DNA of 64,000 nucleotides from NCBI RefSeq assembly GCF_006345805.1, contig NC_043001.1, positions 30,256,001-30,320,000 of the forward strand, given 5' to 3'. Source of the stretch: Octopus sinensis (taxonomy: Eukaryota). Within the stretch, counting starts at the first letter, position 1. Every line of letters begins with the position of its first letter. The notes under the pieces were generated by a model that saw nothing but the letters and a program-made list of their open reading frames with translations, was not told where the DNA came from and ran no database searches. This document shows, piece by piece, positions 1-64,000 of the stretch. The position numbers and the translations under genes are program-made.

Positions 1-162
1 GCTGGTCCTTTGAATCACAGGTACACCTCATTTTTGCCAGCTGAGTGGACTGGAGCAACATGAAATAGAGTGTCTTGCTCTAGGGCACAACGCACCACTG
101 GAAATAATACTGATGGCCTTATGATCATGAGCTGAATACCCTAACCGCTAAGCTATACACCT
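1..162 (-). mobile_element. tRNA-headed SINE, family C, 5' part
   Basis: Reverse complement resembles the head of the copy at 182-523 (GTGTCTTGCTC / GAGCAAGACAC central box). The two copies are head-to-head. Confidence 0.6.
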
Positions 163-181
163 TATTTATTATTCTTATGGT

Positions 182-523
182 CAGGTGAAGGCACATGGCT
201 CAGTGGTTTGAGCATCGAGCTTATGATCGTGAGGTCGTGAGTTCGAATCCTGGACCGGGCTGCGTGTTGTGTTCTTGAGCAAGACACTTTATTTCAAGTT
301 GCTCCAGTTCACTCAGCTGTAGAAATGAGTTGCGACGTCAAAGGTACCAAACTGTATCAACCCCTTTACCTTTCCCTTGGATGAGACTGGTTGCGTGGAG
401 CAGGGAGACCAGTATGCATGGGCGACTGCTGGTCCTCCATAAACAACCTTGCCCGGACTTGTACCTGGGAGGGTAACTTTCTAGGTGAAATCCCATGGTC
501 AGTCATGACCGAAGGGGGTCTCA
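182..523 (+). mobile_element. tRNA-headed SINE, family C
   Basis: Box A TGGCTCAGTGG, box B GTTCGAATCC, TTGAGCAAGACACTT central motif. A closely similar reverse copy lies at 16140-16477. Confidence 0.8.
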
Positions 524-875
524 GCAGGAGCATTCAGCAGCAGGTCAGGTACCAACTTGGGCCATGGCAACAAAGTCCACCTGCCACACATCTTGCTCCA
601 ACATCACTGCCTCAAGGTCCTGAATACATTCCAGGCCAGTGTTTGCAATCAGGTTGATGTGTGATGATGCTTTCCTCTTCTTACATAACTATGAAGTGGG
701 TTCCACAAAACTAATTTAGATGTCTGCAGTTCAGGGTGGCACACACAGAGACCAGATAATTGCAGCCATCTTTGCATGATGTTCTCGCTAACTTTTGGCA
801 GCTCTGCCATTCACATTTTAAACATTTACACTGTTATATATATAATACTGTACATTTCAGATAATATATATATAT

Positions 876-1089
876 ATACTCTTTTACTTGTTTCAGTCAT
901 TTGACTGCGGCCATGCTGGAGCACCGCCTTTAATCGTGCAACTCGACCCCGGGACTTATTCTTTTGTAAGCCCAGTACTTATTCTATCGGTCTCTTTTGC
1001 CGAACCGCTAAGTAACAGGGACATAAACACACCAGCATCGATTGTCAAGCAATGCTAGGGGGACAAACACAGACACATGAACACACACA

Positions 1090-1158
<69 letters not shown>

Positions 1159-1239
1159 ATAATAAATATTAGGGAATAAATCCAAATTTACAGGGAAAAA
1201 TCCTTGTTTGATTTGCAAAATAGTGGTTTTGTCTCGAAT

Positions 1240-1282
<43 letters not shown>

Positions 1283-1447
1283 TACGACGGGCTTCTTTCA
1301 GTTTCCATCTACCAAATCCACTCACAAGGCTTTGGTCAGCCCGAGGCCATAGTAGAAGACACTTGCCCAAGGTGCCTTGCAGTGGGACTGAACCTGGAAC
1401 CATGTGGTTGGTAAACAAGCTACTTATCACACAGCTACTCCTGCGCC
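876..1447 (-). mobile_element. tRNA-headed SINE, family A, with expanded internal (TA)n and a short insertion
   Basis: Reverse of the GGCGCAGGAGTGGCTGTGTGG head and the GAAACAAGTAAAAGAG tail. Closely matches the copy at 1861-2240. Confidence 0.85.
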
Positions 1448-1860
1448 TATATATATATATATATACTGGATGAGCCCAGTATATTCTCCTATATTCTGTA
1501 CTGAATCCACTGAATCCAAAAGGAAAATTATTTACTTTATAGACAAGCTCTGTCATGTTTTGCTGCACTTTCACAAACTACATTATACTAGCACTATATT
1601 TCAACTTATCTTTCAGTTCAACCACATATTTGCTTATAGTTTGGTCAACAGAATTGCCATACAAGATATAAAACTTGTATTTTTGACTATGGTGTTCTGT
1701 GTGACTGCAATTGACCACTAGAGTGCTACACCACTGCTATGATTTTGTTGTCATTTACTCATTACAGACAGACGAAAATTAAACATTCCTTTCATCTTTC
1801 TTGAAGAATTTCCATTTAGATAATTAAAAAAAGTTTCTTAAAGTTGATGCAATAAATATA

Positions 1861-2240
1861 GGCGCAGGAGTGGCTGTGTGGTAAGCAGCTTGCTAACCAA
1901 CCACATGGTTCCGGGTTCAGTCCCACTGCGTGGCATCTTGGGCAAGTGTCTTCTGCTATAGCCCCGGGCCAACCAATGCCTTGTGAGTGGATTTGGTAGA
2001 CGGAAACTGAAAGAAGCCTGTCGTATATATGTATATATATATATATGTGTGTGTTTGTCCCCCTAGCATTGCTTGACAACCGATCCTGGTGTGTTTACGT
2101 CCCCGTCACTTAGCGGTTCGGCAAAAGAGACCGATAGAATAAGTACTGGGCTTACAAAGAATAAGTCCCGGGGTCGATTTGCTTGACTAAAGACGGTGCT
2201 CCAGCATGGCCGCAGTCAAATGACTGAAACAAGTAAAACA
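1861..2240 (+). mobile_element. tRNA-headed SINE, family A, full length
   Basis: Box A TGGCTGTGTGG, box B GGTTCAGTCCC, CTTGGGCAAGTGTCTT core and internal (TA)(TG) tract. About 15 related copies in the window. Similar in kind to described tRNA-derived octopus SINEs; family not assigned. Confidence 0.9.
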
Positions 2241-2696
2241 ATAAAACAAACAAAAAAAAAAATAATTAATTAAATGATGTAAGACTTATATCAGGAGTGG
2301 GTTATATATCCTGGGGTAGGTATAACGAGATGATGTCACTTGAGCACATAACTATCAATGTACCATAGCAACATTTTGTAAGTCTATATTCGTAGACTAT
2401 AATATTTTGGCTCATTTTCAATATTTTATTGTTTGTAACAATTATTGTACTGAGCAAACTTATGCTTATCCAGCTCTCTAGAGTACAACACTTGGTCTCC
2501 TATATGTAATACAACCACATTACACACCAGACAATTTTTTTATACATTTAAAAATAACAAAAAGTGCATCTTATACACCTACAAATAAGCTAACTCAATA
2601 GTAATTCATTTCCCCTAAGTACCATGAAATAACAGACGACACTTTACTTATAGAAAGTTGGTAAATCTAACCAGGTTCTGTTTTGTTTTATGGTTT

Positions 2697-3098
2697 ACTC
2701 TTTTACTCTTTTACTTGTTTCAGTCATATGACTGCGGCCATGCTGGAGCACCGCCTTTAGTCGAGCAAATCGACCCCAAGACTTATTCTTTGGAAGCCTA
2801 GTACTTATTCTATCGGTCTCTTTTGCCGAACCGCTAAGTTACGGGGACGTAAACACACCAGCATCGGTTGTCAAGCGATGTTGGGGGAACAAACACAGAC
2901 ACACAAATACACACACACATATATATACATATATACGACAGGCTTCTTTCAGTTTCCGTCTACCAAATCCACTCACTAGGCTTTGGTTGGACCGAGGCTA
3001 TAGTAGAAGACACTTGCCCAAGGTGCCAAGCAGTAGGACTGAACCCAGAACCATGTGGTTGGTAAGCAAGGTACTAACCACACAGCCACTCCTGCGCC
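2697..3098 (-). mobile_element. SINE family A, full length
   Basis: Reverse complement of 1861-2240. Confidence 0.9.
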
Positions 3099-3426
3099 TA
3101 ATAATCAGTGCCCTGGATTTATTTTTACCTGAAGCAACCACAGATGTCACTAATAATTAACACAAGGATATTTATATTATGAAGTCATACTTTGTAATAC
3201 AAATATGAATGTAAAATCGAAATAAAAGATTTGTGGGATATTGTGCTGGATTCAGTTATGGTTATGCAAACTAATATATAAAAATCTAAGTGTCTTTACT
3301 ATGGACATCATGCATTGTCTAACAACAGATATAAAGCAATTGTTGGGTTCTTTGACTGGGACTGCTTCTGTATTACTTGATATTAACCATATTAAATAAA
3401 TTGTTTAATTAAATTTTATGTTCCAG

Positions 3427-3628
3427 AGAAAAATTTGGTGAGCAACTTGATAAAAGCAGCTGTTCTTAGCCAAACAAATAACAGTGTTAATGTTCAAAAT
3501 GTGAATGGCAGAGAGCATCACCAAATAACAACTCTGCCACCTATAAGAGAGAACACAGCAGTTAAAGATATAACATTTTCCAATAATATTAATCAAGAAA
3601 ACAGGAAAAGATCTTCAAAAGTAGACAG
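3427..3628 (+). CDS. internal coding exon (phase 1 to 2) of an Asn/Ser/Thr-rich, probably secreted protein
   Basis: Acceptor TTTTATGTTCCAG|, donor AG|GTAACC. Only one frame is open: KNLVSNLIKAAVLSQTNNSV...ENRKRSSKVD. Phase matches the exon at 7607. Confidence 0.55.
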
Positions 3629-3789
3629 GTAACCCTTTTAGTTTACTACACCTGTTTAAATGCTTCAAATAAGCATTTAAAATTTCAAGAAATATCAAAT
3701 AATCTCTAAATAGTTTCTATCCAGCAAAATCTCTGACTGTGGCTAATTAAATAGCTAACAGTTCATTAGTTATCATCATCATCATTGCG

Positions 3790-4255
3790 AAAACCTGTTG
3801 GGGCAAGTGAAATCGAAATCGAAATCAGAATCAAAATTGAACCAATCCTATGACTGGCACCCGGCAGTTGCCAGGACCCCTGGACTGGTGGTACGTAAAA
3901 AGCACTATCCAAATCGTGGCCGATGCCAGCGCCGCCTCGACTGGCTTCCGTGCCGGTGGCACGTAAAAAGCACCATCCGAATCGTGGCCGATGCCAGTGC
4001 TGCCTCGACTGGCTTCCATGCCGGTGGCACATAAAATGCACCAATCCGACCGTGGCCATTGCCAGCCTCGCCTGTAAAAAGCACCCACTACACTCACGGA
4101 GTGGTTGGCATTAGGAAGGGCATCCAGCTGTAGAAACACTGCCAGATAAGACTGGAGCCTGATGCAGCCTTCTGGCTTCCCAGATCCCCGGTCGAACCGT
4201 GCAACCCATGCTAGCATGGAGAACGTACGTTAAACGATGATGATGATGATGATGA
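3790..4255 (+). mobile_element. SINE family B (internal ~60-bp tandem units, (GAT)n tail)
   Basis: GTGCCGGTGGCACGTAAAAAGCAC units, TTAGGAAGGGCATCCAGCTGTAG body, GATGATGAT tail. About 15 related copies in the window. Confidence 0.85.
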
Positions 4256-4256
4256 T

Positions 4257-4550
4257 GATCCGTCTTCCATGCTGGCATGGGTTGGACAGTTGGGCTGAAA
4301 ACTGGTAAACTGGGGAGCTACACCAGGTTCCAATCTCATTTGGCATGGTTTCTGCATCTGAATGCCCTTCCTAATGCCAACCACTCCAAGAGTGTAGTGG
4401 ATGCTTCTTAAGTGCCACTTCTTACATGCCAGTTATGAAACACTAGCATTAGCCATGTCTATGATCTCACTTGGCTTGACAAGTCTTCTCAAGCACGGAA
4501 TTTTGCCAAAGGTCTCAGTCACTTGTCACTGCTTCTGTGAGTCCAAAGTT
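4257..4550 (-). mobile_element. SINE family B / RTE-type 3' end, tail-to-tail with the previous copy
   Basis: Reverse of the CCAACCCATGCCAGCATGGAA tail and the CTTGAGAAGAC RTE-like segment. Confidence 0.7.
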
Positions 4551-4854
4551 TGGTGAATATTAAAATTAAAGTTAAGCAGTTTTAATTAGTATAAATTTTT
4601 TAATTAGTATAAATTAGTATAAATTTTTATTTACTAATTCCTTTCTCATTAACAGCTTACTACATGCATAAATCACCATGCACTCCTGTATATATGTTAA
4701 AGCAATCGTGCTCAAATGTTTTGTGCAAATCTCACATATTCATTATAATTACAATTTGGTATTTTATTATCTGATTTTCTTCCTCAGAGATAATAAATAT
4801 CTCTGGTTTGAACATCTTGTAATACTCTGCAAGGCATACTAAAGCATATTTTCA

Positions 4855-5082
4855 TATGCACACACACACACACACCACCACACATGCATGCATGCATGCA
4901 CACACACACATGCATGCATGCACGCACACACACATGCACACACACACACAAACACACATACACATGCATGCATGCAAACACACATGCGCATGCACACATG
5001 CGCATGCACACACACACATGCATGCAAACACACACATACACACACACACATGTATGCACACACACACACATGTGCGCACACA
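4855..5082. repeat. (CA)n/(CATG)n compound microsatellite
   Basis: Directly visible. Explains six spurious His/Thr or Cys/Val ORFs. Confidence 0.95.
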
Positions 5083-5569
5083 TATTTTAATATTTCATTT
5101 AGGTATGGCGATACTAACAACCTAGTGTAGAACTCAGAATACATATGCTTCAAAATGAAGTGTCACCTGTGTACAGAGTGGTAATTAGAAGTTGAGATGA
5201 CAAAGAAATAAACAATGACCTTAATTAGCTTGCATCTGATTCTGCTATAAGAAGCAGTGCTCTCAGCACTCAGCCATCAGTTCACTGCATCTTATAGCAG
5301 AAACAGATGTAAGCTAATGAAGTTCATATGATAACTATTTATTCCTTTGCCATCTCAATTTCTTATATACATATGTATTATATATATTTCTTATATATAT
5401 ATAAGAAATAGATAAGAGAGCAGTTGCCATATTTCATTCAATATCATCTACCTCTGATGAGTGCAGAGTTACATAATCGGATTGTTACTTAACACTCTGT
5501 TGAATCCCTAGCACAAAACTGATTGGTAAAATTGGTCATAATGGATATATAATACTGTACATTTCAGAT

Positions 5570-5716
5570 TGTGTGGTAAGTAGCTTGCTTACCAACCACA
5601 TGGTTGCGGGGTCAGTCCCACTGCATGGCATCTTGGGCAAGTGTCTTCTGCTATAGCCTCAGGCCGACCAAAGCCTTGTGAGTGGATTTGATAGACGGAA
5701 ACTGAAAGAAGCCTGT

Positions 5717-5775
<59 letters not shown>

Positions 5776-5973
5776 ATATGTTTGTCCCTCTAGCATTGCT
5801 TGACAACCGATGCTGGTGTGTTTACGTCCCATCACTTAGCGGTTCGGCAAAAGAGACTGATAGAATAAGTACTGGGCTTACAAAGAATAAGTCCTGGGGT
5901 CGATTTGCTCGACTAAAGGCGGTGCTCCAGCATGGCCACAGTCAAATGACTGAAACAAGTAAAAGAGTAAAAG
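5570..5973 (+). mobile_element. SINE family A, slightly 5'-truncated
   Basis: Matches 1861-2240, with a long internal (TA)n. Confidence 0.85.
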
Positions 5974-5974
5974 A

Positions 5975-6009
<35 letters not shown>

Positions 6010-6015
<6 letters not shown>

Positions 6016-6340
6016 TGCTGGATGTGCAATGCCAGTGTACATGTACAGAAGAGTGCTAGTGTACTGAGAGAAAAGTTAGGCCTAAGCAGAATCATATGCA
6101 GTGCACAAGAGAGGAGACTGTGCTGGTTTGGTCACATGAAATGGATAGATGAGGGCAGTTACATAAACAAGGGCTAATCACTTAAGTGGAGGGAAGTTGT
6201 GGGAGAGGGAGACCCAGGAAGACATAGGACAAAGTTTTGAAGACTGATCTCAAAATTTTGAGCCTTACACAGGAAATGACAAAGGACTGAGATATGTGGC
6301 ACATTGCTGTACTCAAGAAGACCAACCCACCACAGCGGTA
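6010..6340 (+). mobile_element. RTE-clade LINE 3' fragment, degenerate
   Basis: ERRLCWFGHM followed, after frameshift, by GRGRPRKT..VLKTDL, the typical RTE ORF C-terminus. Confidence 0.7.
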
Positions 6341-7069
6341 TTGGTATCCTAAGACCAAAGTGCTATGTAAAAAGCACCAGTGTTGGGTCTGGTGCCATGT
6401 AAAAAGCATTGATGTTGGTGTTACATAAAATGGAGCCAGTACACTTTGTAAAGTAATTGGCTTTTGGAGGGCCATCCAGCTGTAAAGCCCAGTAAAAGCA
6501 GATTATTGAACCTGGTGTGCAGGCCCTGGTCCTGTCAGTTCATGTCAAGCTATTCAACCCATGCCAGCATGGAAAACAAATATTAAATGATGATGATGGT
6601 GGTGGTGGTGGTGTTGGTGGTGATGATGATGGAAGGCATTAATTTAAATTAAGAATTAGGAGTTTTGTATCTTATGAGCAGAGGCAGTCTTAAACAGTTT
6701 GGTATTAAAAGGGTTAATGAATTAAAATTTTCAAAAAAATTGAATGCATTTCAGAAAATATAGTAATAAATTCTAACAGTGACCACATTCAGGGGACATT
6801 TTACTGTTTCACTGTTTTGTCATGTGTTTCATTTGACCAATAGCAGAATAGTCATCTGTCTGCCATTTTAGCTCTTTCATGGCTTTAATCTTTTTGACTC
6901 AGCTCTCTTTTTGACTGCCTAAAATCACAAGAAACATTGTGCTGGATGTAAAATCATTGGGGAATCTTAATTTCTATCAGTTTATAATATATATCTTTTA
7001 TCTATTTTATTTTTTTTATTTTATCTAGTTTCAGCTCACGGGCTGTGGCCAATCTGGGGTACTGCCATT

Positions 7070-7228
7070 CGAAACATTCAACTTATATATATATACTATA
7101 TATATAATAACATTCAACTTATATATATATTATATATATAATAACATTCAACTTATATATATATTATATATATAATAACATTCAACTTATATATATATTA
7201 TATATATTATTCAACTTATATATATATT
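7070..7228. repeat. minisatellite, ~33-35-bp unit ACATTCAACTTATATATATATTATATATATAATA, about 5 copies
   Basis: Directly visible. Confidence 0.85.
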
Positions 7229-7606
7229 ATCTCTGTTTTTTTTTGTTTTGTCATTTTCTTCTTATACACATTCAACCTAACAAGTATATTATTTAATTGA
7301 CTTTGTAAAGCACAAGCATGTATATGCATTTTCTACAACACATTTAGGTAAACTTAAATTTGATTGATGTTGTAGCGCTGATAAACCATGTCCTAACTAC
7401 CTTTGAATTATCGTACCAGTAAAACAGATAAAACTGAAAGAGGTTTACTTCTAATAGCATAAGGGGGAAAATGTGAAACTATACATCAGCTATTATCATC
7501 ATTATGTCTGTGAACATCCTTTGATTTTCTACAAATTTATTTCTTAGTAAATGAATTAATTAACTTTAACATTCTGTTTTAATTTATGAAGGTTAATTCT
7601 TGAAAG

Positions 7607-7722
7607 TCCAACTGAACCTGAAGGAAAAGCAGCAGGAAACCAGAATTTTCAGAATTCAGTGTCAAATAGACCTCCAACAGACACAAAATTAAATGAAAGT
7701 GACAAATTAAAAGATCATTGCT
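7607..7722 (+). CDS. internal coding exon (phase 2 to 1), same gene as 3427-3628
   Basis: TTAATTCTTGAAAG|T CCA...TGC T|GTATGT. 116 bp, open as (S)PTEPEGKAAGNQNFQNSVSNRPPTDTKLNESDKLKDHC, in frame with the upstream exon. Confidence 0.55.
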
Positions 7723-7974
7723 GTATGTATAAATTATGTAATAGTAAATTTTATAAAATAATAATTTTTCATTGGTGCAGGAGTGGCTGTGTGGTAAGTA
7801 GCTTGCTTACCAACCACATGGTTCTGGGTTCAGTCCCACTGCATGGCACCGTGGGCAAGTGTCTTCTACTATAGCCTCAGGTCTACCAAAACCATGTGGG
7901 TGGATTTGGTAGACGGAAACTGAAAGAAGCCCGTCGTATATATGTATATATATGTCAAGTCTATATTTCTAACA

Positions 7975-8300
7975 TCATCATCATCATTTAACGTCTGTTT
8001 TCAATGCTAGCATGGGTTGGACGGTTTGACCAGGCTCTGGGAAGCCAAGAGGCTGCACCAGGCTCCAGTCTGATCTGGCAGTGTTTCTACAGATGGATAC
8101 CCTTCCTAATACCAACCACTCCGTGAATGTAGTGGGTGCTTTTTACGTGCCACCAGCACAGAAGCCAGTCAAGGCGGCGTTGCCATCAGCCACGTTCAGA
8201 TGGTGCTTTTTATGTGCCACCGGCACAGATATCACAACAACAATTTCCATTTGATTTTTATTTTGATATTGATGAACTTGACTCAATAGGTCTCCTCAAG
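7975..8300 (-). mobile_element. SINE family B
   Basis: (CAT)n start and reverse body motifs. Preceded by a family A head at 7774-7950. Confidence 0.8.
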
Positions 8301-8423
8301 CACAAAGATTAAGTTTTTATCTGGTGTCCCTATGATCTAATATGTTACCTGAGTTTCCCCAACATTTAAATGAAAAATACCAGAACATATCAAAAATTAA
8401 AGCACTCTATTGTATTTTCACAG

Positions 8424-8503
8424 GCAATGAAGGAATGAGAAGATCAGCCGAAACATATATATCGAGAGATGAAATTTTGAACTGGAAACCCGAGGAGCAA
8501 TAA
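8424..8503 (+). CDS. candidate terminal exon for the 3427/7607 gene
   Basis: TTGTATTTTCACAG|GC phase-1 acceptor, reading (C)NEGMRRSAETYISRDEILNWKPEEQ*. AATAAA follows within about 20 bp. Confidence 0.4.
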
Positions 8504-8779
8504 TTTTTTTTTTTAAATAAATTTAAAGATCTGTCAAATAAAATTTCTAGATTTATCTTCTTTTTATATTCAAAATTATCAAATTCCATTAAAGAATCCA
8601 TGATCACAGAGACTGGATGCTACTGTTATTGTTACTGTCCTTGTCATTATTTTTTTTTCACTTTTATCAGCCACTAAGGGACATGCTCAATTGGTTATGG
8701 TCAAACAACTGACTAATAAATCTGTGGTATTGAGCAGAATATTTGCTGTAGCCCACCTTTTATACCAAGATAAATTATT

Positions 8780-9345
8780 ATTATTATTATTCTATGTTTG
8801 ACTTTTGCTTTACACTTGTACAAGTTGGCTCCAAGTCTCACCCAGAGACCTCAAGAGACAAGTTGGAAGTTCATGTTGGTGTTACGCCTAGGGTGCCATA
8901 TGTTTGGTTTTGTACTTAGTGTTGTGCTAGTGAATGTCTAAGAAACCATAGGAAAATTATGTTTGTTTTAAAACTTGAGATTACATAGAAAGTATTTTGC
9001 GTAGGATATGAGCAGTTCCCATGATCACTATCTTTTGAATTTCTGCTATTTTGGGGTTTCCTGGTATCTGAGCTAGATAGCAATCAGCCCCTTTTGCTAT
9101 CATTCTCAGGGTATCTATGACAACAGGTATTGTTTTAGTTTTCAGGTTCCACATTTTGCTGATTTCTACTTCAAGATCTTTATATTTGCTCAGTTTTTGG
9201 TAGATCTTGACAGATACGTTTATATCGATTGGGACAGTCATATCAATGAGGAGGCATGATTTTTGTCCAAAGTCTTTCAATATGGTGTCTGACCTATTTG
9301 CATCTATCTTTATCTCAACAAAAAGCAATGCAGTTAATCAAAGTA
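8780..9345 (-). mobile_element. R4/Dong-type non-LTR retrotransposon 3' fragment (restriction-like endonuclease domain, (AAT)n tail)
   Basis: ORF 8981-9328, NRSDTIL...LIDMTVPIDIN...KYKDLEVEISKMW...IPVVI, matches the RLE PD-(D/E)xK C-terminus. TAA-repeat tail at about 8780-8792. Confidence 0.75.
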
Positions 9346-9439
9346 TGCACCTAAATTACCAACTCAGTTTTTGCCATTTTATCAGTAGCTCATTTATGTT
9401 AGCAGTAAAGAATTCTGGAGAGCAAGAGGTAATGAAATT

Positions 9440-10270
9440 ATGAAAGGCTGTTTTCACATTTTCTGCAAATTTGAAGTTTTTCCTTGCAAAAAGTTGTCTA
9501 ATACCTGGAAAATGTGATGGTCAGTTGGTGTAAGGTCTGGTGAATATGGTGGATGACATAGTACTTCCAAGTTCAGTTCCTGTAACTTGAGTAGCATTCT
9601 TTGTGCAACATGTAGTCAAGCATTATCTTGCAAGAAAATTGACCTGTCTGTATTCACCAATCTCGGTTGTTTAATTGCAAGTTCACTCATCATTTCATGC
9701 AATTGCTTGGTGTATACATCTACTGTTATTGACTTACTAGATCTCATGAAGCTGTAGTGGATGACACCAGCACTGGACCACCAGTCAGACACCATTAGCT
9801 TTTTTTGGTGAATATTCTTTTTTGGATTGTGTTTTGACACTTTGTCTCTATCCAACCACCATGCAGAACACTTGCTATTATTGAAAAGAATCCATTTTTC
9901 ATCACATGTAACAATATGATGCAAAAATGGTCTGCTTTTATGCTATGAAAGTGAAGAACAGCAAGTTTCAAGATGACATGTAATTGATGCTCGTTCAGTT
10001 CATGTGGTACTTTTCAAAACATCGACATACAGTGTACTCATTCGCCACATCTTCACTAAACACTTCACTGATGTTCCGAGCTGTCTGGAATGCATTGGTT
10101 CCATGAGAGAACTCATATTCATAAACAGCACGAATTTTTTATCTATCCATGGGTTCACAAAAATTGATTTATAAGAGAAAACTCACAATATAATCAGACA
10201 CTATGAATTGTATTTTGAAAAGTGATGATGTAATTCTCCAATGTTGTAAAACAAAGAATTGTCAGGACAA
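9440..10270 (-). mobile_element. mariner transposase relic
   Basis: IVTCDEKWILF...HQKKLMVSDWWS.GVIHY...LQDNA, mariner DD34D motifs, with stops and frameshifts. Confidence 0.85.
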
Positions 10271-10364
10271 AACATTAGAGTTAACGACTGTCAAACTTGG
10301 TACAAATGACAATGATTAAATACATGTCATATCCACTGTTAAAAAAAAATAGAGTTTTACAAAA

Positions 10365-10735
10365 TTCTTCTTCTTCTAACCACTCAGTCGAAGTCGACTC
10401 TCGGTCACTCGTTGGATCAGTGACCTCCAATCAGTTCTATCCTGAGCCGTTTCTTTCAGACTGGCTATGGCCATTCCTGTGTCACTTGTGAAGGTGTCAA
10501 GCCAGCGGGTTCTTGGTTGGCCTCTTCTTCTCTTGCCACTGACCATTCCGAGCATGATGTCCTTCTCCAGGGGATTTTCTCTGCATAATATGACCAAAAT
10601 ATGCCAATCTATGCTTGGTGATCCTCGCTTCTAGCGACATTTTCAGCCTTATCTGCTTAAGAACTTCTCCATTGGTGAGCCTCGCTGTCCATGGAATCCG
10701 TAAAAGTCTTCTCCAACACCAAAGCTCTAGGGGTT
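10365..10735 (-). mobile_element. RTE-clade LINE 3' end
   Basis: WRRLLRIPW...FGHIM...LEKDIMLGMVSGKRRRGQPRTRWLD...DRTDWRSLI, with a (GAA)n tail. Confidence 0.9.
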
Positions 10736-12616
10736 CCTAATAGGGCCTATTAGACTCTATAAGATTGGCCTTGCATCTGTTAATGTATGTATAGACATGG
10801 ACATGATTTATTTTGAGAGACTAGCAATTGCCCATACATGGTAGTCTCTCATCTTCATACTACTGATATTTATCAAAGGGAAATGCTGAGACAGCTTGGC
10901 ACCAGTGCTGTCATAATCATCGCCATCAGAACACAAAGATCCAGTATGGATACTGCACGGCATCTTGCCTGACTTTCTAACTGTTCTGCCAACTCACCAC
11001 TCTGGGTTATGCTGTTTTTATGAACCTTGAGAAGGTGAAAGGCAAAGTTAACTTCAGTGGAATTGAACTCAGGGTGCAGAAAATTGAAATAAATGCTGCA
11101 AGGTGATTTATCAAATATTCTAATGACTTTGCCAGTTCACCACCTTCCACTGGTATCTTCTACTATGGTTCAGAGCCAAACAATGCCTTGTAAGTGAATT
11201 TGGTATATGGAAACTGTGTGGTGGCCTATTGTGTGTGTGTGTGAATGTATAAACGTGTGTGCATGTGTGTGTCTTTGTGTTTGTATTTGTTCTTGCCCTC
11301 CATGCTTCACAACCGGTGTTGGTTTGTTTACATCCCTGTAACTTGACAGTTCAGCAGAAATGACTGATAGAATAAGTACCAGACTTAAAAATAAGTACTG
11401 GGATCATTTTGCTAAACTAAAGCCCTTTAAGGTGGTGCCCCAGCATGGCTGCAGTCCAGTGTCTAAAGCAAGTAAAAGAAAGAATGTTAAAAGTAAAATT
11501 CTATTTTAATTTAAAAAAATAGAAAATGAAAATCATTTTAAATGCTTAAACTTCTTTTTTATTAATACATCAATTTATTTATTCATTTATTGCTTTTCTT
11601 ATTCTACCGTCAAAGCTTGAACATTTTCATAATTCTTGTATCATAATTCTTGTTTGAGAAATTGATGAATTTCATTGAAAGTCTATTCACATGTAAAATA
11701 CGGTGAAAATTGAACATAAATCTATTAAAACCAATTTTATATTCAACTGGAACCATCTTGCAGATATTTAAAATAAAAACCATAAAATTATGCCTAAATT
11801 AATATGTAATGGTTCCCTAAATTCTCTCTGATGATGAATGTCTTTCATAAAATGTTAATTAATTACTGAATTACAACTATTTCAACGAACTACTTTAATA
11901 AAATGCATACAGTTAAAACGTGAAAAACATATCAATTTGAAGGCTGCTATATTTCACTGTGCTGACAGATGTAAGCATGATATAAAAAAATTATGCAAAC
12001 ACCATCTGCTTTTAAAATACAAGTGCAACATGTTTTTCTATTAAACTCAAAGTGGAAATTTCAGTGAAATGAGCAGTAAGTGACTAATTATCTTACATTT
12101 TCGTTTTAAATTATTTGCTAGAAAAATTAAATGAAATGAAATGATGTGAATTTCATGCTTTTCCTTTAAACTTTATTGACGTTACTACTGAGAATTTGTT
12201 TTAAAAAGTAAAGGGTTAAAACCAAGGTGCAAGATTGGCTTTACTCAATGATGCTTCTCAAAATAATGATTGTGGTTGCTGTTGAGAAGTCCTGGTTAGT
12301 TCTCCATCTGGGCAGAGTTACAACCGAGTAATAGCTAATTAATACTAGGCTTGTTCTGTGTATCCCATGTAATGCACAAGACATATTTCCCTGGTATCCA
12401 TGTCTCATATGTGATACACATTACCAATTATTTTCAATTATCTGATAGAAATGAAGAGAGTGGAGATGATGGTGGTACCTCAAGGTGTAGAAGGGGTGAA
12501 TATAGGTAAAATGATACAGAGGATTGTTCTGGATAAGTGGGCAGAGACACCCACAGAAGGAAGTTTTATAAGAATGTGAGCAGCAATGTTTAGAGATGGG
12601 ATAGAAGTGACTTCTA

Positions 12617-13030
12617 TGGTGAGCTGGCAGAATCGTTAGCACACCGGGCTAAATGCATAGCCGTATTTTGTCTGCCATTACGTTCTACGTTCAAATTCTG
12701 CTGAGGTCAACTTTGCCTTTCATCCTTTCGGGGTCGATAAATTAAATACCAGTTACGCACTGGGGTCGATGTAATCGACTTAATACCTATATATGTCCTT
12801 GTTTGTCCTCTGTGTTTAGCCCCTTGTGGGTAGTAAAGAAATAGGTATTTCGTCTGCCGTTACGTTCTAAGTTCAAATTCTGCCGAGGTCGACTTTGTCT
12901 TTCATCCTTTTGGGGTTGATAAATTAAGTACCAGTTATGCACTGGGGTCGATGTAATCGACTTAAACCCTTTGTCTGTCCTTGTTTGTCCTCTCTATGTT
13001 TAGCTCTTTGTGGGCAATAAAGAAATAAGA
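12617..13030 (+). mobile_element. SINE family D, tandem dimer
   Basis: TGGTGAGCTGGCAG head and two copies of TTTCATCCTTTCGGGGTCGATAAATTAAGTACCAG. A reverse copy lies at 42685-42913. Confidence 0.8.
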
Positions 13031-13689
13031 AGTGACTTTAGTAATTGATTGTGATAGATATGATTGGCTCATGGAAAGGTTATGTGTATATATTTATATA
13101 TTGGATTGTTCAGTCCACTGCAGAATGGAGGTCTCAGCATGTTCTCTCCACCAACCACATTCTAATGTGGAGGCCATAAATTTGAGCTTGAGATTGTACT
13201 GGTTTGATGAGCCTACTCTGCCATATTGGCTCAATATGGGTTGGCAGAAGGATGCAGTTCTTATACTCATACCTCATACTTCTTATACTCATACTTCGTT
13301 AAGTCAATTACATCAACCTCAATACTTAGCTGGTACTTATTTTATAGACCCTAAAAGGGTGAAAGGCAAAGTCATCCTCAAGAGAATTTAAATTTAGAAC
13401 TTAAGGATGGATGAAATACTGCTAAGCATTTTACCCATCATGTAATGATGTACCCACACTGAATCATGGTTGACTGGCAAATACACAAATCATATATGTT
13501 AAGTACATGTGGTCGATAATGTTTATTACCCTAGCACTACTTCTATTTTATATTTGAACTTATTTTTACATATGCATTGTCCAGGCATACCAGCACATAG
13601 TTTTCACACTATATGCATATAAGTTGCGGACTGGTGGCCTATTCACCTCTGATTCGGTTCAGGTACATGATGTTAATAAGCCACCAAAA

Positions 13690-13970
13690 TGATAATAATA
13701 AGATAATAATGAAATTATTGTATACAGTGCTCAGGTGCACCACAACTTGTCAAAAGTGCGTATAAAGCATATGCAGTAATGTACAAATGTCTGGAAAGTG
13801 AACAGTGTATGAGTCAGATACATGCTTGCGTGTGTATGGAGGGGAGAAAATCAGGTGTAGTGTTGGTGAATCTCAGGAAGCATGGAAGTTTTGAAGGATG
13901 CAGTGCTCCGGCAACTAGCAACTGATGCCAGCAGTTTGTTCCATGCTTCAGCAACTCTAAGCATGAAAAA
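13690..13970 (-). mobile_element. LINE-like 3' end with (ATT)n tail, inserted in another repeat
   Basis: The terminus GTGCACCTGAGCACTGTATACAATAATTTCATTATT is shared with 33350-33392. The flanks rejoin to match the repeat at 38900-39100. Confidence 0.6.
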
Positions 13971-14339
13971 ATGTTTCCAAAAGTCATGAAACATCGATGT
14001 CTATCACTCCTAAATAAGATTTGGGGCAAGTTGTCTTACCTGTCCATGACTTTCAAGTGTTTTAACACTCAGTGCTTTGAGAGAGTAATCTTCACCACAC
14101 CATATTGCAGCCTACTGGCAAATACATGGGGCATATCATTCACACATAGTAGTGTGTGAATAATATTCTTAAGGTCACCTTTTGCTCGCTTGTGGCCAAT
14201 TTAATGCTTTACCACTCATTCATTCTTAGCTCAATCTTAATTCGGTTTTTTGCACTATGATGGACCAGTGGTAAGCTACATTTTGAAATAAAATGATCGA
14301 AATTTGGTTCAGCAGAAAAAAGTTATGATAAAAAATGTA

Positions 14340-14860
14340 GGGCCTAATATTTACTTTGATTTGTAATTTCTCAGTTATTTAAAAGAAAAACTATATTTTA
14401 ATTATATCCTGTTAAAAGATCTCGATGAGTAGAATCTTCTGGTGAAGATCTCATTAAAAGATATTAGATAAAAAAAAAAGTATGTAGCTTTAAGTAGCCA
14501 ACATATTGGTATGTAATGCCTAATATTGACTTTGACTCAAAATATTTTAAATATGTAAAAAGTAAACTCTACTTTAATTACACCCTTTTAAAAGATCTAA
14601 ATGAGTAGAATCTTCTGGTGAAGACCTTGTTAAAAGATATTAGATAGAAAAAAGTTGTGTAGCCTTAAGTAACCAAAAAATTGGTAAGTAATGCCTAAGA
14701 TGAACTTTAACTCAACATATGTCAGCAATTTGAAAAGCAAACTACACCTTATTTGAGTTCAAATGAAAGATGTCCACCAGCTGTATCTTTTCTTACTAAC
14801 TCCATAAAAGTATATTAAAGAGAAAAAAGTTATGCAGCCTTCAATAATTGTCATTTGTAA
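14340..14860. repeat. diverged tandem repeat, ~176-bp unit, about 3 copies
   Basis: GCCTAA.AT..ACTTT recurs at about 14342, 14518 and 14693. GATGAGTAGAATCTTCTGGTGAAGA occurs twice. Confidence 0.75.
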
Positions 14861-15039
14861 ATATTTGTCTTACTTGCAATTACAAAGATATTTAAATGAC
14901 AACTTTTCAATAAAAGGCAAACAGAAAATCCAGTCTATAATTGTTTTGTTTTTTAGTTGTCCTGCTCTCCTAATTCCTTTGGCTCCTCATTGCTCATAAC
15001 TAGTGCTTTATATATTTTATTATTGCTCTCTTTTTTATT

Positions 15040-15432
15040 TCTTTTACTTGTTTCAGTCATTTGACTGTGGCAATGCTGGAACACCACCTTTAGTCAAGCA
15101 AATCAACCCCAGGACTTATTCTTTGTAAGCCTAGTACTTAATCTATCGGTCACTTTTGCCGAATCACTAAGTTACGGGGATGTAAACACACCAGCATTGG
15201 TTGTCAAGCGATGTTGGGGGGACAAACACAAACACACAAATATATACACACACAGACATATATATATACGATGGGCTTCTTTCAGTTTCTGTCTATTAAA
15301 TCCACTCACAAGGCTTTGGTCGGCCCAAGGCTATAGTAGAAGACACTTGCCCAAGGTGCCATGCAGTGGGACTGAACCCAGAACCATGTGGTTCGTAAGC
15401 AAGCTACTCACCACACAGCCACTCCTACACCT
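15040..15432 (-). mobile_element. SINE family A
   Basis: Reverse complement of 1861-2240. Confidence 0.85.
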
Positions 15433-16139
15433 ATTAAAAAATTTATTCTAAATAGGCAGATTTCATAATATTCATTTTAGAATTTTTAACAAAAATGAAT
15501 AGGCATCAATAAGAAATGAAATAATATGACAAAGAAGGCTAAATTTATTATTAGAATAAAAATTATTAATTTTTCTGCATCACCTGTAAAAAACAGGGGA
15601 CTAGAATGAAAAATTCAAGCAAGGGATAACAATATTCTTAAGTATTTAATAAACACATAAAATTACAGGTCAAGAAGCCTGAAATAAGAGGAAAGAGTTT
15701 AAAATATTGCTGCTAAAATAAAATTTGAATGGGTTGCCAGTTAAATAAAATATTCATATAAGCCAAGCTATTCAATACTGATCAATTATCTTTCACCCAA
15801 ATTATTTTACTATTGCTAAGCTTAACTGCAAATAAATTTTAAATTATTTTAATTTAAAGTGATAACTGCCATAGTAAAGTAAAGTGATAACTGCCATAGT
15901 ATTTTGTAACATTAATAATTAAAATTTTTTTATCTATAATTTTTTACAAATTTTTTACTATGGTAAAATTTAAGCCTATTTAAGTAATCAAATGTATACT
16001 TTGTTTTATTTTTGGCAAAATTATTTTATTTACTTTTAAAATATTAATTTTTAGTTAGTTAACTGTTTGTCAGTTCATTTTACTGTTAGGTAAATCTAAG
16101 TTTCTCTCAAATAAATGCAGATATCATAGAGTTAATCAT

Positions 16140-16477
16140 GGGAGACCTCCTTCGGTCATGAATGACCATGAGATTGCACCTAGAAAGTTACCCTCCCAGG
16201 TACAAGTCCGGGCAAGGTTGTTTATGGAAGGCCAGCCGTCGCCCATGCATACCAGCCTCCCCTCTCCACACTACTGATGTCATCCCAGGGAAAGGCAAAG
16301 GCCGATACGGCTTGGCACCTGTGACATCACAACTCATTTCTACAGCTGAATAAACTGGAGCAACGTGAAATAAAATGTCTTGCTCAAGAACACAACATGC
16401 AGCCCGATCCAGGAATCGAACTCACAACCTCACAATCGTAAGCTTGACACTCTAACCACTGAGCCATGCGCTTTCAC
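16140..16477 (-). mobile_element. SINE family C with 12-bp target site duplication
   Basis: TSD AGAGTTAATCAT at 16128-16139 and 16478-16489. Reverse match to 182-523. Confidence 0.9.
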
Positions 16478-16595
16478 AGAGTTAATCATACTGAAAGAAA
16501 ATAAAGATCATCTTTATCACACTGTATTAATAATACATAAGAGCACTCAGAGAGTGCAAACCTCCACCAAGGGAACATCAACATCTTCTCAATGA

Positions 16596-16905
16596 TTAAC
16601 CAGGAATGATTAAAATGAGAATATCTGAAATAAACTCACCTGCTCTCACAAACGAGAATACTAAAAATGAACCCAACCATTCTCAAAAATTAAGTAAAAA
16701 AATAAAAATAGGAAAAATAATCCAGGATCCTTGTCTGGTACTGGATCGATCCGAAAATAAAATCAGTTTGTGCCAGTCACAAGGCCAAACATCCTAAAAG
16801 TCTCATTCGAATCCATCCAGTGGTTCTTGAGATATCTTGTCCACAGTCAAAAAAACAAACACAACTGCAAACAATACCTCTGCCTTTGCTAAGGTGGAGG
16901 AAATA
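16596..16905 (+). mobile_element. non-autonomous Helitron-like repeat
   Basis: CATCCAGTGGTTCTTGAGATATC motif and 3' hairpin CCTCTGCC...GGTGGAGG (16877-16900), typical of such elements. Boundaries approximate. Confidence 0.4.
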
Positions 16906-17159
16906 AACAAAAATGAATCTGTTTCAACAAGCAAAGTTGCTAGTTCTAAAATCTCTATAAGAGATGTAAGTAGTAACTCTACTGATATGTAATGGCTGTT
17001 ACCACCCCAAAGTGGTTGTTCTGCATAGAACAATGTTACTACTCTTTTTAACCCCTGGAGGACACCTCTAGCTGGTTAATGACACAATATCTGTGTCCAA
17101 TATAGTGCAAACAAGGGAGCAAACAACTCTCACCTAGTAATGACAATTTTTATTTGATA

Positions 17160-17607
17160 TATAAAAGGGCACCATTCAAGTGGGATCGTTACCAGCGTCA
17201 CTTTACTGGCACTTGTGCCCGTGCTAGTAGGGTTCCAAGAGCACCATCTGAGCATGATCGTTGCCAGAGCAACCAACTAGCTCCGTGCCAGTGGCATGTA
17301 AAAGGGCACCATTCAAGCGTGATCATTACCAACGTCACCTTACTGGCACCTGTGCCGGTGGCATGTGTAAAAAGATTCGAGCGAGGTCATTGCCAGTACT
17401 GCCTGACTGGCCCCGTGCTGGTGGCACATAAAATGCACCCACTACACTTTCAGAGTGGTTGGCATTAAGAAGGGCATCCAGCTGTAGAAACCCTGCCAGA
17501 TCAAGACTGGAGCCTGGTGCGGCCGTCTGGTTCGCCAGCCCTCAGTCAAAATCGTCCAACCCATGCTAGCATGGAAAGCGGACGTTAAACGATGATGATG
17601 ATGATGA
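17160..17607 (+). mobile_element. SINE family B
   Basis: Body motifs and (GAT)n tail. Confidence 0.85.
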
Positions 17608-18061
17608 CAGGAATTTATGATAAAGTATCAGATTATTTATATCAAATTTTATATTTAGCTGCAGTATTTTAAGCTCTTTTCTTTTATTTTAGGCTCTTGT
17701 TCTGTATTTTATTTTACCTCTTGTTCTGTATTTTTCTATGTTTATTAAATACTTAAGAATATTGTTATTCCTTGCTCGCATTTTTCGTTCTAATATGTTA
17801 AGTATGTGTAAATGGACTTCTTTCAGTTTCCATGTACTAAATAATTTCACTAAGCTTTGGTTGGCTTGGGGATATAGAAGACACTTGTTGAAGATACCAT
17901 GCAGTCAGACTGAAGCCAGAATCATGCAGCTGGGAAACAAACCTCTTACCACACAGTCACACCTGTACAACACATCCACAGCCACACCTGTACAACTTTC
18001 TGAATTTGGCTGTTTGTAATGTTTTTACAAGAAAATTTAATCAAATTGCGATGAAACAAAT

Positions 18062-18289
18062 TTAACCCTTTCGTTACCAACCCGGCTCAAACCGGCTTTG
18101 GCTCTGAGTACAAATGTCTTGTTTTCATAAGTTTTGAATTAAAATCTTCCACCAAACCTTTGTCACAATTTATGTTCCTAGCACTAGCTGAATGATAACT
18201 AAGTTATTTTACTAAATTTTTTGTTATATTTAAAGTAATTGAAAGAAACACAGAGCCTCTCAAAATAAATACAGTAACAGAAAGGTTAA
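18062..18289. mobile_element. piggyBac-like MITE
   Basis: TTAA at both ends, with imperfect TIR CCCTTTCGTTAC / GTAACAGAAAGG. Confidence 0.7.
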
Positions 18290-18509
18290 CTAGCCCTTGC
18301 AATAACAATGATAACTTGAAGGGACATGTCAAGGTGATGATTAAAACGAAGAGCCTGCAGTTGTGAATATGGTTGATAATTATGTTGATTTGCAACAAAT
18401 TATACTTAGTAAAATATATTCCATGCAGAAGGAAAGTTATGGAATTCAATTTCATAATTCCATATATCTTTTAAAAATGTGTGTAATGGTAATATGAAAC
18501 TTATAGAAT

Positions 18510-19110
18510 CATCATCTTCATCATCATCGTTTAATGTCTGCTTTCCATGCTAGCATGGGTTGGTCAATTTGACTGAGGTCTGGTGAACCAGATGGCTACA
18601 CCAGGCTCCAATCTGATCTGGCAGAGTTTATACAGCTGGATGCCCTTCCTAACGCCAACCACTCCGAGAGTGTAGTGGGTGCTTTTACGTGCCACCTGCA
18701 TGAGGGCCAGTCAGGCGGTACTTGCAACAGCCTCACTCAAATGGTGCTTTTTATGTGCCACCTGCACAGGAGCCAGTCCAGCAGCACTGGCAACGACCTC
18801 GCTTGAATGTTTTTTCATGTGCCACCACCACAAGTGCCAGTAAGGCGACGCTGGTAACCATCACGCTCAAATGGTGCTTTTTACATGCCCACCAGCATGG
18901 AAGCCAGACAGCTGTTCTGGCAATGATCCTGCTCAGATGGAGCTGTTAACGCTCCACTGTCACAAATGCCAGTCATTGAATTTGGTTCAATTTCGATTTC
19001 ACTTGCCCGAACAGGTCTTCACAAGCAGAGTTTAGTGTCCAATGAAGGGAGGTTGGCATGGGTGCCAAGCAGAGTTTAGTGTCCCATGAAGGGAGGTTGG
19101 CATGGGTGCC
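18510..19110 (-). mobile_element. SINE family B with a local 40-bp tandem duplication at its end
   Basis: (CAT)n start and reverse body. AAGCAGAGTTTAGTGTCC..TGAAGGGAGGTTGGCATGGGTGCC occurs twice. Confidence 0.8.
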
Positions 19111-19544
19111 ATGATATATCTTTTTAAAATGTGTGTAATGGTAATATGAAACTTATAGAATAAACTACTTCAATAAATGATTTTGTTGTATCACAAGAGG
19201 GTTGTTATGCTAATAATATACATATGCCTTACTCTGTTTTATCTCTATAATTATCACTTGTCAATTGGTTAACATGTAACCAACTAACTAATCGATTGTT
19301 TGATTAATCTTTCAGTCAATTAATTAGCTAAATGATTAGTCAAACAGTTGATTACTTAATTGGTTAAATGTTAGCTAGTTGACTAATAATGATTAAAGAA
19401 ATGAATAGAATCAGTGTTTGTGTTTACTATTGGCATAATTATCCACCTGAGATATGAAAATATGTTTCAACACAAGAATTCATATCAAGAATCTTGAAAG
19501 CCATTTACAAAAACAAAATAATAAATTATTCATTTTTCAGAATC

Positions 19545-19602
19545 ATGAAGCAAATTGTTCTGTTTCTTGGAATTTTTCTCCAAATAAATTTAGCAACATC
19601 TT
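19545..19602 (+). CDS. first coding exon (signal peptide) of the giant repeat protein
   Basis: CATTTTTCAG|AATC ATG, then MKQIVLFLGIFLQINLATS plus T|GTAAGT. Basic n-region, hydrophobic h-region, small-residue c-region. The consensus phase-1 donor matches the acceptor at 22841. Confidence 0.8.
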
Positions 19603-19627
19603 GTAAGTATCATGAAAATGCTTTTTC

Positions 19628-20150
19628 TATATCTATTATATAAAATCCATTCTGTCTGTCTGTGCGTGTGTCTTCTAGGATCTCGGGCATCCTCCATCCG
19701 ATTGCGCTCAAATTTGATATGTAGATACCGACAGTATCAGGGTGTGTATAACTCTTGAAAAAAATTACAAAAATCAATTCCAGGTGAGAATGCGATTGAT
19801 AAAGCCGAGGAAACGTGCATTTGTACATGCAAGTACATCAGCTGTTGCGATCGATTTTCCATCTAGATTTACCTCCAGCTAACCCATTTGCATGCATCGT
19901 TTTTGTCTTGCTTTTCTTCCATCAACATGTACATAATTGCACCTTCCATTTTTTGTTGTTTTTGTACTGCTTAAAGGCACGTTTCTTTCCTGCCAAGCTT
20001 ACTTGTTTAAACCATGTTTGTGTTCTCCTCATCAACAGCCTTATCATTACTGGTACTTTAAACTCTTCAGTTGCATATTTGTGTGAATAAAATCGTTTTT
20101 CTTTGGAATAGAAAAAAAGTCTATATTTCTTCTTTTGCTGGTGTCTCAAA
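19628..20150 (+). mobile_element. Helitron-like non-autonomous element
   Basis: Starts ATCTATTATATAAAAT..TCTGTCTGTCTGTG, as Helitron-N 5' ends do. The 3' boundary is uncertain. Confidence 0.45.
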
Positions 20151-21059
20151 TTTAGGTTAAATCAATGTTTCTCAAAGGGGAGGCCTATGGGACGGTCGGA
20201 CAAGTTGTTTTGAGAAAATTTGGTTTCAGTGCTTGACAACTCAGCACTGTCTATTGGACGGGGTTGGGGGCGTTTTGCTCTCTGTATATATTACCTCAGA
20301 AAATTTTGCTCTACAGTAAATATTTTATTTTACTATAAATGATTTTACTTCAAAATATTTTACATTCAAATGAAATAAAACATTAGAACAATGATAAAAA
20401 TGTTTTTATTGTTAAAATTCAATTTAATTTTTACTATTCTTATATTGGCTTTAATATCTAATGTATATACCTTTGCTCAACCAATGCAAATACCAATTTG
20501 GTTTCACAGAATTTTTTGAATTTGTAGTACTACTCTTCTCATTTATAAATTTATACTCTATCAACTCTACTATTTTCTAATATTAATTGCCTTTTGAGAT
20601 TGAAATATAGTAACAATATCGTTTAAATTCTACACACCATCTATTCTTTCTTTCTGCATTCTTAGCTAAAATCTATAATCTGTAGGCTTTCCTAACTTAA
20701 ATAGTGTAATATATTCTCAGACACTGCGTAAAAGTTTGTAAATTGACCATACAGATCATCATCATCTTCACCTTCATTTGACATCCACTTTTCCATGCTT
20801 GCAATATCAGAGGGAATTTTTTGAGGCAGATATTCTATGGCCAGATGCCCTTCCTGTTTCCAACCCTCACCTGCTTCCACGTGAGGCAATATTTTCCTGT
20901 AGTCAGACATGTTTTTCATGGAAAACAGGAAACAAACAACAACAATAAGGATGCTTGTTTACAACTATCAAGTGATATTAAGACACACACACACACACAC
21001 ATACATACACACATACACACATATATATATACTATATATATATATGTGTGTGTGTGTGT

Positions 21060-21285
21060 GCACATTAGGCTCAGATGTGGCTTTATGGTAAGAAGCTTGC
21101 TTCCCAACTACATGGTTTTGGGGTTCAGTCCCTTGCATAGTATCTTAGGCAAATGTCTTCTTCTGTAGCCTCAGGCCAACCAAAGCCTTGTAAGTGGATT
21201 TAGTAGACGGAAACTGAAAGAAGCCCATCGTATATGTGTGTGTGTGTGTGTGCGTGTATGAGTATGTGTGTGTGTGTGTGTATGG

Positions 21286-21320
<35 letters not shown>

Positions 21321-21520
21321 TGTGTGTGTATGTGTGTGTATGGGTGTATCTTTGTGTCTGTGTTTGTCTCCCACCCACTTCACAACTGGTGTCAGAGTGT
21401 TTATGTCCCTGTAACTTAGTTGTTTGGCAAAACAGACCAATAGAATAAGTACTTTGGTCGGCCCGAGGCTATAGTAGAAGACGCTTACCCAAGGTGCCAC
21501 ACAGTGGGACTGAATCTATA
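21060..21520 (+). mobile_element. SINE family A with expanded (TG)n, fused to an inverted head fragment
   Basis: Family A motifs. Explains the His/Thr and Cys/Val ORFs here. Confidence 0.75.
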
Positions 21521-22840
21521 ACTGACACATTATAAAACATTTTAGTTGCATTCAGTATTATCTGTAATGGAGTAAAATAAAAACTAGTACTCAATAGACC
21601 AGTGGTTCATAACCAGGTAGTCATGACCCCTGAGTGGGTCATTTGGGGTTTCTCGGGGGTGGGGGAGGGGTCACAGAGGATTTGGGAGAAAGCGATTCCT
21701 TAGACTAATGTAGATTTGTTATACTGCTCTCTCCTTCGTCCTTTCCCTCTCAACTGTGTCATTATTCTGCTATTCTTCATCCCTTTCCACACTGTCGGTC
21801 ATCTCCTACACTCTTCCTACATCCCCCAATTCATCCGTATGATTAATCACCCATACCCTTTATCCATCATTCACTACATCCACTAATCAACCCTACCCAA
21901 TCTACGCAGTCATCACCTGCTCTTCTTTACCTTCCCTCTAAATTTATTTATCATCCTTCAAGATTTGTTCACCTTTCATTATGTTCAAAAACACACACAC
22001 ACATACACACCTTATCTATCCCCTACCTCTAATCCATCTCTCACCCTCCCCATACACTCATGCAACAGTCTACCCACCAACACTCCTTGTTCTTCTATCT
22101 CCACTGATTTCTGCCTGAAACTTTTAAAGGCACACCTTGACTTCTCATCATAACTATTTTTATCTCACTCTAGCTCCAAATGGTCAGTCTCACTTTCTCT
22201 TCTATAATGCAAGTCCCCATGTAGCTAACTCTGCTAAACTAAGAAACCTGTTCTGTTCTGGCCCCCTCTCTCATAATTTAACCCTTATATACTACCATAA
22301 AGCTGCATCTTTCTCTACTGTAGTCCCACTCAGCTGAAGGGCATCTTGTTTTACAAGCTGCATAACAATCTCACTAATACTGAGGTCACAAAAAAAGTAC
22401 ACTCAATAAAGTGGCTGGCATGCATAAGCACATCCGGCTGTAGAAACCATGCCAAAGCAGACACTGGAGCATGATCATCATCATCATCCTCATCGCTTAA
22501 CGTCTGCTTTCTATGCTAGCATAGGTTGGACGATTTAACTGAGGACGAGTGAACCAGATGGCTACACCAGGCTCCAATCTTGATTTGGCAGAGTTTCTAC
22601 AGCTGGATGCCCTTCCTAATGCCAACCACAGTCTTCAAATCTGTTGGATCCTGACAAACCATTCAGCCTATGCCAGCATGGAATATGGACTTTAAAAGAT
22701 GATGAAGATGATATATGAGTGAGAGTGTGTATGTGTGCGTTTGTGAGTGTATAAATGTTTGCTTGTGTATACACACAAATAAACACACTCAAAAATGTTT
22801 CCTTTTTCATATTATTGATTAACATATATTTACTTTCCAG

Positions 22841-25800
22841 ATAAGTGGCCATCATACATTTCTGCAAATATGCCAGTTCTTTTGTCGAATACTGTTCAAG
22901 AGACAAACAAATACCCAAACGAGGCTTCTGGGAAATTAGTAACTAAATTAGTACCAACAACACAAATTCAACAACCAGAAAATATACAGCAATCTTCACT
23001 GTCACAAATGACATCCATTAATCCATTTAAACAAACAAAACCTATAAATCCTCTGATGGCAAAATTCTTGAGAACACGTGATGTATATGCACCAGAAAGA
23101 CAATACAGAGAGGTGAAGAGAATTGAAGTGATTCCAGAAGCTGAAAATAAAGTAATTTTACCATTATCACCAATATCAATGAAGAATAACATAGAAAGAA
23201 TATTTCCAAGTTTAAAAACAAAAAATTGGATAAAAACAGATAGGAAAATTGGACAAGTTGAAAAAAAGATTTTGAAAGAACTTTACAGAACATTGAGGAA
23301 GAAGCAAATGTCACTTAATAGAATGCCTGTGACAACGGAGAGAATGAAAACTGATAGTGAGAAACCATTGGATCTAGCAATAAAAGAAGTAGTAGAAAGC
23401 ATGTTGAAGAAAAATGTTATGCAAGAAAAAATGTTAGGATTGAAACCAAGAATAACAAAAGAAATGATAGAAAATTATTCACAAGAAAAAGAGCCAAAAA
23501 ATTCAAACAGGGAAATATTTGTGAAAGACACAATTCTAAAACTATTACCAAGTCTAATAAAGAATATCTCTTACAAAAGAATGCAAGAAATTGAAAGAAA
23601 AAATAGACATGAAGGAAGGCAGAGAAGGGATGCAAGAATATTGTTAACAGGAACAAAACAAGGGATATTTCAAGAGGCAGATCCTAGGTTATCAAGAATA
23701 GGACTAGAGAAGTCACCTAAACCAGTGGTAGGAGTTTTGCCAGGAATTGCAAAAGTTATGACACCTGGCCAAGAACAAAATGTCTTAACTAGAACAAATC
23801 ATAGAAACTCACCTGTCATAGTGTATCCTGCAAATGTACAAAGGATCTTGCCAAGAATGAATTACCAAAAGTTACCAGGATTATTACAAATATACCAGCC
23901 AAATATATTAGTAAGGAACAAGGAGAATGTAGTATCCAGACCATCCTATGCAATGTTCCCAGTAATGGCTCCAAATGTATTAGCTGCATCAGTACCAGCT
24001 GTTATTCAAAGAACACCAGACAATGCAGGAACTCATGGACTTTTACAAGATGTAAGGCAAGATATGTATAATGAAAACATTAATAGAATGCCAAAAATGT
24101 TACAAAATGGTGTAACAGGAATGATACAAAATGAGGCGCCAGTAATGGTACAAAGCTTGGTACCAGAGAAGGTTCATGTTGTAATGCCAGGAACACTTCA
24201 AAGTAATGCGGCAGGAATGCTGCAAAACGGTATGCCAGGAATGCTACAAAATGGTATGTCAGGAACACTGCAAAACAGTATGCCAATGATGCTACAAAAT
24301 AGTAGGCCAGGAAAGCTGCAACATGGTATGCCAGTAATGCTGCAAAATGGTAGGCCAGGAATTGCACAAAATGGTATGCCAGGAATGCTACAAAATGGTA
24401 TGTCAGGAACACTGCAAAACAGTATGCCAATGATACTACAAAATAGTATGCCAGGAAAGCTGCAACATGGTATGCCAGTAATGCTGCAAAATGGTAGGCC
24501 AGGAATTGCACAAAATGGTATGCCAGGAATGCTACAAAATGGTATGCCAGGAACACTGCAAAATAGTATGCCAATGATGCTACAAAATAGTATACCAGGA
24601 AAGCTGCAAAATGGTATGCCAGTAATGCTGCAAAATGGTAGGCCAGGAATTGCACAAAATGGTATGCCAGGAATGCTACAAAATGGTATGTCAGGAACAC
24701 TGCAAAACAGTATGCCAATGATACTACAAAATAGTATGCCAGGAAAGCTGCAACATGGTATGCCAGTAATGCTGCAAAATGGTAGGCCAGGAATTGCACA
24801 AAATGGTATGCCAGGAATGCTACAAAATGGTATGCCAGGAACACTGCAAAATAGTATGCCAATGATGCTACAAAATAGTATACCAGGAAAGCTGCAAAAT
24901 GGTATGCCAGTAATGCTGCAAAATGGTAAGCCAGGAATTGCACAAAATGGTATGCCAGGAATGCTGCAAAATGGTATGCCAGGAATGCTGCAAAATGGTA
25001 GGCCAGGAATTGCACAAAATGGTATGCCAGTAATGCTGCAAAATGGTAGGCCAGGAATTGCACAAAATGGTATGCCAGGAATGGCACAAAATGGTATGCC
25101 AATAATGCTGCAAAATGGTATGCCAGGAATGGCACAAAATGGTATGCCAGGAATGCTGCAAAATGGTATGCCAGTAATGCTGCAAAATAGTATGCCAGGA
25201 ATGCTGCAAAATGGTAGGCCAGGAATTGTACAAGGTGTAATGCAAAAATCTCAAGAAATCATATCACCAGGAATGGTGCAAGTTATGATACCTGGAAGTA
25301 TGCAAAATGTGATACCTGAAATAAGAGCAAGAAAAATGCAACATGTAATAAGCGGAGAAGATAAAAAAATGATATCAAAAACTGTTCAAGATACAGCAAA
25401 TACATATGCCAATTCAAGGCAACAAAATGATGAAAAAATGTTAAAAAATGACAACAAACAAGAAATATTTAAAAAGAATTCTATAAATAATTTGACAAAT
25501 GAGGAGAAAAAACAGTCAATAGAAAATTGGCAAATATCAAGAACATTACATGCACCATATCTAGAATTGAATAAAAACCCACATAATATGTATGGGAATA
25601 TATTTGAAACAAAGGAATTTAAAATTCAAGGAATCCCAGTTAGGCCATCATCAGGAAGCTTGCAACAAATGTTACCACAAATTTCCCATAGACTGCAAGT
25701 GCTATCTGGATCTGTGCAACAACCACCATTAACTATTCAAAAGATGAGGGTTCAATTAGAACCATATAAATCTGAAAGGAATCAATATATGTTACCGGGA

Positions 25801-28800
25801 ACTGTAGAAAGAATGGTTGAAGGAACAGTGCAAAAGATGTTACCTAGGGTTGTTGGAGAAATTTTAACAGGAAATGCACAAAGGATATTGCCAGAGAAAG
25901 GGCAATTGATGTTACATGGAACAGGACAAGAGATACTCACTGCAAAAGGACAAAGGATACAACATGGAACTGGACAGGGCATGTTACTTGGAACTGGGCA
26001 AAGGATTCTACCTGGATTTGGGCAAGGAATATTACCTGGAACTTGGCAACAGATGTTACCTGGAACTAAGCAACTGATGTTACCTGGAATTGGACAACAT
26101 AGGTTAAGTGTAACATGGCAAAGAATATTGCCTGGAACTGGGCAAAGGATGTTGCCTGGAACTGGACAAGGAGTGATACTTGGAACTGAGCAAGGGGTGT
26201 TACCTGGAACTGGACAAGGAGTGATACTTAGAACTGGGCAAGGGGTGTTACCCAGAACTGGACAAGGGGTGTTACCTGGAACTGGACAAGAAACGATACT
26301 TGGAACTGGGCAAGGAATGTTACATGGAACTGGACAAGGAGTGATACTTGGAACTAGGCAAGAAGTGTTACCTGGAACCGGACAAGAAACGATACTTAGA
26401 ACTGGGCAAGGAATGTTACATGGAACTGGACAAGGAGTGATACTTGGAACTGGGCAAGGGGTGTTACCTGGAACTGGACAAGGAGTGATACTTGGAACTG
26501 GGCAAGGAGTGTTACCTGGAACTGGACAAGGAGTGATACTTAGAACTGGGCAAGGAATGTTACATGGAACTGGACAAGGAGTGATACTTGGAACTGGGCA
26601 AGGGGTGTTACTTGGAACTGGACAAGGAGTGATACTTGGAGCTGGGCAAGGGGTGTTACCTGGAACTGGACAAGGAGTGATACTTAGAACTGGGCAAGGA
26701 ATGTTACATGGAACTGGACAAGGAGTGATACTTGGAACTGGGCAAGGGGTGTTACCTGGAACTGGACAAGGAGTGATACTTGGAACTGGGCAAGGGGTGT
26801 TACCTGAAACTAGACAAGGAATGATACTTAGAACTGGACAAGGGGTGTTACCTGGAACTGGACAAGAAACAATACTTGGAACTGGGCAAGAAATGTTACA
26901 TGGAGCTGGACAAGGAGTGATACTTGGAACTGAGCAAAGGATGATACCTGGAACTGGACAAAGTACAATACAAGGTACATTACTTGGAACTGGACAACAG
27001 ATGTTACCTAGAACTGTACAAATGATGTTGCCAACAACTAAGCAAGTTTTGTTACCTGCATTTCGACAAAGGATATTACTAGGAACTGGGCAAGGAATAT
27101 TAACTGGAAGTGAACAAGGGATGTCACATGGATCAGAAAAAGGTGTGTTACTAGGAACTGGACAGAGGATGTTACCAGCTACTATGCAAGGCATGCTACC
27201 TGGAACTGCAAAAGGTATTTTATCAAGAACTGGGCAAGTGATGTTACCAACTTCTAAACCAGGGATACTTTTCAGAACTGGGCAAGTGATGTTACCTGGA
27301 AGTGAGCAAGTGATGTTGCCATCTACTGAGCAAGAGTTGTTACTTGAAACTAGGCAAGGGATAATGCCTGGAATTAAGCAAGAGATATTACCTGGAACTG
27401 TAGAAAGAATATTATCAGAAACTCAACAAGGGATGTTACCAATAACTCACCAATGGATATCACCAACAAATGAACAGGGAATGTTATTTGGAATTGGTCA
27501 AGGAATGTTCCCTGGAAATGAGCAAGTGATTTTACCTGGAACTACTGAAGGAATATTATCAGACACTGAGCAAAGAATAGTACCTAACACTGGGCAAGGG
27601 ATATTACCTGCTGGGAAAGTGAAGTTACTTGCAATGAGGCAAGGCATGTTACCTGCAACTAGGCAAGAGATGTTACCTGGAATTAAGCAATGGATGTTGC
27701 CGGGAACTCAGCAAGGGATGATACATGCAGTTCCACAAAAAACATTACCTGTTATTGTGCAAGTAATATTACCTGGAACTGGACAACAGATGTTACAGGG
27801 AACTCAGCAAAAGATATTGCCTGTAACTGAGCAATGGATGTTACCTGTATTTAAGCAAGGGGTATTACCTGGAACAGGTCAAGGTATGTTACTTGGAACT
27901 GGGCAAGGGATACTACCTGGAACTGAACAGGCAATGCTACCAGGAAGAAGACAGGGTATCTTTGTACAGGGGAACTTACCAGAAAGTGCACAAAGGATCT
28001 TACCTAAAAATGAGCAAGTAATTTTACCTGCAACTGAACAAGGATCACTACCTGGAAATGTAATATGGATGTTACCTAGGAATTGGCTAGGGATGTTAAA
28101 TGCAACTGGGAAAGGAACTTCATCTGGAATTGTGCAAGAAGCATTACCAGGAATGAAACAAAAATTCCTTCTTGGATATAGGCAAGGTATGTTACCTGGA
28201 ACTGGACAAGAGACATTTGCAGGATATTTGCAAAAGGCCTTAGTTAAAAATGGACAAAATGTGTCACCTGTAACTGGACAACAGATATTACCAGAAAATG
28301 TACAAGAAAGGTTAAATGGTACCAGACATAGAATTTTACCAGTAGAGCAAATCATTTTGCCTGGAGGTATAAAGGAAATATTACCTGTAGCAAGGCAAGA
28401 GTATTTTCCTGAAACTGTGCCCAGTTTGTTACCTGTAGCTGAGCAAGGGGTAGTAGAAGGAAATGTGCAAACAATATTAACTAGCAATAGTCAAAGCTGG
28501 TTCCCAAATAATTTGCAAGGAAACATACCTAAAAATATGCAAGTTGTGGTACCTGGAAATGTACAAGGGACAATATTAGGAACAGTGAAAGAAATACCAC
28601 CTCCAGCTAAGCCAGTGATGATACCAGGAACTCTTAAAGAGATCTACCCTGGTAATTGCCATTGGACTGTACCTAAAATTGGACAAGGGGTGTTACCAGA
28701 AAATGGTCAATGGATCTTTCCTGGAAATAGACAAGTAGTGGTACCTGGAACTAGACAAGGGATGTTACTTAAAACTGGACAAGGGGTCTTACCACAAGTT

Positions 28801-30148
28801 GAGCATAGACTATTAAATGAAAATATGCAGAGGGATTTAACTGGAAATATTAATGGCATCTTACTTAGAAATAGGCAAAATGTGTTACTTATACCTGTGC
28901 AAGGGATTTTACCAAGAAATCATCAAGGGATTTCACCTGAAACTGGATATATGATTTCATCAGACAATGTTCAAAATAACTTCATTGGAACTAAGCAGAT
29001 GTATCCTGAATTTGTTCATAGCTTAGGTAACAATCAGCAAGAGAGTTTAGCTGTAATTGAGCATGAAGAGTTGCCTAGACCCCTCCAATGGACCCTAGCA
29101 GAAAATTGGCAAGGGATGTTACCTGGAGCTGTTAAAGGGACCTTTCCAGAAACTTTGCAACTGACCTTACCACAAAACAAACAGGGGATCTTACCTGGAA
29201 CTGGGAAAGAGATGTTAGCTGTGACTGGGCAGAGGGTGCTACCAGGCACTAATCAAAGGATCTTAGTTGGAATTAGAAAAGATATATCACTTGGAAGTGG
29301 GCAAAGGATGTTGCCAGCAAATAGGCAAAGTATCTTACTCCCAACTGTTCAAGGAGTGTCACCTGCAAACTGGTATGTGATTTTACCTGGGACTGGACAA
29401 TCAATGGTATCAGGGACTAGGGAAAGGATATTACCAGGAACAGGATATGGAATTTTACCAAAAAATGTGCAAAGGATCTCACTTAATCCTGGGAAGGTGA
29501 TCTTTACGGGAGGTAGGCAAAGTGTGTCGCCAGAAGCTATTCAAGGAGCTTTACTAGGAAACAGACAAATGATATTACCAAAAAATGGTCAAAGGGTGTT
29601 ATCTGGAATTGATCAAGGGATATTACTTGCAAATGGACAACAAAAGTTTGGTGGACATGGGCAACAAATTTCCTCAGGAAATATACAAGGGAATTTGCTG
29701 AGAACTGTACCAGTGATGTTACCTGGAACTGTTCAAAATGCAGAACAATATACAACATCACGAATGATGCCAGATATGAGAGGATTAGTAATAATTCCAA
29801 CGTTATCACAAGGAATAAATCCTAAAATGTGGCAAAGAACAGTGCCAAACAGGCTAAATTTGGGAATAGTACAAAACTCACTAAGTACCACGCAAACACT
29901 TTTACCTGAAATATCAGTAAGGAAAATGTATGGAACATTTACCCAAGCAAAGAATGGAATACCACTAAGAGCAAAACACACAAAACTACAAAACAAATTC
30001 AAATCAATACCAGTTAACCCCCAGACGGGTTTAATGACTTTTCTGGAAACTGGAAATAATAGACAGATTTGGAAACCATCTTCAAACCAACATCATGTAG
30101 CAGAGATTGAATTAAAACAGGAAGCAGCTGGCTCTAAACCACAAAAAC
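22841..30148 (+). CDS. 7308-bp symmetric (phase 1-1) exon encoding the bulk of a giant secreted octapeptide-repeat protein
   Basis: TTTACTTTCCAG|AT AAG TGG acceptor and AAA C|GTAAGT donor. 2436 codons without a stop in AT-rich DNA. The ORF track's C-terminal His/Thr run is intronic microsatellite read-through. Confidence 0.92.
24217..25224 (+). repeat. coding tandem array 1: 42 x 24-bp units (MLQNGMPG type) with 144-bp and 288-bp higher-order repeats
   Basis: Units counted from the translation. The order MSG/TLQNS/xLQNS/KLQH/MLQNGR/IAQNG recurs every 6 units. Confidence 0.95.
25789..29739 (+). repeat. coding tandem array 2: about 165 x 24-bp units (VLPGTGQG type), with a homogeneous core at ~26130-26960
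   Basis: GGAACTGGACAAGGA motif at 24-bp spacing. VIL/VLP alternation (16 aa), and R/MLH every 48 aa in the core. Confidence 0.95.
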
Positions 30149-30169
30149 GTAAGTTGAGTTTTCATACAT

Positions 30170-30270
30170 ATGTACATATACATACATACATACACAAGCA
30201 CACATGCATGCATGCAGACACACACATACACATACACACACACACACATACACACACGCACACACACACA
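30170..30270. repeat. (CA)n/(CATA)n microsatellite just inside the intron
   Basis: Directly visible. Confidence 0.9.
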
Positions 30271-30449
30271 TCAGGTGTATGCAGTTGATGTATCATACCC
30301 CATGTATTATACCCAGCAGTATCTGTTGCAGGGATGAATTTTCACACACCCGGTCTGATGTTTATTGTATTTTTAACACAGTATTTCCTGATGTGATGTT
30401 ATCTTGGAACAAATACTGCAGTAACTAGCCTATCAAGTGTACATACTTG

Positions 30450-30493
30450 GAAGGAGGAGAAGAAGAAGAAGAAAAGTTTGATACACAGCTGAT

Positions 30494-30528
<35 letters not shown>

Positions 30529-31410
30529 CTCCCTCTCTCACACACACACACACCCTCTCTCTCTCTTTCTCGAGAAGAGGGGAGGGGGGATGGAGGAGGG
30601 GAGGGGAGGGAAGAAGGTAAGGAGGAAGAACAGTAGGAGGAAAAAGAAGAAGAGGAGAAAGGAAGAAGAAATAGAGGAGAAGGAAGAGGAGGAAAAAGAA
30701 AAGGAGGAAGAAAAGGGGGATGAAGAAGAGGAGTAGGAGGAAGGAGAAATAGAGGAGGAGGAAAAGAGGAGTAGGAGGAACAAGAAGAGAAAGAGGAGGA
30801 AGAAGAAAAAGAAGAAGAGGAGGAAGGAGAGAAGGGGATGAAGAAGAAGAGTAGGAAGAAGAATAAATAGAGAAGGAAAAGGAGGAAGAAGAAATAGAGG
30901 AGAGGGAGAGGAAGAAGAGAAGGAGGAAGAAGAGAAGGAGGTAGAAGAGGAGTAGGAGGAATAAGAAATAGAGGGTGGAAGAGGAGGAGGGGGAGGTGGA
31001 AGATAAGGAAGAGAATGAAGAAGAAAAAGAAGAAAAGAAGGAGGAAGTAGAGGGGAGGAGGAGTAGGAAGAAATGGAGGAGTATGAGGAAGAAGAGGAGG
31101 AAAAAGAAAGGGGAGGAGGAGAGGAGAAGAAGAGGCAGAGGAGGGGAAGAGGAGGGGATTGAGGAGGAGAGGTGAGGAGGAGGAAGCAGCAGAAGAGAAG
31201 GTGGAAGAGGAAGAGGAGGAGGAGTCGGGAAAAGAAGATGAAGAGGAGGAAGAGGAGGAGTCGGGGAAAGAAGATGAAGAGGAGGAGGAGGAAGGAGGAT
31301 AAGAAGAAGAAAAGGCAAAGCTGAGGAGGAGGAGAGGGGAGAAAGGAAGGAGGGTAGGAGAGGGAGGGCAGGAAGAAGAAGAATAGGAGGAGGAGGAGGA
31401 GGAGGAGGAT
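30450..31410. repeat. ~900-bp almost pure purine (GAG/GAA) low-complexity tract with CT/CA runs
   Basis: Directly visible. Explains the Leu/Ser/Pro/Phe and Glu/Lys ORFs. Confidence 0.95.
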
Positions 31411-31635
31411 ATGTATTAGCACACAAAGAACAAAAATTTACTGAGCATATGAGACAGGTATGAAATGGGCATCAGATACAAATGCCATGGATATGAGCTA
31501 AAAACTACAGAGTAAACTTAAATTTTGTATCTTGAAGTATAAAAACTGGTAATTCACATCAAAATAAATGAATACTGCTTTATTTATCAATAATAAATCT
31601 CTGAACGAGATGTAAACAGTAACCGCTCGACAACG

Positions 31636-31912
31636 TAAAGTATAATAGCCATCTCAATATGGCTAACCACTAAGGGTGGGTGTTACTGTAGCTTTTAGCC
31701 CCAGGAGATCATCGTCTCCAGCTGGCTTTAGGCACACTATCTGTGCCCTTATGGTATTTGCAAAGGGAGGTCATCCCTCTCTCGTAAGCCTAAGTGATAT
31801 GCACGGATTGCAGTTTCGAGGTATTTGCCTCTTGTCAACGCACGGTAATCACCGGTTTACAGTAACACCCACCCTTAGTGGTTAGCCATATTGGGATGGC
31901 TATTATACTTTA
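31636..31912. mobile_element. MITE with 55-bp terminal inverted repeats
   Basis: 31636-31690 and 31858-31912 are reverse complements with one mismatch. Ends are TA. Confidence 0.9.
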
Positions 31913-32451
31913 TGCTTTATTTATTAAATATCTATAAAACTGAAATGCCAAAAAGTTGTTTGATTTCTTGGTTATTTGTCTCATTTTGGGATGGGAACAG
32001 TTTAAGGGGCGGTAGACGGGGTCGGATTAGTCTCAAAATTTACATGGGTGGGTGGGTTAAATAGGGTGGGCAATGGTGTGAGGAGGGTTGCAAGTCGCTC
32101 AGGGCTACCGTTTGGTTGCCATCACCACCAAAACCCAAGCAAAGCATGGGTCAAAATAGCTAGTCTTAATATATAAAACAAAGTTTGTGTGTGTGTATGT
32201 GTTTCTTATGGATTCAAAAACTGGGTTACCAATTTGGCGGTGTTTAGCTAAGGCAGGCAACTCTTTATATCTTAGAGCATAATGAGAAAATGTTTAAAAT
32301 ACATGGAGTTTTACCTGGGAATGAAATTTCGAAGATATACTGTCAACTTTATTAGTAGTTTTTAGTAGACAATCTTTTAATGTGAAATATGTTTGCGCTT
32401 TGTTTAGCCCAGATGTAGCAGACATATCACATTGTTTACCACAGACACACT

Positions 32452-32512
<61 letters not shown>

Positions 32513-33646
32513 GTTGTGGTGAAAAAAATACTTTTTCTCAGAATATTTTGCACAATAATTTTTTGAGAAATCTGGACAGCTTTCTTACTGCAAACTATTC
32601 AACTTCAAATTTGAATTGTTCATTCTTGGAAGTCAAGTAGACTGAGATGTACATAAATTGTTATCATATAGAGTGGAAGTTCAGTACAAAGATTTGAACT
32701 CATTATCTTGTGGTTAGTAATCCATTACCTTAAATTTGAAGCCATAAAGTCTTTAAACATTACTTTACTGGGTTCAGTCTTTCAACTGTCACCATGATCG
32801 GGTATCACCTTCAAAATTTAATTAATCATACTGACCTCAGTACATATTTCAATCTGGCATTTATTTTATAGATTCTCTGCTTGATGAACTGCTAGCTTTG
32901 AGGCATGATGGGACACAATATGCGATTTACCAACAAATGTAAACACACACATATTAGATGCAAGAATGATTGTGTGTTTGAGAAGTTTGCTTCCCAACCA
33001 CATGGTTCCATGTCCAGTCCCTTTGCATGGTACCTTGGGCAAGTGTTTTCTACTATAGCCATAGGCCAACCACAGACTTGTGACTGAATTTGGTAGACAG
33101 AAACTGCAGCATTATTCATCAGAAAATGACTGAAAAACATGTTTATACAGAAGAGTTGTTTGCTTCATACTCCTTGTGTGCTGATACTGCCCATAAGAAA
33201 GGAACAAATAATTCAACGTGGTTGTAGGTCATAACACCCAGGCAATGCCAAGGTGCATTGCTAGTCAATTAATAAATCATTGGGAAGAAGTAGTTTCTTT
33301 CATAAGTACAAGGTTTCATATGCATATTAAAGAGCAGGAACAAGATGCAGTGCACCTGAGCACCGTATACAATAATTTCATTATTATTATTAAGATGTTA
33401 ATGATGCTCATTTCTTTCTTAAAGGCATTAGAAATAAAACATCATCATTTTATGTCTGTTTTCCATTCTGGAATGAGACATTAGTGATGCAACAAAGAAC
33501 TGAAGCTGCCTTGTAGACTGAGCCAATCAGAAGTTTACATCAACTCTTGTTTGAATGCATCCATATCCTGAGATTTTAAAAATAAGCTTTGCTACTACAA
33601 TCTACAGATTGTATATAATTAGAATTTGTTTTCTTTATTCCATTAG

Positions 33647-33774
33647 CTGCTAACTCAACAGACCAGAATATTACTGAAGAGGTGAAGGCTTCAGTCTCAG
33701 TCACCAGTATTACATCATATTCTTGGATAATATATATTATTCTGCTTGCCTTAAATCTCCTGACTGGAATGTAG
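33647..33774 (+). CDS. candidate terminal exon encoding a GPI-anchor-signal-like tail
   Basis: TTTGTTTTCTTTATTCCATTAG|CT phase-1 acceptor, reading (P)ANSTDQNITEEVKASVSVTSITSYSWIIYIILLALNLLTGM*. Two N-glycosylation sequons, a Ser/Thr spacer and a terminal hydrophobic run. Confidence 0.65.
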
Positions 33775-33929
33775 ATATATATATATATACACATATGTAT
33801 ATCATACTTTAAGATAAAGCATTAGAAAAAGTGAGTATCCAGCCACAAAATACTTGCTAAATGAACTTATTAAACCTTCTTAATAACCTATTTGCTTCAT
33901 CTGTGGGAGAGTCGCAATTGGTTGTATTG

Positions 33930-34400
33930 ACAGGGCTGACTGCCTTCTAGTTTAAAAGTTTATATCCATTTTGCCACTTATGCAGCCCCATGTCCCTGAC
34001 AACGATTTTTAACTCTTCTTGGTCCAATGCACCTAAGCGTAAAACTGGCAATATGTGAAAATATATCGGAATGTTATTTGGCAATAGAAGTAGTGAACAA
34101 TCAGCAAATGTGTCAGCTTGTATGTCTTGCAAACAACTTGCACATGCAAGTGCTACCAGTCAAAAACTCCACATACCGGAAGCCAGCAACTGTATGGGGT
34201 CATCAGGAGAGAATGCGCACCGTTTCGGGGCCTACTTCTCAACGGCATCAATGCGCACTGACCCCCCTCACTGATATGAGGCCCCACTTGCTAGATCAGC
34301 TGGTTATCAAATAAAGCTCAATATCCTTCTAGCCATCGCTCATCATCTCTTTTTAACCAAATCCAGTGGCTAGCCTTCTCCACTGTAGATTTGATATCAG
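33930..34400 (-). mobile_element. degenerate non-LTR retrotransposon C-terminal fragment (HERO/NeSL-like)
   Basis: The minus-strand peptide IKSTVEKASHWIWLKRDDERW resembles the AxxASxWxWLKR end of RLE-type ORFs. The rest is degenerate. Confidence 0.35.
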
Positions 34401-34918
34401 TCATGGTGGTATTGATACCTTCAAATAAGTAAAAATTGTGATAGACTAACATACTACCCAGGTGAATATATGTATCTTGACCACTTCGTTCCTAAAGGAA
34501 AATTAGTTAATTTATCTCCTGAGAATGTCACACATAAAAGGAATGTTTTTTTTTTTATTTTGGTTTTAACATTCATTTTTTCGTAGTCGCATGAATTAGA
34601 AATATAGATATTTGTAAATGGATTATTGGAATAAATATTTTAAAATAAAGATTAAATTAAAACTAGATGATAAGATACCAGTCCAAAAATGTAAACAGAC
34701 TCAAGCCAATATTTTGGTTAAATTAGTCAAAGAAATAAAATATTGTATCTGGCTCTGGCTTTGGCAAGAGTTTCAATGCTTCACTTTGTATTTAGTAAAC
34801 TAGCACAAGAAACTCATATTTTGGTTTCCTTAGAAATACATGTAGTTTTTCTGAATTTTTATTAACTTATATATCTTTTATCATTATTGGATAAAGTCAT
34901 TATTTCATTTTCCTTCAG

Positions 34919-36180
34919 ATAACTTGGCAGTACCAGTGAACGGTATATTTATGCAAAAGGTTCAAATGTCTTCAAACTACCAAAATAATTCTGAGAATCC
35001 AAAGAGTTTAAAACAATCATCAACCCAACAAAGGAGGGAGAACATCATTAAAAGATCTCTTTTTCACAATTATGCCTCCGCATCTGCACCTCTTAAAAAA
35101 CCAAAAGCTCTGAGAAACAACATACCTAATTTAATCAATTCAGTAATTCCAGCATTTAAGCAATCGAGTCATGAGCCAAAAGGAAGTTTAACACTTCCAT
35201 TTTCTGGTTATAAATCTCATGTACAGATGCTTGATAATGACTTTAGAACACTTTCAAAGAAAGACACATCTCATCTACAAACAATAACTAATTCAGAAAT
35301 GTCACACTCTCAAGACAGAAACAAAATACCAAATACAAATATTGGTATAAAGTCAAATGTATATGCAATGCCAAATAATGGATATACTATACCTTCCACT
35401 GAATACAAGTTTTACACACTAAGACAAAATGGTAAAAGTTATTCTAGATTACCAAACAAACTGCTACAATTGCTTCAACATAACCTTTTGTATCATTATG
35501 CTGGAAAAAATGTACCATTTGAAGGTTTTAGAAAGTTATCACCAATACTTTACAATCCCTCTGTGCCTTTTAGTATACAACAACCTAGACCTTACATACT
35601 TCAACAAATACCAGTAATGAATTTTGAAAGGCCAGTTACTAGAGATGGACCTTACATAGTAGAACCAGGACTACATTATCTTTATCAGCAGCCACCATCA
35701 GGATATGAAACTCGTATTTCAGGAACAGTATCAATTGGTGCAAACCAGATATATACGACCAAAAGAGGTAAAGTGTCGTATAACCCGTATAGAAACTACA
35801 ACCAAGATAAAACGTTATTGAGTAAACCTCCTGTTAAATATAATTCTACATTAAAGTCATTACTTAATCTTGAAAATAATTCGAAAATTTTGAATTCCCT
35901 TGGTTTAAAACATACTAACAAAATTGAACCAAAGACTACAAATGTCTACATATTAAAAACTATTCCTGAATCAAATAATATTACCAGAAGAAATATAAAA
36001 GCAATTAGCAAAGATGTTAAAATTGCACTTCCAAGAAATTCAGAGGGAATACATTTGGATTCCAATTCTACAAGTAAAAGAAGTATAAGAGGAATTTTTT
36101 CATTACGAAATGAACAAGCAAAAAAATTTTCTTTGCATAATTATCATGATTCTGGTTATGAAAATAATCACAATAGATAG
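34919..36180 (+). CDS. terminal exon (420 aa, Tyr/Pro/Asn/Lys/Ser-rich) of the giant protein
   Basis: TATTTCATTTTCCTTCAG|AT AAC TTG phase-1 acceptor, joining as C+AT=His. Open to TAG at 36178-36180. 58+7308+1262 = 8628 nt = 2875 aa plus stop. Confidence 0.8.
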
Positions 36181-36415
36181 AAATAGAAATATATTTCTTA
36201 GAAAATGCATATATGCACACACACACACACACACACATTAGTACGCGATATGTGTAAGGCTATAATAACATATATTCATACAAGTATTTGTATGAATGTG
36301 CTTATGTATGTATGTGTGTATATATACATATATATATATATATACTGGAGTAAGCACATAAATGTGAAACAAGGTGGAAAAAAGAGTACTCAAATACCAG
36401 AGGTAGAGTAATATG

Positions 36416-36511
36416 CTTTATTTAAAAGCAGCAGAAATATAACAAAAGCTGTTACTCAGAGTAAACTCTGAGTAACAGCTTTTGTTATATTTCTGCTGCT
36501 TTTAAATAAAG
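36416..36511. repeat. perfect inverted repeat with 47-bp arms and a 2-nt loop
   Basis: 36416-36462 is the exact reverse complement of 36465-36511. Confidence 0.95.
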
Positions 36512-37041
36512 TATATATATATATATATTCAAAAATACATGTCAATTCATATTTAATAATATCTAAGAACAATAAGATTACTAATTTAATATAAATAATT
36601 ATCAAATTGTACTGATGAACCAAAATAATTAAGCTTAATTAATCCAGATGCTAAATGAAACAATTCTATTAAAAATTCTGAAAAACATAATGGCAAAATA
36701 AGTATTTTTTGCAATAAATATTCTGCTAAGAAAAATAATATCAATATTTTATGAAGCTTTACGAACAATGTTTAATTGTAAATTAATGCACAAGGATTAT
36801 AATCTTCAAAAAAAAAATACATATAACAAAATATCAGTTTCTTAGTAAAAGATACAAGGCCTTGTATTTTTTCGTTCCTTATTTTATTTTTTCATGTTTT
36901 ATTTGTTTCAGTCTTTGAGTTACAGTGAAACTAAGCACAGCCTTGAAGAGTTTAGTGGAGTAAATGGACCCCTGTGCTTATTTTTGAGTTCGGTGCCTAT
37001 TATATTGGTCCTTTTTGTCAAAGTGCTAGGTTACAGGGATG

Positions 37042-37495
37042 TACCATAAATCCTCGAGTATAATCTGCATTTTTTTCCCCAAAATTTAAAGGTCAAAGTC
37101 CCTAGTGCGTACTATATACGAGGTTAAAAATGAAAAATATTTTCTAAACAATGTCCGAGTCACTATTTGCTGTCCGGCAATGTTTATTCAGACACATTTT
37201 GTGATGTCGGGCGCGAAAATACCTTAAGCTAAGCCTGAAAGCAAACACAGAATAACAAAAACAATTTGCAAACATATTTACATTCCCATATAACAGTTAA
37301 GAACATCACCATTATTGTATTACGCATGCGCGGAAGTGTTTGTTCGACTAGGTGCTGCTGGCTTAATTACACACGACTCATGTTAAAGAAGGGGTGTGTA
37401 TTATACACAAGGTTTAGGTTTTTCAAAAGTACAGCCCCCTAAAAATTCCCTGTGTATTATACTCAAGGGCAGACTATACTCGAGGATTTACGGTA
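37042..37495. mobile_element. Tc1/pogo-type MITE inserted at a TA inside a family A SINE (36890-37720, -)
   Basis: TIR TACCATAAATCCTCGAGTATAATCTGC / GCAGACTATACTCGAGGATTTACGGTA. SINE sequence resumes on both sides. Confidence 0.85.
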
Positions 37496-38429
37496 AGCAA
37501 ATAAACACCAGGATACCAGGTTGCCAAGCAGTGGGAGTGCCAGGAGGAACAAATACAAAAACATGCATGTACATATATAAATTATGGACTTCCACACAGT
37601 TTCCATCTACCAAATTCACTCACAAGGCATTTGTCAGTTTGGGGCTACAATAGGACGGAACCTGAAACCATGTGGTTGCAAAACAAGCTTCTTAACCACA
37701 CAGCCATGCCTGCACCTGAGAAAGGTTATAATCAATTGAATCAACTAGTATCCATTAAGGGTATAAATACTGGAGAGATGATGAATCAAGTTAAATACAT
37801 TTGAATTCAAAAAGTAAAGAGGGCAAGAACTAAAATAGAAATTATGCAAAGAAACAATACGGTCAGATTTCTCAAAATATTAGTACCCACTGATGAGGTA
37901 ATTACAGGACCGAGAATGACAATGTGCCATACTACAGACTCATCTAAATAATGCCAGCAGAGGAAAATGGATGCTAAAATAACATTCATGGTGATAAGAG
38001 TAGTGGTTGTGATGATGTTGTTATTGGTGGTGGTGGTGGTACCTGAATCAAACCAGGACGAATCGAATCACCAGTCTGTGACTATATATAAATTGGGTAA
38101 AAACTATTTACTGATATACCACAGTGATGCATATCATCATCATCGTTTAACGTCCGCTTTCCATGCTGGCATGGGTTGGACGGTTCAACTGGGGTCTGGG
38201 AAGCCAGAAGGCTGCACCAGGCCCAGTCTGATCTGACAGTGTTTCTACAGCTGGATGCCCTTCCTAACGCCAACCACTCCGTGAGTGTAGTGGGTGCTTT
38301 TTATGTGCCACCAGCACAGGCATATGTAGGATTAAATTCTATAACGAATTAAAAGCAGGAATAGTGCTATTAACATTATCAACCAGACATACTCAATGTA
38401 TGTTTTGTTTGTTCGCTGGTTCATTGTGG

Positions 38430-39130
38430 TATGGTACCTGGGGAACAACTCCCTCATTATGCTGGGTGTTAAAACACCTGAAAGTCATAGACAGATAAGA
38501 CAACTTACCTCCAATTGAATTCAGGTGTGATGGATGCCAATATTTTGCCATTTTTTTCATAGACTGGTGATTCGATTCATTTCTGGTTTGATTAAGTTAT
38601 ATGATACTGATAAGCCAAAAAAATGGTGAAACATCAGTATCCATCGTTCCTGAATTTAATCAGAGGCAAGTTGTCTCACCTGTCTACAACACCCACCATA
38701 ATGAGGGAGTCATCCCCCAGGTACTATTCCACAGCAAACTGGTGAACAAATAAAACACATTCATTGAGTATGTACATTTGATAATGTTTACAACACTATT
38801 TCTGCTTATAATTTATTATTGAATTTAATTATACGTATGCATTAGCATGACATGCCAGCAAATAGATTTTACGCAATTTATATATAGTGATAGCCTGGCA
38901 ATTCCGTTCATTCCCAGTTAAATTCAGGTACATGATGTTGATAAGCCCCAAAAATGGCAAAATATCGATATCCATCACTCCTGAATTCAATCAGAGGCAA
39001 ATTATCTCACCTATCTATGACTTTCAGGTGCTTTAGCACCCAGCATAATGAGGGAGTCATCCACCAGGTGCTATACCACAGGGAGTCAGCAAATAAACAA
39101 GACAAGTATGTGCAGTCGATAATGTTTAAT
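38430..39130. repeat. interspersed repeat with one inverted and two direct ~130-bp units, related to 13500-14160
   Basis: CTCCTGAATTCAATCAGAGGCAAATTATCTCACC-like units at about 38640 and 38975, inverted at about 38480-38550, and again at about 14005. Confidence 0.65.
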
Positions 39131-39329
39131 TCATTATTGAATTTAATATATATAAAGGTAAATATGTAAATATACATAAAGATGTGCTGATTGCTAAATG
39201 TTGATGGAACCTGTAGACAAAGAAGACCCAGGAAAATATGAGATATAAAGTGGTCAAGAATGATCTCCAGATCTTGAGCTTCATGGAGGATATGACAATG
39301 GACTGGAATGGTTGGGGATTTGCTCAGCT

Positions 39330-40240
39330 TGACAAAACTCAGGGAGGGTGATGGATGGTTTTGATGCTTGTCCCTGTCAAGTAGTTGGTTACCAGTTTGG
39401 AATTGTGGATTGGTGCATTGTCCTGGTGTAGGTACCACCAGTTTGAGAGGAAGAGTTCTGACCCTTTGTGACAAAATCTCTTCCTGAACTTCCTCAAAAC
39501 TTCTACAAAATATTCTGTGTTGTCTGTCTGGCCAGAGGGAATTCAGTGAATGTAGATGATGCTCTTGTGATTGAAAAAGAGGATCATCATAAGCTTCCCA
39601 GAGGACTTACTTTGCCTGGCCTTCTTGGACCTGGGGGAGCCATGATGCCTCTATTGGGCACTTGATCTCTAGATCATAACAGTGGACCTAGCTTTTGTTA
39701 TAGGTCACCAGAGACTCAAGTATTTATGGATTGGAGATAATGAGTTCAACCATCTCCTGTTGTCACCAATGCATATTTCTTTTAGTTCATCACCAAACAC
39801 TCTGAGAACTTTGCTCAAAGTTCAGATCTTCATGAATAATTGTGTTACACAAACTTCAAATTGTATGCTTATTGCCATTATAGACAATTTTCATCTATTT
39901 TCATCAATTGCTCAACCACTCCTTGTCCCACTCCTTCCCATACCTCTCAACTGTCCTTGAACATCTTGTACCAGTGAAAAACAGATGTACCAGTGAAAAA
40001 CAAATGTACCAGTGAAAAACAAATGTACCAGTGAAAAACAGATGCTTAGCTTAAACAAGTTAATCCATTACTGGCTGGAGCATTTCATAACTTTCTGTAG
40101 CATTTTTATCCTGTTTAACACAAAACTTTGTTGCGTAGCAAGCTTCCAAATTTTTTTCATGTCATGACTGCATTCTGCAAACTAGTCAGCTGTGGTAAGC
40201 AGTGTTCAGTAGGGTGAGTTCAAAGTGCTGTTACAGCCGT
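39330..40240 (-). mobile_element. mariner transposase relic (different subfamily from 9440-10270)
   Basis: Minus-strand SKKARQSKSSGKLMMILFF...HKGSELFLSNWWYLHQDNAPIH. A 19-bp unit repeated 4 times sits inside at 39965-40045. Confidence 0.8.
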
Positions 40241-40289
40241 CCTCTTCAATCTGGAATAATAAAAGTTAGCAGGTCAGCTTATTAGATGT

Positions 40290-40445
40290 ATATTAATGAT
40301 GTAATAATAATAGTAATGATATAATAATAATAGTAATGATATAATAATGATAGTAATGATATAATAATAGTAATGATATAATAATAATAGTAATGATATA
40401 ATAATAATAGTAATGATATAATAATGATAGTAATTATATAACAAT
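40290..40445. repeat. (TAATAATAGTAATGATA)-type minisatellite
   Basis: Directly visible. Confidence 0.9.
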
Positions 40446-40499
40446 AATCTAGGTGGTTATAACTGTATCTCCTAAAACTCTCAAACCTTCTGGGATGCA

Positions 40500-41260
40500 C
40501 GTTGTATTTTTATGCTTCTACATCCAGTCTATCCCGAACCAACCTACCCTCCCTTCTACTCCCACAACTCATGTCTATGCACCCAATCCATTCCTGATGA
40601 ACACCACCTCCTGACACAGGCCATTTTCCCCACAACTCATCTTCTTAACACCCATCAGTTCATCACCCTTTTAACTACAGAGCTAGCAATTAAACTCTGT
40701 AATTTTGAGACCCCTACTTTCTCCACACGCTCTCAGTATCATCCCTTATCTCTCTATATCTGCTGAACATTTCTTTCACCTCCCCTTCACCTGTACACCT
40801 CCTCCTTTTCCAAGCAGCAGCCCCTCCAACCCCCATTACTTCTGTCCATCTCCCACCATATACCACTGACTTTCCCCTAGCACTGTGCATCTCTTTTGCA
40901 CACAACCCTCCACTACACATCATCTTTACTGCCACCTATTACCTCTCTGACCCAAACCCATTTCCCCTGCCTTTCCCTCATATATTCATGACTAACCTTG
41001 CCGCCACCCATATTCATCACTCACTACATCTCCCTCTATCCATCTGCTACTTGCCTCTCATTCTCCCATGAACTTACTTACCCACTCATACCACTTCTCT
41101 TTATTCACCTTCTTGTAACTTAAGGAAATGCCCTGATACATTTTAACCCTCCTCCACTAATCCAATCAAGGTAACCATGTATCTCTCCTGCAGCAAGATA
41201 CCTGTTCCTGTCCACCACCATAATTTAACATTTCATCACCTAGCATAAAGCCACCTCCCA
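40500..41260 (-). mobile_element. degenerate LINE (RTE-like) internal fragment
   Basis: Pyrimidine-rich + strand. Minus peptide AAAWKRRR...YREIR resembles the endonuclease-RT linker. Confidence 0.45.
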
Positions 41261-41492
41261 ACTCATCTGTCTTGTCTTGCTAGTTATTTGAAAACCTCAC
41301 GAGTCCCGGTATCATGTACAAACACCAGTACACTCTGTAAAGTGGTTGGTGTTAGGAAGAGCATCCAGCTGTAGAAACCATGTCAAAGCAGACATTATAA
41401 CTTGGCATGGTTTGTACACTCAACTCCTGTCAAACCATCAAACCCATAGCAGCATGGAAAAAGAATGTTAAATGATTATATATATATATATA

Positions 41493-41880
41493 AGGTGCAG
41501 GAGTGGCTGTGTGGTAAGTAGCTTGCTTACCAACCACACAGTTCTGGGTTCAGTACCACTGTGTGGTACTTTGGGCAAGTGTCTTCTATTATAGCCTCGG
41601 GCCAACCAAAGCCTTGTGAGTGTATTTGGTAGAGAGAAACTGAAAGAAGCCCGTTGTATATATGTATGTATGTATGTGTGTGTGTGTGTGTCCGTCCCCA
41701 CCAACATCTCTTGACAACCAATACTGGTGTGTTTGCATCCCCATAACTTAGCGGTTTGGCAAAAGAGACTGATAGAATAAGTACTAGGCTTACAAAGAAT
41801 AAGTCCTGGGGTCGATTTGCTTGACTAAAGGCGGTGCTCCAGCATGGCCACAGTCAAATGACTGAAACAAGTAAAAGAGT
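41493..41880 (+). mobile_element. SINE family A
   Basis: Matches 1861-2240. Confidence 0.85.
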
Positions 41881-42259
41881 ATATATATCATCATCATCAT
41901 TTAATGTCTGTTGTCCATGCTGCATGGGCTGGACAGTTTGACTGGACTGGAACGCAGGAAGGTTGCACCAGACTTCAGTCTGATTTGGCATGGTTTCTAT
42001 GGCTGGATTCCCTAATACCAACCAATCCGAGAATGTAATGAGTGTGTTTGCATTCCACTAGCATGGATGCCATTTGTGTGACACCCGTATCTACCACAAC
42101 TATGATTTTACTTGATTTGATGGGTCTTCTTCTCAATTTGTCATTGCCTCTGTGAGGCCCAATGCCTGAAAGGAGCTTTTTACCTGCCACTTTGTCTCTG
42201 TGTGGCCCAACGCTCAAAGGTGCTTTTTATGTGCCACCAGCACAGGTGCCAGTTACGTG

Positions 42260-43450
42260 ACACAAGCATCAGCCACGACTACAATTTCACTTGGCTTGAC
42301 AGGTTTCCTCAAGCACAGTAAATTGCCGAAGGTCTCGGTTACTAGTCATTGCCTCTGTGAGGCCCAGAGTTCAAAGATCATGCTTCACCACCTCATCCCA
42401 TGTCTTCCTTGGTCTACCTCTACCACAGCTTCCCTCCACAGTTTGAGATTAGCACTTCTTTACACAGCTGTCCTCATCCATACACATCACATAACCATAC
42501 CAGTGCAGTTATCTCTCTTGCACATCACATCTGATGTCTCTTCTGCCCAACTTTTTTCTAAAGATGCTTACACTCTGTTGAACATGCACATTGACATTGC
42601 ACATCCAGCAAAACATACTGCCTTGATTTCTTTCCAGCCTACGCATGTCCTCAGCTGTCACAGGCCAAGTTTCGCTGCAGTGTATATTTCTTTATTGCCC
42701 ACAAGGGGCTAAACATAGAGGACAAACAAGGACAGACAAAGGGATTAAGTCGATTACATCGACCCCAGTGCGAAACTGGTACTTTATTAATCGACCCCGA
42801 AAGGATGAAAGGCAAAGTCGACCTCGGCAGAATTTGAACTCAGAACGTAACAACAGGCGAAATACCGCTAAGCATTCAGCCCGGCACACTAACGTGTCTG
42901 CCAGCTCGCCACCTTTCACTGCAGTGTAGCATAGCTGTTTGCACACAGGCATCTTACAATCTGCCTTTCACTCTGAGGGACCCTTTGTTGCTAGCAGAGG
43001 CAGGAACTCTCTGAACTTTGACCAGCCTATTCTTATACTGTTATGCTCTTAGAGCATCCATCTCCACTACTAACTTGCTCACCTAGATAACGGAAGCTAT
43101 CTACTACCTCTAGCTTACCCCATTGGCAGTTGGAGTATATTTTCTGTACATTTTTGGTGTTTATTGTACCTGTACATCTTCCACACACTCAAGCTACTTT
43201 CCCTGTTAACTTTCCTCTGATATTGCTGCACCTCTTATGTGTCCATAGCTTACACTGGGTATATCTTATGGAGTTTCTACCTATGCCTTTTCTACAGACT
43301 GAGCAGGGCCATCGACCTGAAGGGATATGCGATTTGTCTGCCTTCCTACTTACTAAGACTTTGGTTTTTGCTAGGTTAACTTTAAGGCTCTTCAATTCTT
43401 GCTTCCATATCTGAAACATCTCTGGTTCTGGTAGCAATTCAGCTATTGTC
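42260..43450 (-). mobile_element. RTE LINE fragments interrupted by a family D SINE (42685-42913)
   Basis: LKVNLAKTKVLVS...WPCSVCRKGIGRNSI...KLWTHKRCS (RT with zinc-finger insert) and the PRKTWDEVVKHD-type 3' end. Confidence 0.8.
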
Positions 43451-44032
43451 AGTAGATCATATATCTGAAAAATAAGTACACTCTAAATGGTTGCATGCCC
43501 ATGGCCATTTGAGTCTAATAAGCTGTATATAAAGCTAAGTAATTTATGGATGCAAAACCATTGGTCACTCTTCGATATAATTAACTTCTTAATATATATA
43601 TATATATATCATCATCATCGTTTAACATCTGTTTTCCGTGCTAGCATGAGTTGGACGGTTCGACCGGTGTTTCTACAGCTGGATGCCCTTCCTAACGCCA
43701 ACCACTCCGTGAGTGTAGTGGGTGCTTTTTACATGCCACCGGCACGGAAGCCAGTCAAGGCAGTGCTGGCATTGACCACATTTGGATGGTGCTTTTTACG
43801 TGCCACAGGTATCACAACTACAATTTCCATTTGATTTTTTGATGTTGATGTACTTGAGTCAATAGGTCTCCTCAAGCACAGCAGGTTGCCCTACGATCCA
43901 AGGTAAGTATAGCAGGCCGTTCTGCGATCCAAGGCACTTTGGATGGGCTGGAGCTTCTATGTGAAGCTGGTGCAGGAAACAGCCTTGAACTCACGTTATT
44001 TGTCGGGTCTTCGCAGTCACAGCATATATATG

Positions 44033-44064
<32 letters not shown>

Positions 44065-44739
44065 GCGCGCGCACATGCACACACACACACAATCATCATT
44101 TAAGATCCGTTTTTCATGCTGGCATGGGTTGGACGATTCAACAGAAGCTGGCAGGCATGAGGGCTAGACCAAGCTCGAATGACTGCTAGATACCTTTCCT
44201 AATGGCAACTACTTTACAAAGTGTACAGGGTGCTTCCTATGTGGAACTGCCACAAGTAATGAGTGGTTAAAGGGACAGGAATAGGAATCTTGCTATAGAG
44301 GAGATATAGGGTTAACCTGGTTGGAAAAGAAACATAATGGTGAAGATATGCAGGGCATACCCTCAAATTACAGAAAAGTAAGCACAAAAAGCAGGATTCT
44401 AATTCTATTGGTCTCTTTTTCCAAACTATTAAGTTACAGGGATGTAAACAAACTAACACCAGTGGTCACGTAAAACTGGGGACAAACACACATACACACC
44501 TATGCTGGACTTCTTTGAGTTTCTGTCAATCAAATCCACTTTTATACATTATGAACTTCCACGCAGTTTCCGTCTACCAAATTCACTCACAAGGCATTTG
44601 TCAGTTTGGAGCTACAATGGGACATTTTAGTTGGCCCAGAACTACAGTATAAGACACTTGCCCAAGGTGCTATGCAGTGGGATTGAACCAAATGGTTGTG
44701 AAACAAGCTTTTTCATTTCATTACATTTGCCATAAAGGC

Positions 44740-46200
44740 ATAATACAGATGGAAGCTTGAGGGCTGAACACAGACAATGCCCACCGATTGTTACTTCCTG
44801 ATAACATTGTTCTTTTTTTGAAAAACCACAAACGAGGTAATGAACCTCTTTAACAGTTACAAATTGAAGCGCTGAGCCTCTTACCAATCAAATCTCACAA
44901 AAGTTTAGCAAACATATACAATCATTTTTTTCAACTTGAGGCACTAAGCCTCTTACCAAACTCACCAAATTCAAATTGAGGCACAAAAACCTCTTACTCT
45001 ACTTCCCCGACTAAGTCTCTTACTGCCTGCAGTCACAAGGTGAGGCCCCATAAGAGACAATTGTATTCATCCTTAGTAAAGGAATCTATCACCCTGTAGA
45101 AATAATTTTCTGCCATGACCTCTGTAGTCATCTGTGGAGGCCAGTCCGGGCTTTCAATGCAGGTCAGGACCGCCTGTTTCCGACCTTCCAGATTCCTCAC
45201 AAAGTTCTCTATGGCCCCTCCCTTAAGAAAGAAGATCACAAATTCCTCATTTATTATACTGGGAGGGGCTACAGTTTCCTCCATCAATGGCACAATTCCC
45301 ACCAAGGTTTCAGGACATGCCAGCAGTGTACTGCTAACCGCTGGCACTGTCCCATTCTTTTTCTTCTTTTTTCTCATCTTTGATATGGGAGGGGGTGGTT
45401 CCTCTGCTTTAACCAGAGGATCATCCCTCAACTCCTGCAGCTTTAGGGTCCTTTGGTAAGCAACCATTGTTACCCACCTTCTTCCTTTTTTTCGGGGAGG
45501 TCTCTACCTTCTCAACTACCTCCATCTCTCCTTCCAGAAGAGGTGGGGGAGCTCTTCCACTGCCAACTGTTCCAGGACCCTACTCTGGTACTGGGGACAG
45601 TTCTTTTTAATGTGGCCTGGTTCCAGGCACAGGTGACACTTGGGGAGGGGGCGTCCCTCAAGTATAACTGGATACCTGCAACCGGCCATTTTCAAAAAAT
45701 CTGGAAAGACCAGATTCTTGGCTGATTGGGTCCACAGGGTCAAAACAGCTTTTGACCCAACCCAATCAGCCGCTGGCAAAATTTTAACATTAAGCAGCTT
45801 GGATCCGCTGCCACCCAGACCCCAGAAGATAGTATCCGCTATCCACTCGGGTTCTATCCAGGGTGGCAACCCACAGACCCAAGCTCTTGTCAACTTCTTC
45901 CCACAATACGTGAGAAGAAACAAAATCTCTTCGCCCTCTAAGGGCTGGCTCGCAAATTTGCAAGCCTCCTCAGGGGTGTCAAATAGCAACCACACCACTG
46001 CATACTTGACCCCAATGGAGATGAATTTAATAGTTGGCAAATACTTTGCCAACACTTTTTCAATTTTTGTTTTTTTAAAGAGAGCGATGGTGTCCAGCAA
46101 CTTTGAGTAAGTCCTTAACACCACCGTCCTCTCTTCAAAGTCTTTCATCCACTGTTTGGGTGGGACAACCTCCCACTCCAACGTAGAGTTGTTTATCTTT
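44740..46200 (-). mobile_element. frameshifted gag-like ORF1 (CCHC zinc knuckle) of a non-LTR element, with no ORF2 visible
   Basis: CHLCLEPGHIKKNC knuckle after an RRM-like region (45516-46181). Continues across at least two frameshifts through SPKKRKKV into 45033-45467. Confidence 0.7.
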
Positions 46201-46739
46201 CTTGCTATGTTTTTTGAGAAAAAAATTCACAGAAAACAACAGTTCACAGATTTAAAAAAACAAAAAAATGCACGAAAGAAGGAAGAAGACAAGCAACAGT
46301 TCAAAAACACAGCAAACTATTCTTCTGGTTATCCTGGTACTTCTGGCCAACTCAGTAATCCACTTGGTAATCCAGGGCACACACAACAATTTCACCAAAA
46401 AATGGGTAAAAAATAAGTTCTCAAAACACACTTCTCACCACTAAGTGAGACTTCTAAGCACAACTACAGGCAGACAAATGTCCAGAACTCAGTGGAGATT
46501 TCTTGTTCGACAAAATAATTAAACACAAGCAACAAACCCCCACTGAATCCCCAAAAAACAAATGTCTTACCTTGTAGTTGTGCTTCACTTGTTCAATAAT
46601 TCATGACATTGGGTGTCATGACTCCTAGCAGTGCAAAAAAAAAAAAAACACTGACCAACACAAGCTTCTTACCACATAGCCACACCTGCACATTATGTGT
46701 GTGTGTGTGCGTGTACACACACTTACATATATATATCAA

Positions 46740-47168
46740 AATCAAAATCGAAATCGATCAACAACAATGGAAATTGTAGCTGTGATACCAGTGCTGGTGG
46801 TACGTAAGAGAACCATCTGAACATGGCCGTTGCCAGCGCCGCCCTGACTGGCCTCCATTCCTGTGGCACATAAAAAGCACCATCCGATCATGGCCATTGC
46901 CAGCCCCGCCTGGCCCCTGTGCCGGTGGCACGTAAAAAGCACCAACCGATCGTGGCCGTTTGCCAGCATCATTTGGCACCTGTGCCAGTGGCACATAAAA
47001 AGCACCCACTACACTCACGGAGTGGTTGGTGTTAGGAAGGGCATTCAGCTGTAGAAACACTGCCAGATCAGACTGGAACCTGGTACAGCCTTCTGGCTTC
47101 CCAGACCCCAATTGAACCATCCAACCCATGGTAGCATGGAAAGCGGACGCTAAACAATGATGATGATG

Positions 47169-47170
<2 letters not shown>
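46740..47170 (+). mobile_element. SINE family B
   Basis: Closely matches 3790-4255. Confidence 0.85.
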
Positions 47171-47199
<29 letters not shown>

Positions 47200-47202
47200 T
47201 AT

Positions 47203-47815
47203 AATTCACTGTCACTAAAGTAACCAAGGATGCAGGGAGCACCACCATTGCTACAAATGAGCCATAGACTATTCAGCCATAGAAAGCACACGTTCTATTT
47301 GAAATGACAGAGACAATCTCCCCACCACAAGTGAGGTGCATTAGATTAGCATGCTTATTTCATATAGAAATTAATGCTCATCAGTAATGCTTATTCCATT
47401 GCACATGGTGAAGCTAAATTTTTGCCTGTCAGTAATATAGAAAATACCATAGTGGCTGATTCCACAAAATGGTAATGTGAAAATTATAAAATAATTAAGG
47501 TGGCTAGACGCAGTTTAAAACCAAAAAAGAAATAATTCCCCATCACTAATGTGACCAAGGGTGCTGGGAGCAACTCGCAATAGAGTAAGCATCACTGATG
47601 AGTATTAATTTCTAAACGAAATTAATATGCTAATCTAAAGCATCTTGCTTGCACTGAGGAGATCGTCTCCCCTGTCCAAATAGACTGTGCTTTCTGTAGC
47701 TAAAGTGTCTATGACATATTCATAGCAATGCAAGTGCTCTCTGCACCCTTGATCACTTTAGTGACAGGGAATTATTTCGTTTTTGGTTTTAGATTGCATC
47801 TAGCCACCTTAATTA
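47203..47815. mobile_element. foldback/MITE-like element with ~200-bp imperfect inverted arms and an internal terminal copy
   Basis: 47203-47400 pairs with about 47576-47773. 47492-47571 is a direct copy of the terminus, which is also inverted at 47740-47815. Confidence 0.75.
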
Positions 47816-47839
47816 TATATATATATGTGTGTGTCAAGT

Positions 47840-48420
47840 TCATCAACATCAAAATAAAAATTGTATGGATATTGTAGTTGTGATACCCGTGCCGGTAGCA
47901 CGTAGGGCCTCACAGAGGAAATGACGAAGACCAAGACCCCTGAGATATGCTGTGACTGTGAAGACCCGACAAATGGCTCGCAGGACAGCCTGCTGTGCTA
48001 ACCTTGGACCGTAGAGTGACCCGCTGTTCTCAAGGAGACCTATTGAGTCGAGTACGTCAACACCAACATCAAAATAAAAATCAAATGGAAATTGTAGTTA
48101 AGACACCTGTGCCGGTAACACATAAAAAGCACTGCCCAAACATGGCAGATGCCAGCGCTGCTTGACTGGCGTCCGTGTCGGTGACACGTAAAAGCACCAA
48201 CCGATCGTGGCCATTTGCCAGCCTCCTCTGGCACCTTGCCGGTGGCACGTAAAAAACATCCACTACACTCACGGAGTGGTTGGCATTAGGAAGGGCATCC
48301 AGCTGTAGAAACAATGCCAAACCAGACTGGAGCCTGGTGCAGCCTCCATGGCTTACCAGACCCCGGTTGAACCATCCGACCCATACTAGCATGGAAAACG
48401 GATGTTAAATGATGATGATG
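47840..48420 (+). mobile_element. RTE 3' fragment plus SINE family B
   Basis: CCTCACAGAGGAAATGACGAAGACC RTE tail motif, family B body and (GAT)n tail. Confidence 0.75.
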
Positions 48421-48829
48421 ATATATATATAAAATAATAAAACTCAAAAGTTTGTTTTCCTGCCCTTTAAGATGGTAAAGATTACGAATAAAAATGTCAT
48501 TTACCCCTTAAAGTAAAAAAACCAAGTTGAAAATGTTATTTGTGGCAACAACACTTCAAAGAGTTGTCGCAGCTACCACTGTCCGTCCTTTTTTCTGACT
48601 TCCTATTTGCTTCCCTTAATCATTAATACAACTTTCGGAGTGCCATAGACCGAAAGATAAAAATTTTCCCCAATATTTTTATATTTTTATGAATCACAGG
48701 TACTTGATTTTTTTTCTTTTCTGAAAGGGGAAAATTATGTTATTTAAAATAAAATATTAAACTTTATGTTAAGTTTGTCATCTTAATCAAAACCAAACTG
48801 CTGTTCAAACAATGATAACAAAATTAGTC

Positions 48830-49450
48830 AATATCTAATGGGTAGGCATACTGGACCATCTGAAGCAGTTGCATTCATTTTAGGATTTTTAATTCATGAA
48901 AGAGAACCTGCAATATTGAGACTGCAAGTTTATCTAACAGATGAACTAAGAATATTGCTCAGAAATAATGAGGCTGTCAATAAACAACATATGACAGAAG
49001 TATATGGTATTAATCAAACATACTTTTGGCCATTCAGCCAGTTTCACAAAAAACCCAATTTAGTTGTATATCCTGAAACTTATATCAATTTTCTTCACTA
49101 AAGTATTCTTGTGTGAATACAAAAAAAAAAAAAGAATTTTTCTCCTAGATAATATCAACTGAGATGATCTTTTCAAGTAAAATATATCTCAAAAAATTTC
49201 ATCTACAGAATTTAACGTTTTCACTCCCAACATACCCCCAAAACTAATGTTAAGAGGCAGTAATAAATTTTTTTGGCATTTATAGAAAGATACAGGAGTT
49301 ACCATATTTATACTGATCGATACAACATTGACAGAATTCTTTTCATTGTGCATCAATGACTTTGCATAAGCATTACTTTATGCTGAAGTACCCACGTATT
49401 TCACCTGGAACAGTGGTAACAAAGAATGGCAAAAAGTTGAAGGCCATTTG
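48830..49450 (+). mobile_element. Helitron Rep/helicase relic
   Basis: MGRHTGPSEAVAFILGFLIHEREPAILRLQVYL and TTLTEFF..LLYAEVPTYFTWN resemble the conserved RepHel motifs GRYISxxEA..IHER and TTLTAFF..LY.EVP.YYTW. Confidence 0.7.
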
Positions 49451-50024
49451 AATGTTTTCAAAGAAAGAACACATGGTCATGTTAATGTTGTCATAACAAA
49501 GACCAGACAACTGTATTAAAGAATTTTAGTGCATAAAGTTCAAAATGGTATTTTTTCCTTTGCCACTGCACATTAACAGTTTTAACTTGGATTGGTTGTG
49601 ACCCAACGTATCACAGGTACATCTTGTGTGTATGTATATATATATACATATTATGGAGAGGGAGCGCTAAGCAGTGATAAGTAGAATTGTAATGTTATTA
49701 TCAGTCCAAATATGCTTGATGCATGTATAACGCTACCAGTCACTGTATGGTGACTGGAAAAGCATCGAGTCAATCTCTTCAGTCGGCTCATAGCATAGTC
49801 TGTCTAGTGTCTGTCACTGAAAAGGAGATAACTACTCCAAAATGCTAGCACTTCAAAGTCTAAGTAGGTGGTGCTGCAAGCTGATCTAAGTGTATACACA
49901 CCATTTGTCTACAAGTAAGATATATTCTCCAGGACAAAATGCAGTGATTAGCCTGTTCCCCAGTTTGAACATGCATCAAGCATATTCGGCCTGATAACAA
50001 CATATATATATATATATATATATA

Positions 50025-50570
50025 CTCTTTACTCTTACTTGTTTCAATCATTTGACTTCGGCCATGCTGGAGCACTGCCTTTAGTCAAGCAAATCGACAC
50101 CAGGGCTTATTCTTTGTAAGCCCTGTATTTTTGATTTATATATACATATAGCGACATATGTACACCTTTATACAAACACACACATATATATACATACATA
50201 CAGCTTTCAGTTTCTACCTACCAAATCCATAGGCAAGACTTTGGTCAGCCAGGGGCTGTGAAAGACACTTGCCTAAGTTGCCATGCAGTGGTACTGAACT
50301 CAAAACCACACAGCTAGGAAGCAAGCTTCTTCTTAACCACATAGCTATACATGCACCTAAACACACACATACTCCTTTTACTTGTTTCAGTCATTTGACT
50401 GTGGCCATGCTGGAGCACCGCCTTTAGTTGAGCAAATCGACCCCAGGACTTATTCATTGTAAGCTTAGTACTTATTGTCACTCTCTTTTGCCAAACCGCT
50501 AAGTTACGGGGGACATAAACACACCAGCATCAGTTGTCAAGCAATGTTGGGGGGACAAACACAAACATAT

Positions 50571-50609
<39 letters not shown>

Positions 50610-50750
50610 TACAACGGGCTTCTTTCAGTTTCCGTCTACCAAATCCACTCACAAGGCTATAGAAGACACTTGCCCAAGGTTCCACGCAGTGGGACTGAAC
50701 CCAGAACCATGTGGTTGGTAAGCAAGCTACTTACCACACAGCCACTCCTA
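50025..50750 (-). mobile_element. two tandem family A SINEs
   Basis: Reverse family A motifs at 50025-50360 and 50372-50750. Confidence 0.8.
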
Positions 50751-51653
50751 CATATAAGTATTGTCAAAATGATTGAAGAATCAGCATACTGTTAAAAAAT
50801 TTGATTGGCACTCATCAAAAGTTATTGTGGTAAACAAGAACTTAAAAGCATTGAATATTTGTTTGAACTTTTTATGTGCAGGGTTCAAATCCTGCTGTGA
50901 ACTTTGATTCCATCTTTCAGTGTTCAATAAAATACTAGTTCAGAACAATAGACTGGAAAATTGTTCAAGAATTGGACAACATGCTTTGTAATACTTACTT
51001 CACCTCCTCATGTTCAGAATGCCAAGAAGATGGTGAATTTGGTGGTGAGCAAGGTATCTTTGAAGGAAACAAACTTTGTTATCTTCAAAGGATACTATCT
51101 TTGTATTTGTCTTTAAAAAGTCTATAACTAGCTTATAACACTAAATAAGTCACCAAGGAACAGAAATGAAACTGGTGGTGCAAAAAAGAAGTTAATAGCA
51201 GGACACAGAAATATCACTCATCAGTAAACAAAGACTAACAGTACAGCAACTAATACCAAAAGCAACTATAGACTTCTTAATTAGTACTCATTAGGGAGTG
51301 GCTAGATTTTATGACTTAAATAACATATTTAACGATGGAGGAAGAGCCGGTAAAAAAGTTTGAAATGAATGAAACTAAAATTCAAAAAAGGCTCTTCTCT
51401 CCACTTTGTGATGCAAGCATAAAAAGTGTGATGTTATATGATGAATTCAGAGGGCATGCAGCAATTTGAGAATAAGTTCTGTAAAGTTTCTTGTATGCAA
51501 AATGCACCAAGCAAACTAAGTTGAGATAGTGACTGGATATTGAGAGAAAATATCTGCATGAGTAAGAGATATATGGTTATATGCAGTGCATATTTATTGG
51601 ACAAAGGGTTGAGACAACTGGAAGCATTTATATTTCAATGGTTTTTATAAAAA

Positions 51654-51993
51654 CTAGCAGAGATACCCAGCCTTGCATGGGATTAAAATGGCATAAATTT
51701 TTATTGTTTTACTTGTTTCAGTCATGTGACTGTGGCCATGCTGGAGCACTGCCGTTGGTCGAAGAAATCAACCACAGGATTTATTCTTTGTAAGCCTAGT
51801 ATTCATTCTGCCAATGTCTTTTACCAAATTGCTAAGTAACGGGAATGTAAATACAGCAACATCAGTTGTCAAGCAATGGTGGGGGTAAAAACACAAGACA
51901 CGCACACACATACATATATATACGACAGTGTTCTTTCAGTTTCCAAGTACGAAATCCACTCACAAGGTTTTGGTTGGTCTGAGGCTATAATAA

Positions 51994-52031
<38 letters not shown>

Positions 52032-53466
52032 GCTGACATAGCTGGTAATTCCCAGGAAAGCGAGCTTATCCCTTGGTTCCATTCTCATGATTGTTTTGCT
52101 AATCTAATAACAAAAATACAAAGTATGTAGCCCTTACAACGGTTTTTGTGTATTTATTGAGAATACCGAACTGTCTTATAAAGGATCTTGTTTTTAGGAA
52201 TTCCCAATAAGTTATGAATACCCAAATTGTGAAGTCAGTTATGTAATAACATGAAATTAATTACCATATAGTAAGAATTCAAATAAATAAAATAAAGGGC
52301 TTTAATACATTCCCAGAGTATATAGATTTTAGGAGGAAATACTAATAAGGGGCATGGCTGTGTAGTTAGGGAGCTTGCTTCCTACCTACATGGCTTTGGG
52401 TTCAGTCCCACTGCGTGGCACTTTGGGTAGGTGTCTTCCACTATAGCCCCGAGCCGACCGGAGCTTTGTGATTGAATTCGGTAGGTGGAAGTTATTGCCA
52501 TGTGTGTAGGTGCTTGTGCCTCTCCAAAAGAGAGAGAGGTGTATACTAAAACCATGAAACATTTTACGTAATAACAGGCTAACCAGATCATCATCAACGT
52601 TTAATGTCCACTTTCCATGCTAGCATGGGTTGGACGATTTGACTGAGGACTGGCAAACCAGATGGCTGCACCAGGCTCCAATCTGATCTGGCAGAATTTC
52701 TACAGCTGGATGCCAACCACTCCAAGAGTGTAGTGGGTGCTTTTACATACAACTGGCACGAGGACCAGTCAGGCAGTACTGGCAACGGCCACGCTCAAAT
52801 AGTGTTTTTGACGAGCCACCTGCACAGGAGCCAGTCCAGCAGCACTGGCAACGACCTTGCTCAAATGTTTTTTCACGTGCCAGTAAGGCGACACTGGTAA
52901 CGATCACGCTCAAATGGTGCTTTTTACATGCCAGTGACACGGAAGCCAGTTAGCTGCTCTGGCAACGATCATGCTTGCATGGTGCTCTTAGCACTCCACT
53001 AGCACGGATGCCAGTCATGAGATAATAACAATTCAAAGTAATTAACTGTGAAAAAAAGCTTATTCACGAACATACCAACACAAGCACTAGTGTTAGTATA
53101 TTCGTGAATAAGTCACTAACCGAAATAAGTGGATCTATTGTTTAGGAAAATACTATTTGTATTAGATAAATTGAGAAAATAACTAAAATAGTTCAAATAC
53201 TAAGAAATAAGCATACTGAAAATGAATGGGTTGTTTCCCTTGGAAGCTTAAAAATTTTACTCCCACTGTTCACTCATGCCCAAATATTATTCCTCCTGCC
53301 GTTTACCCAAACATTTTTCGAAATCAATTTATACTTAAAACCCAAATACATAAGCATACATAGTGCGTATGAAGTTTAAGAAAAATTGGTCGAGCTGTTT
53401 TGACGCAAAATGAGGACATACCGATACACAGACACACACAGACATTTTCAGTTTTAATATGTAAGA
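51654..53466 (-). mobile_element. Helitron-like non-autonomous element carrying nested SINEs
   Basis: Minus 5' end TCTTACATATTAAAACTG..TGTCTGTGTGT at 53466, and 3' end CCCATGCAAGGCTGGG..CTAG at 51654. Three SINE pieces lie between them. Confidence 0.5.
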
Positions 53467-56400
53467 TAAGAACGATAAACATGATCAGATTTATTAAAAA
53501 ATTTATTCACAATTCTTGTAAAAGTGGTCGATAATTTCTCCAAAATCATTGAAAGCATAACAAATAAATAAAAAAGAGCAAAATGTATTTTATTGCTTCT
53601 TTATAGAAGAAATACATTAAAAAAAAAATTAGCAAGACCATTTATAACAAAATGAATGGACAGAAACAGTCAAAACTGTATGAAAAGACTACACTGCATG
53701 GAGTGCTATTCTAACCAGTGAATAATAGAACAGCAGCAAGAGCAGTTGTCAGTTATATACCAGAGGAAAAACAGGAACAACCATCTGACACTACAGTGAG
53801 GAATAAGAGGAGGAGACAGTAGGTACCTATTTCACATACCTCTGGTTCTTTTTAAGTAGAAATACCTATTTGAATAGCTGGTTTCAATCCTGGCATGGCT
53901 AAGGTGTTGATTATCTTAATAATGACACTATTCTCATCATCAGGACTGTTTCAACTGGTTTACAGCAAAGGAAATAACACAGTTCAAATGGTGGTGGTGC
54001 TGTCATTTCACTACAAGAGAAAAATAGAAGAAACTTCAAATAAGTATCATCCAATCATCTATGAAAGTTAACATATGTCAACACAATCTAAAAACAAACA
54101 CCTTCATTGCACACCACACGTTCTAGCATAAACAATAGTTCCTGCTCAAATCAAAAAGAAATATCTTTTTGATTGGCTGTTATGAAAGACAAATTCAAAT
54201 TTTTTTAGAAATTTGTAAATCACCATAAGACTAAAAATTCAACTATAAGATACAGCTCCCATATAATTGCCATCTGAATAAAAAAAAAACTGTGTGAATA
54301 ATCTAACAAAATGAATAATGAGAAGCTAAGAGATGACAGACAAATATTCTTAATTTATCAGGTTTAAATTTGCAACACCATTTGTTAGATTAAAAAATGG
54401 TACTGAGTAAAAATGATCATAAGGAAAAAAAATATATACATTAAGTTGCAAATTTTATTAATGAACACAAAAAATGTGGTCAAGTAATATCTGAAGGAAA
54501 TATTTTATCAATTTTCAGAGCAATGAAAAACAAAAATGGTTTCAGGAAATACAGAAAATAAATCTATACCAACAGAAAATTTAAGAATATTTTCTATTGA
54601 TTGAAAATGAAAAGAAAAATAAATGGTTTGGAAAATAATAATAAAAAAAAAAACTATTAAATTTGTTGTTCAGTTTTTATTTAATTCTATGATTTTAATT
54701 AGGTACAAAACACGATATACTTAAAACAAAATATGATGATAATGAAACAATACTTGTCATTCAAATTTTTACAAGAAACCTTTCATCTAATATTTAAAAA
54801 AAAAATTATAATACAAAAGTTTGTTTTCTTTATTATTTAGAGTCACTGAAAAAATAAATGACAAAATAAGTTTATATTTTGCCCAAATAAGCTAAGTTAA
54901 AATTAGTCAACAATGGTTTATGTGAGTGAGGAAATTTCCAATTAGCAGGGAGGAATCAGAATTTTATCAGTTTACCATTTGAAACTAATACTTTTTTTTT
55001 TTTAAGAGGCAGCTGTATGCTTGTTGTTTACTAATAAAAATGTAGTAATAATAAATGTATTAAACTTTTTTTTTTAAAAGTACTTCTCAAAAAATCTTGC
55101 CATATAATGTAAGGCAATAATTTAAATGCATTTCTTTTTTCAAAAAAAAAAAAAAATTCGTAAAGATATTTCAATAATAAATCAGTGCGCAAAATTTTCA
55201 GTCAAGGATACAGATTGAATTACGCTAAAAGTGATGGTACAGGGAAGGTGTCTGTATGTACTGTCACCACCCCCCAGCAGTCAGTCAGTCAATGTCTTTA
55301 AACGCTTGGCCAGAGAAAGCTGCACTAACCTCTGTATGCTCATCAAATCCATACATGCAGTACTCACTCCCACGATCAGCAAACATTGAGTAGAAAGCTG
55401 GTAACAAGAGAATACCTTTAATACAAACCATCTAAAAGACATGATGGCCAGTGATGAACAACTAGTAATTCAGCTTTCATATAGGGAACATTTCAACTAT
55501 CTACATTTAAATAGTTTTACTAAAACTTGGAAACAATGAAAGTGTGAAGAATATATCATAGTTGAAGTCAACACATGCAAATAACCTATTGAAACTGAAG
55601 TTGTTGAACCAAGAAATACTATAAAAATGCCCTACTGTTAAAAGATTAAAAAAATGACCAATAAATAAATAAAATTGAAATAAATAATTTAATTTTGATA
55701 GATTATTACAAAATAGCAATTCTGACCAATTCTGAACCCAATTAAGTGGACTTTTGTAATATAATTTTGAAAAGTAAATTAAATAATCAATGGGGAAATT
55801 TTTAAAAAAATGAAACTTTCAAAAGGTTGGTTTATGCTAATAAGGAAAACAACATTCTAATTTATAAAAAACTTTGTGTGTGTGTGTGTGTGTGCATGCG
55901 CGCATGTGTATGTGTAAAATTTCAGGTATATTTAGTGTAACTATATTCAAATAGTTTTTGTGGTGATATAAATATACATAACTAATTTCAGTAATAATAT
56001 CCTTCACTTTATCACCAGTCTGGCCAGTCAATAACTGAATAAAATTTACATTATGAAATCATCAGTAGAAAAAGAATAGCTAAATACTAGAGCTAAATAG
56101 ATATACAGTAAAATAGAAATTAGCACTAGTAATAAGCATATGCCCATTTAAAAGAAAGGGATCAAGAAATAATTAATCAAACCTGTTAAAACTAAAATAT
56201 CTAGAAAAATTGAAATTGGCAACATGTCTTTTTCATACATTTAAAAAAAAAAAGCCATGCAAATTCTTCAAAACTGCAAAAAAAAAATTCAATCAAACAA
56301 TGACCTCTAATATTCGAATTTAATCTGAAAGTTTCAATATGAAAAAAAGTTTGTAATACCAATATTATTATGCCAATAGAGTAATCAACTCAAAACTCTA

Positions 56401-57817
56401 TTTTGGCAGAAAAATATGACGAGATTGTGACTGCAACATCGAAATCTTGGTTTGAGAAAATTCAAAAATGGGAACAAGGGGCATCAATGGAATATGACGG
56501 ACTACAGAAGTGGTGAGTGAAAACTCCTCATTAGGATTGCTTATCTTCAGTGTGACAGAGCAGAATAAATGTAGCCATACCTCAAATAAAACTGTTCTCT
56601 GCCTGCTGCCAATACACTCCAAACTTGTACTCATACCAATAGATGAAAATGAACAAAGACAACAGCTGTTAGCAAGCAATCTACATTGCAATAAGTTTTG
56701 AGCCATTTGTGGTTGAAAATCAGAAAATGCTGTAAAAAGAAGTTGATATCAGCAGATTGATGAGTATCGAGTTGATATAGTTAATGCATTTGTGGCTGGC
56801 ATAGCCTGAGTGAAACCAGCGTAATACTTTCAGGAACAAACAGGGAATGATGCACCAATTTAAGATGAAATATTATTGTAATCCTTCAAACTAGTCTCAG
56901 CTGCAATCTTGCACTGGTTTTACCATGCTGGCATAGTTAAGTGACAAACTAAAGCACAGTATGAAAATGACATACTTTTCCAATTACAAAAATATCTATC
57001 AGTTAAGCAGGAAAAGCACACTGAAAAGCCTATCCATAAAATCCAAGGCTTTGTCACATCAGTTAAATGCTTGGTGCCCATGTTTTATAAATGGAGCTTT
57101 TTACTATAAATTATGTGAAAAAAATTATTACTGAATAATTACATGAAATATTTAATAAATTTTGAAAATATATCTTTAAAATATAATTAGAATTTCTCTC
57201 AAAATATCAGCATCTTCATGTAGCTTTATATTTATTTTCCCATGTTAGCACAAGTACTTTTCAACTAGGTAGTGTACCTACCCAACAAAGTAGGAATAGA
57301 GCCTGGTATTAAGCAGGTAACTGCTGTAAGTAAAGTTGTTATATTTCTGTCCAAGAGTTATACACAATGGCTCAAGATTTGATGGTCATAAAGTGAGTTC
57401 TTCAAAGCTTTAACCACCAGCCACTGTAATAACAAATCATTCTGTATGTTCTACGATAAATTGTTTTTGTAATTTGTTAAAAGAATTTTAACAATACAAT
57501 TTCATGTCAAACAATTCTTACACAGAAATAATTTATGATACTACATAACTCCTTTTAGTATGCTTCAATCTAAAGTATTTAGTTATATCCATTTCAACTG
57601 ATACACTACTCGAAGCTAATATTTTATTTGAATATATCTTGAAATTAAATATGTAAGTAGATAAACCAAAGGAAATGATTCTTTTGTTTCAACTCCAAAA
57701 ATCTCAGGCTACCTATCTTTAAATACTGTTACATTTGCAAGTTTGTTCCCTTTTAATTCTAAATGCAGAAGGCCATCAACTCAGGATACACTATCAGAAT
57801 CCTGGCTTTTCACTTAC

Positions 57818-57903
57818 CTTAAGATCTGAAAGAGAAAGTGTAAATCCCCAATGTGGAAGCATTAACATATATTTCAGATTCATCTTTTTTTATATTTCTT
57901 CTG
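57818..57903 (-). other. candidate 3'UTR exon of the RS gene (86 nt, or an 8-nt microexon using the internal acceptor)
   Basis: Donor AAG|GTAAGT. Acceptors TTCTGTGTTCTCATTAG| and CTTTCTCTTTCAG|ATCTTAAG. Confidence 0.4.
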
Positions 57904-58142
57904 CTAATGAGAACACAGAATAAGGCAATTTAGAGTGTGTTGCTGGTATATGAACGCAAACATACACACACACTCTTGGCTAAAACATCTATCACAACCT
58001 AAATCATACATTCAACATAACATGGAAATGAATTTTATTTCTCCAAGTAAATATATACAAATCTGCACAAAACAGAATTCAGCAGGGAAGATAGTATAAA
58101 TGAAGCCGCTTACATATCAATTATCTAAGACCAAAGAAATAC

Positions 58143-58303
58143 CTGTATAGAGAGGCAAGCATCACTGGTGTCGAGGAAGCATTGAGGCACCGTGGTCTCA
58201 TGTAACAGATTGGTAGTCAAAGCAATGCTCTCAACATTGGCAACCGAGCAATTCAAACATGGTGCTGACAAAGATTGATAGAACTGCATAAATAGAAATC
58301 TGT
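58143..58303 (-). other. candidate 3'UTR exon of the RS gene
   Basis: TTTCTTTTCTGATACAG| acceptor and CAG|GTATTT donor around a GC-richer island. Confidence 0.5.
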
Positions 58304-59350
58304 CTGTATCAGAAAAGAAACTGGTCAGACTATAGGCATGTGCTTATAATAAAACCACTGGAATGATGATGGTGTCTGTGCAGGAAAATAAAATATTAAG
58401 GCCCCATTCACAAATAACATTAAACCCAGATTTTTTTCATGTTTATTGATGCAGTGGTTAAAAACTTTGTAATATGTTTAAAAAGAAGAAAAAAAGTGAA
58501 GTGACTAAGTTTTACTTTGTTTATAAAATCAAATTTTGATGTAGGTTTTTGTAAATTTTTTTTTTTCCAGCAGAGTTATTTTGATGGAGCAGTAAATAAC
58601 TATTATATAAGAAAGTTGATAAAATCTAAGTTTTGGGGGTGTTTTTAGTCTATGCTTAAAGTATTTATTAGAATAAAATATATTGCTCTTTTCAAGTACA
58701 CATTTTTATGTTTCAGAGACATTCTCAAACTGGAGATTTTTTTTAATTATTTGGAAGTAAACATAAAGAGTTAATTTAATCTGATTTTGCAGTCAAGTTT
58801 GAATAGCAAAACATTGGCTAGCTTATATTTCATACCTATACTCAATGTTATGTATAAAAGAAAGAAAGAAAGCGTTTCTTTAAATTACACAACATTCATG
58901 TATTCATTTTAGACATCAAATGATATTAAAATGAAATATATAAAATGTCAATGCTATATTGAGTAATTAGAGAAATTGAGATTGAAAGACTAAAAATGAA
59001 TTAAGAAACTCAATCTGGCTAATTTTTGAAGGAATAAGTGATTTTCCCACACTCCTCAAATGAGTCGAGCTTCAGCTAAGTTAAAATAAAATTATTGTAA
59101 TTCTACCAGTTTTCAAATCAAGTAAAATTGATGTTAGTATTTTCTGTGATTATTTTTCTAAAAACTACAAAATTCCTATTCCACAAAATGAAAAAGAACT
59201 GTAACACAATTATCCCTTTTGATGACATCACTATTAAGAATTATCTTAATTCGATACCAGTATTATTATGGACAATATCAAAGCATTCTTCATTCACACA
59301 CATTATCATTAACAAAAATTACAAGCAGCAACAGATTAAGATATGTTTAC

Positions 59351-59442
59351 CAGTTCTTCGATTATCAGCCAATTCATTATCGACCTTGAACACAGATCCA
59401 TGAATGGGACTATAATGGCAGGAAGAAAATCTATTAAATATA
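59351..59442 (-). other. candidate 3'UTR exon of the RS gene
   Basis: Long pyrimidine tract ending CATCCTTTAG| (alternative AG 12 nt further on), and donor CTG|GTAAAC. Confidence 0.4.
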
Positions 59443-59756
59443 CTAAAGGATGAATACAGGTTTAAGGGGTGGGGGAGCACAGGGAACAGTAGGTGCTGAT
59501 GACATTTACCAAGTATATTGTTTAGAAGTGCCATGACAGTCTGTTTTAGTTTACAGACCAACATATTTGAGTGGCTGCCGTCTATTAGCTTGGTGTCTCT
59601 TGCTCAACTCCAATGGACGAACAAATAGACAGACGGACGGATGCATGCCAGTAGAGGTCACCACTTACCTCTGAATGAGCTGAAAGCAAGATCAGGTAAA
59701 CCATTAGACAGTCACTTACCAGCATGGGTTGATCAGAAGCAGGCTAGATCAATCAT

Positions 59757-59911
59757 TCATTTAGTGTCACCTTCAGAATGTGTGCCAGTCTCTTCATTAC
59801 TATCATCAATATCAGCACGGCTGTCTGATGGAATTTCACCATCTTCATATTTATCATAGTGCATCATCTCCATATGCTGGGTGTTGTCATCGTTGTACAT
59901 TAACTGCTTAT
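59757..59911 (-). CDS. last coding exon (acidic tail) of an RS-domain protein
   Basis: TTTTAAATCCAG|AT phase-1 acceptor, reading (D)KQLMYNDDNTQHMEMMHYDKYEDGEIPSDSRADIDDSNEETGTHSEGDTK*. In frame with 62120-62523. Confidence 0.8.
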
Positions 59912-61350
59912 CTGGATTTAAAATAAAATTGGAATACCTAAGCTCTAAAGATATAGATTATATGATCTAAGAATTGCAATATTTCCTGGTCAAGTTTTCA
60001 GTGTTTCTCATATATACAAATTATGTACAATTTTGTGCTTTAAATAGATTTTATACAATAAAGGAATCACAGAAAATTATGAAACCAAAATTTACAAAAA
60101 TGTAAAATGCAAGACACATCCAAAATACTGCAAACGTAAAGAGTTTTTTTATTTTTTTTATTTCAACAGATATTGACATAATTGATGTCATTATATAGGA
60201 CCAAAGCATAAACATCACACATCATGAAAAAAGATTTTGAATTTCACAATTCATGTTCAACACAATTGAAAACATTATACTTCATGCAAATGCTAGACTT
60301 AACAGACTTTCTTGATGGTTACATGATTAATTACATATAGAGATAAGATTTCATTAAAGATTGTCTTGCATAACAGAGCCATAAAACATTTCAGTCCCAA
60401 TATATTATCAGTACTCAACCTATCAGGCTTAGCTCACTTTTGTCTTTTAGTCGCCAAAACAATCTGAAACTAGACCACTAGTGTAAACTTTATACATTTG
60501 GCCAGGAACCAATGCATTGTTTACTTCAATGAGCATTTGATTACTAAGGAACTGCTACCAAACCAAGCTCAGTATGGAGTTGGATTACTGGAAAATAGAT
60601 GAAGGTGTCAAAAGGATGTTGACTTGTGTAGCCAACTTTACAAAGAAAGAGGATTTTCATAATGGATGATAGTGGCTTCCCAGAGCAACATTACCAGAGA
60701 TCATACATTCATATATAATCAATGTCATGAACATAATTACCACTAGTTATCAAATACCATGAAACAATAAGGTCCTTAGTTTGTAGGGACCAATTTCACA
60801 ACTACATAGAAAAAAATAAAATAAGCATAATTGAAACGCATGTATATTTGACTTGTATATTACTCACATGTTTTGGATAACTACATTCAATAGAGAACCA
60901 TCCACTTTTTGAATAATCTCAACTCTTCTCAATAACATTTCCACCTGAACACATACATTTCTCCAACCACCTCTATAATATCTCATCCACTATACTTAAA
61001 CTAATTATTTCTCGATACTTCCTTTTTAGTACTGTTTCAATTTGGGTAAAACTTCATTGGAGTAATGTTAGTTACAGCAAAAATAATAAGCATTCAAAAG
61101 AAAACAGTGCAGTAATGAGGTAGCAGTGTTAGCTCTCTAAATTCTTAGAGATTTATAGTACCTAAGTATTTTAATATGCCTTCAAGAACATATTTTTATT
61201 TCATGATATATATTGTGTATAAGTTTCTGCAAAAGGATTTACAACATATTTAAAATCTAATGCAAAGCAACTTATTTCAAATCTTAATTTATTGCTCCAA
61301 AAAGTAAGGTTCCAAATCTATATGTTACTAATCTTGTGAGCGGTAGTAAA

Positions 61351-61727
61351 TCTTTATATATAAAAGTGAAGTTGTGTGTCTGTCTCCTACGATTTAGATT
61401 CCTAACTACTCCCACATTTTGCGGTGCAGTTTAACCAGTGATTCATATCAAGCCCTTCTGGGTATTAGCACACATCTACGATGAGTCTACGATTTAAAAA
61501 AAAATTTACCATCATTTTTTTCCATTTTAATGCATTTTTTCGCTATTATGTAAGGGAAGTAACTCTCTAAAAATGTCTACGATGAGTCAACGATTTAAAA
61601 AAAAATTTACCATCATTTTTTCCCATTTTTAATGCATTTTTTTGCTATTTTTTGGCTATAACTCTCTAAAAATGCTTATATAGTTATATCCCTTACAAAC
61701 CCAAGCAACGCCGGGCGATACTGCTAG
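61351..61727 (+). mobile_element. Helitron-N with an internal tandem duplication
   Basis: 5' TCTTTATATATAAAAG, 3' GCAACGCCGGGCGATACTGCTAG. A ~90-bp internal duplication (TCTACGATGAGTC...). Confidence 0.8.
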
Positions 61728-62119
61728 TCTTATATAGTATACAAGTATGAAGATTTATGCATTCATATCATACATCTACTTTAAGTCAGCCAGACAGATT
61801 TCATTCCACATCATAAACAGGAGAATATTCGTGTACATTCTGCCAACTAATAAACATGTAATTACAGCACTCTTGCGTCTTATAACAGTAAATTGCATCC
61901 CTATTTAGCACCCATATATAATTAGGTAAACTAAGAATTAATTGTCTTTAGCAGGAATACAGCTCAGCATAAATTAATCCAATAGGCTGACATCCTACCA
62001 ATTTGGTCAGCTATAAACCACAAAATAGCTCAATAAATAAAAATGACAAAATTAATAGTTCGCTGCACTGAGGCAGAATTTATAAAGTGTTTTATCTGAT
62101 GATCAAAATTATAACTTAC

Positions 62120-62523
62120 CATTTTCTAAATATAAAATTTTCCTGTCACAATTATTGCCTGGTCGCTGCTTCGAATCATTACTATTTGAGTACTGCCTGG
62201 TTTCTTGGCTGAATGACCGATAACTTGAATCCTGACTACCAGAGCGATGTTTAAGTTCATGACTCCTTGAATGATATTTACTTAGTTCATAGCTAGGTGA
62301 GCCATTTTTAGAATCAGGACTCCGTGATCTGTATTTGGGTTCTTTACTACCTGATCTATGTTTAAATTCTCTACTCCGAGACCTTCTATGATGATTTGAC
62401 TGACGAGAGGAATGGCTTCTAGAACTAGAATGACTCCGTGAACGATGCCGACGAGCAATTTTATGTTTTTCTCTACTACTTGATCTTTGAGATCGATGAC
62501 CATGGCTTCTGGAACGTCTCTTC
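62120..62523 (-). CDS. Arg/Ser/His-rich exon of an SR-related protein; upstream exons are outside or not found in the window
   Basis: TTTTCTCTTGTATTTTTAG|G AAG AGA...AAT G|GTAAGT. Reads KRRSRSHGHRSQRSSSREKHKIARRHRSRSHSSSRSHSS...YRSRSPDS. The ORF track shows a different frame. Confidence 0.85.
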
Positions 62524-62904
62524 CTAAAAATACAAGAGAAAATAAATTAATGAATTTTTGAGGTTTGATTTTCTAAACCAAACTAATCCAGAAAATACAA
62601 CATACTATACCATTTTTTTCAAGGTAACAGCAAAGTATTTCAAATTTGGACAATGTATTATAAGGTTTTAGAATTTGATGACATTCATACTGCAAAGAAC
62701 CCAAATGTGAAGTGGAAGTTGAATCTATTTCCAGCTTGATGGAGTAAAGGAAACAGTAATGCCCTTGACTAGAGAAAAATTTGATTTTTTTCATTTGGTG
62801 GTCTTAAATGTGTTAAATTAATAGCCAGTGTGTCCACATGTATGGATACATACAAACATAAAACAAAATATCATTCTCATATCTTCCATTCTTAGCTGCC
62901 TTCA

Positions 62905-63260
62905 TCATCATCATCATTTAACATCAGTTTTCCATGCTGGCATGGGTTGGACGGATTGACTGGGGACAGGCAAGCCAGGAGGTTGCACCAGGCTCCAATC
63001 AAATCTGGCAAGGTTTCTACAGCTGGATGCCCTTCTTAACGCCAACCACTCCGTGAGTGTAGTGGATGCTTTTTATGTGCCACTGGCATCAGCTATGCTT
63101 GGATGGTGCTTTTTATGTGCTACCGGCACAGGAGCCAGTCGGGGAGGAGTGGCTGGCATTGACCATGTTCAGATGGTGCTTTTTACATGCCACCAGCATG
63201 GGGAGCCAGTGAGGCAGCACTGGCATCAACCCACACATGAATGGTGCTTATTGTGTGCCA
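62905..63260 (-). mobile_element. SINE family B
   Basis: (CAT)n start and reverse body motifs. Confidence 0.8.
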
Positions 63261-64000
63261 TCAGCATGCTTCCTCATATTATTTTTCAAGCTCAAATTGG
63301 TATCATTTTCATTTCTAATAGGATCTACATCAATGCTACAAATGTATATTTAGTTCTTTTTAATTTCTTTTTTTGGGGGGTTGCTAATGAATAAAAGTTT
63401 CCTAAACTTCCCATTAACACCATTTCTGCAATTTTCAATCCACTGGTCCAAAGCTGATACAAACTGTGATTAAATTTAACACCTAACTATATATAGGTTT
63501 AAAAGAACAACAAAGACAAATGGCATTAATCAATAAAGGATGACATTGAAAGAGGCCAATGAAGTTATAACACTGACTATAACTCAGAACTAGGCTCAAA
63601 CCTCACTTTATTTGGGAAAACACCATAAGTATTATTATGATAATTATTATTAATGCTATGATGCTAAAAATATGCAGTGCTAGCATGGCAGAAATGATTG
63701 AGGAGATGGTAAAAGATTTTCAAAGAAAAATTAATCAAGCTGATTCTACTGTAGTTACTACAGATTACTCTATCATTATTATGATTAGGAATAATAAAAT
63801 ATAAATCTCTCTGAGAGATTTAGAAATGCAATATTTCTAATTTTCTAGATCAGTGAATTTATTTCACTTGAAATTCTATAAGTTTTCAAATGCAAAGAAG
63901 CACTGACAGCTAGCAAGCCAAGCTACTCCAGACTGATGAAGAGCAATAACTCTGAAACTAGTCTCTGGTGGCTGGCTCTGCTGGGTGGAGGTACTTATCT

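Follow-up and report, generated by a model that had tools for sequence, protein, structure and literature searches.

Molluscan shell-matrix, byssal and adhesive proteins, taken as a kind, combine a leader, one huge repeat-bearing exon and a biased composition, and molluscan repetitive structural proteins further show fast amplification of their units and a lack of relatives beyond a narrow lineage. These features recur in the locus described here, which lies in a 64,000-nucleotide stretch of DNA from Octopus sinensis (the window), but no sequence relationship to such proteins was shown for its predicted product. Abductin, from the bivalve hinge ligament, is a secreted molluscan protein of about 136 amino acids with a 19-residue leader, 58 mol% Gly, 1% Pro and Gly- plus Met-rich short repeats (GGFGGMGGGX; PMC9999432). 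The octopus protein resembles it in its Met/Gly-rich short repeats (Met 17% and Gly 18% in repeat block A). However, it is 2,875 residues long, is built on an eight-residue unit, lacks GG/GGG blocks and reaches 11% Pro and 12% Gln within block A.

Long Pro-Gly-plus-Gln arrays between non-repetitive termini, as found here, are also present in wheat HMW glutenin (PGQGQQ) and in spider MaSp2 and flagelliform silks (GPGQQ, GPGGX), and may imply a mechanism based on beta-turns and Gln hydrogen bonds. These glutenin and silk motifs were absent from the octopus protein in motif counts (0 occurrences of PGQGQQ, GPGQQ and GPG), there is no homology, and its termini have none of the Cys through which glutenins polymerise. 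Cornifin/SPRR proteins and involucrin, with Pro/Gln repeats of eight to ten residues, are envelope precursors that become cross-linked by transglutaminase, the SPRRs being small, intracellular, Cys-rich and vertebrate. The octopus protein likewise has a period of eight residues in which Pro and Gln occupy fixed places, and its Gln and Lys content would permit isopeptide cross-linking. In contrast to the SPRRs, it is giant and holds one Cys; Cornifin membership was rejected because repeat block B2 scored 14.1 bits (E=0.054) against the Pfam family, far below the cut-off of 34.8 bits. Finally, bacterial ice-nucleation proteins display a hierarchy of 8-, 16- and 48-residue repeats. This hierarchy and the Thr/Gln/Gly-rich units are shared here as an architectural analogy only, since no sequence or Pfam match was found and organism, unit and context differ.

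Exon structure and translation start

The gene model comprises three exons on the forward strand of the window, to which all coordinates below refer (19545-19602, 22841-30148 and 34919-36180). Both junctions are of phase 1, and the joined coding sequence of 8,628 nt specifies 2,875 codons plus a TAG at 36178-36180. Each intron begins with GTAAGT (at 19603 and 30149) and ends in AG (at 22839-22840 and 34917-34918). The exon coordinates, arithmetic and canonical phase-1 joins of the original prediction were reproduced from the ATG, the splice sites and the length of the coding sequence, and the locus has the appearance of a genuine, very large animal gene with three coding exons. Intron 1 (19603-22840, 3,238 nt) carries microsatellites and SINE-like interspersed repeats, copies of which were located at 21067-21467. 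Intron 2 (30149-34918, 4,770 nt) starts with GTAAGT followed by an (AC)n microsatellite, and a purine-rich (GAA/GGA)n tract of 0.8 kb occupies about 30592-31409. The first AATAAA after the stop codon (36505-36510) is a candidate polyadenylation signal, judged by its sequence only.

Exon 2 (22841-30148, 7,308 nt, residues 20-2456) is a single unbroken coding exon. Its frame contains 0 stops, vs. 145-168 in the other forward frames and 40-197 in the reverse ones; mononucleotide shuffles predicted 9-65 stops per sub-region (65 in block B2), and 0 were observed in every one. Since the nearest in-frame stops upstream of exon 2 (22816, 27 nt before the first full codon) and of exon 3 (34852) sit just before the proposed acceptors, both reading frames open there.

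Exon 1 (19545-19602) encodes the start codon and a 19-residue signal-peptide-like sequence, MKQIVLFLGIFLQINLATS, and ends in phase 1 before GTAAGT. No other ATG..GT phase-1 candidate in the 10 kb that precede exon 2 has a perfect GTAAGT donor; the donors of rival hydrophobic candidates are weaker (5/6 positions), and most of these candidates lie within a (TG)n/(CA)n microsatellite. In line with the signal peptide originally proposed, the leader follows the classic n-h-c pattern and places Ala-x-Ser before the junction, as judged by hydropathy and the -3/-1 rule, which suggests that the 2,875-residue protein is probably secreted. An acceptor-like TTTTTCAG is found 4 nt upstream of the ATG at 19545, and therefore a further-upstream untranslated exon may exist.

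Translation could also start at 22870, where an in-frame ATG lies 29 nt inside exon 2, and could then yield a non-secreted protein. That start, or a leaderless upstream exon, would give a basic low-complexity scaffold inside cells, for instance a condensate-forming or nucleic-acid-binding protein. Its strong basicity (pI about 10.2 and net charge +131, for about 312 kDa without the signal peptide) would suit such a role, and the case for exon 1 is one of sequence logic. However, a good acceptor sits precisely where the exon-2 frame opens, and the one upstream ATG candidate that has a perfect GTAAGT, and that encodes an n-h-c leader, agrees with this frame in phase (phase agreement alone has a one-in-three chance); on balance, we regard an intracellular product as clearly unlikely.

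Octapeptide repeats and flanking regions of the predicted protein

The whole protein is rich in G (11.9%), L (10.3%), Q (9.7%), P (7.9%), T (6.5%) and M (5.5%), which agrees with the residues highlighted earlier, as does the count of a single Cys, located in block B2. Residues 20-290 (22841-23652) form a Lys/Arg/Glu-rich, non-repetitive region with weakly predicted helices, and the net charge of +24 over these N-terminal 270 residues is in keeping with the basic pro-region that had been proposed. At the boundary between this region and the repeats lies RQRR (residues 279-282; 23617-23628), the sole R-x-[KR]-R site across the whole protein and a putative proprotein-convertase-type cleavage site. 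Exon 3 (34919-36180) encodes residues 2456-2875 plus the TAG, a non-repetitive basic tail (+34) enriched in Asn, Ser, Lys and Tyr. Described beforehand as Tyr-rich, the tail is indeed enriched (24/420, 5.7% vs. 1.8% overall) but not strikingly so. No folded domain was predicted at either terminus by single- or two-sequence models (AF2 mean pLDDT of 45 for the N-terminal region and 33 for the C-terminal end), low pLDDT being no proof of disorder.

Period-8 repeats span residues from about 290 to 2320 and amount to about 200 eight-residue units. They start with a pre-repeat region (23653-24192, residues 291-470) of degenerate octapeptides, in which autocorrelation at lags 8, 16 and 32 was above background. 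The two predicted repeat blocks were recovered by TRF and lag-8 autocorrelation; TRF reported a 24-nt unit and a 144-nt higher-order unit, the latter present 7 times in block A (93%) and 6.9 times in block B (84%). Block A (24193-25227, residues 471-815) contains 43 units of PGMLQNGM arranged in the 144-nt (6-unit) higher-order repeat, and is followed by a non-repetitive, Q/K/S/N-rich linker (25228-25791, residues 816-1003). Block B comprises about 165 units of PGTGQG(V/M)L that degenerate towards the 3' end. Its first part, B1 (25792-26982, residues 1004-1400; PGTGQG(V/M)(L/I), 27% Gly), alternates with a 16-residue period and is organised into a higher-order repeat of 48 residues (144 nt; 84% identity). 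B2 (26983-29742, residues 1401-2320) consists of about 115 degenerate octapeptides that keep the Gln, Leu and Pro positions while the rest has drifted, and the 3' end of exon 2 (29743-30148, residues 2321-2456) is again non-repetitive. We propose that recent tandem amplification of 144-nt super-repeats, each of six units, expanded the blocks. Within the repeats, variability at third-codon positions did not exceed that at first and second positions.

Elastin-like, coacervating behaviour, as the original prediction had it, was deduced from PG dipeptides only. The likeness consists of 19 occurrences of Φ-P-G-x-G (LPGTG) within hydrophobic, Gly-rich repeats; in contrast to elastin, there is no AAA run, no Ala/Lys cross-linking domain and no Pfam or sequence match, and an invariant Gln is present. 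Further, the 2P+G value of the repeats is 0.31-0.40, and the elastomer threshold of Rauscher et al. 2006 is reportedly roughly 0.6. Because the Pro and Gly content is well below that of typical elastomers, the elastin-like idea was not supported and amounts to a weak analogy, while other elements of the initial reading (a large gene, a leader-like exon, repeat blocks and no known family) held up. The tissues that it named (egg cement, spermatophore, sucker) are guesses.

In the degenerate block, lag-8 retention was best for Gln (64%), Leu (54%) and Pro (46%), and only 6-11% for Val, Glu and Arg; this position-specific conservation is as compatible with a regular repeat fold as with a random-coil elastomer, if not more so. 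If the repeats of the secreted protein folded into a beta-solenoid or beta-spiral, each half-turn taking up 8 residues and each coil 16, Gln would form ladders, Leu/Val/Met would fill the core, and the product would act as a stiff fibre, rod or surface-organising scaffold. The 8/16/48-residue hierarchy in both blocks, comparable to that of bacterial ice-nucleation proteins, the strict positional conservation of Gln, Leu and Pro/Gly despite drift in the rest of the unit and a 2P+G value that is low for an entropic elastomer would all agree with this fold. Nevertheless, the register of the Gln phase shifts about 6 times along block B, which would break a continuous solenoid, and no Pfam repeat family (ice nucleation, pentapeptide, RTX etc.) scored above its cut-off, so that we consider this fold possible but doubtful.

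The leader-like start, basic pro-region, single furin-type site and many near-identical units are also what a polyprotein precursor of many small bioactive or antimicrobial peptides would display. That reading is hardly credible here: the units follow one another directly with no spacers, neither dibasic or monobasic processing sites nor Gly-Lys-Arg amidation signals separate them, and the 25 dibasic pairs in 2,875 residues are mostly outside the repeats, in the N-terminal region, the linker and the tail.

Family searches and the orthologous last exon

Searches for Pfam families, PDB entries, homologues and literature gave no match to the protein, in line with the earlier claim that it belongs to no characterised family. 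All 380 matches in a representative-library search fell on the repeat blocks, and the best 9 of the 380 were unrelated short-period repeat proteins. Homologue searches with the N-terminal region found no relatives, and no orthologue of the giant exon was retrieved, 85% of the length being without relatives. A search of 5.8 billion protein clusters recovered no annotated protein and none derived from a transcript across the exon 2/3 junction, and the P-G-x-x-Q-x-Φ-L unit was not found in the searched literature. Reflectin, suckerin and collagen had been excluded beforehand, and motif counts bore this out; His runs were absent as well, with one HH in the protein.

The sole relative found was the last exon of another species (Logan contigs L001-L003, from three runs), with 70% amino acid identity. 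It keeps the exon-3 acceptor and polypyrimidine tract, and the last 288 nt of intron 2 align to the contig at 89% identity. All four internal indels (9, 27, 9 and 6 nt) are in frame, and a 1-nt indel alters the last ~20 residues. The best-conserved stretch (35515-35706, …KLSPILYNPSVPFSIQQPRPYILQQIPVMNFERPVTRDGPYIVEPGLHYLYQQPPSGY) is 83-90% identical to the orthologue, vs. 55-75% elsewhere. The exon-3 dN/dS was 0.58 (NG86; bootstrap 0.42-0.82), a value below 1 that may be flattered by an inflated dS, because non-synonymous divergence (0.146) roughly equals that of the adjacent intron (about 0.11). Amino-acid constraint is weak.

This weak constraint, the lack of relatives for 85% of the length and the lack of a match in the protein collection would be expected of a minisatellite-derived, decaying or young reading frame with fortuitous splice-like sites and no selected product, and repeat arrays can remain open through amplification of an open unit. 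However, ~776 non-repetitive plus 920 strongly diverged repeat codons contain 0 stops vs. >120 expected, exon 3 has kept its frame open in the two species despite 14% nucleotide divergence (P=0.0018 if substitution were neutral), its four internal indels all being in frame, and three independent splice signals agree in phase. A locus without function is therefore highly unlikely, and a fast-evolving, lineage-restricted gene is the best reading.

Proposed role of the protein

With moderate confidence, we favour a lineage-restricted gene of three coding exons for a secreted, Cys-poor, basic octapeptide-repeat protein of extracellular material. The hydrophobic N-terminal leader would route the precursor to the secretory pathway, where the Lys/Arg-rich, partly helical N-terminal region (~260 residues) may be removed at RQRR282. 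What remains would be a very basic chain of about 280 kDa, with ~200 octapeptides of the form P-G-x-x-Q-x-Φ-L followed by the Asn/Ser/Lys/Tyr-enriched tail. Self-association of the repeats would involve the hydrophobic pair (Φ-L), which recurs at regular spacing, together with the invariant Gln, whose side chain would form hydrogen bonds or possibly be cross-linked to Lys by transglutaminase, and the high positive charge would tether the protein to polyanionic partners. Because the mature chain would be Cys-free and has no recognisable globular domain, the product would most likely serve as a matrix, gel, coat or glue outside cells.

Gene structure and coding evidence

The three coding exons on the forward strand (19545-19602, 22841-30148 and 34919-36180), which the original prediction had joined in frame, were fully reproduced with regard to coordinates and phase. 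Both junctions are in phase 1, and the joined coding sequence of 8,628 nt encodes 2,875 residues and ends with TAG at 36178-36180. Exon 1 starts at the ATG at 19545, which opens the leader MKQIVLFLGIFLQINLATS, and reaches GTAAGT at 19603. The giant exon 2 is delimited by the acceptor TTTCCAG/AT at 22840/22841 and the donor AAAAC/GTAAGT at 30148/30149, directly followed by an (AC)n microsatellite, while exon 3 begins at the acceptor TTTTCCTTCAG/AT at 34918/34919. Among the ATG-to-GT phase-1 candidates within 10 kb upstream of exon 2, exon 1 alone had a perfect GTAAGT donor; other hydrophobic candidates had weaker donors and lay mostly inside (TG)n/(CA)n microsatellites.

No stop codon was found in the exon-2 frame, compared to 40-197 in each of the remaining five frames. 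All six sub-regions of exon 2 were free of stops, where shuffled sequence gave 9-65, and this includes the non-repetitive parts, with 450 codons at the N-terminal side, 188 in the linker and 135 at the C-terminal side. Further, the nearest upstream in-frame stops lie 27 nt (exon 2) and 69 nt (exon 3) before the first full codon, and hence both ORFs open at their acceptors. The open three-exon structure is far beyond chance. No paralogue was detected by tblastn elsewhere in the 64-kb window.

A C-terminal query of 575 residues spanning the exon 2/3 junction retrieved a single match, a genomic exon-3 ORF of another species (P0001, 385 aa, 70% identity) from the Logan assemblies of SRR11869384, -90 and -91. 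The contigs encoding P0001 are genomic: ahead of the acceptor they carry 288 nt of intron that share 89% identity with the window. This acceptor, TTTTCCTTCAG/ATAACTTGG, is identical to that of the window and the frame is open from there on. Nucleotide identity within exon 3 was 86%. The orthologue carries four internal indels of 9, 27, 9 and 6 nt, and a fifth of 1 nt, approximately 20 codons from the end, which alters its extreme C-terminus. The latter is an insertion in an A-run (1455-1475 of contig L001 vs. 36120-36140 of the window), carried by the contigs of all three runs; the called orthologue ends in ...EQAKSLFVA, and the downstream nucleotides align in another frame with those encoding the window's terminal ...HNYHDSGYENNHNR and its stop. 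The extreme C-terminus of the protein is apparently dispensable, to judge from this alignment.

The Nei-Gojobori dN/dS of exon 3 was 0.58 (bootstrap 0.42-0.82), and dN (0.146) was about equal to the divergence of the adjacent intron (~0.11), indicating that amino-acid constraint is weak. The best-conserved 64 residues (…SPILYNPSVPF.IQQ.RPYILQQIPV.NFERPV.RDGPYIV…) showed 83-90% identity, compared to 55-75% elsewhere. When neutral substitution was simulated over 400 codons with the observed rates and spectrum, a mean of 6.4 stops arose and only 0.18% of the simulated sequences stayed open. At the level of this comparison, maintenance of the frame argues firmly for a coding sequence. A non-functional minisatellite that happens to be open is contradicted both by the stop-free sub-regions of exon 2 and by the neutral simulation, and we consider this explanation very improbable.

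Several other elements were observed in and around the gene. Intron 2 harbors a 0.8-kb, almost pure purine tract of (GAA/GGA/AGG)n on the forward strand (30592-31409; GC skew 0.39, AT skew 0.36). Tracts of this type form triplex or H-DNA, and this one yields long spurious ORFs on the reverse strand (30425-31426). A near-perfect palindrome with (TA)n flanks, unique in the window, is located at 36411-36516, 230 nt 3' of the stop codon; its two 52-nt arms are 98% complementary and 2 nt apart, and the first AATAAA (36505) sits in the 3' arm. This palindrome may correspond to a hairpin within the 3' UTR or to a small foldback element. SINE-like interspersed repeats of several families (130-300 nt, both orientations, 76-92% identity) were present in both introns and absent from the exons. 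They were located at 1256-3113, 5555-5969, 7773-8223, 15007-15446, 18514-18824, 21067-21467, 32981-33106, 41489-41886, 46974-47179, 50003-51979, 52369-52882 and 62902-63088, and their translated fragments give rise to recurring ...DALPNANHSVSVVGAFY... pseudo-ORFs. In the GC-richer 40-48 kb stretch, a reverse-strand ORF of 221 aa with a CCHC zinc knuckle (45516-46181; Pfam zf-CCHC, 18.4 bits, just below the cut-off) is followed by one of 144 aa on the same strand (45033-45467), and both probably represent a retroelement gag remnant. Two short satellite-like arrays, in which units of 175-182 nt are repeated in tandem with 62-90% identity, were found at 12663-12993 (2 copies) and 14335-14828 (3 copies). 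An Rfam scan of the window returned nothing.

Protein architecture and repeat units

The putative signal peptide (residues 1-19) combines a basic n-region with a hydrophobic core of 13 residues, positions -3 and -1 are Ala and Ser, respectively, and heuristic assessment gave a maximum 10-residue Kyte-Doolittle mean of 2.63. Translation from the internal ATG at 22870 would leave out this leader and yield a non-secreted product, an alternative that we regard as distinctly unlikely. The region from residue 20 to 290 is rich in Lys, Arg and Glu (net charge +24) and ends with RQRR (residues 279-282), the only R-x-[KR]-R site in the protein, and residues 291-470 show a weak period of eight. Then follow block A (residues 471-815), with 43 units of consensus PGMLQNGM; a non-repetitive linker rich in Gln, Lys, Ser and Asn (residues 816-1003); block B1 (residues 1004-1400), with units of PGTGQG(V/M)(L/I); and block B2 (residues 1401-2320), where the same unit progressively degenerates. 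The non-repetitive C-terminal part (residues 2321-2875) includes the exon-3 portion, which is Asn/Ser/Lys-rich, contains 24 of the 52 Tyr residues and has a net charge of +34. The whole protein has one Cys, a net charge of +131 and a pI of 10.2, with a mature mass of ~312 kDa. AF2 models of the N-terminal 300 residues (pLDDT 45, some helices) and of exon 3 (pLDDT 33), built on inputs of one and two sequences, respectively, show only the lack of a confidently predicted fold.

In block A, the higher-order unit is 144 nt long and corresponds to six octapeptides (7 copies, 93% identity), while block B1 displays super-periods of 16 and 48 residues with 84% identity. Within block B2, lag-8 retention was highest for Gln (64%), Leu (54%) and Pro (46%), while Val, Glu and Arg were retained at 6-11%; that these three residues are the best kept in the degenerate block points to a constrained skeleton, P-G-x-x-Q-x-Φ-L, where Φ denotes a hydrophobic position. 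The amino-acid pattern shared by the A and B units was recorded as P-G-x-x-Q-x-x-Φ. A common DNA origin of the two blocks was also considered, but their 24-nt consensus sequences were identical at 10-11 of 24 positions, a level that cyclic-shift controls also reached (up to 11/24), and common descent is therefore unsupported. Entropy by codon position revealed no excess at the third position and thus adds no evidence of purifying selection in the repeats. On the reverse strand, ORFs run across the repeat blocks at 24080-25135 (351 aa), 25782-27194 (470 aa) and 27879-28487 (202 aa). These ORFs arise from the 24-nt periodicity, encode poly-'AYHF' and 'PCPVPS' pseudo-peptides, and do not merit annotation as genes.

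A peptide polyprotein would be expected to carry processing sites between its units; none are present, and we give this explanation hardly any credence. The main rival reading is a regular solenoid or spiral formed by the repeats. Position-specific conservation and the 8/16/48 hierarchy fit such a structure at least as well as they fit the elastin-like idea, yet overall we judge it unlikely.

Relatives and known families

Searches of the protein collection for homologues of the N-terminal 459 residues and of residues 1401-2455 retrieved no relatives. The giant exon of the orthologue is absent from that collection too, so that the lack of relatives partly reflects poor coverage of the lineage and does not prove orphan status. 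A HMMER scan of residues 21-1200 against 1.84 billion representatives gave 380 matches, and since the best stretches listed all start at query position 395 or beyond, all 380 fall on the repeat blocks. Nine of the top matches were rejected as relatives, as they proved to be unrelated proteins, whose different repeats of 7-8 residues (DKDGKPLV, TTNSVPVL, EGPLQNST, SGLLANNT and GMPSGMSG, among others) match in lattice or composition. Neither Pfam with the full-length protein (nothing above cut-off), nor a PDB sequence search with both protein ends, nor an exact look-up of the exon-3 ORF, nor a search of JGI metagenomes for relatives of exon 3 produced any record, and literature searches on the peptides, on 'octapeptide repeat' with cephalopod and on octopus arterial elastomer gave nothing usable.

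In line with the original prediction, the motifs of reflectin, suckerin and collagen were absent, and Pfam, PDB and motif counts revealed no match to a characterized family. Reflectins are defined by repeated [M/F]D-x5-MD-x5-MD-x3/4 in a Met/Tyr/Arg/Asn-rich context; the corresponding regular expression had no matches, and the dipeptide MD does not occur in the 2,875 residues. Suckerins alternate Gly/Tyr-rich modules (GGY, GGLY) with Ala/His-rich ones (PMC9999432). Here, GGY, GGLY and runs of at least three Ala were all absent, and HH occurred once; this single HH is also the outcome of the comparison with histidine-rich beak proteins, which covered His runs alone. Uninterrupted Gly-X-Y triplets and the Pfam Collagen domain define collagen, but no run of five or more G-x-x triplets and no Pfam Collagen match were detected, and the period is 8, not 3. 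In gel-forming mucins, Pro, Thr and Ser dominate the repeats, and Cys-rich vWD/C8/TIL/CK domains lie on either side, while this protein has a single Cys, no vWD or related Pfam matches and an overall content of 6.5% Thr, 5.2% Ser and 7.9% Pro.

While the gene model and the family negatives of the original prediction stood, its elastin-like, coacervating mechanism and the tissues it suggested found no support. Elastin and tropoelastin alternate hydrophobic domains of the VPGVG/GVGVP type with Ala/Lys (KA, KP) cross-linking domains. The protein contains 19 LPGTG-type motifs but, in contrast to elastin, has neither Ala runs nor KA/KP domains and shows no sequence match. Further, 2P+G was 0.40 in block A, 0.37 in B1 and 0.31 in B2, well below the elastomer boundary of about 0.6 or more that Rauscher et al. 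2006 reportedly described.

Other likenesses are functional or architectural analogies only. Abductin, a molluscan Gly/Met rubber, is small and built from the decapeptide GGFGGMGGGX, with ~58% Gly and ~1% Pro (PMC9999432), whereas block A contains 18% Gly, 11% Pro and 17% Met in the unit PGMLQNGM. HMW glutenin and MaSp2 are comparable through their Pro-Gly-Gln turns. They and flagelliform silk are characterized by units of PGQGQQ, GYYPTSPQQ, GPGQQ or GPGGX; in the protein, PGQGQQ, GPGQQ and GPG were not found, and PGQ occurred once. SPRR and involucrin are likewise analogous in their octa- to decapeptide Pro/Gln units cross-linked via Gln; Cornifin/SPRR (PF02389) scored 14.1 bits (E=0.054, residues 512-582 of the B2 query) against a gathering cut-off of 34.8 bits. 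Ice-nucleation proteins are analogous in their 8/16/48 periodicity.

A candidate extracellular material

Taken together, this is most likely a fast-evolving, lineage-restricted gene encoding a very large predicted secreted protein without globular domains. We give about even chances to an extracellular material protein, that is, a matrix, gel, coat or glue. This is suggested by the near-absence of Cys, the extreme length, the hydrophobic pair and invariant Gln in every eight residues, the high positive charge, and the one furin-type site, located where the basic region meets the repeats. The Gln residues may form a hydrogen-bond ladder or serve as transglutaminase sites, and the high positive charge could bind polyanions. 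Secreted low-complexity tandem-repeat material proteins are a known class, while a description of the P-G-x-x-Q-x-Φ-L unit was not found in the literature searched. It is a long shot that this is the main protein of a cephalopod extracellular material whose molecular basis has hitherto not been identified, with this undescribed design and its Gln ladder or transglutaminase site; candidates for such a material would be the rubber-like elastic fibers of the octopus aorta, egg-stalk or chorion cement, or a spermatophore tunic.

At present, the gene is a lead rather than a discovery, one among many invertebrate orphan repeat proteins. With two blocks, 144-nt super-repeats and a long decaying tail, it provides a clean example of how repeat genes grow and of how rapidly they evolve. 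If expressed and secreted, the protein would represent a new sequence design among natural protein materials, a Pro/Gly/Gln/Leu unit of eight residues present in ~200 copies along a strongly cationic chain of 300 kDa that is free of Cys, and a testable candidate for the unsequenced materials that soft-bodied molluscs employ in egg attachment, spermatophores, vessel elasticity and mucus scaffolds.

Follow-up and report, generated by a model that had tools for sequence, protein, structure and literature searches.

The window that we analyzed, a 64,000-nucleotide stretch of Octopus sinensis DNA, holds what is, judged from its letters, a single giant coding exon belonging to an unannotated, lineage-restricted gene (Table 1). 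The repeat region at 24217-29739 corresponds exactly to codons 450-2290 of the plus-strand open reading frame at 22870-30288, and the whole exon contains about 210 octapeptide units. The exon is bordered by the acceptor ttactttccag/AT and the donor AAAAAC/gtaagt (slashes mark exon borders). Its plus frame contains no stops in 2426 codons, compared with 40-196 in the other five frames, and is open across about 1000 non-repeat codons as well as from the acceptor at 22841 up to the ATG at 22870. Over the 925-codon diverged tail of the second repeat block, simulated unconstrained divergence predicted 33.5 ± 5.6 stops; the plus frame has none there, and all other frames have 20-95. To judge from these counts, the open reading frame is clearly under selection.

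Table 1. Features of the octopus repeat locus (window positions; aa, residues of the open reading frame starting at 22870).
Feature	Position	Strand	Details
Putative signal-peptide mini-exon	19541-19602	+	CDS from ATG 19545: MKQIVLFLGIFLQINLATS plus 1 nt
Giant coding exon, holding the whole repeat region	22841-30148	+	7308 nt (7.3 kb), phase 1-1
N-terminal region, aa 1-272	22870-23685	+	non-repetitive, charged (K/E/R/L/I-rich) composition, without 8-aa periodicity
Block 1: 43 octamers, MPGMLQNG type, aa 450-793	24217-25248	+	G 18, M 17, Q 13, N 11, P 11, L 10%
Block 1 higher-order repeat: five 144-bp (6-octamer) copies, 288-bp A/B alternation	24265-24984	+	
Spacer between blocks, non-repetitive, aa 794-961	25249-25752	+	
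Block 2 head: 17 diverged octamers, aa 962-1097, period 8 only	25753-26160	+	
Block 2 core: about 33 octamers, aa 1098-1365	26161-26964	+	48-bp dimer TGQGVILG / TGQGVLPG or MLHG
Block 2 tail: about 110 diverged octamers, aa 1366-2290	26965-29739	+	24-bp period, 63% matches; five in-register runs
Register break 1: truncated 4-residue unit TGQS, net -4 aa, near aa 1365	26959-26970	+	
Register break 2: 7-residue unit, -1 aa, near aa 1582	27607-27633	+	
Register break 3: -3 aa, near aa 1699	27946-27984	+	
Register break 4: 7-residue unit, -1 aa, near aa 1826	28321-28365	+	
Register breaks 5 and 6: two 7-residue units (-1 each), aa 2041-2054, near 2044 and 2052	28990-29031	+	
Non-repetitive C-terminal portion of giant exon	29740-30148	+	
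Probable last coding exon	34919-36180	+	419 codons, N/S/Y/K/P-rich, stop TAG 36178-36180

The giant exon can be joined to a putative signal-peptide exon upstream and to a probable last exon downstream. A heuristic scan for a hydrophobic stretch with an ATG and a phase-1 donor gave six candidates, the upstream mini-exon among them; the context of the mini-exon is tttttcag/aatcATG ... CATCTT/gtaagt, and its junction with the giant exon is in frame. The last-exon open reading frame (418 aa, within AT-rich DNA) follows the acceptor ttccttcag/AT, whose phase 1 fits the giant-exon donor. The three-exon join has consensus splice sites, is phase-1 compatible at both junctions and reads through cleanly. 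It would encode a secreted, almost Cys-free protein of about 2875 aa (one Cys) ending in a Tyr/Asn/Lys-rich exon.

The 8-residue period reported by an earlier sequence-only reading was confirmed throughout the repeats. Protein identity at lag 8 was 0.381, compared with 0.084 ± 0.006 in shuffles (z = 47); autocorrelation peaked solely at multiples of 8; and Fourier power at period 8 gave z = 16-66 in each segment, against z = 0.6 for the N-terminal control. The general octapeptide is x-x-Q-x-hydrophobic-[L/M]-P-G, with the variants MLQNGMPG in block 1 and TGQGVLPG in block 2; the octamer consensus is TGQG[VM]LPG / MLQNGMPG, and that of the tail T-x-Q-x-[IMV]-L-P-G. Motif retention in the tail (n = 110 units) was Q 83, I/M/V 82, L 77 and P 65, with column-1 Gly at just 27. 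Positions Q3, hydrophobic 5, L6, P7 and G8 are conserved far better than the rest. The repeats have a charged-residue fraction of 0.04-0.13, fall within the compact region of a charge-hydropathy plot and contain 22-31% P+G.

Block 1, in which we counted one octamer more than the 42 of the sequence-only reading, has the 6-unit (48-aa) period and the A/B (96-aa) alternation that had been described for it. TRF returned a period of 144 bp with 7 copies and 93% matches. DNA identity among five 48-aa copies (aa 466-705) is 95-100%, the copy at 514 matching that at 610 at 100% and 562 matching 658 at 97.9%. Within this higher-order repeat, 136/144 nucleotide columns are invariant, a synonymous AAC/AAT choice tracks A/B, and copies differ by pS 0.036 and pN 0.027 (pN/pS 0.76). 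Nucleotide identity by unit lag was 0.96 at lag 6, 0.97 at lag 12 and 0.78-0.79 at the others, with no 16-aa level in the higher-order part; a weak 16-aa signal in the block (Fourier z = 3.8) came from the distal units at 706-793. The levels of block 1 are 8/48/96. The 144-bp copies are near-identical, which makes assembly error a likely risk, and copy numbers may be wrong. The spacer after the block is 168 aa long, a multiple of 8, so that blocks 1 and 2 lie in one absolute phase.

The block 2 core has TRF periods of 48 and 144. Nucleotide identity was higher at even unit lags (0.88) than at odd ones (0.80), bearing out the claimed alternation of VIL with VLP/MLH octamers, and the 48-aa level was weak (0.90 at lag 6 versus 0.88). 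MLH occurs at aa 1150, 1182, 1230, 1278 and 1342; its supposed recurrence every 48 aa holds for two of the spacings, but the others are 32 and 64 (order: 32, 48, 48, 64). A synonymous GGA/GGG choice follows the P/H-versus-L alternation (12/2 versus 0/16; Fisher p = 1e-6), and pN/pS in the core was again 0.76. The tail showed neither higher level: odd and even lags were equal (0.566, p = 0.87; Fourier z at period 16, -1.0 to 1.5), and lags 6/12 gave 0.576 versus 0.564 (p = 0.28), with no Fourier peak at 48 aa. Fourier analysis, a check that the sequence-only reading had proposed, thus found period 8 everywhere but no 16- or 48-residue peak in the tail. Its 8/16/48 hierarchy for both blocks is correct as to the 8; beyond that, block 1 is 8/48/96, the core is 8/16 plus a weak 48, and the tail is 8 only. 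Between paralogous tail units pN/pS was about 0.9, a measure confounded by sub-family history, saturation and a strong bias toward A/T-ending codons, and we set it aside as proof of neutrality.

Wrap-around profile alignment divided block 2 into 166 units; 159 of them (96%) have a length of exactly 8 aa. The register had been said to hold over about 165 units; the number was right, but the register is broken six times, by -1 to -4 aa and never by a multiple of 8. In-register runs comprise about 50, 27, 14, 15, 26 and 29 units, the longest being about 50 octamers. Indels in orthologs by steps other than multiples of 8 aa had been named beforehand as a sign against a selected register, and all six indels within this array are likewise not such multiples. 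Gaps between array segments in a MAFFT alignment were all multiples of 8. Six small indels in 166 diverged units are a low count, which selection on unit length could partly explain. Comparing indels with multiples of 24 nt, as had been proposed, cannot separate selection from mutation bias, because whole-unit slippage or crossover preserves the register mechanically.

We weighed history against selection using DNA identity per unit lag, synonymous tags set against the periods, and the presence or absence of the higher periods among the array's older units. Multi-unit blocks were more alike than other unit pairs (0.96-0.97 versus 0.78 in block 1; 0.88-0.90 versus 0.80 in the core), synonymous tags followed the block structure, and copy divergence was near neutral (pN/pS 0.76). 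Because the near-identical DNA copies include synonymous sites and the higher levels are lost in the diverged tail, the hierarchy is best read as unequal-crossover history; the 16/48/96-residue levels are probably footprints of recent DNA duplication and not a structural requirement. The step from hierarchy to selected register to solenoid taken in the sequence-only reading does not hold, since these levels ride on near-identical DNA with synonymous tags and vanish in the tail. A 144-bp period reflecting recent crossover, which that reading had itself listed as evidence against its proposal, is what was found.

We propose that a 24-bp octapeptide unit was multiplied about 210 times through tandem duplication of whole units, by either replication slippage or unequal crossing-over. 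Block 1 was recently re-amplified, first as a 144-bp 6-unit block and next as a 288-bp block; in the block 2 core the re-amplified piece was a 48-bp dimer, together with a weak 144-bp level. These recent amplifications made the 16/48/96 levels, which fade out completely in the older tail. The octamer register would persist mainly since new units arise whole, six rare small deletions having shifted it. Selection acts on the open frame, on the low-charge Gly/Gln/Pro plus aliphatic/Met composition and on the few motif positions named above. We put the probability of the whole explanation, that is, this duplication history (the origin of the 16/48/96 levels included), a selected frame and a secreted polymer as the likely product, at about 70%.

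The array resembles alpha-satellite-type higher-order repeats in that monomers are about 78% identical and multi-monomer blocks 95-100%, synonymous markers follow the block, and old, decayed units border homogenized young cores. It differs in that the octopus monomer is only 24 bp and is frame-selected. Coding examples of higher-order repeats include spidroin "ensemble repeats", mucin VNTRs and involucrin. The locus may serve as a clean worked case in which nested protein periodicities can be pure duplication history, and the test for this is cheap and general.

A rather unlikely alternative is a long beta-solenoid of two sheets in which every 16-residue coil is a pair of octamers, or else a cross-beta fiber of stacked octamers, with unit length and register kept by selection on that fold, as proposed for ice-nucleation proteins. 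AlphaFold2 (AF2), given an alignment of non-overlapping array windows, returned 16-residue-coil beta-solenoids for both blocks (pLDDT 68, pTM 0.53-0.61): strands in block 1 were strictly 16-residue periodic (pLDDT 67.9), and the block 2 core had the same period (pLDDT 68.2, pTM 0.61). All Foldseek neighbors were beta-helices, beta-rolls or solenoids; the top one, a Ca-dependent antifreeze beta-helix (3p4g), had a TM of 0.55, and the block 2 model matched this solved type of antifreeze protein at TM 0.53-0.55. The exact 8-aa length of 96% of units, the low charge and compactness of the repeats, and the P-G and N-G turn-formers at fixed, recurring positions also fit a solenoid. However, Foldseek found no significant match for block 1 (E ≥ 0.1), and the diverged tail, where coil-level constraint ought to show best, has no 16-residue signal. 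Moreover, the core's 16-residue alternation carries a synonymous-site tag, units resemble one another no less at third codon positions than at the first two, and a solenoid would be interrupted by the six register breaks. The AlphaFold check that had been suggested therefore gave the anticipated fold in both blocks, but at a pLDDT of only 68 and in a fold type that AF2 is documented to hallucinate for repeats (PMC11795689); because of these two points, the models neither establish nor exclude a solenoid.

That the array itself folds or assembles as a 16-residue-per-coil beta-solenoid or cross-beta fiber, whatever maintains its register, we consider unlikely. If it did, with about 105 coils at about 4.8 Å each, the rod would measure about 50 nm and be segmented by the six register shifts. 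Such a rod would be a new class of secreted animal (cephalopod) structural fiber with a Met-rich, possibly oxidation-sensitive first block, and would have arisen independently of the bacterial ice-nucleation and antifreeze solenoids.

Bacterial ice-nucleation proteins (InaZ) show 8/16/48-residue periodicity; the sequence-only reading claimed no ice-nucleating activity for the octopus repeats. They have 16-residue repeats that each form one solenoid coil in models (PMC9418140), and the background cited by the sequence-only reading is sound in this respect. Like the octopus protein, InaZ and PbINP consist of a long, low-charge, Gly-rich array, and AF2 gives two-sheet solenoids of 16 residues per coil for both. 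Unlike them, the octopus gene is an animal gene with introns, and its higher periods are young duplicates that differ by block and are missing in the diverged part. There was no match to the Pfam Ice_nucleation family, and the TxT, SLT and Tyr-ladder motifs of the ice-nucleation consensus are absent. We rejected membership in this family on comparing the octamer consensus TGQG[VM]LPG / MLQNGMPG with AGYGSTQTAGEESSLT (PMC9418140). Neither the N-terminal membrane-anchoring nor the C-terminal capping domain of ice-nucleation proteins was matched in the flanking regions in Pfam or the PDB.

Homology searches returned no relative. The non-repeat parts matched nothing among 5.8 billion or 1.84 billion proteins, and no homologous protein was found for the N-terminal 420 aa or the whole open reading frame. 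An exhaustive HMMER search with aa 1-1200 gave 396 matches, all in the repeat region and none in the non-repeat parts; the top ones were rejected as orthologs, being unrelated octapeptide-repeat proteins (for example DKDGKPLV, EGPLQNST and SPGAEQNG arrays). These library proteins and the mammalian prion octarepeat also have 8-residue coding repeats with P, G and Q; for the library proteins, the similarity is periodic and compositional only, their motifs being charged or polar and not hydrophobic. Exact look-up of the open reading frame and of two last-exon versions found nothing on record, and metagenome contigs held no match to protein patterns or to a two-unit DNA pattern. Pfam matched none of the gene parts, and for the whole open reading frame gave just two sub-threshold, unrelated matches. 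PDB sequence matches (an engineered XTEN polymer and a PAAR protein) were compositional only. Rfam and tRNA scans were empty, and a literature search on the octamer strings and octopus repeat proteins found nothing relevant. By these searches, the protein family is undescribed, with no relative in very large protein libraries.

As to function, the repeat domain is most likely a self-associating material polymer, in which hydrophobic "stickers" every 8 residues would alternate with turn-forming P-G and N-G/G-x-G spacers. The predicted chain would be beta-turn-rich and mostly non-globular, forming a gel, coacervate or fiber matrix and not one rigid, selected 100-coil solenoid. Against this polymer, AF2 gives regular solenoids and not coils, and P+G is below that of classical elastomers. 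Rauscher et al. in 2006 reportedly gave a numerical P+G threshold for elastomers. Similar Pro-Gly/Gln-rich proteins include MaSp2 and flagelliform silk (GPGXX), HMW glutenin (PGQGQQ), elastin, and amelogenin-type Q/P/L/M-rich matrix proteins. The octopus protein, if secreted, shares with them near absence of Cys, very low charge, one giant exon, and P-G turns with Gln and aliphatic residues or Met in short periodic units. It has no homology to them, its P+G is lower than in elastin or flagelliform silk, and it has no recognizable poly-Ala or cross-linking domains. The P+G principle for elastomeric proteins is cited in PMC5703643.

An intracellular protein is improbable as the product. It would start at ATG 22870 without a signal peptide, and its low-charge Q/G/M/P repeats would be a condensate-forming low-complexity domain with a possibly redox-sensitive block 1. 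This ATG, the exon's first, is preceded by A at position -3, the first 272 aa are rich in K/E/R as in many cytoplasmic and nuclear proteins, and the signal-peptide exon is one of the six scan candidates. Yet the exon frame extends open upstream of the ATG to the acceptor, and the mini-exon shows the classic n-h-c arrangement of a signal peptide, with a consensus acceptor and, in the sole fitting phase, a GTAAGT donor. In addition, secreted matrix proteins have phase 1-1 exons and few Cys, which the octopus gene, with one Cys in 2875 aa, suits.

It is highly improbable that there is no functional protein, a stop-free repeat unit or an assembly artifact of a non-coding minisatellite keeping the frame open: no homolog or annotation was found and minus-strand frames are also open for 350-470 codons within the young cores, but the plus frame stays open over about 1000 non-repeat codons and the 925-codon tail, where about 33 stops would be expected without constraint, and both ends of the frame have splice consensus. 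The minus-strand frames were rejected as true genes, being confined to young repeats.

Whether solenoid or polymer, a regular 8-residue sticker-spacer protein would be a reasonable candidate for expression and materials testing; the cephalopod suckerins and reflectins have been productive biomaterials. The context is that of an intron-containing animal locus, and its transposons point to an octopus. A SINE-like element is present 12 times, and a transposon fragment is 79-87% identical to Octopus bimaculoides entries.

The two octapeptide-repeat blocks (24217-29739) corresponded exactly to codons 450-2290 of one open frame on the + strand (22870-30288, 2472 codons). Consensus splice signals flanked this frame, with an acceptor (ttactttccag/AT) at 22840/22841 and a donor (AAAAAC/gtaagt) at 30148/30149, directly 5' of an (AC)n tract; the true unit is therefore a 7308-nt exon of phase 1-1. 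The final 140 nt of the mechanical ORF (30149-30288) lie beyond the GTAAGT donor and are translated (AC)n microsatellite, so the 'HTHTHT' C-terminus is not protein. The giant-exon frame is coding. None of its 2426 codons was a stop, compared with 40-196 stops in the other five frames (20-95 when the block 2 tail was taken alone), and simulated unconstrained mutation of the consensus unit to the observed 30% divergence produced 33.5±5.6 in-frame stops, against 0 observed. The window looks like animal DNA, with a GC content of about 37%, frequent microsatellites, a SINE-like repeat and retroelement remnants.

An 8-residue period ran through the whole array: lag-8 identity was 0.381 against 0.084±0.006 in shuffles, and the Fourier z at period 8 was 16-66 in all segments, compared with 0.6 for the N-terminal control. 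The sequence-only reading had proposed this period, and here it was borne out; its 8/16/48 hierarchy for both blocks, by contrast, proved real only in places. Block 1 (aa 450-793) comprised 43 octamers of the MLQNGMPG type, including five 48-residue copies at aa 466-705 that alternated between forms A and B. Nucleotide identity between units of these copies was flat at 0.78-0.79, save at lags of 6 (0.96) and 12 units (0.97); the levels are thus 8/48/96, with no real 16, and a faint 16 signal stemmed from the last 11 units of the block. Core units of block 2 (aa 1098-1365) alternated between TGQGVILG and TGQGVLPG or TGQGMLHG, giving identities of 0.88 at even and 0.80 at odd lags, and the 48 level was weak (0.90 vs 0.88), with MLH spacings of 32, 48, 48 and 64. 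The block 2 tail (110 units) showed period 8 only: the 16-residue level was absent (odd and even lags both 0.566; p=0.87), as was the 48-residue level (0.576 at lags 6/12 vs 0.564; p=0.28), and Fourier analysis gave no peak at 16 or 48. Degenerate octamer-like units (e.g. ANVQRILPR and VGVLPGIAKVMTPGQEQN) also occurred 5' of block 1 and just beyond its end, so the array was formerly longer than the two named blocks.

Unequal crossing-over generated the 16-, 48- and 96-residue levels as higher-order repeats. Among the 48-residue copies of block 1, DNA identity was 95-100% (those at aa 514 and 610 were identical), and 136 of 144 nucleotide columns were invariant in all five. Silent and replacement differences between them were similarly frequent (pS 0.036, pN 0.027), and a silent AAC/AAT difference tracked the A/B alternation. 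In the block 2 core, where pN/pS was 0.76, the Gly codon was GGA in 16 of 16 cases after a Pro/His unit and GGG in 12 of 14 after a Leu unit (Fisher p = 1e-6). Because these silent differences mark the periods and are invisible to protein-level selection, the higher levels are inherited DNA blocks; because they are missing from the old tail, nothing maintains them. At the DNA level, the array behaves like other higher-order tandem repeats. A recent crossover, which the sequence-only reading had named as the contrary case, is what these observations point to, and that reading's argument from hierarchy through a selected register to a beta-solenoid fails.

Wrap-around profile alignment called 166 units in block 2, of which 159 were exactly 8 residues long. 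The register claimed for about 165 units was therefore largely kept, but it was broken six times, each time by a small deletion (-4, -1, -3, -1, -1 and -1 residues), with in-register runs of about 50, 27, 14, 15, 26 and 29 units. Both blocks stand in one absolute phase because the spacer between them is 168 residues long, and every gap between array segments in a MAFFT alignment was a multiple of 8. New units arise whole, so the mutational mechanism itself preserves register; indels in multiples of 24 nt between species would be expected whether or not structural selection acts. At six per ~1300 diverged residues, however, small indels are few, and some selection on unit length is possible.

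Motif positions in the tail were retained to different degrees: Q in 83 of 110 units, I/M/V in 82, L in 77 and P in 65, and the three Gly columns in 27, 39 and 50 (hand-calculated chi-square from the Gly counts, ~10.5, 2 df). Since retention differs by column, the motif x-x-Q-x-hydrophobic-L-P-G is unevenly constrained. Between-unit identity at the three codon positions was 0.59/0.55/0.55, with a pN/pS of ~0.9, which we read as common descent plus codon bias and not as proof of neutrality. In some tail codon columns the third position was better conserved than the second (A-x-T, 0.69/0.36/0.78; G-x-A, 0.59/0.36/0.71), possibly through sub-family history, codon bias or nucleotide-level constraint in the 7.3-kb exon.

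The repeats contained 4-13% charged residues, 22-31% P+G (high, yet below classical elastomers) and 13-24% Q+N, with no aromatic residues in block 1, and by hydropathy they fell on the compact side in a charge-hydropathy plot. These properties are ambiguous as to structure: a chain of such composition should self-associate, and either a liquid or gel or an ordered beta structure may result. For both blocks, AF2 reproduced the solenoid idea put forward for the repeats. Block 1 (aa 450-705, single sequence) was modelled as all-beta, its strands recurring strictly every 16 residues (pLDDT 67.9, pTM 0.53), and the block 2 core (aa 1098-1289, aligned to ten non-overlapping self-windows) likewise had a 16-residue period (pLDDT 68.2, pTM 0.61). 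Foldseek neighbours of the models were beta-helices, beta-rolls and LRRs; the block 1 model had no significant match (E>=0.1, TM 0.2-0.3), and the top match of the block 2 model was a Ca-dependent antifreeze beta-helix (TM 0.53-0.55). However, AF2 was shown to turn 41% of random perfect repeats, and probably certain natural repeats as well, into beta-solenoids that are confidently predicted yet unrealistic (Pratt et al. 2025, PMC11795689). Given this bias and pLDDT values below 70, the models are weak evidence, and we consider a beta-solenoid or cross-beta fibre possible but unlikely.

A candidate mini-exon 3.2 kb upstream of the giant exon has the sole end phase that fits it, and a candidate terminal exon 4.8 kb downstream has a start phase fitting the giant exon's donor; the latter had no match in Pfam or PDB. 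Joined in silico, the three exons read through cleanly to give 2875 residues with a single Cys. On this putative model we favour a secreted, material-forming protein and regard an intracellular condensate protein as quite unlikely. A purine-only tract (GAA/AGG/GGA, ~800 bp) in the intron 3' of the giant exon shows strong strand asymmetry and may adopt a triplex (H-)DNA structure.

Coordinates of features in the window
Feature	Position	Strand	Description
Degenerate units	23686-24216 (aa 273-449); 25249-25340	+	octamer-like
Block 2 tail	26965-29739	+	110 units
Candidate mini-exon	19541-19602	+	62 nt, signal-peptide-like; tttttcag/aatcATG...CATCTT/gtaagt; encodes MKQIVLFLGIFLQINLATS
Candidate terminal exon	34919-36180	+	419 codons, N/S/Y/K/P-rich; starts at ttccttcag/AT, ends TAG
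Purine-only tract	30590-31410		
SINE-like copies 1-6	4101-4130, 4355-4384, 8090-8119, 17455-17484, 18633-18662, 22600-22629		
SINE-like copies 7-12	38248-38277, 41342-41371, 43676-43705, 47022-47051, 48276-48305, 63020-63049		
Retroelement fragment	8981-9328	-	
LINE-type element	45033-46181	-	ORFs of 221 and 144 aa

The gene is repetitive, lineage-specific and probably structural, and it carries higher-order repeats. Octapeptide repeats are common in coding sequences. The sole library matches were unrelated octapeptide-repeat proteins, which matched the repeats, and searches of two libraries (5.8 and 1.84 billion proteins) gave no homologue of the non-repeat parts. Because these libraries include O. 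bimaculoides proteins, the gene is either unannotated (perhaps repeat-masked) or evolving very fast. In composition, the array is similar to Pro-Gly/Gln-rich structural proteins. A relative of the bacterial ice-nucleation proteins was ruled out, since the array has no Pfam match, none of their motifs and different flanks, and lies in an animal gene. The best repeat matches (P0001, P0003, P0012, P0026, P0028 and P0033) were other proteins of 8-residue period, with DKDGKPLV, EGPLQNST, SPERSKNG, SPGAEQNG, LQSTSQAT and IIDGTGED. SPGAEQNG has xPGxxQNG in common with block 1, whether or not by homology.

The SINE-like interspersed repeat (core CAGCTGGATGCCCTTCCTAATGCCAACCAC) was present in 12 copies on both strands, with 0 expected by chance, and one of them lay 210 bp 5' of the acceptor of the giant exon. 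The closest relatives of the retroelement fragment were many Octopus bimaculoides UniRef proteins (79-87% identity), which points to an octopus or close kin as the source of the window; one 76% match, labelled Escherichia coli (UPI00321971E2), looks like cephalopod DNA contaminating a bacterial assembly. The two ORFs of the LINE-type element are adjacent, and the larger ends in a CCHC zinc knuckle.

What the first reader, a model, noticed from the sequence alone, without database searches (positions are those of the whole stretch)
33647..33774. Hidden GPI-signal-like terminal exon: a possible switch between tethered and secreted isoforms
Seen: a strong acceptor followed by a 43-codon in-frame exon, too short for the ORF track, ending S/T-rich spacer-WIIYIILLALNLLTGM-stop. 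It lies upstream of the long terminal exon and has the same phase. Knowledge: a small-residue omega site, polar spacer and terminal hydrophobic run without cytoplasmic tail define GPI signals. Inference: alternative last exons could give a ~2500-aa membrane-anchored repeat coat or a secreted form with the Tyr-rich tail.
Basis: partly seen in the sequence, partly recalled or inferred. Interest (0 to 1): 0.8.

Follow-up and report, generated by a model that had tools for sequence, protein, structure and literature searches.

The report
Unproven GPI-like exon in intron
The last intron of a giant secreted repeat-protein gene holds a short open stretch that would end the protein in a textbook membrane-lipid-anchor (GPI) signal, but nothing available shows it is ever spliced in, so it stays a candidate rather than a discovery.

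Summary
A good acceptor at 33645-46 opens an exon at 33647. It is in phase 1, the same phase as donor 30148|GTAAGT and the true terminal exon at 34919. It reads P-ANSTDQNITEEVKASVSVTSITSYS-WIIYIILLALNLLTGM-stop. I also found a signal-peptide exon (19545-19602) in the matching phase, so the protein should enter the ER, which a GPI signal requires.

A simple rule-based check finds omega site, polar spacer and a 16-residue uncharged tail. The whole configuration turns up by chance in about 0.1-3% of equivalent intron/phase trials.

Against it:
- The codon usage looks non-coding.
- Part of the hydrophobic run is translated TA-rich low-complexity DNA.
- The stop codon abuts a (TA)n microsatellite.
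- A SINE-head remnant lies 170 nt upstream.

No transcript or orthologous sequence covering the exon could be reached. The only relative found covers the terminal exon alone.

My estimates:
- About 0.6 that it is a non-functional look-alike, either never used or included only as noise.
- About 0.3 that it is a genuine GPI-anchored isoform.

If real, it is a new member of a known kind, the secreted/GPI alternative-exon switch seen in ceruloplasmin.

The parts
19545..19602 (+). Predicted first coding exon: signal peptide MKQIVLFLGIFLQINLATS plus 1 base, with donor CTT|GTAAGT in phase 1. An acceptor (ttcatttttcag) lies just upstream of the ATG, which implies a 5'UTR exon further upstream.
   Evidence: This is the only ATG + hydrophobic core + good donor combination on the whole + strand in any of the three phases. 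It is in the phase that the big exon needs.
22841..30148 (+). Giant symmetric (phase 1-1) exon of 7308 nt. It encodes about 2436 aa of Q/G/P/L/M-rich octapeptide repeats (GMLQNGMP, GTGQGVLP) with non-repetitive ends. The donor GTAAGT is at 30149-30154.
   Evidence: No Pfam match. No homologues found.
33440..33477 (+). Remnant of the head of the window's abundant ~400-nt SINE (CATCATCAT...TTTTCCAT), 170 nt upstream of the candidate exon.
   Evidence: nhmmer with a profile of the window's own copies gave E = 0.0011 for the head only. The exon body is not detectably SINE.
33625..33646 (+). Candidate 3' splice site: polypyrimidine tract plus TAG.
   Evidence: It has 13/16 pyrimidines, equal to the real terminal-exon acceptor. 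There is no yUnAy branch-point consensus at 18-45 nt, and upstream AGs lie at 33606 and 33621.
33647..33774 (+). Candidate exon coding part. Polar linker with two N-X-S/T sequons (NST, NIT): 33647-33690. Candidate omega Ser at 33691-93, or at 33697-99. S/T-rich spacer up to 33723. Hydrophobic tail WIIYIILLALNLLTGM: 33724-33771. TAG stop: 33772-74.
   Evidence: rule-based GPI check; sequons.
33775..33805 (.). (TA)n-type microsatellite that directly abuts the stop codon.
33831..33836 (+). Donor-like site AAA|GTGAGT. It would make 33647-33830 a 184-nt cassette exon with an internal stop.
   Evidence: Its score is 9, the same as the real donor at 30148. Sites this good occur at 0.41 per kb.
33869..33874 (+). 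ATTAAA hexamer 95 nt after the stop, a possible poly(A) signal if the exon is terminal.
   Evidence: Such hexamers occur at 2.6 per kb in the window, so this is weak evidence.
34919..36180 (+). Established terminal coding exon (419 codons, N/S/Y-rich), phase 1, with acceptor ttttccttcag.
   Evidence: An orthologous genomic contig L001 from a related animal keeps the frame: exon indels are 9, 27, 9 and 6 nt, against intron indels of 1, 14, 2, 3 and 1 nt. dN/dS is 0.56.

Best explanation
Most likely this is intronic DNA that only looks like an exon. It would be a pseudo-exon, or at most a low-level unselected inclusion, in the last intron of a gene for a giant secreted repeat protein. T-rich and TA-rich intron sequence lies between a SINE-head remnant and a (TA)n microsatellite. 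That sequence supplies a pyrimidine tract with an AG and a 42-codon open run. Its translation is rich in Ile, Leu, Tyr, Ser, Thr and Asn, which mimics a GPI signal. On this reading the normal mRNA joins 30148 to 34919 and the segment leaves with the intron. Shown: the gene model, the phase, the sequence features and their chance frequency. Inferred: that the segment is not used functionally.
For: 1. The full configuration is not vanishingly rare.
2. The codon log-likelihood is -0.20 per codon. That lies inside the non-coding ORF distribution (24% score higher) and below all 73 held-out coding windows of this gene.
3. The residues I-I-Y-I-I are encoded by ATAATATATATTATT. The stop abuts a TA microsatellite, and TA repeats read as IYIYIY all over this window.
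4. A SINE-head remnant lies at 33440-33477.
5. There is no consensus branch point at the usual distance.
6. Acceptor-like and donor-like sites of this strength occur at about 0.4-0.5 per kb, so pseudo-exons are expected.
7. No protein in 5.8 billion sequences carries this peptide.
Against: 1. Markov simulations put the configuration at only 0.07-0.9% per intron.
2. It is the best acceptor in the intron.
3. The null hits are visibly poorer GPI mimics, being microsatellite or His/Pro-rich.
4. The 17-residue linker has two N-glycosylation sequons, seen in 0.5-0.7% of non-coding ORF windows (noticed post hoc).
5. A signal-peptide exon exists, so a GPI signal would be read in the right compartment.
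6. The codon test is confounded, because a hydrophobic tail cannot resemble this Q/G/P-rich protein.
7. The protein libraries evidently hold almost no DNA of this animal or its relatives, so the negative searches carry little weight.
Confidence: 0.6

Rival explanations
1. This is a genuine alternative exon that gives a GPI-anchored isoform. The signal peptide (19545-19602) takes the nascent chain into the ER. Splicing 30148 to 33647 replaces the 419-residue N/S/Y-rich C-terminal domain with a 42-residue tail. The exon would end either at a poly(A) site near 33890 or at donor 33830. GPI transamidase would cleave at Ser (KA-S-VS, or SV-S-VT) and attach the ~2470-residue repeat domain to a lipid anchor. 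The 30148 to 34919 form would be secreted.
For: 1. The phase matches and the acceptor is the best in the intron.
2. All four regions of a GPI signal are present: polar linker, small omega and omega+2, a 6-8-residue S/T spacer, and a 16-residue uncharged tail ending the protein. The general architecture is described in PMC6726743.
3. There are two sequons in the linker.
4. A signal-peptide exon was found.
5. A donor or an ATTAAA is available downstream.
6. Chance probability is about 0.1-3%.
7. The mechanism has precedent in ceruloplasmin, with secreted and GPI forms made by alternative splicing (PMC8347646).
Against: There is no transcript, orthologue or predictor evidence at all. The codon usage is non-coding-like. 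The surroundings are low-complexity and repeat-derived. The prior that a given secreted-protein gene has such an exon is well under 1%; this is my estimate from the 0.2-2% share of GPI proteins in proteomes.
Confidence: 0.3
2. The exon is genuinely spliced, but its role is not lipid anchoring. As a 184-nt cassette (33647-33830) it brings in a stop 56 nt before the last junction. It would then act as a poison exon that lowers output. Alternatively, its uncleaved hydrophobic end would act as a C-terminal membrane anchor or as an ER-retention/degradation tag.
For: Strong acceptor and strong donor bracket a normal exon length of 184 nt, which is not a multiple of 3. The stop lies inside the exon. 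The tail of 16-19 residues is short for a stable transmembrane helix.
Against: An acceptor-donor pair of this quality is expected about 0.2 times per intron of this size by chance. Whether junction-dependent mRNA decay operates in this animal is unknown. There is no expression evidence.
Confidence: 0.1

Closest known systems
Ceruloplasmin secreted versus GPI-anchored isoforms made by alternative 3' splicing (PMC8347646)
   Same: A secreted protein is converted to a surface-tethered one by swapping the C-terminal exon for a short exon that encodes a GPI signal. The signal peptide and body are shared.
   Different: In ceruloplasmin the isoforms are shown at mRNA and protein level and are conserved. 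Here nothing beyond genomic sequence supports use. The body is an orphan repeat protein, not an enzyme.
NCAM-120 (GPI) versus NCAM-140/180, and acetylcholinesterase H (GPI) versus T forms. These are recalled from general knowledge and were not checked here.
   Same: Alternative C-terminal exons choose between a GPI anchor and another C-terminus on a common ectodomain.
   Different: Those alternatives are transmembrane or tailed oligomeric forms, in conserved, well-characterised genes.
Intronic pseudo-exons. This is general knowledge: introns hold many segments with good splice-site matches that are not used.
   Same: The acceptor and donor matches are as strong as the gene's real sites. The context is repeat and microsatellite. 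There is no coding signature.
   Different: Ordinary pseudo-exons do not usually also carry a phase-matched open frame that ends in a complete GPI-like signal with glycosylation sequons.
Exonised SINE fragments (Alu-type exonisation; general knowledge)
   Same: A SINE-head remnant lies 170 nt upstream, and the pyrimidine tract loosely resembles a SINE segment in a MAFFT alignment.
   Different: Profile searches with both SINE families of the window do not match the exon or its acceptor.

Membership tests
C-terminal GPI-attachment signal | An N-terminal ER signal peptide on the same protein | tested here: met
   The exon 19545-19602 encodes MKQIVLFLGIFLQINLATS, with a phase-1 GTAAGT donor that fits the big exon's phase. 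It is the only such hit on the + strand. This is a prediction and has not been verified by cDNA.
C-terminal GPI-attachment signal | Small residues at omega and omega+2 | tested here: met
   S-V-S (omega at 33691-93) or S-V-T (omega at 33697-99), with A or V at omega-1. This comes from my own simple rule.
C-terminal GPI-attachment signal | A polar spacer of about 5-10 residues between omega+2 and the hydrophobic tail | tested here: met
   VTSITSYS (8 residues) or SITSYS (6 residues), both uncharged.
C-terminal GPI-attachment signal | A hydrophobic tail of about 12-20 residues that ends the protein, with no cytoplasmic residues | tested here: met
   WIIYIILLALNLLTGM-stop, mean Kyte-Doolittle hydropathy 2.4, no charged residue. 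Only 6 of 1030 non-coding ORF tails reach this value.
C-terminal GPI-attachment signal | A positive call by a trained predictor (NetGPI, PredGPI, big-PI) | not testable with these tools
   No such predictor is installed. Only a hand-written rule was applied.
C-terminal GPI-attachment signal | Lipid anchoring shown experimentally (PI-PLC release, detergent partitioning) | not testable with these tools
   This is a wet-lab test.
Alternative 3' exon of this gene (secreted/GPI switch) | A splice acceptor in the phase of the shared upstream donor | tested here: met
   Donor 30148 leaves 1 base, and both 33647 and 34919 complete the codon. Acceptor strength equals that of the real one.
Alternative 3' exon of this gene (secreted/GPI switch) | Junction-spanning transcripts | not testable with these tools
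   No RNA data are available. The protein libraries hold nothing carrying this peptide or the big-exon tail.
Alternative 3' exon of this gene (secreted/GPI switch) | A 3' end: a poly(A) signal, or a donor if the exon is a cassette | tested here: inconclusive
   ATTAAA at 33869 and donor AAA|GTGAGT at 33830 are both present, but both motifs are common (2.6 and 0.41 per kb).
Alternative 3' exon of this gene (secreted/GPI switch) | Frame and hydrophobic tail conserved in related species | not testable with these tools
   The only relative reachable (Logan contigs L001-L003, 83% nt identity) starts at window position 34644, 870 nt downstream of the exon. A search with all nearby intronic ORFs found nothing.
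Alternative 3' exon of this gene (secreted/GPI switch) | Coding-like codon usage | tested here: not met
   The log-likelihood is -0.20 per codon. Non-coding ORFs average -0.39 (sd 0.30) and coding windows +0.28 (sd 0.17). The test is confounded by the amino-acid composition of the training exons.
Exonised SINE | Exon or splice site derived from a recognisable SINE copy | tested here: not met
   Only the SINE head at 33440-33477 matches (E = 0.0011). There is no match over 33478-33900 for either SINE profile.

The most novel reading that the evidence does not exclude
A young, lineage-specific exon arose from AT-rich intron DNA. It gives an orphan, ~2500-residue, elastomer-like octapeptide-repeat protein of an octopod-like animal a GPI anchor. 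One gene would then make either a cell-tethered repeat coat or a secreted form with an N/S/Y-rich C-terminal domain. This would be a case of de novo origin of a membrane-anchoring signal.
Probability: 0.3. Interest if true: 0.5.

Novelty: new member of a known kind. Interest (0 to 1): 0.3.

Why it matters
If the exon is used, it would show how a fast-evolving, taxon-restricted structural protein gains a surface-tethered form through a low-information signal that AT-rich intron DNA can generate almost for free. It would also give a handle on where this unknown giant repeat protein acts, on the cell surface or in the matrix. If it is not used, it is a cautionary example. In AT-rich genomes, GPI-like or transmembrane-like endings behind good acceptors turn up in roughly 1-3% of intron/phase trials. 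Such 'hidden exons' therefore need transcript or comparative support before they are believed.

Tried and rejected
- I searched 5.8 billion proteins with the big-exon tail plus the mini-exon peptide. There were no hits.
- I searched the same library with 23 concatenated intronic ORFs from 33150-34660, hoping to land on an orthologous contig. There were no hits.
- An exhaustive HMMER search of 1.84 billion representatives with the big-exon tail gave one spurious bacterial repeat protein at 29% identity.
- An exact look-up of the window's own terminal-exon ORF found nothing on record. The source animal is therefore absent from the collection.
- Pfam on the N-terminal part, the C-terminal part and the terminal exon gave nothing.
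- Rfam and tRNA scans of the window gave nothing.
- I tested the SINE-exonisation idea. A MAFFT alignment hinted at similarity, but nhmmer profiles of both SINE families match only a 38-nt head upstream. I rejected the idea.
- GC content of the exon against its flanks does not discriminate.
- A literature search for the run accession of the related sample did not identify the species.
- I considered a scan of the metagenome contigs with a degenerate pattern and dropped it. Expected sensitivity at about 14% divergence was around 10% even if such DNA were present.

Full report
**What is in the sequence**

The window is AT-rich eukaryotic DNA (31-44% GC). It is crowded with SINE copies, TA and CA microsatellites and retroelement fragments.

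- **The candidate exon.** At 33645-46 an AG follows ttgttttctttattccatt. From 33647 the frame that starts with a split codon stays open for 41 sense codons to TAG at 33772-74. It reads (P)ANSTDQNITEEVKASVSVTSITSYSWIIYIILLALNLLTGM*.
- **The upstream donor.** The 2472-codon open frame upstream (22870-30288) is cut by a consensus donor, AAAC|GTAAGT, after 30148. This leaves one codon base.
- **The terminal exon.** Its acceptor, ttttccttcag|A at 34919, continues in the same phase into a 419-codon frame.

**The gene around it**

- **Signal peptide.** I scanned the + strand for ATG + hydrophobic core + good donor. This gave exactly one hit in all three phases: 19545-19602, MKQIVLFLGIFLQINLATS, donor CTT|GTAAGT. 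It is in phase 1, which is the phase required by the acceptor at 22840|22841. An acceptor just before the ATG suggests a further 5'UTR exon upstream.
- **Predicted product.** The gene therefore encodes a secreted protein with three coding parts: a signal peptide, a 7308-nt symmetric (1-1) exon, and an N/S/Y-rich terminal exon. The big exon carries octapeptide repeats (GMLQNGMP and GTGQGVLP arrays).
- **No known family.** It has no Pfam domain. It has no homologue in the protein libraries apart from one relative of the terminal exon.
- **The one relative.** P0001 lies on three ~1.5-kb genomic contigs of one sequencing project. The contigs align to 34644-36236 at 83% identity across intron and exon alike.
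- **Evidence that the terminal exon is coding.** Exon indels are 9, 27, 9 and 6 nt. Intron indels are 1, 14, 2, 3 and 1 nt. A 1-nt indel at 36125 changes the last ~18 residues. dN/dS is 0.56. The terminal exon is a real, fast-evolving coding exon.
- **What is inferred.** Its link to the big exon rests on strand, phase and splice sites, not on a transcript.

**Is the mini-exon more than chance?**

| Feature | Frequency |
|---|---|
| Acceptor-like sites, at least 13/16 pyrimidines and Y at -3 | 0.5 per kb; the intron has one plus the real one |
| Open run of at least 42 codons from a random point | P = 0.12 |
| Non-coding ORF tails passing my GPI rule | 10 of 1030 |
| Non-coding ORF tails matching the candidate's tail hydropathy | 6 of 1030 |
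| Full configuration, real non-coding DNA | 4 other distinct cases (at least 12/16) or 2 (at least 13/16) in 137 intron-phase equivalents, i.e. 1.5-2.9% |
| Full configuration, Markov order 3 and 5 simulations | 0.07-0.9% |
| Two N-X-S/T sequons in a 17-residue window | 0.5-0.7% of non-coding ORF windows |

- My GPI rule requires an uncharged tail of 12-20 residues with mean hydropathy at least 1.8, a polar spacer of 5-10 residues, and small omega and omega+2.
- The real non-coding DNA was read in four orientations: forward, reverse-complement, reversed and complement.
- The null cases are poorer mimics, being microsatellite-encoded IYIYIY or His/Pro-rich.
- I noticed the sequon feature after the fact, so it counts for less.

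**Evidence against a functional exon**

- The codon log-likelihood, trained on this gene's non-repeat coding parts against window non-coding DNA, is -0.20 per codon. That is typical of non-coding ORFs and below all held-out coding windows. The test is biased, because a hydrophobic tail cannot resemble a Q/G/P-rich protein.
- The first third of the hydrophobic run is encoded by ATAATATATATTATT.
- The stop abuts a TA microsatellite.
- A SINE-head remnant sits at 33440-33477.
- No consensus branch point lies at 18-45 nt, and AGs at 33606 and 33621 shorten the AG-free zone. The real terminal acceptor is not ideal in this respect either.

**Other anatomy**

- A donor as good as the gene's own, AAA|GTGAGT, follows at 33830|33831.
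- ATTAAA lies at 33869.
- The segment could therefore be a terminal exon of about 245 nt, or a 184-nt cassette with an internal stop. The protein is the same either way. In the cassette case the mRNA would carry a junction 56 nt past the stop.
- Both motifs are common in this DNA.

**What could not be done**

No transcript evidence and no orthologous sequence over 33647-33774 could be reached.

- The source animal is absent from the collections.
- The relative's contigs stop 870 nt short of the exon.
- Searches with the peptide and with all neighbouring intronic ORFs found nothing.
- Spliced products may not be looked up.

These negatives say little about the exon, because the libraries hold almost nothing from these animals.

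**Weighing**

- **Prior.** GPI proteins make up about 0.2-2% of proteomes (PMC6726743). From that I put the prior that a given secreted-protein gene carries a GPI-signal alternative exon in its last intron at a few per thousand.
- **Chance.** The chance of the look-alike is about 0.1-3% per intron, times a look-elsewhere factor of 2-3.
- **Adjustments.** The sequons and the quality of the signal add perhaps a three- to four-fold boost. The junk-like context and the codon result subtract somewhat.

| Reading | Probability |
|---|---|
| Non-functional look-alike, never spliced or spliced only as noise | about 0.6 |
| Genuine GPI-anchored isoform | about 0.3 |
| Genuine exon with another role (poison exon or uncleaved anchor) | about 0.1 |

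**Comparison with what is known**

A switch between secreted and GPI-anchored forms by alternative 3' exons is an established mechanism. Ceruloplasmin is one example (PMC8347646). NCAM-120 and acetylcholinesterase H are others, recalled from general knowledge.

If real, this would be a new member of that kind, in an orphan repeat protein, possibly with a recent de novo origin of the signal. It is not an exonised SINE, because profile tests failed.

The membership features of a GPI signal that can be read from sequence are all met. Those that need a trained predictor, transcripts, orthologues or biochemistry remain untested.

Noticed in passing
window 19545-19602 (+): A predicted signal-peptide exon (MKQIVLFLGIFLQINLATS, donor GTAAGT, phase 1) lies 3.2 kb upstream of the giant exon. 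An acceptor immediately before the ATG implies a further 5'UTR exon upstream.
   Followed up: partly
window 22841-30148 (+): A single 7.3-kb exon encodes about 2436 aa of Q/G/P/L/M-rich octapeptide repeats. Arrays lie at 24212-25233 (GMLQNGMP) and 25965-26961 (GTGQGVLP), and become degenerate up to 27926. The motif recalls elastomeric PGQ/GPGQQ-type repeat proteins. There is no Pfam domain and no homologue in the protein libraries.
   Followed up: partly
window 34919-36180 versus L001 289-1478: The terminal exon evolves fast: 73% aa identity at 86% nt identity, dN/dS 0.56. It keeps its frame through four multiple-of-3 indels. A 1-nt indel at 36125 gives the two animals different last ~18 residues.
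   Followed up: yes
window 30592-31409: An 800-nt purine-rich (GAR)n low-complexity block lies in the last intron. It gives long spurious Pro/Ser/Leu ORFs on the minus strand.
   Followed up: no
window 31636-31690 and 31858-31912: A 55-nt inverted repeat, 98% complementary, with arms 167 nt apart, lies inside the last intron. It looks like a MITE or a hairpin.
   Followed up: no
window-wide, for example 62900-63290 (+), 48035-48423 (-), 7774-7954 (+), 32956-33108 (+): There are two abundant SINE families. One has about 25 copies or fragments of a ~400-nt element with a CATCATCAT head. The other has about 18 copies of a ~180-nt tRNA-like element that ends in (TA)n. One copy of the second family lies in the last intron at 32956-33108.
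   Followed up: partly
window 45516-46181 (-) and 9616-9924 (-): A retroelement gag-like ORF with a CCHC zinc knuckle, and a mariner-type transposase fragment.
   Followed up: no
window 34416-34583 (+): A second ORF tail in the same intron passes the simple GPI-like rule (…NVFFFILVLTFIFS). It is not in the required phase behind any good acceptor. It illustrates how easily such tails arise in this DNA.
   Followed up: yes
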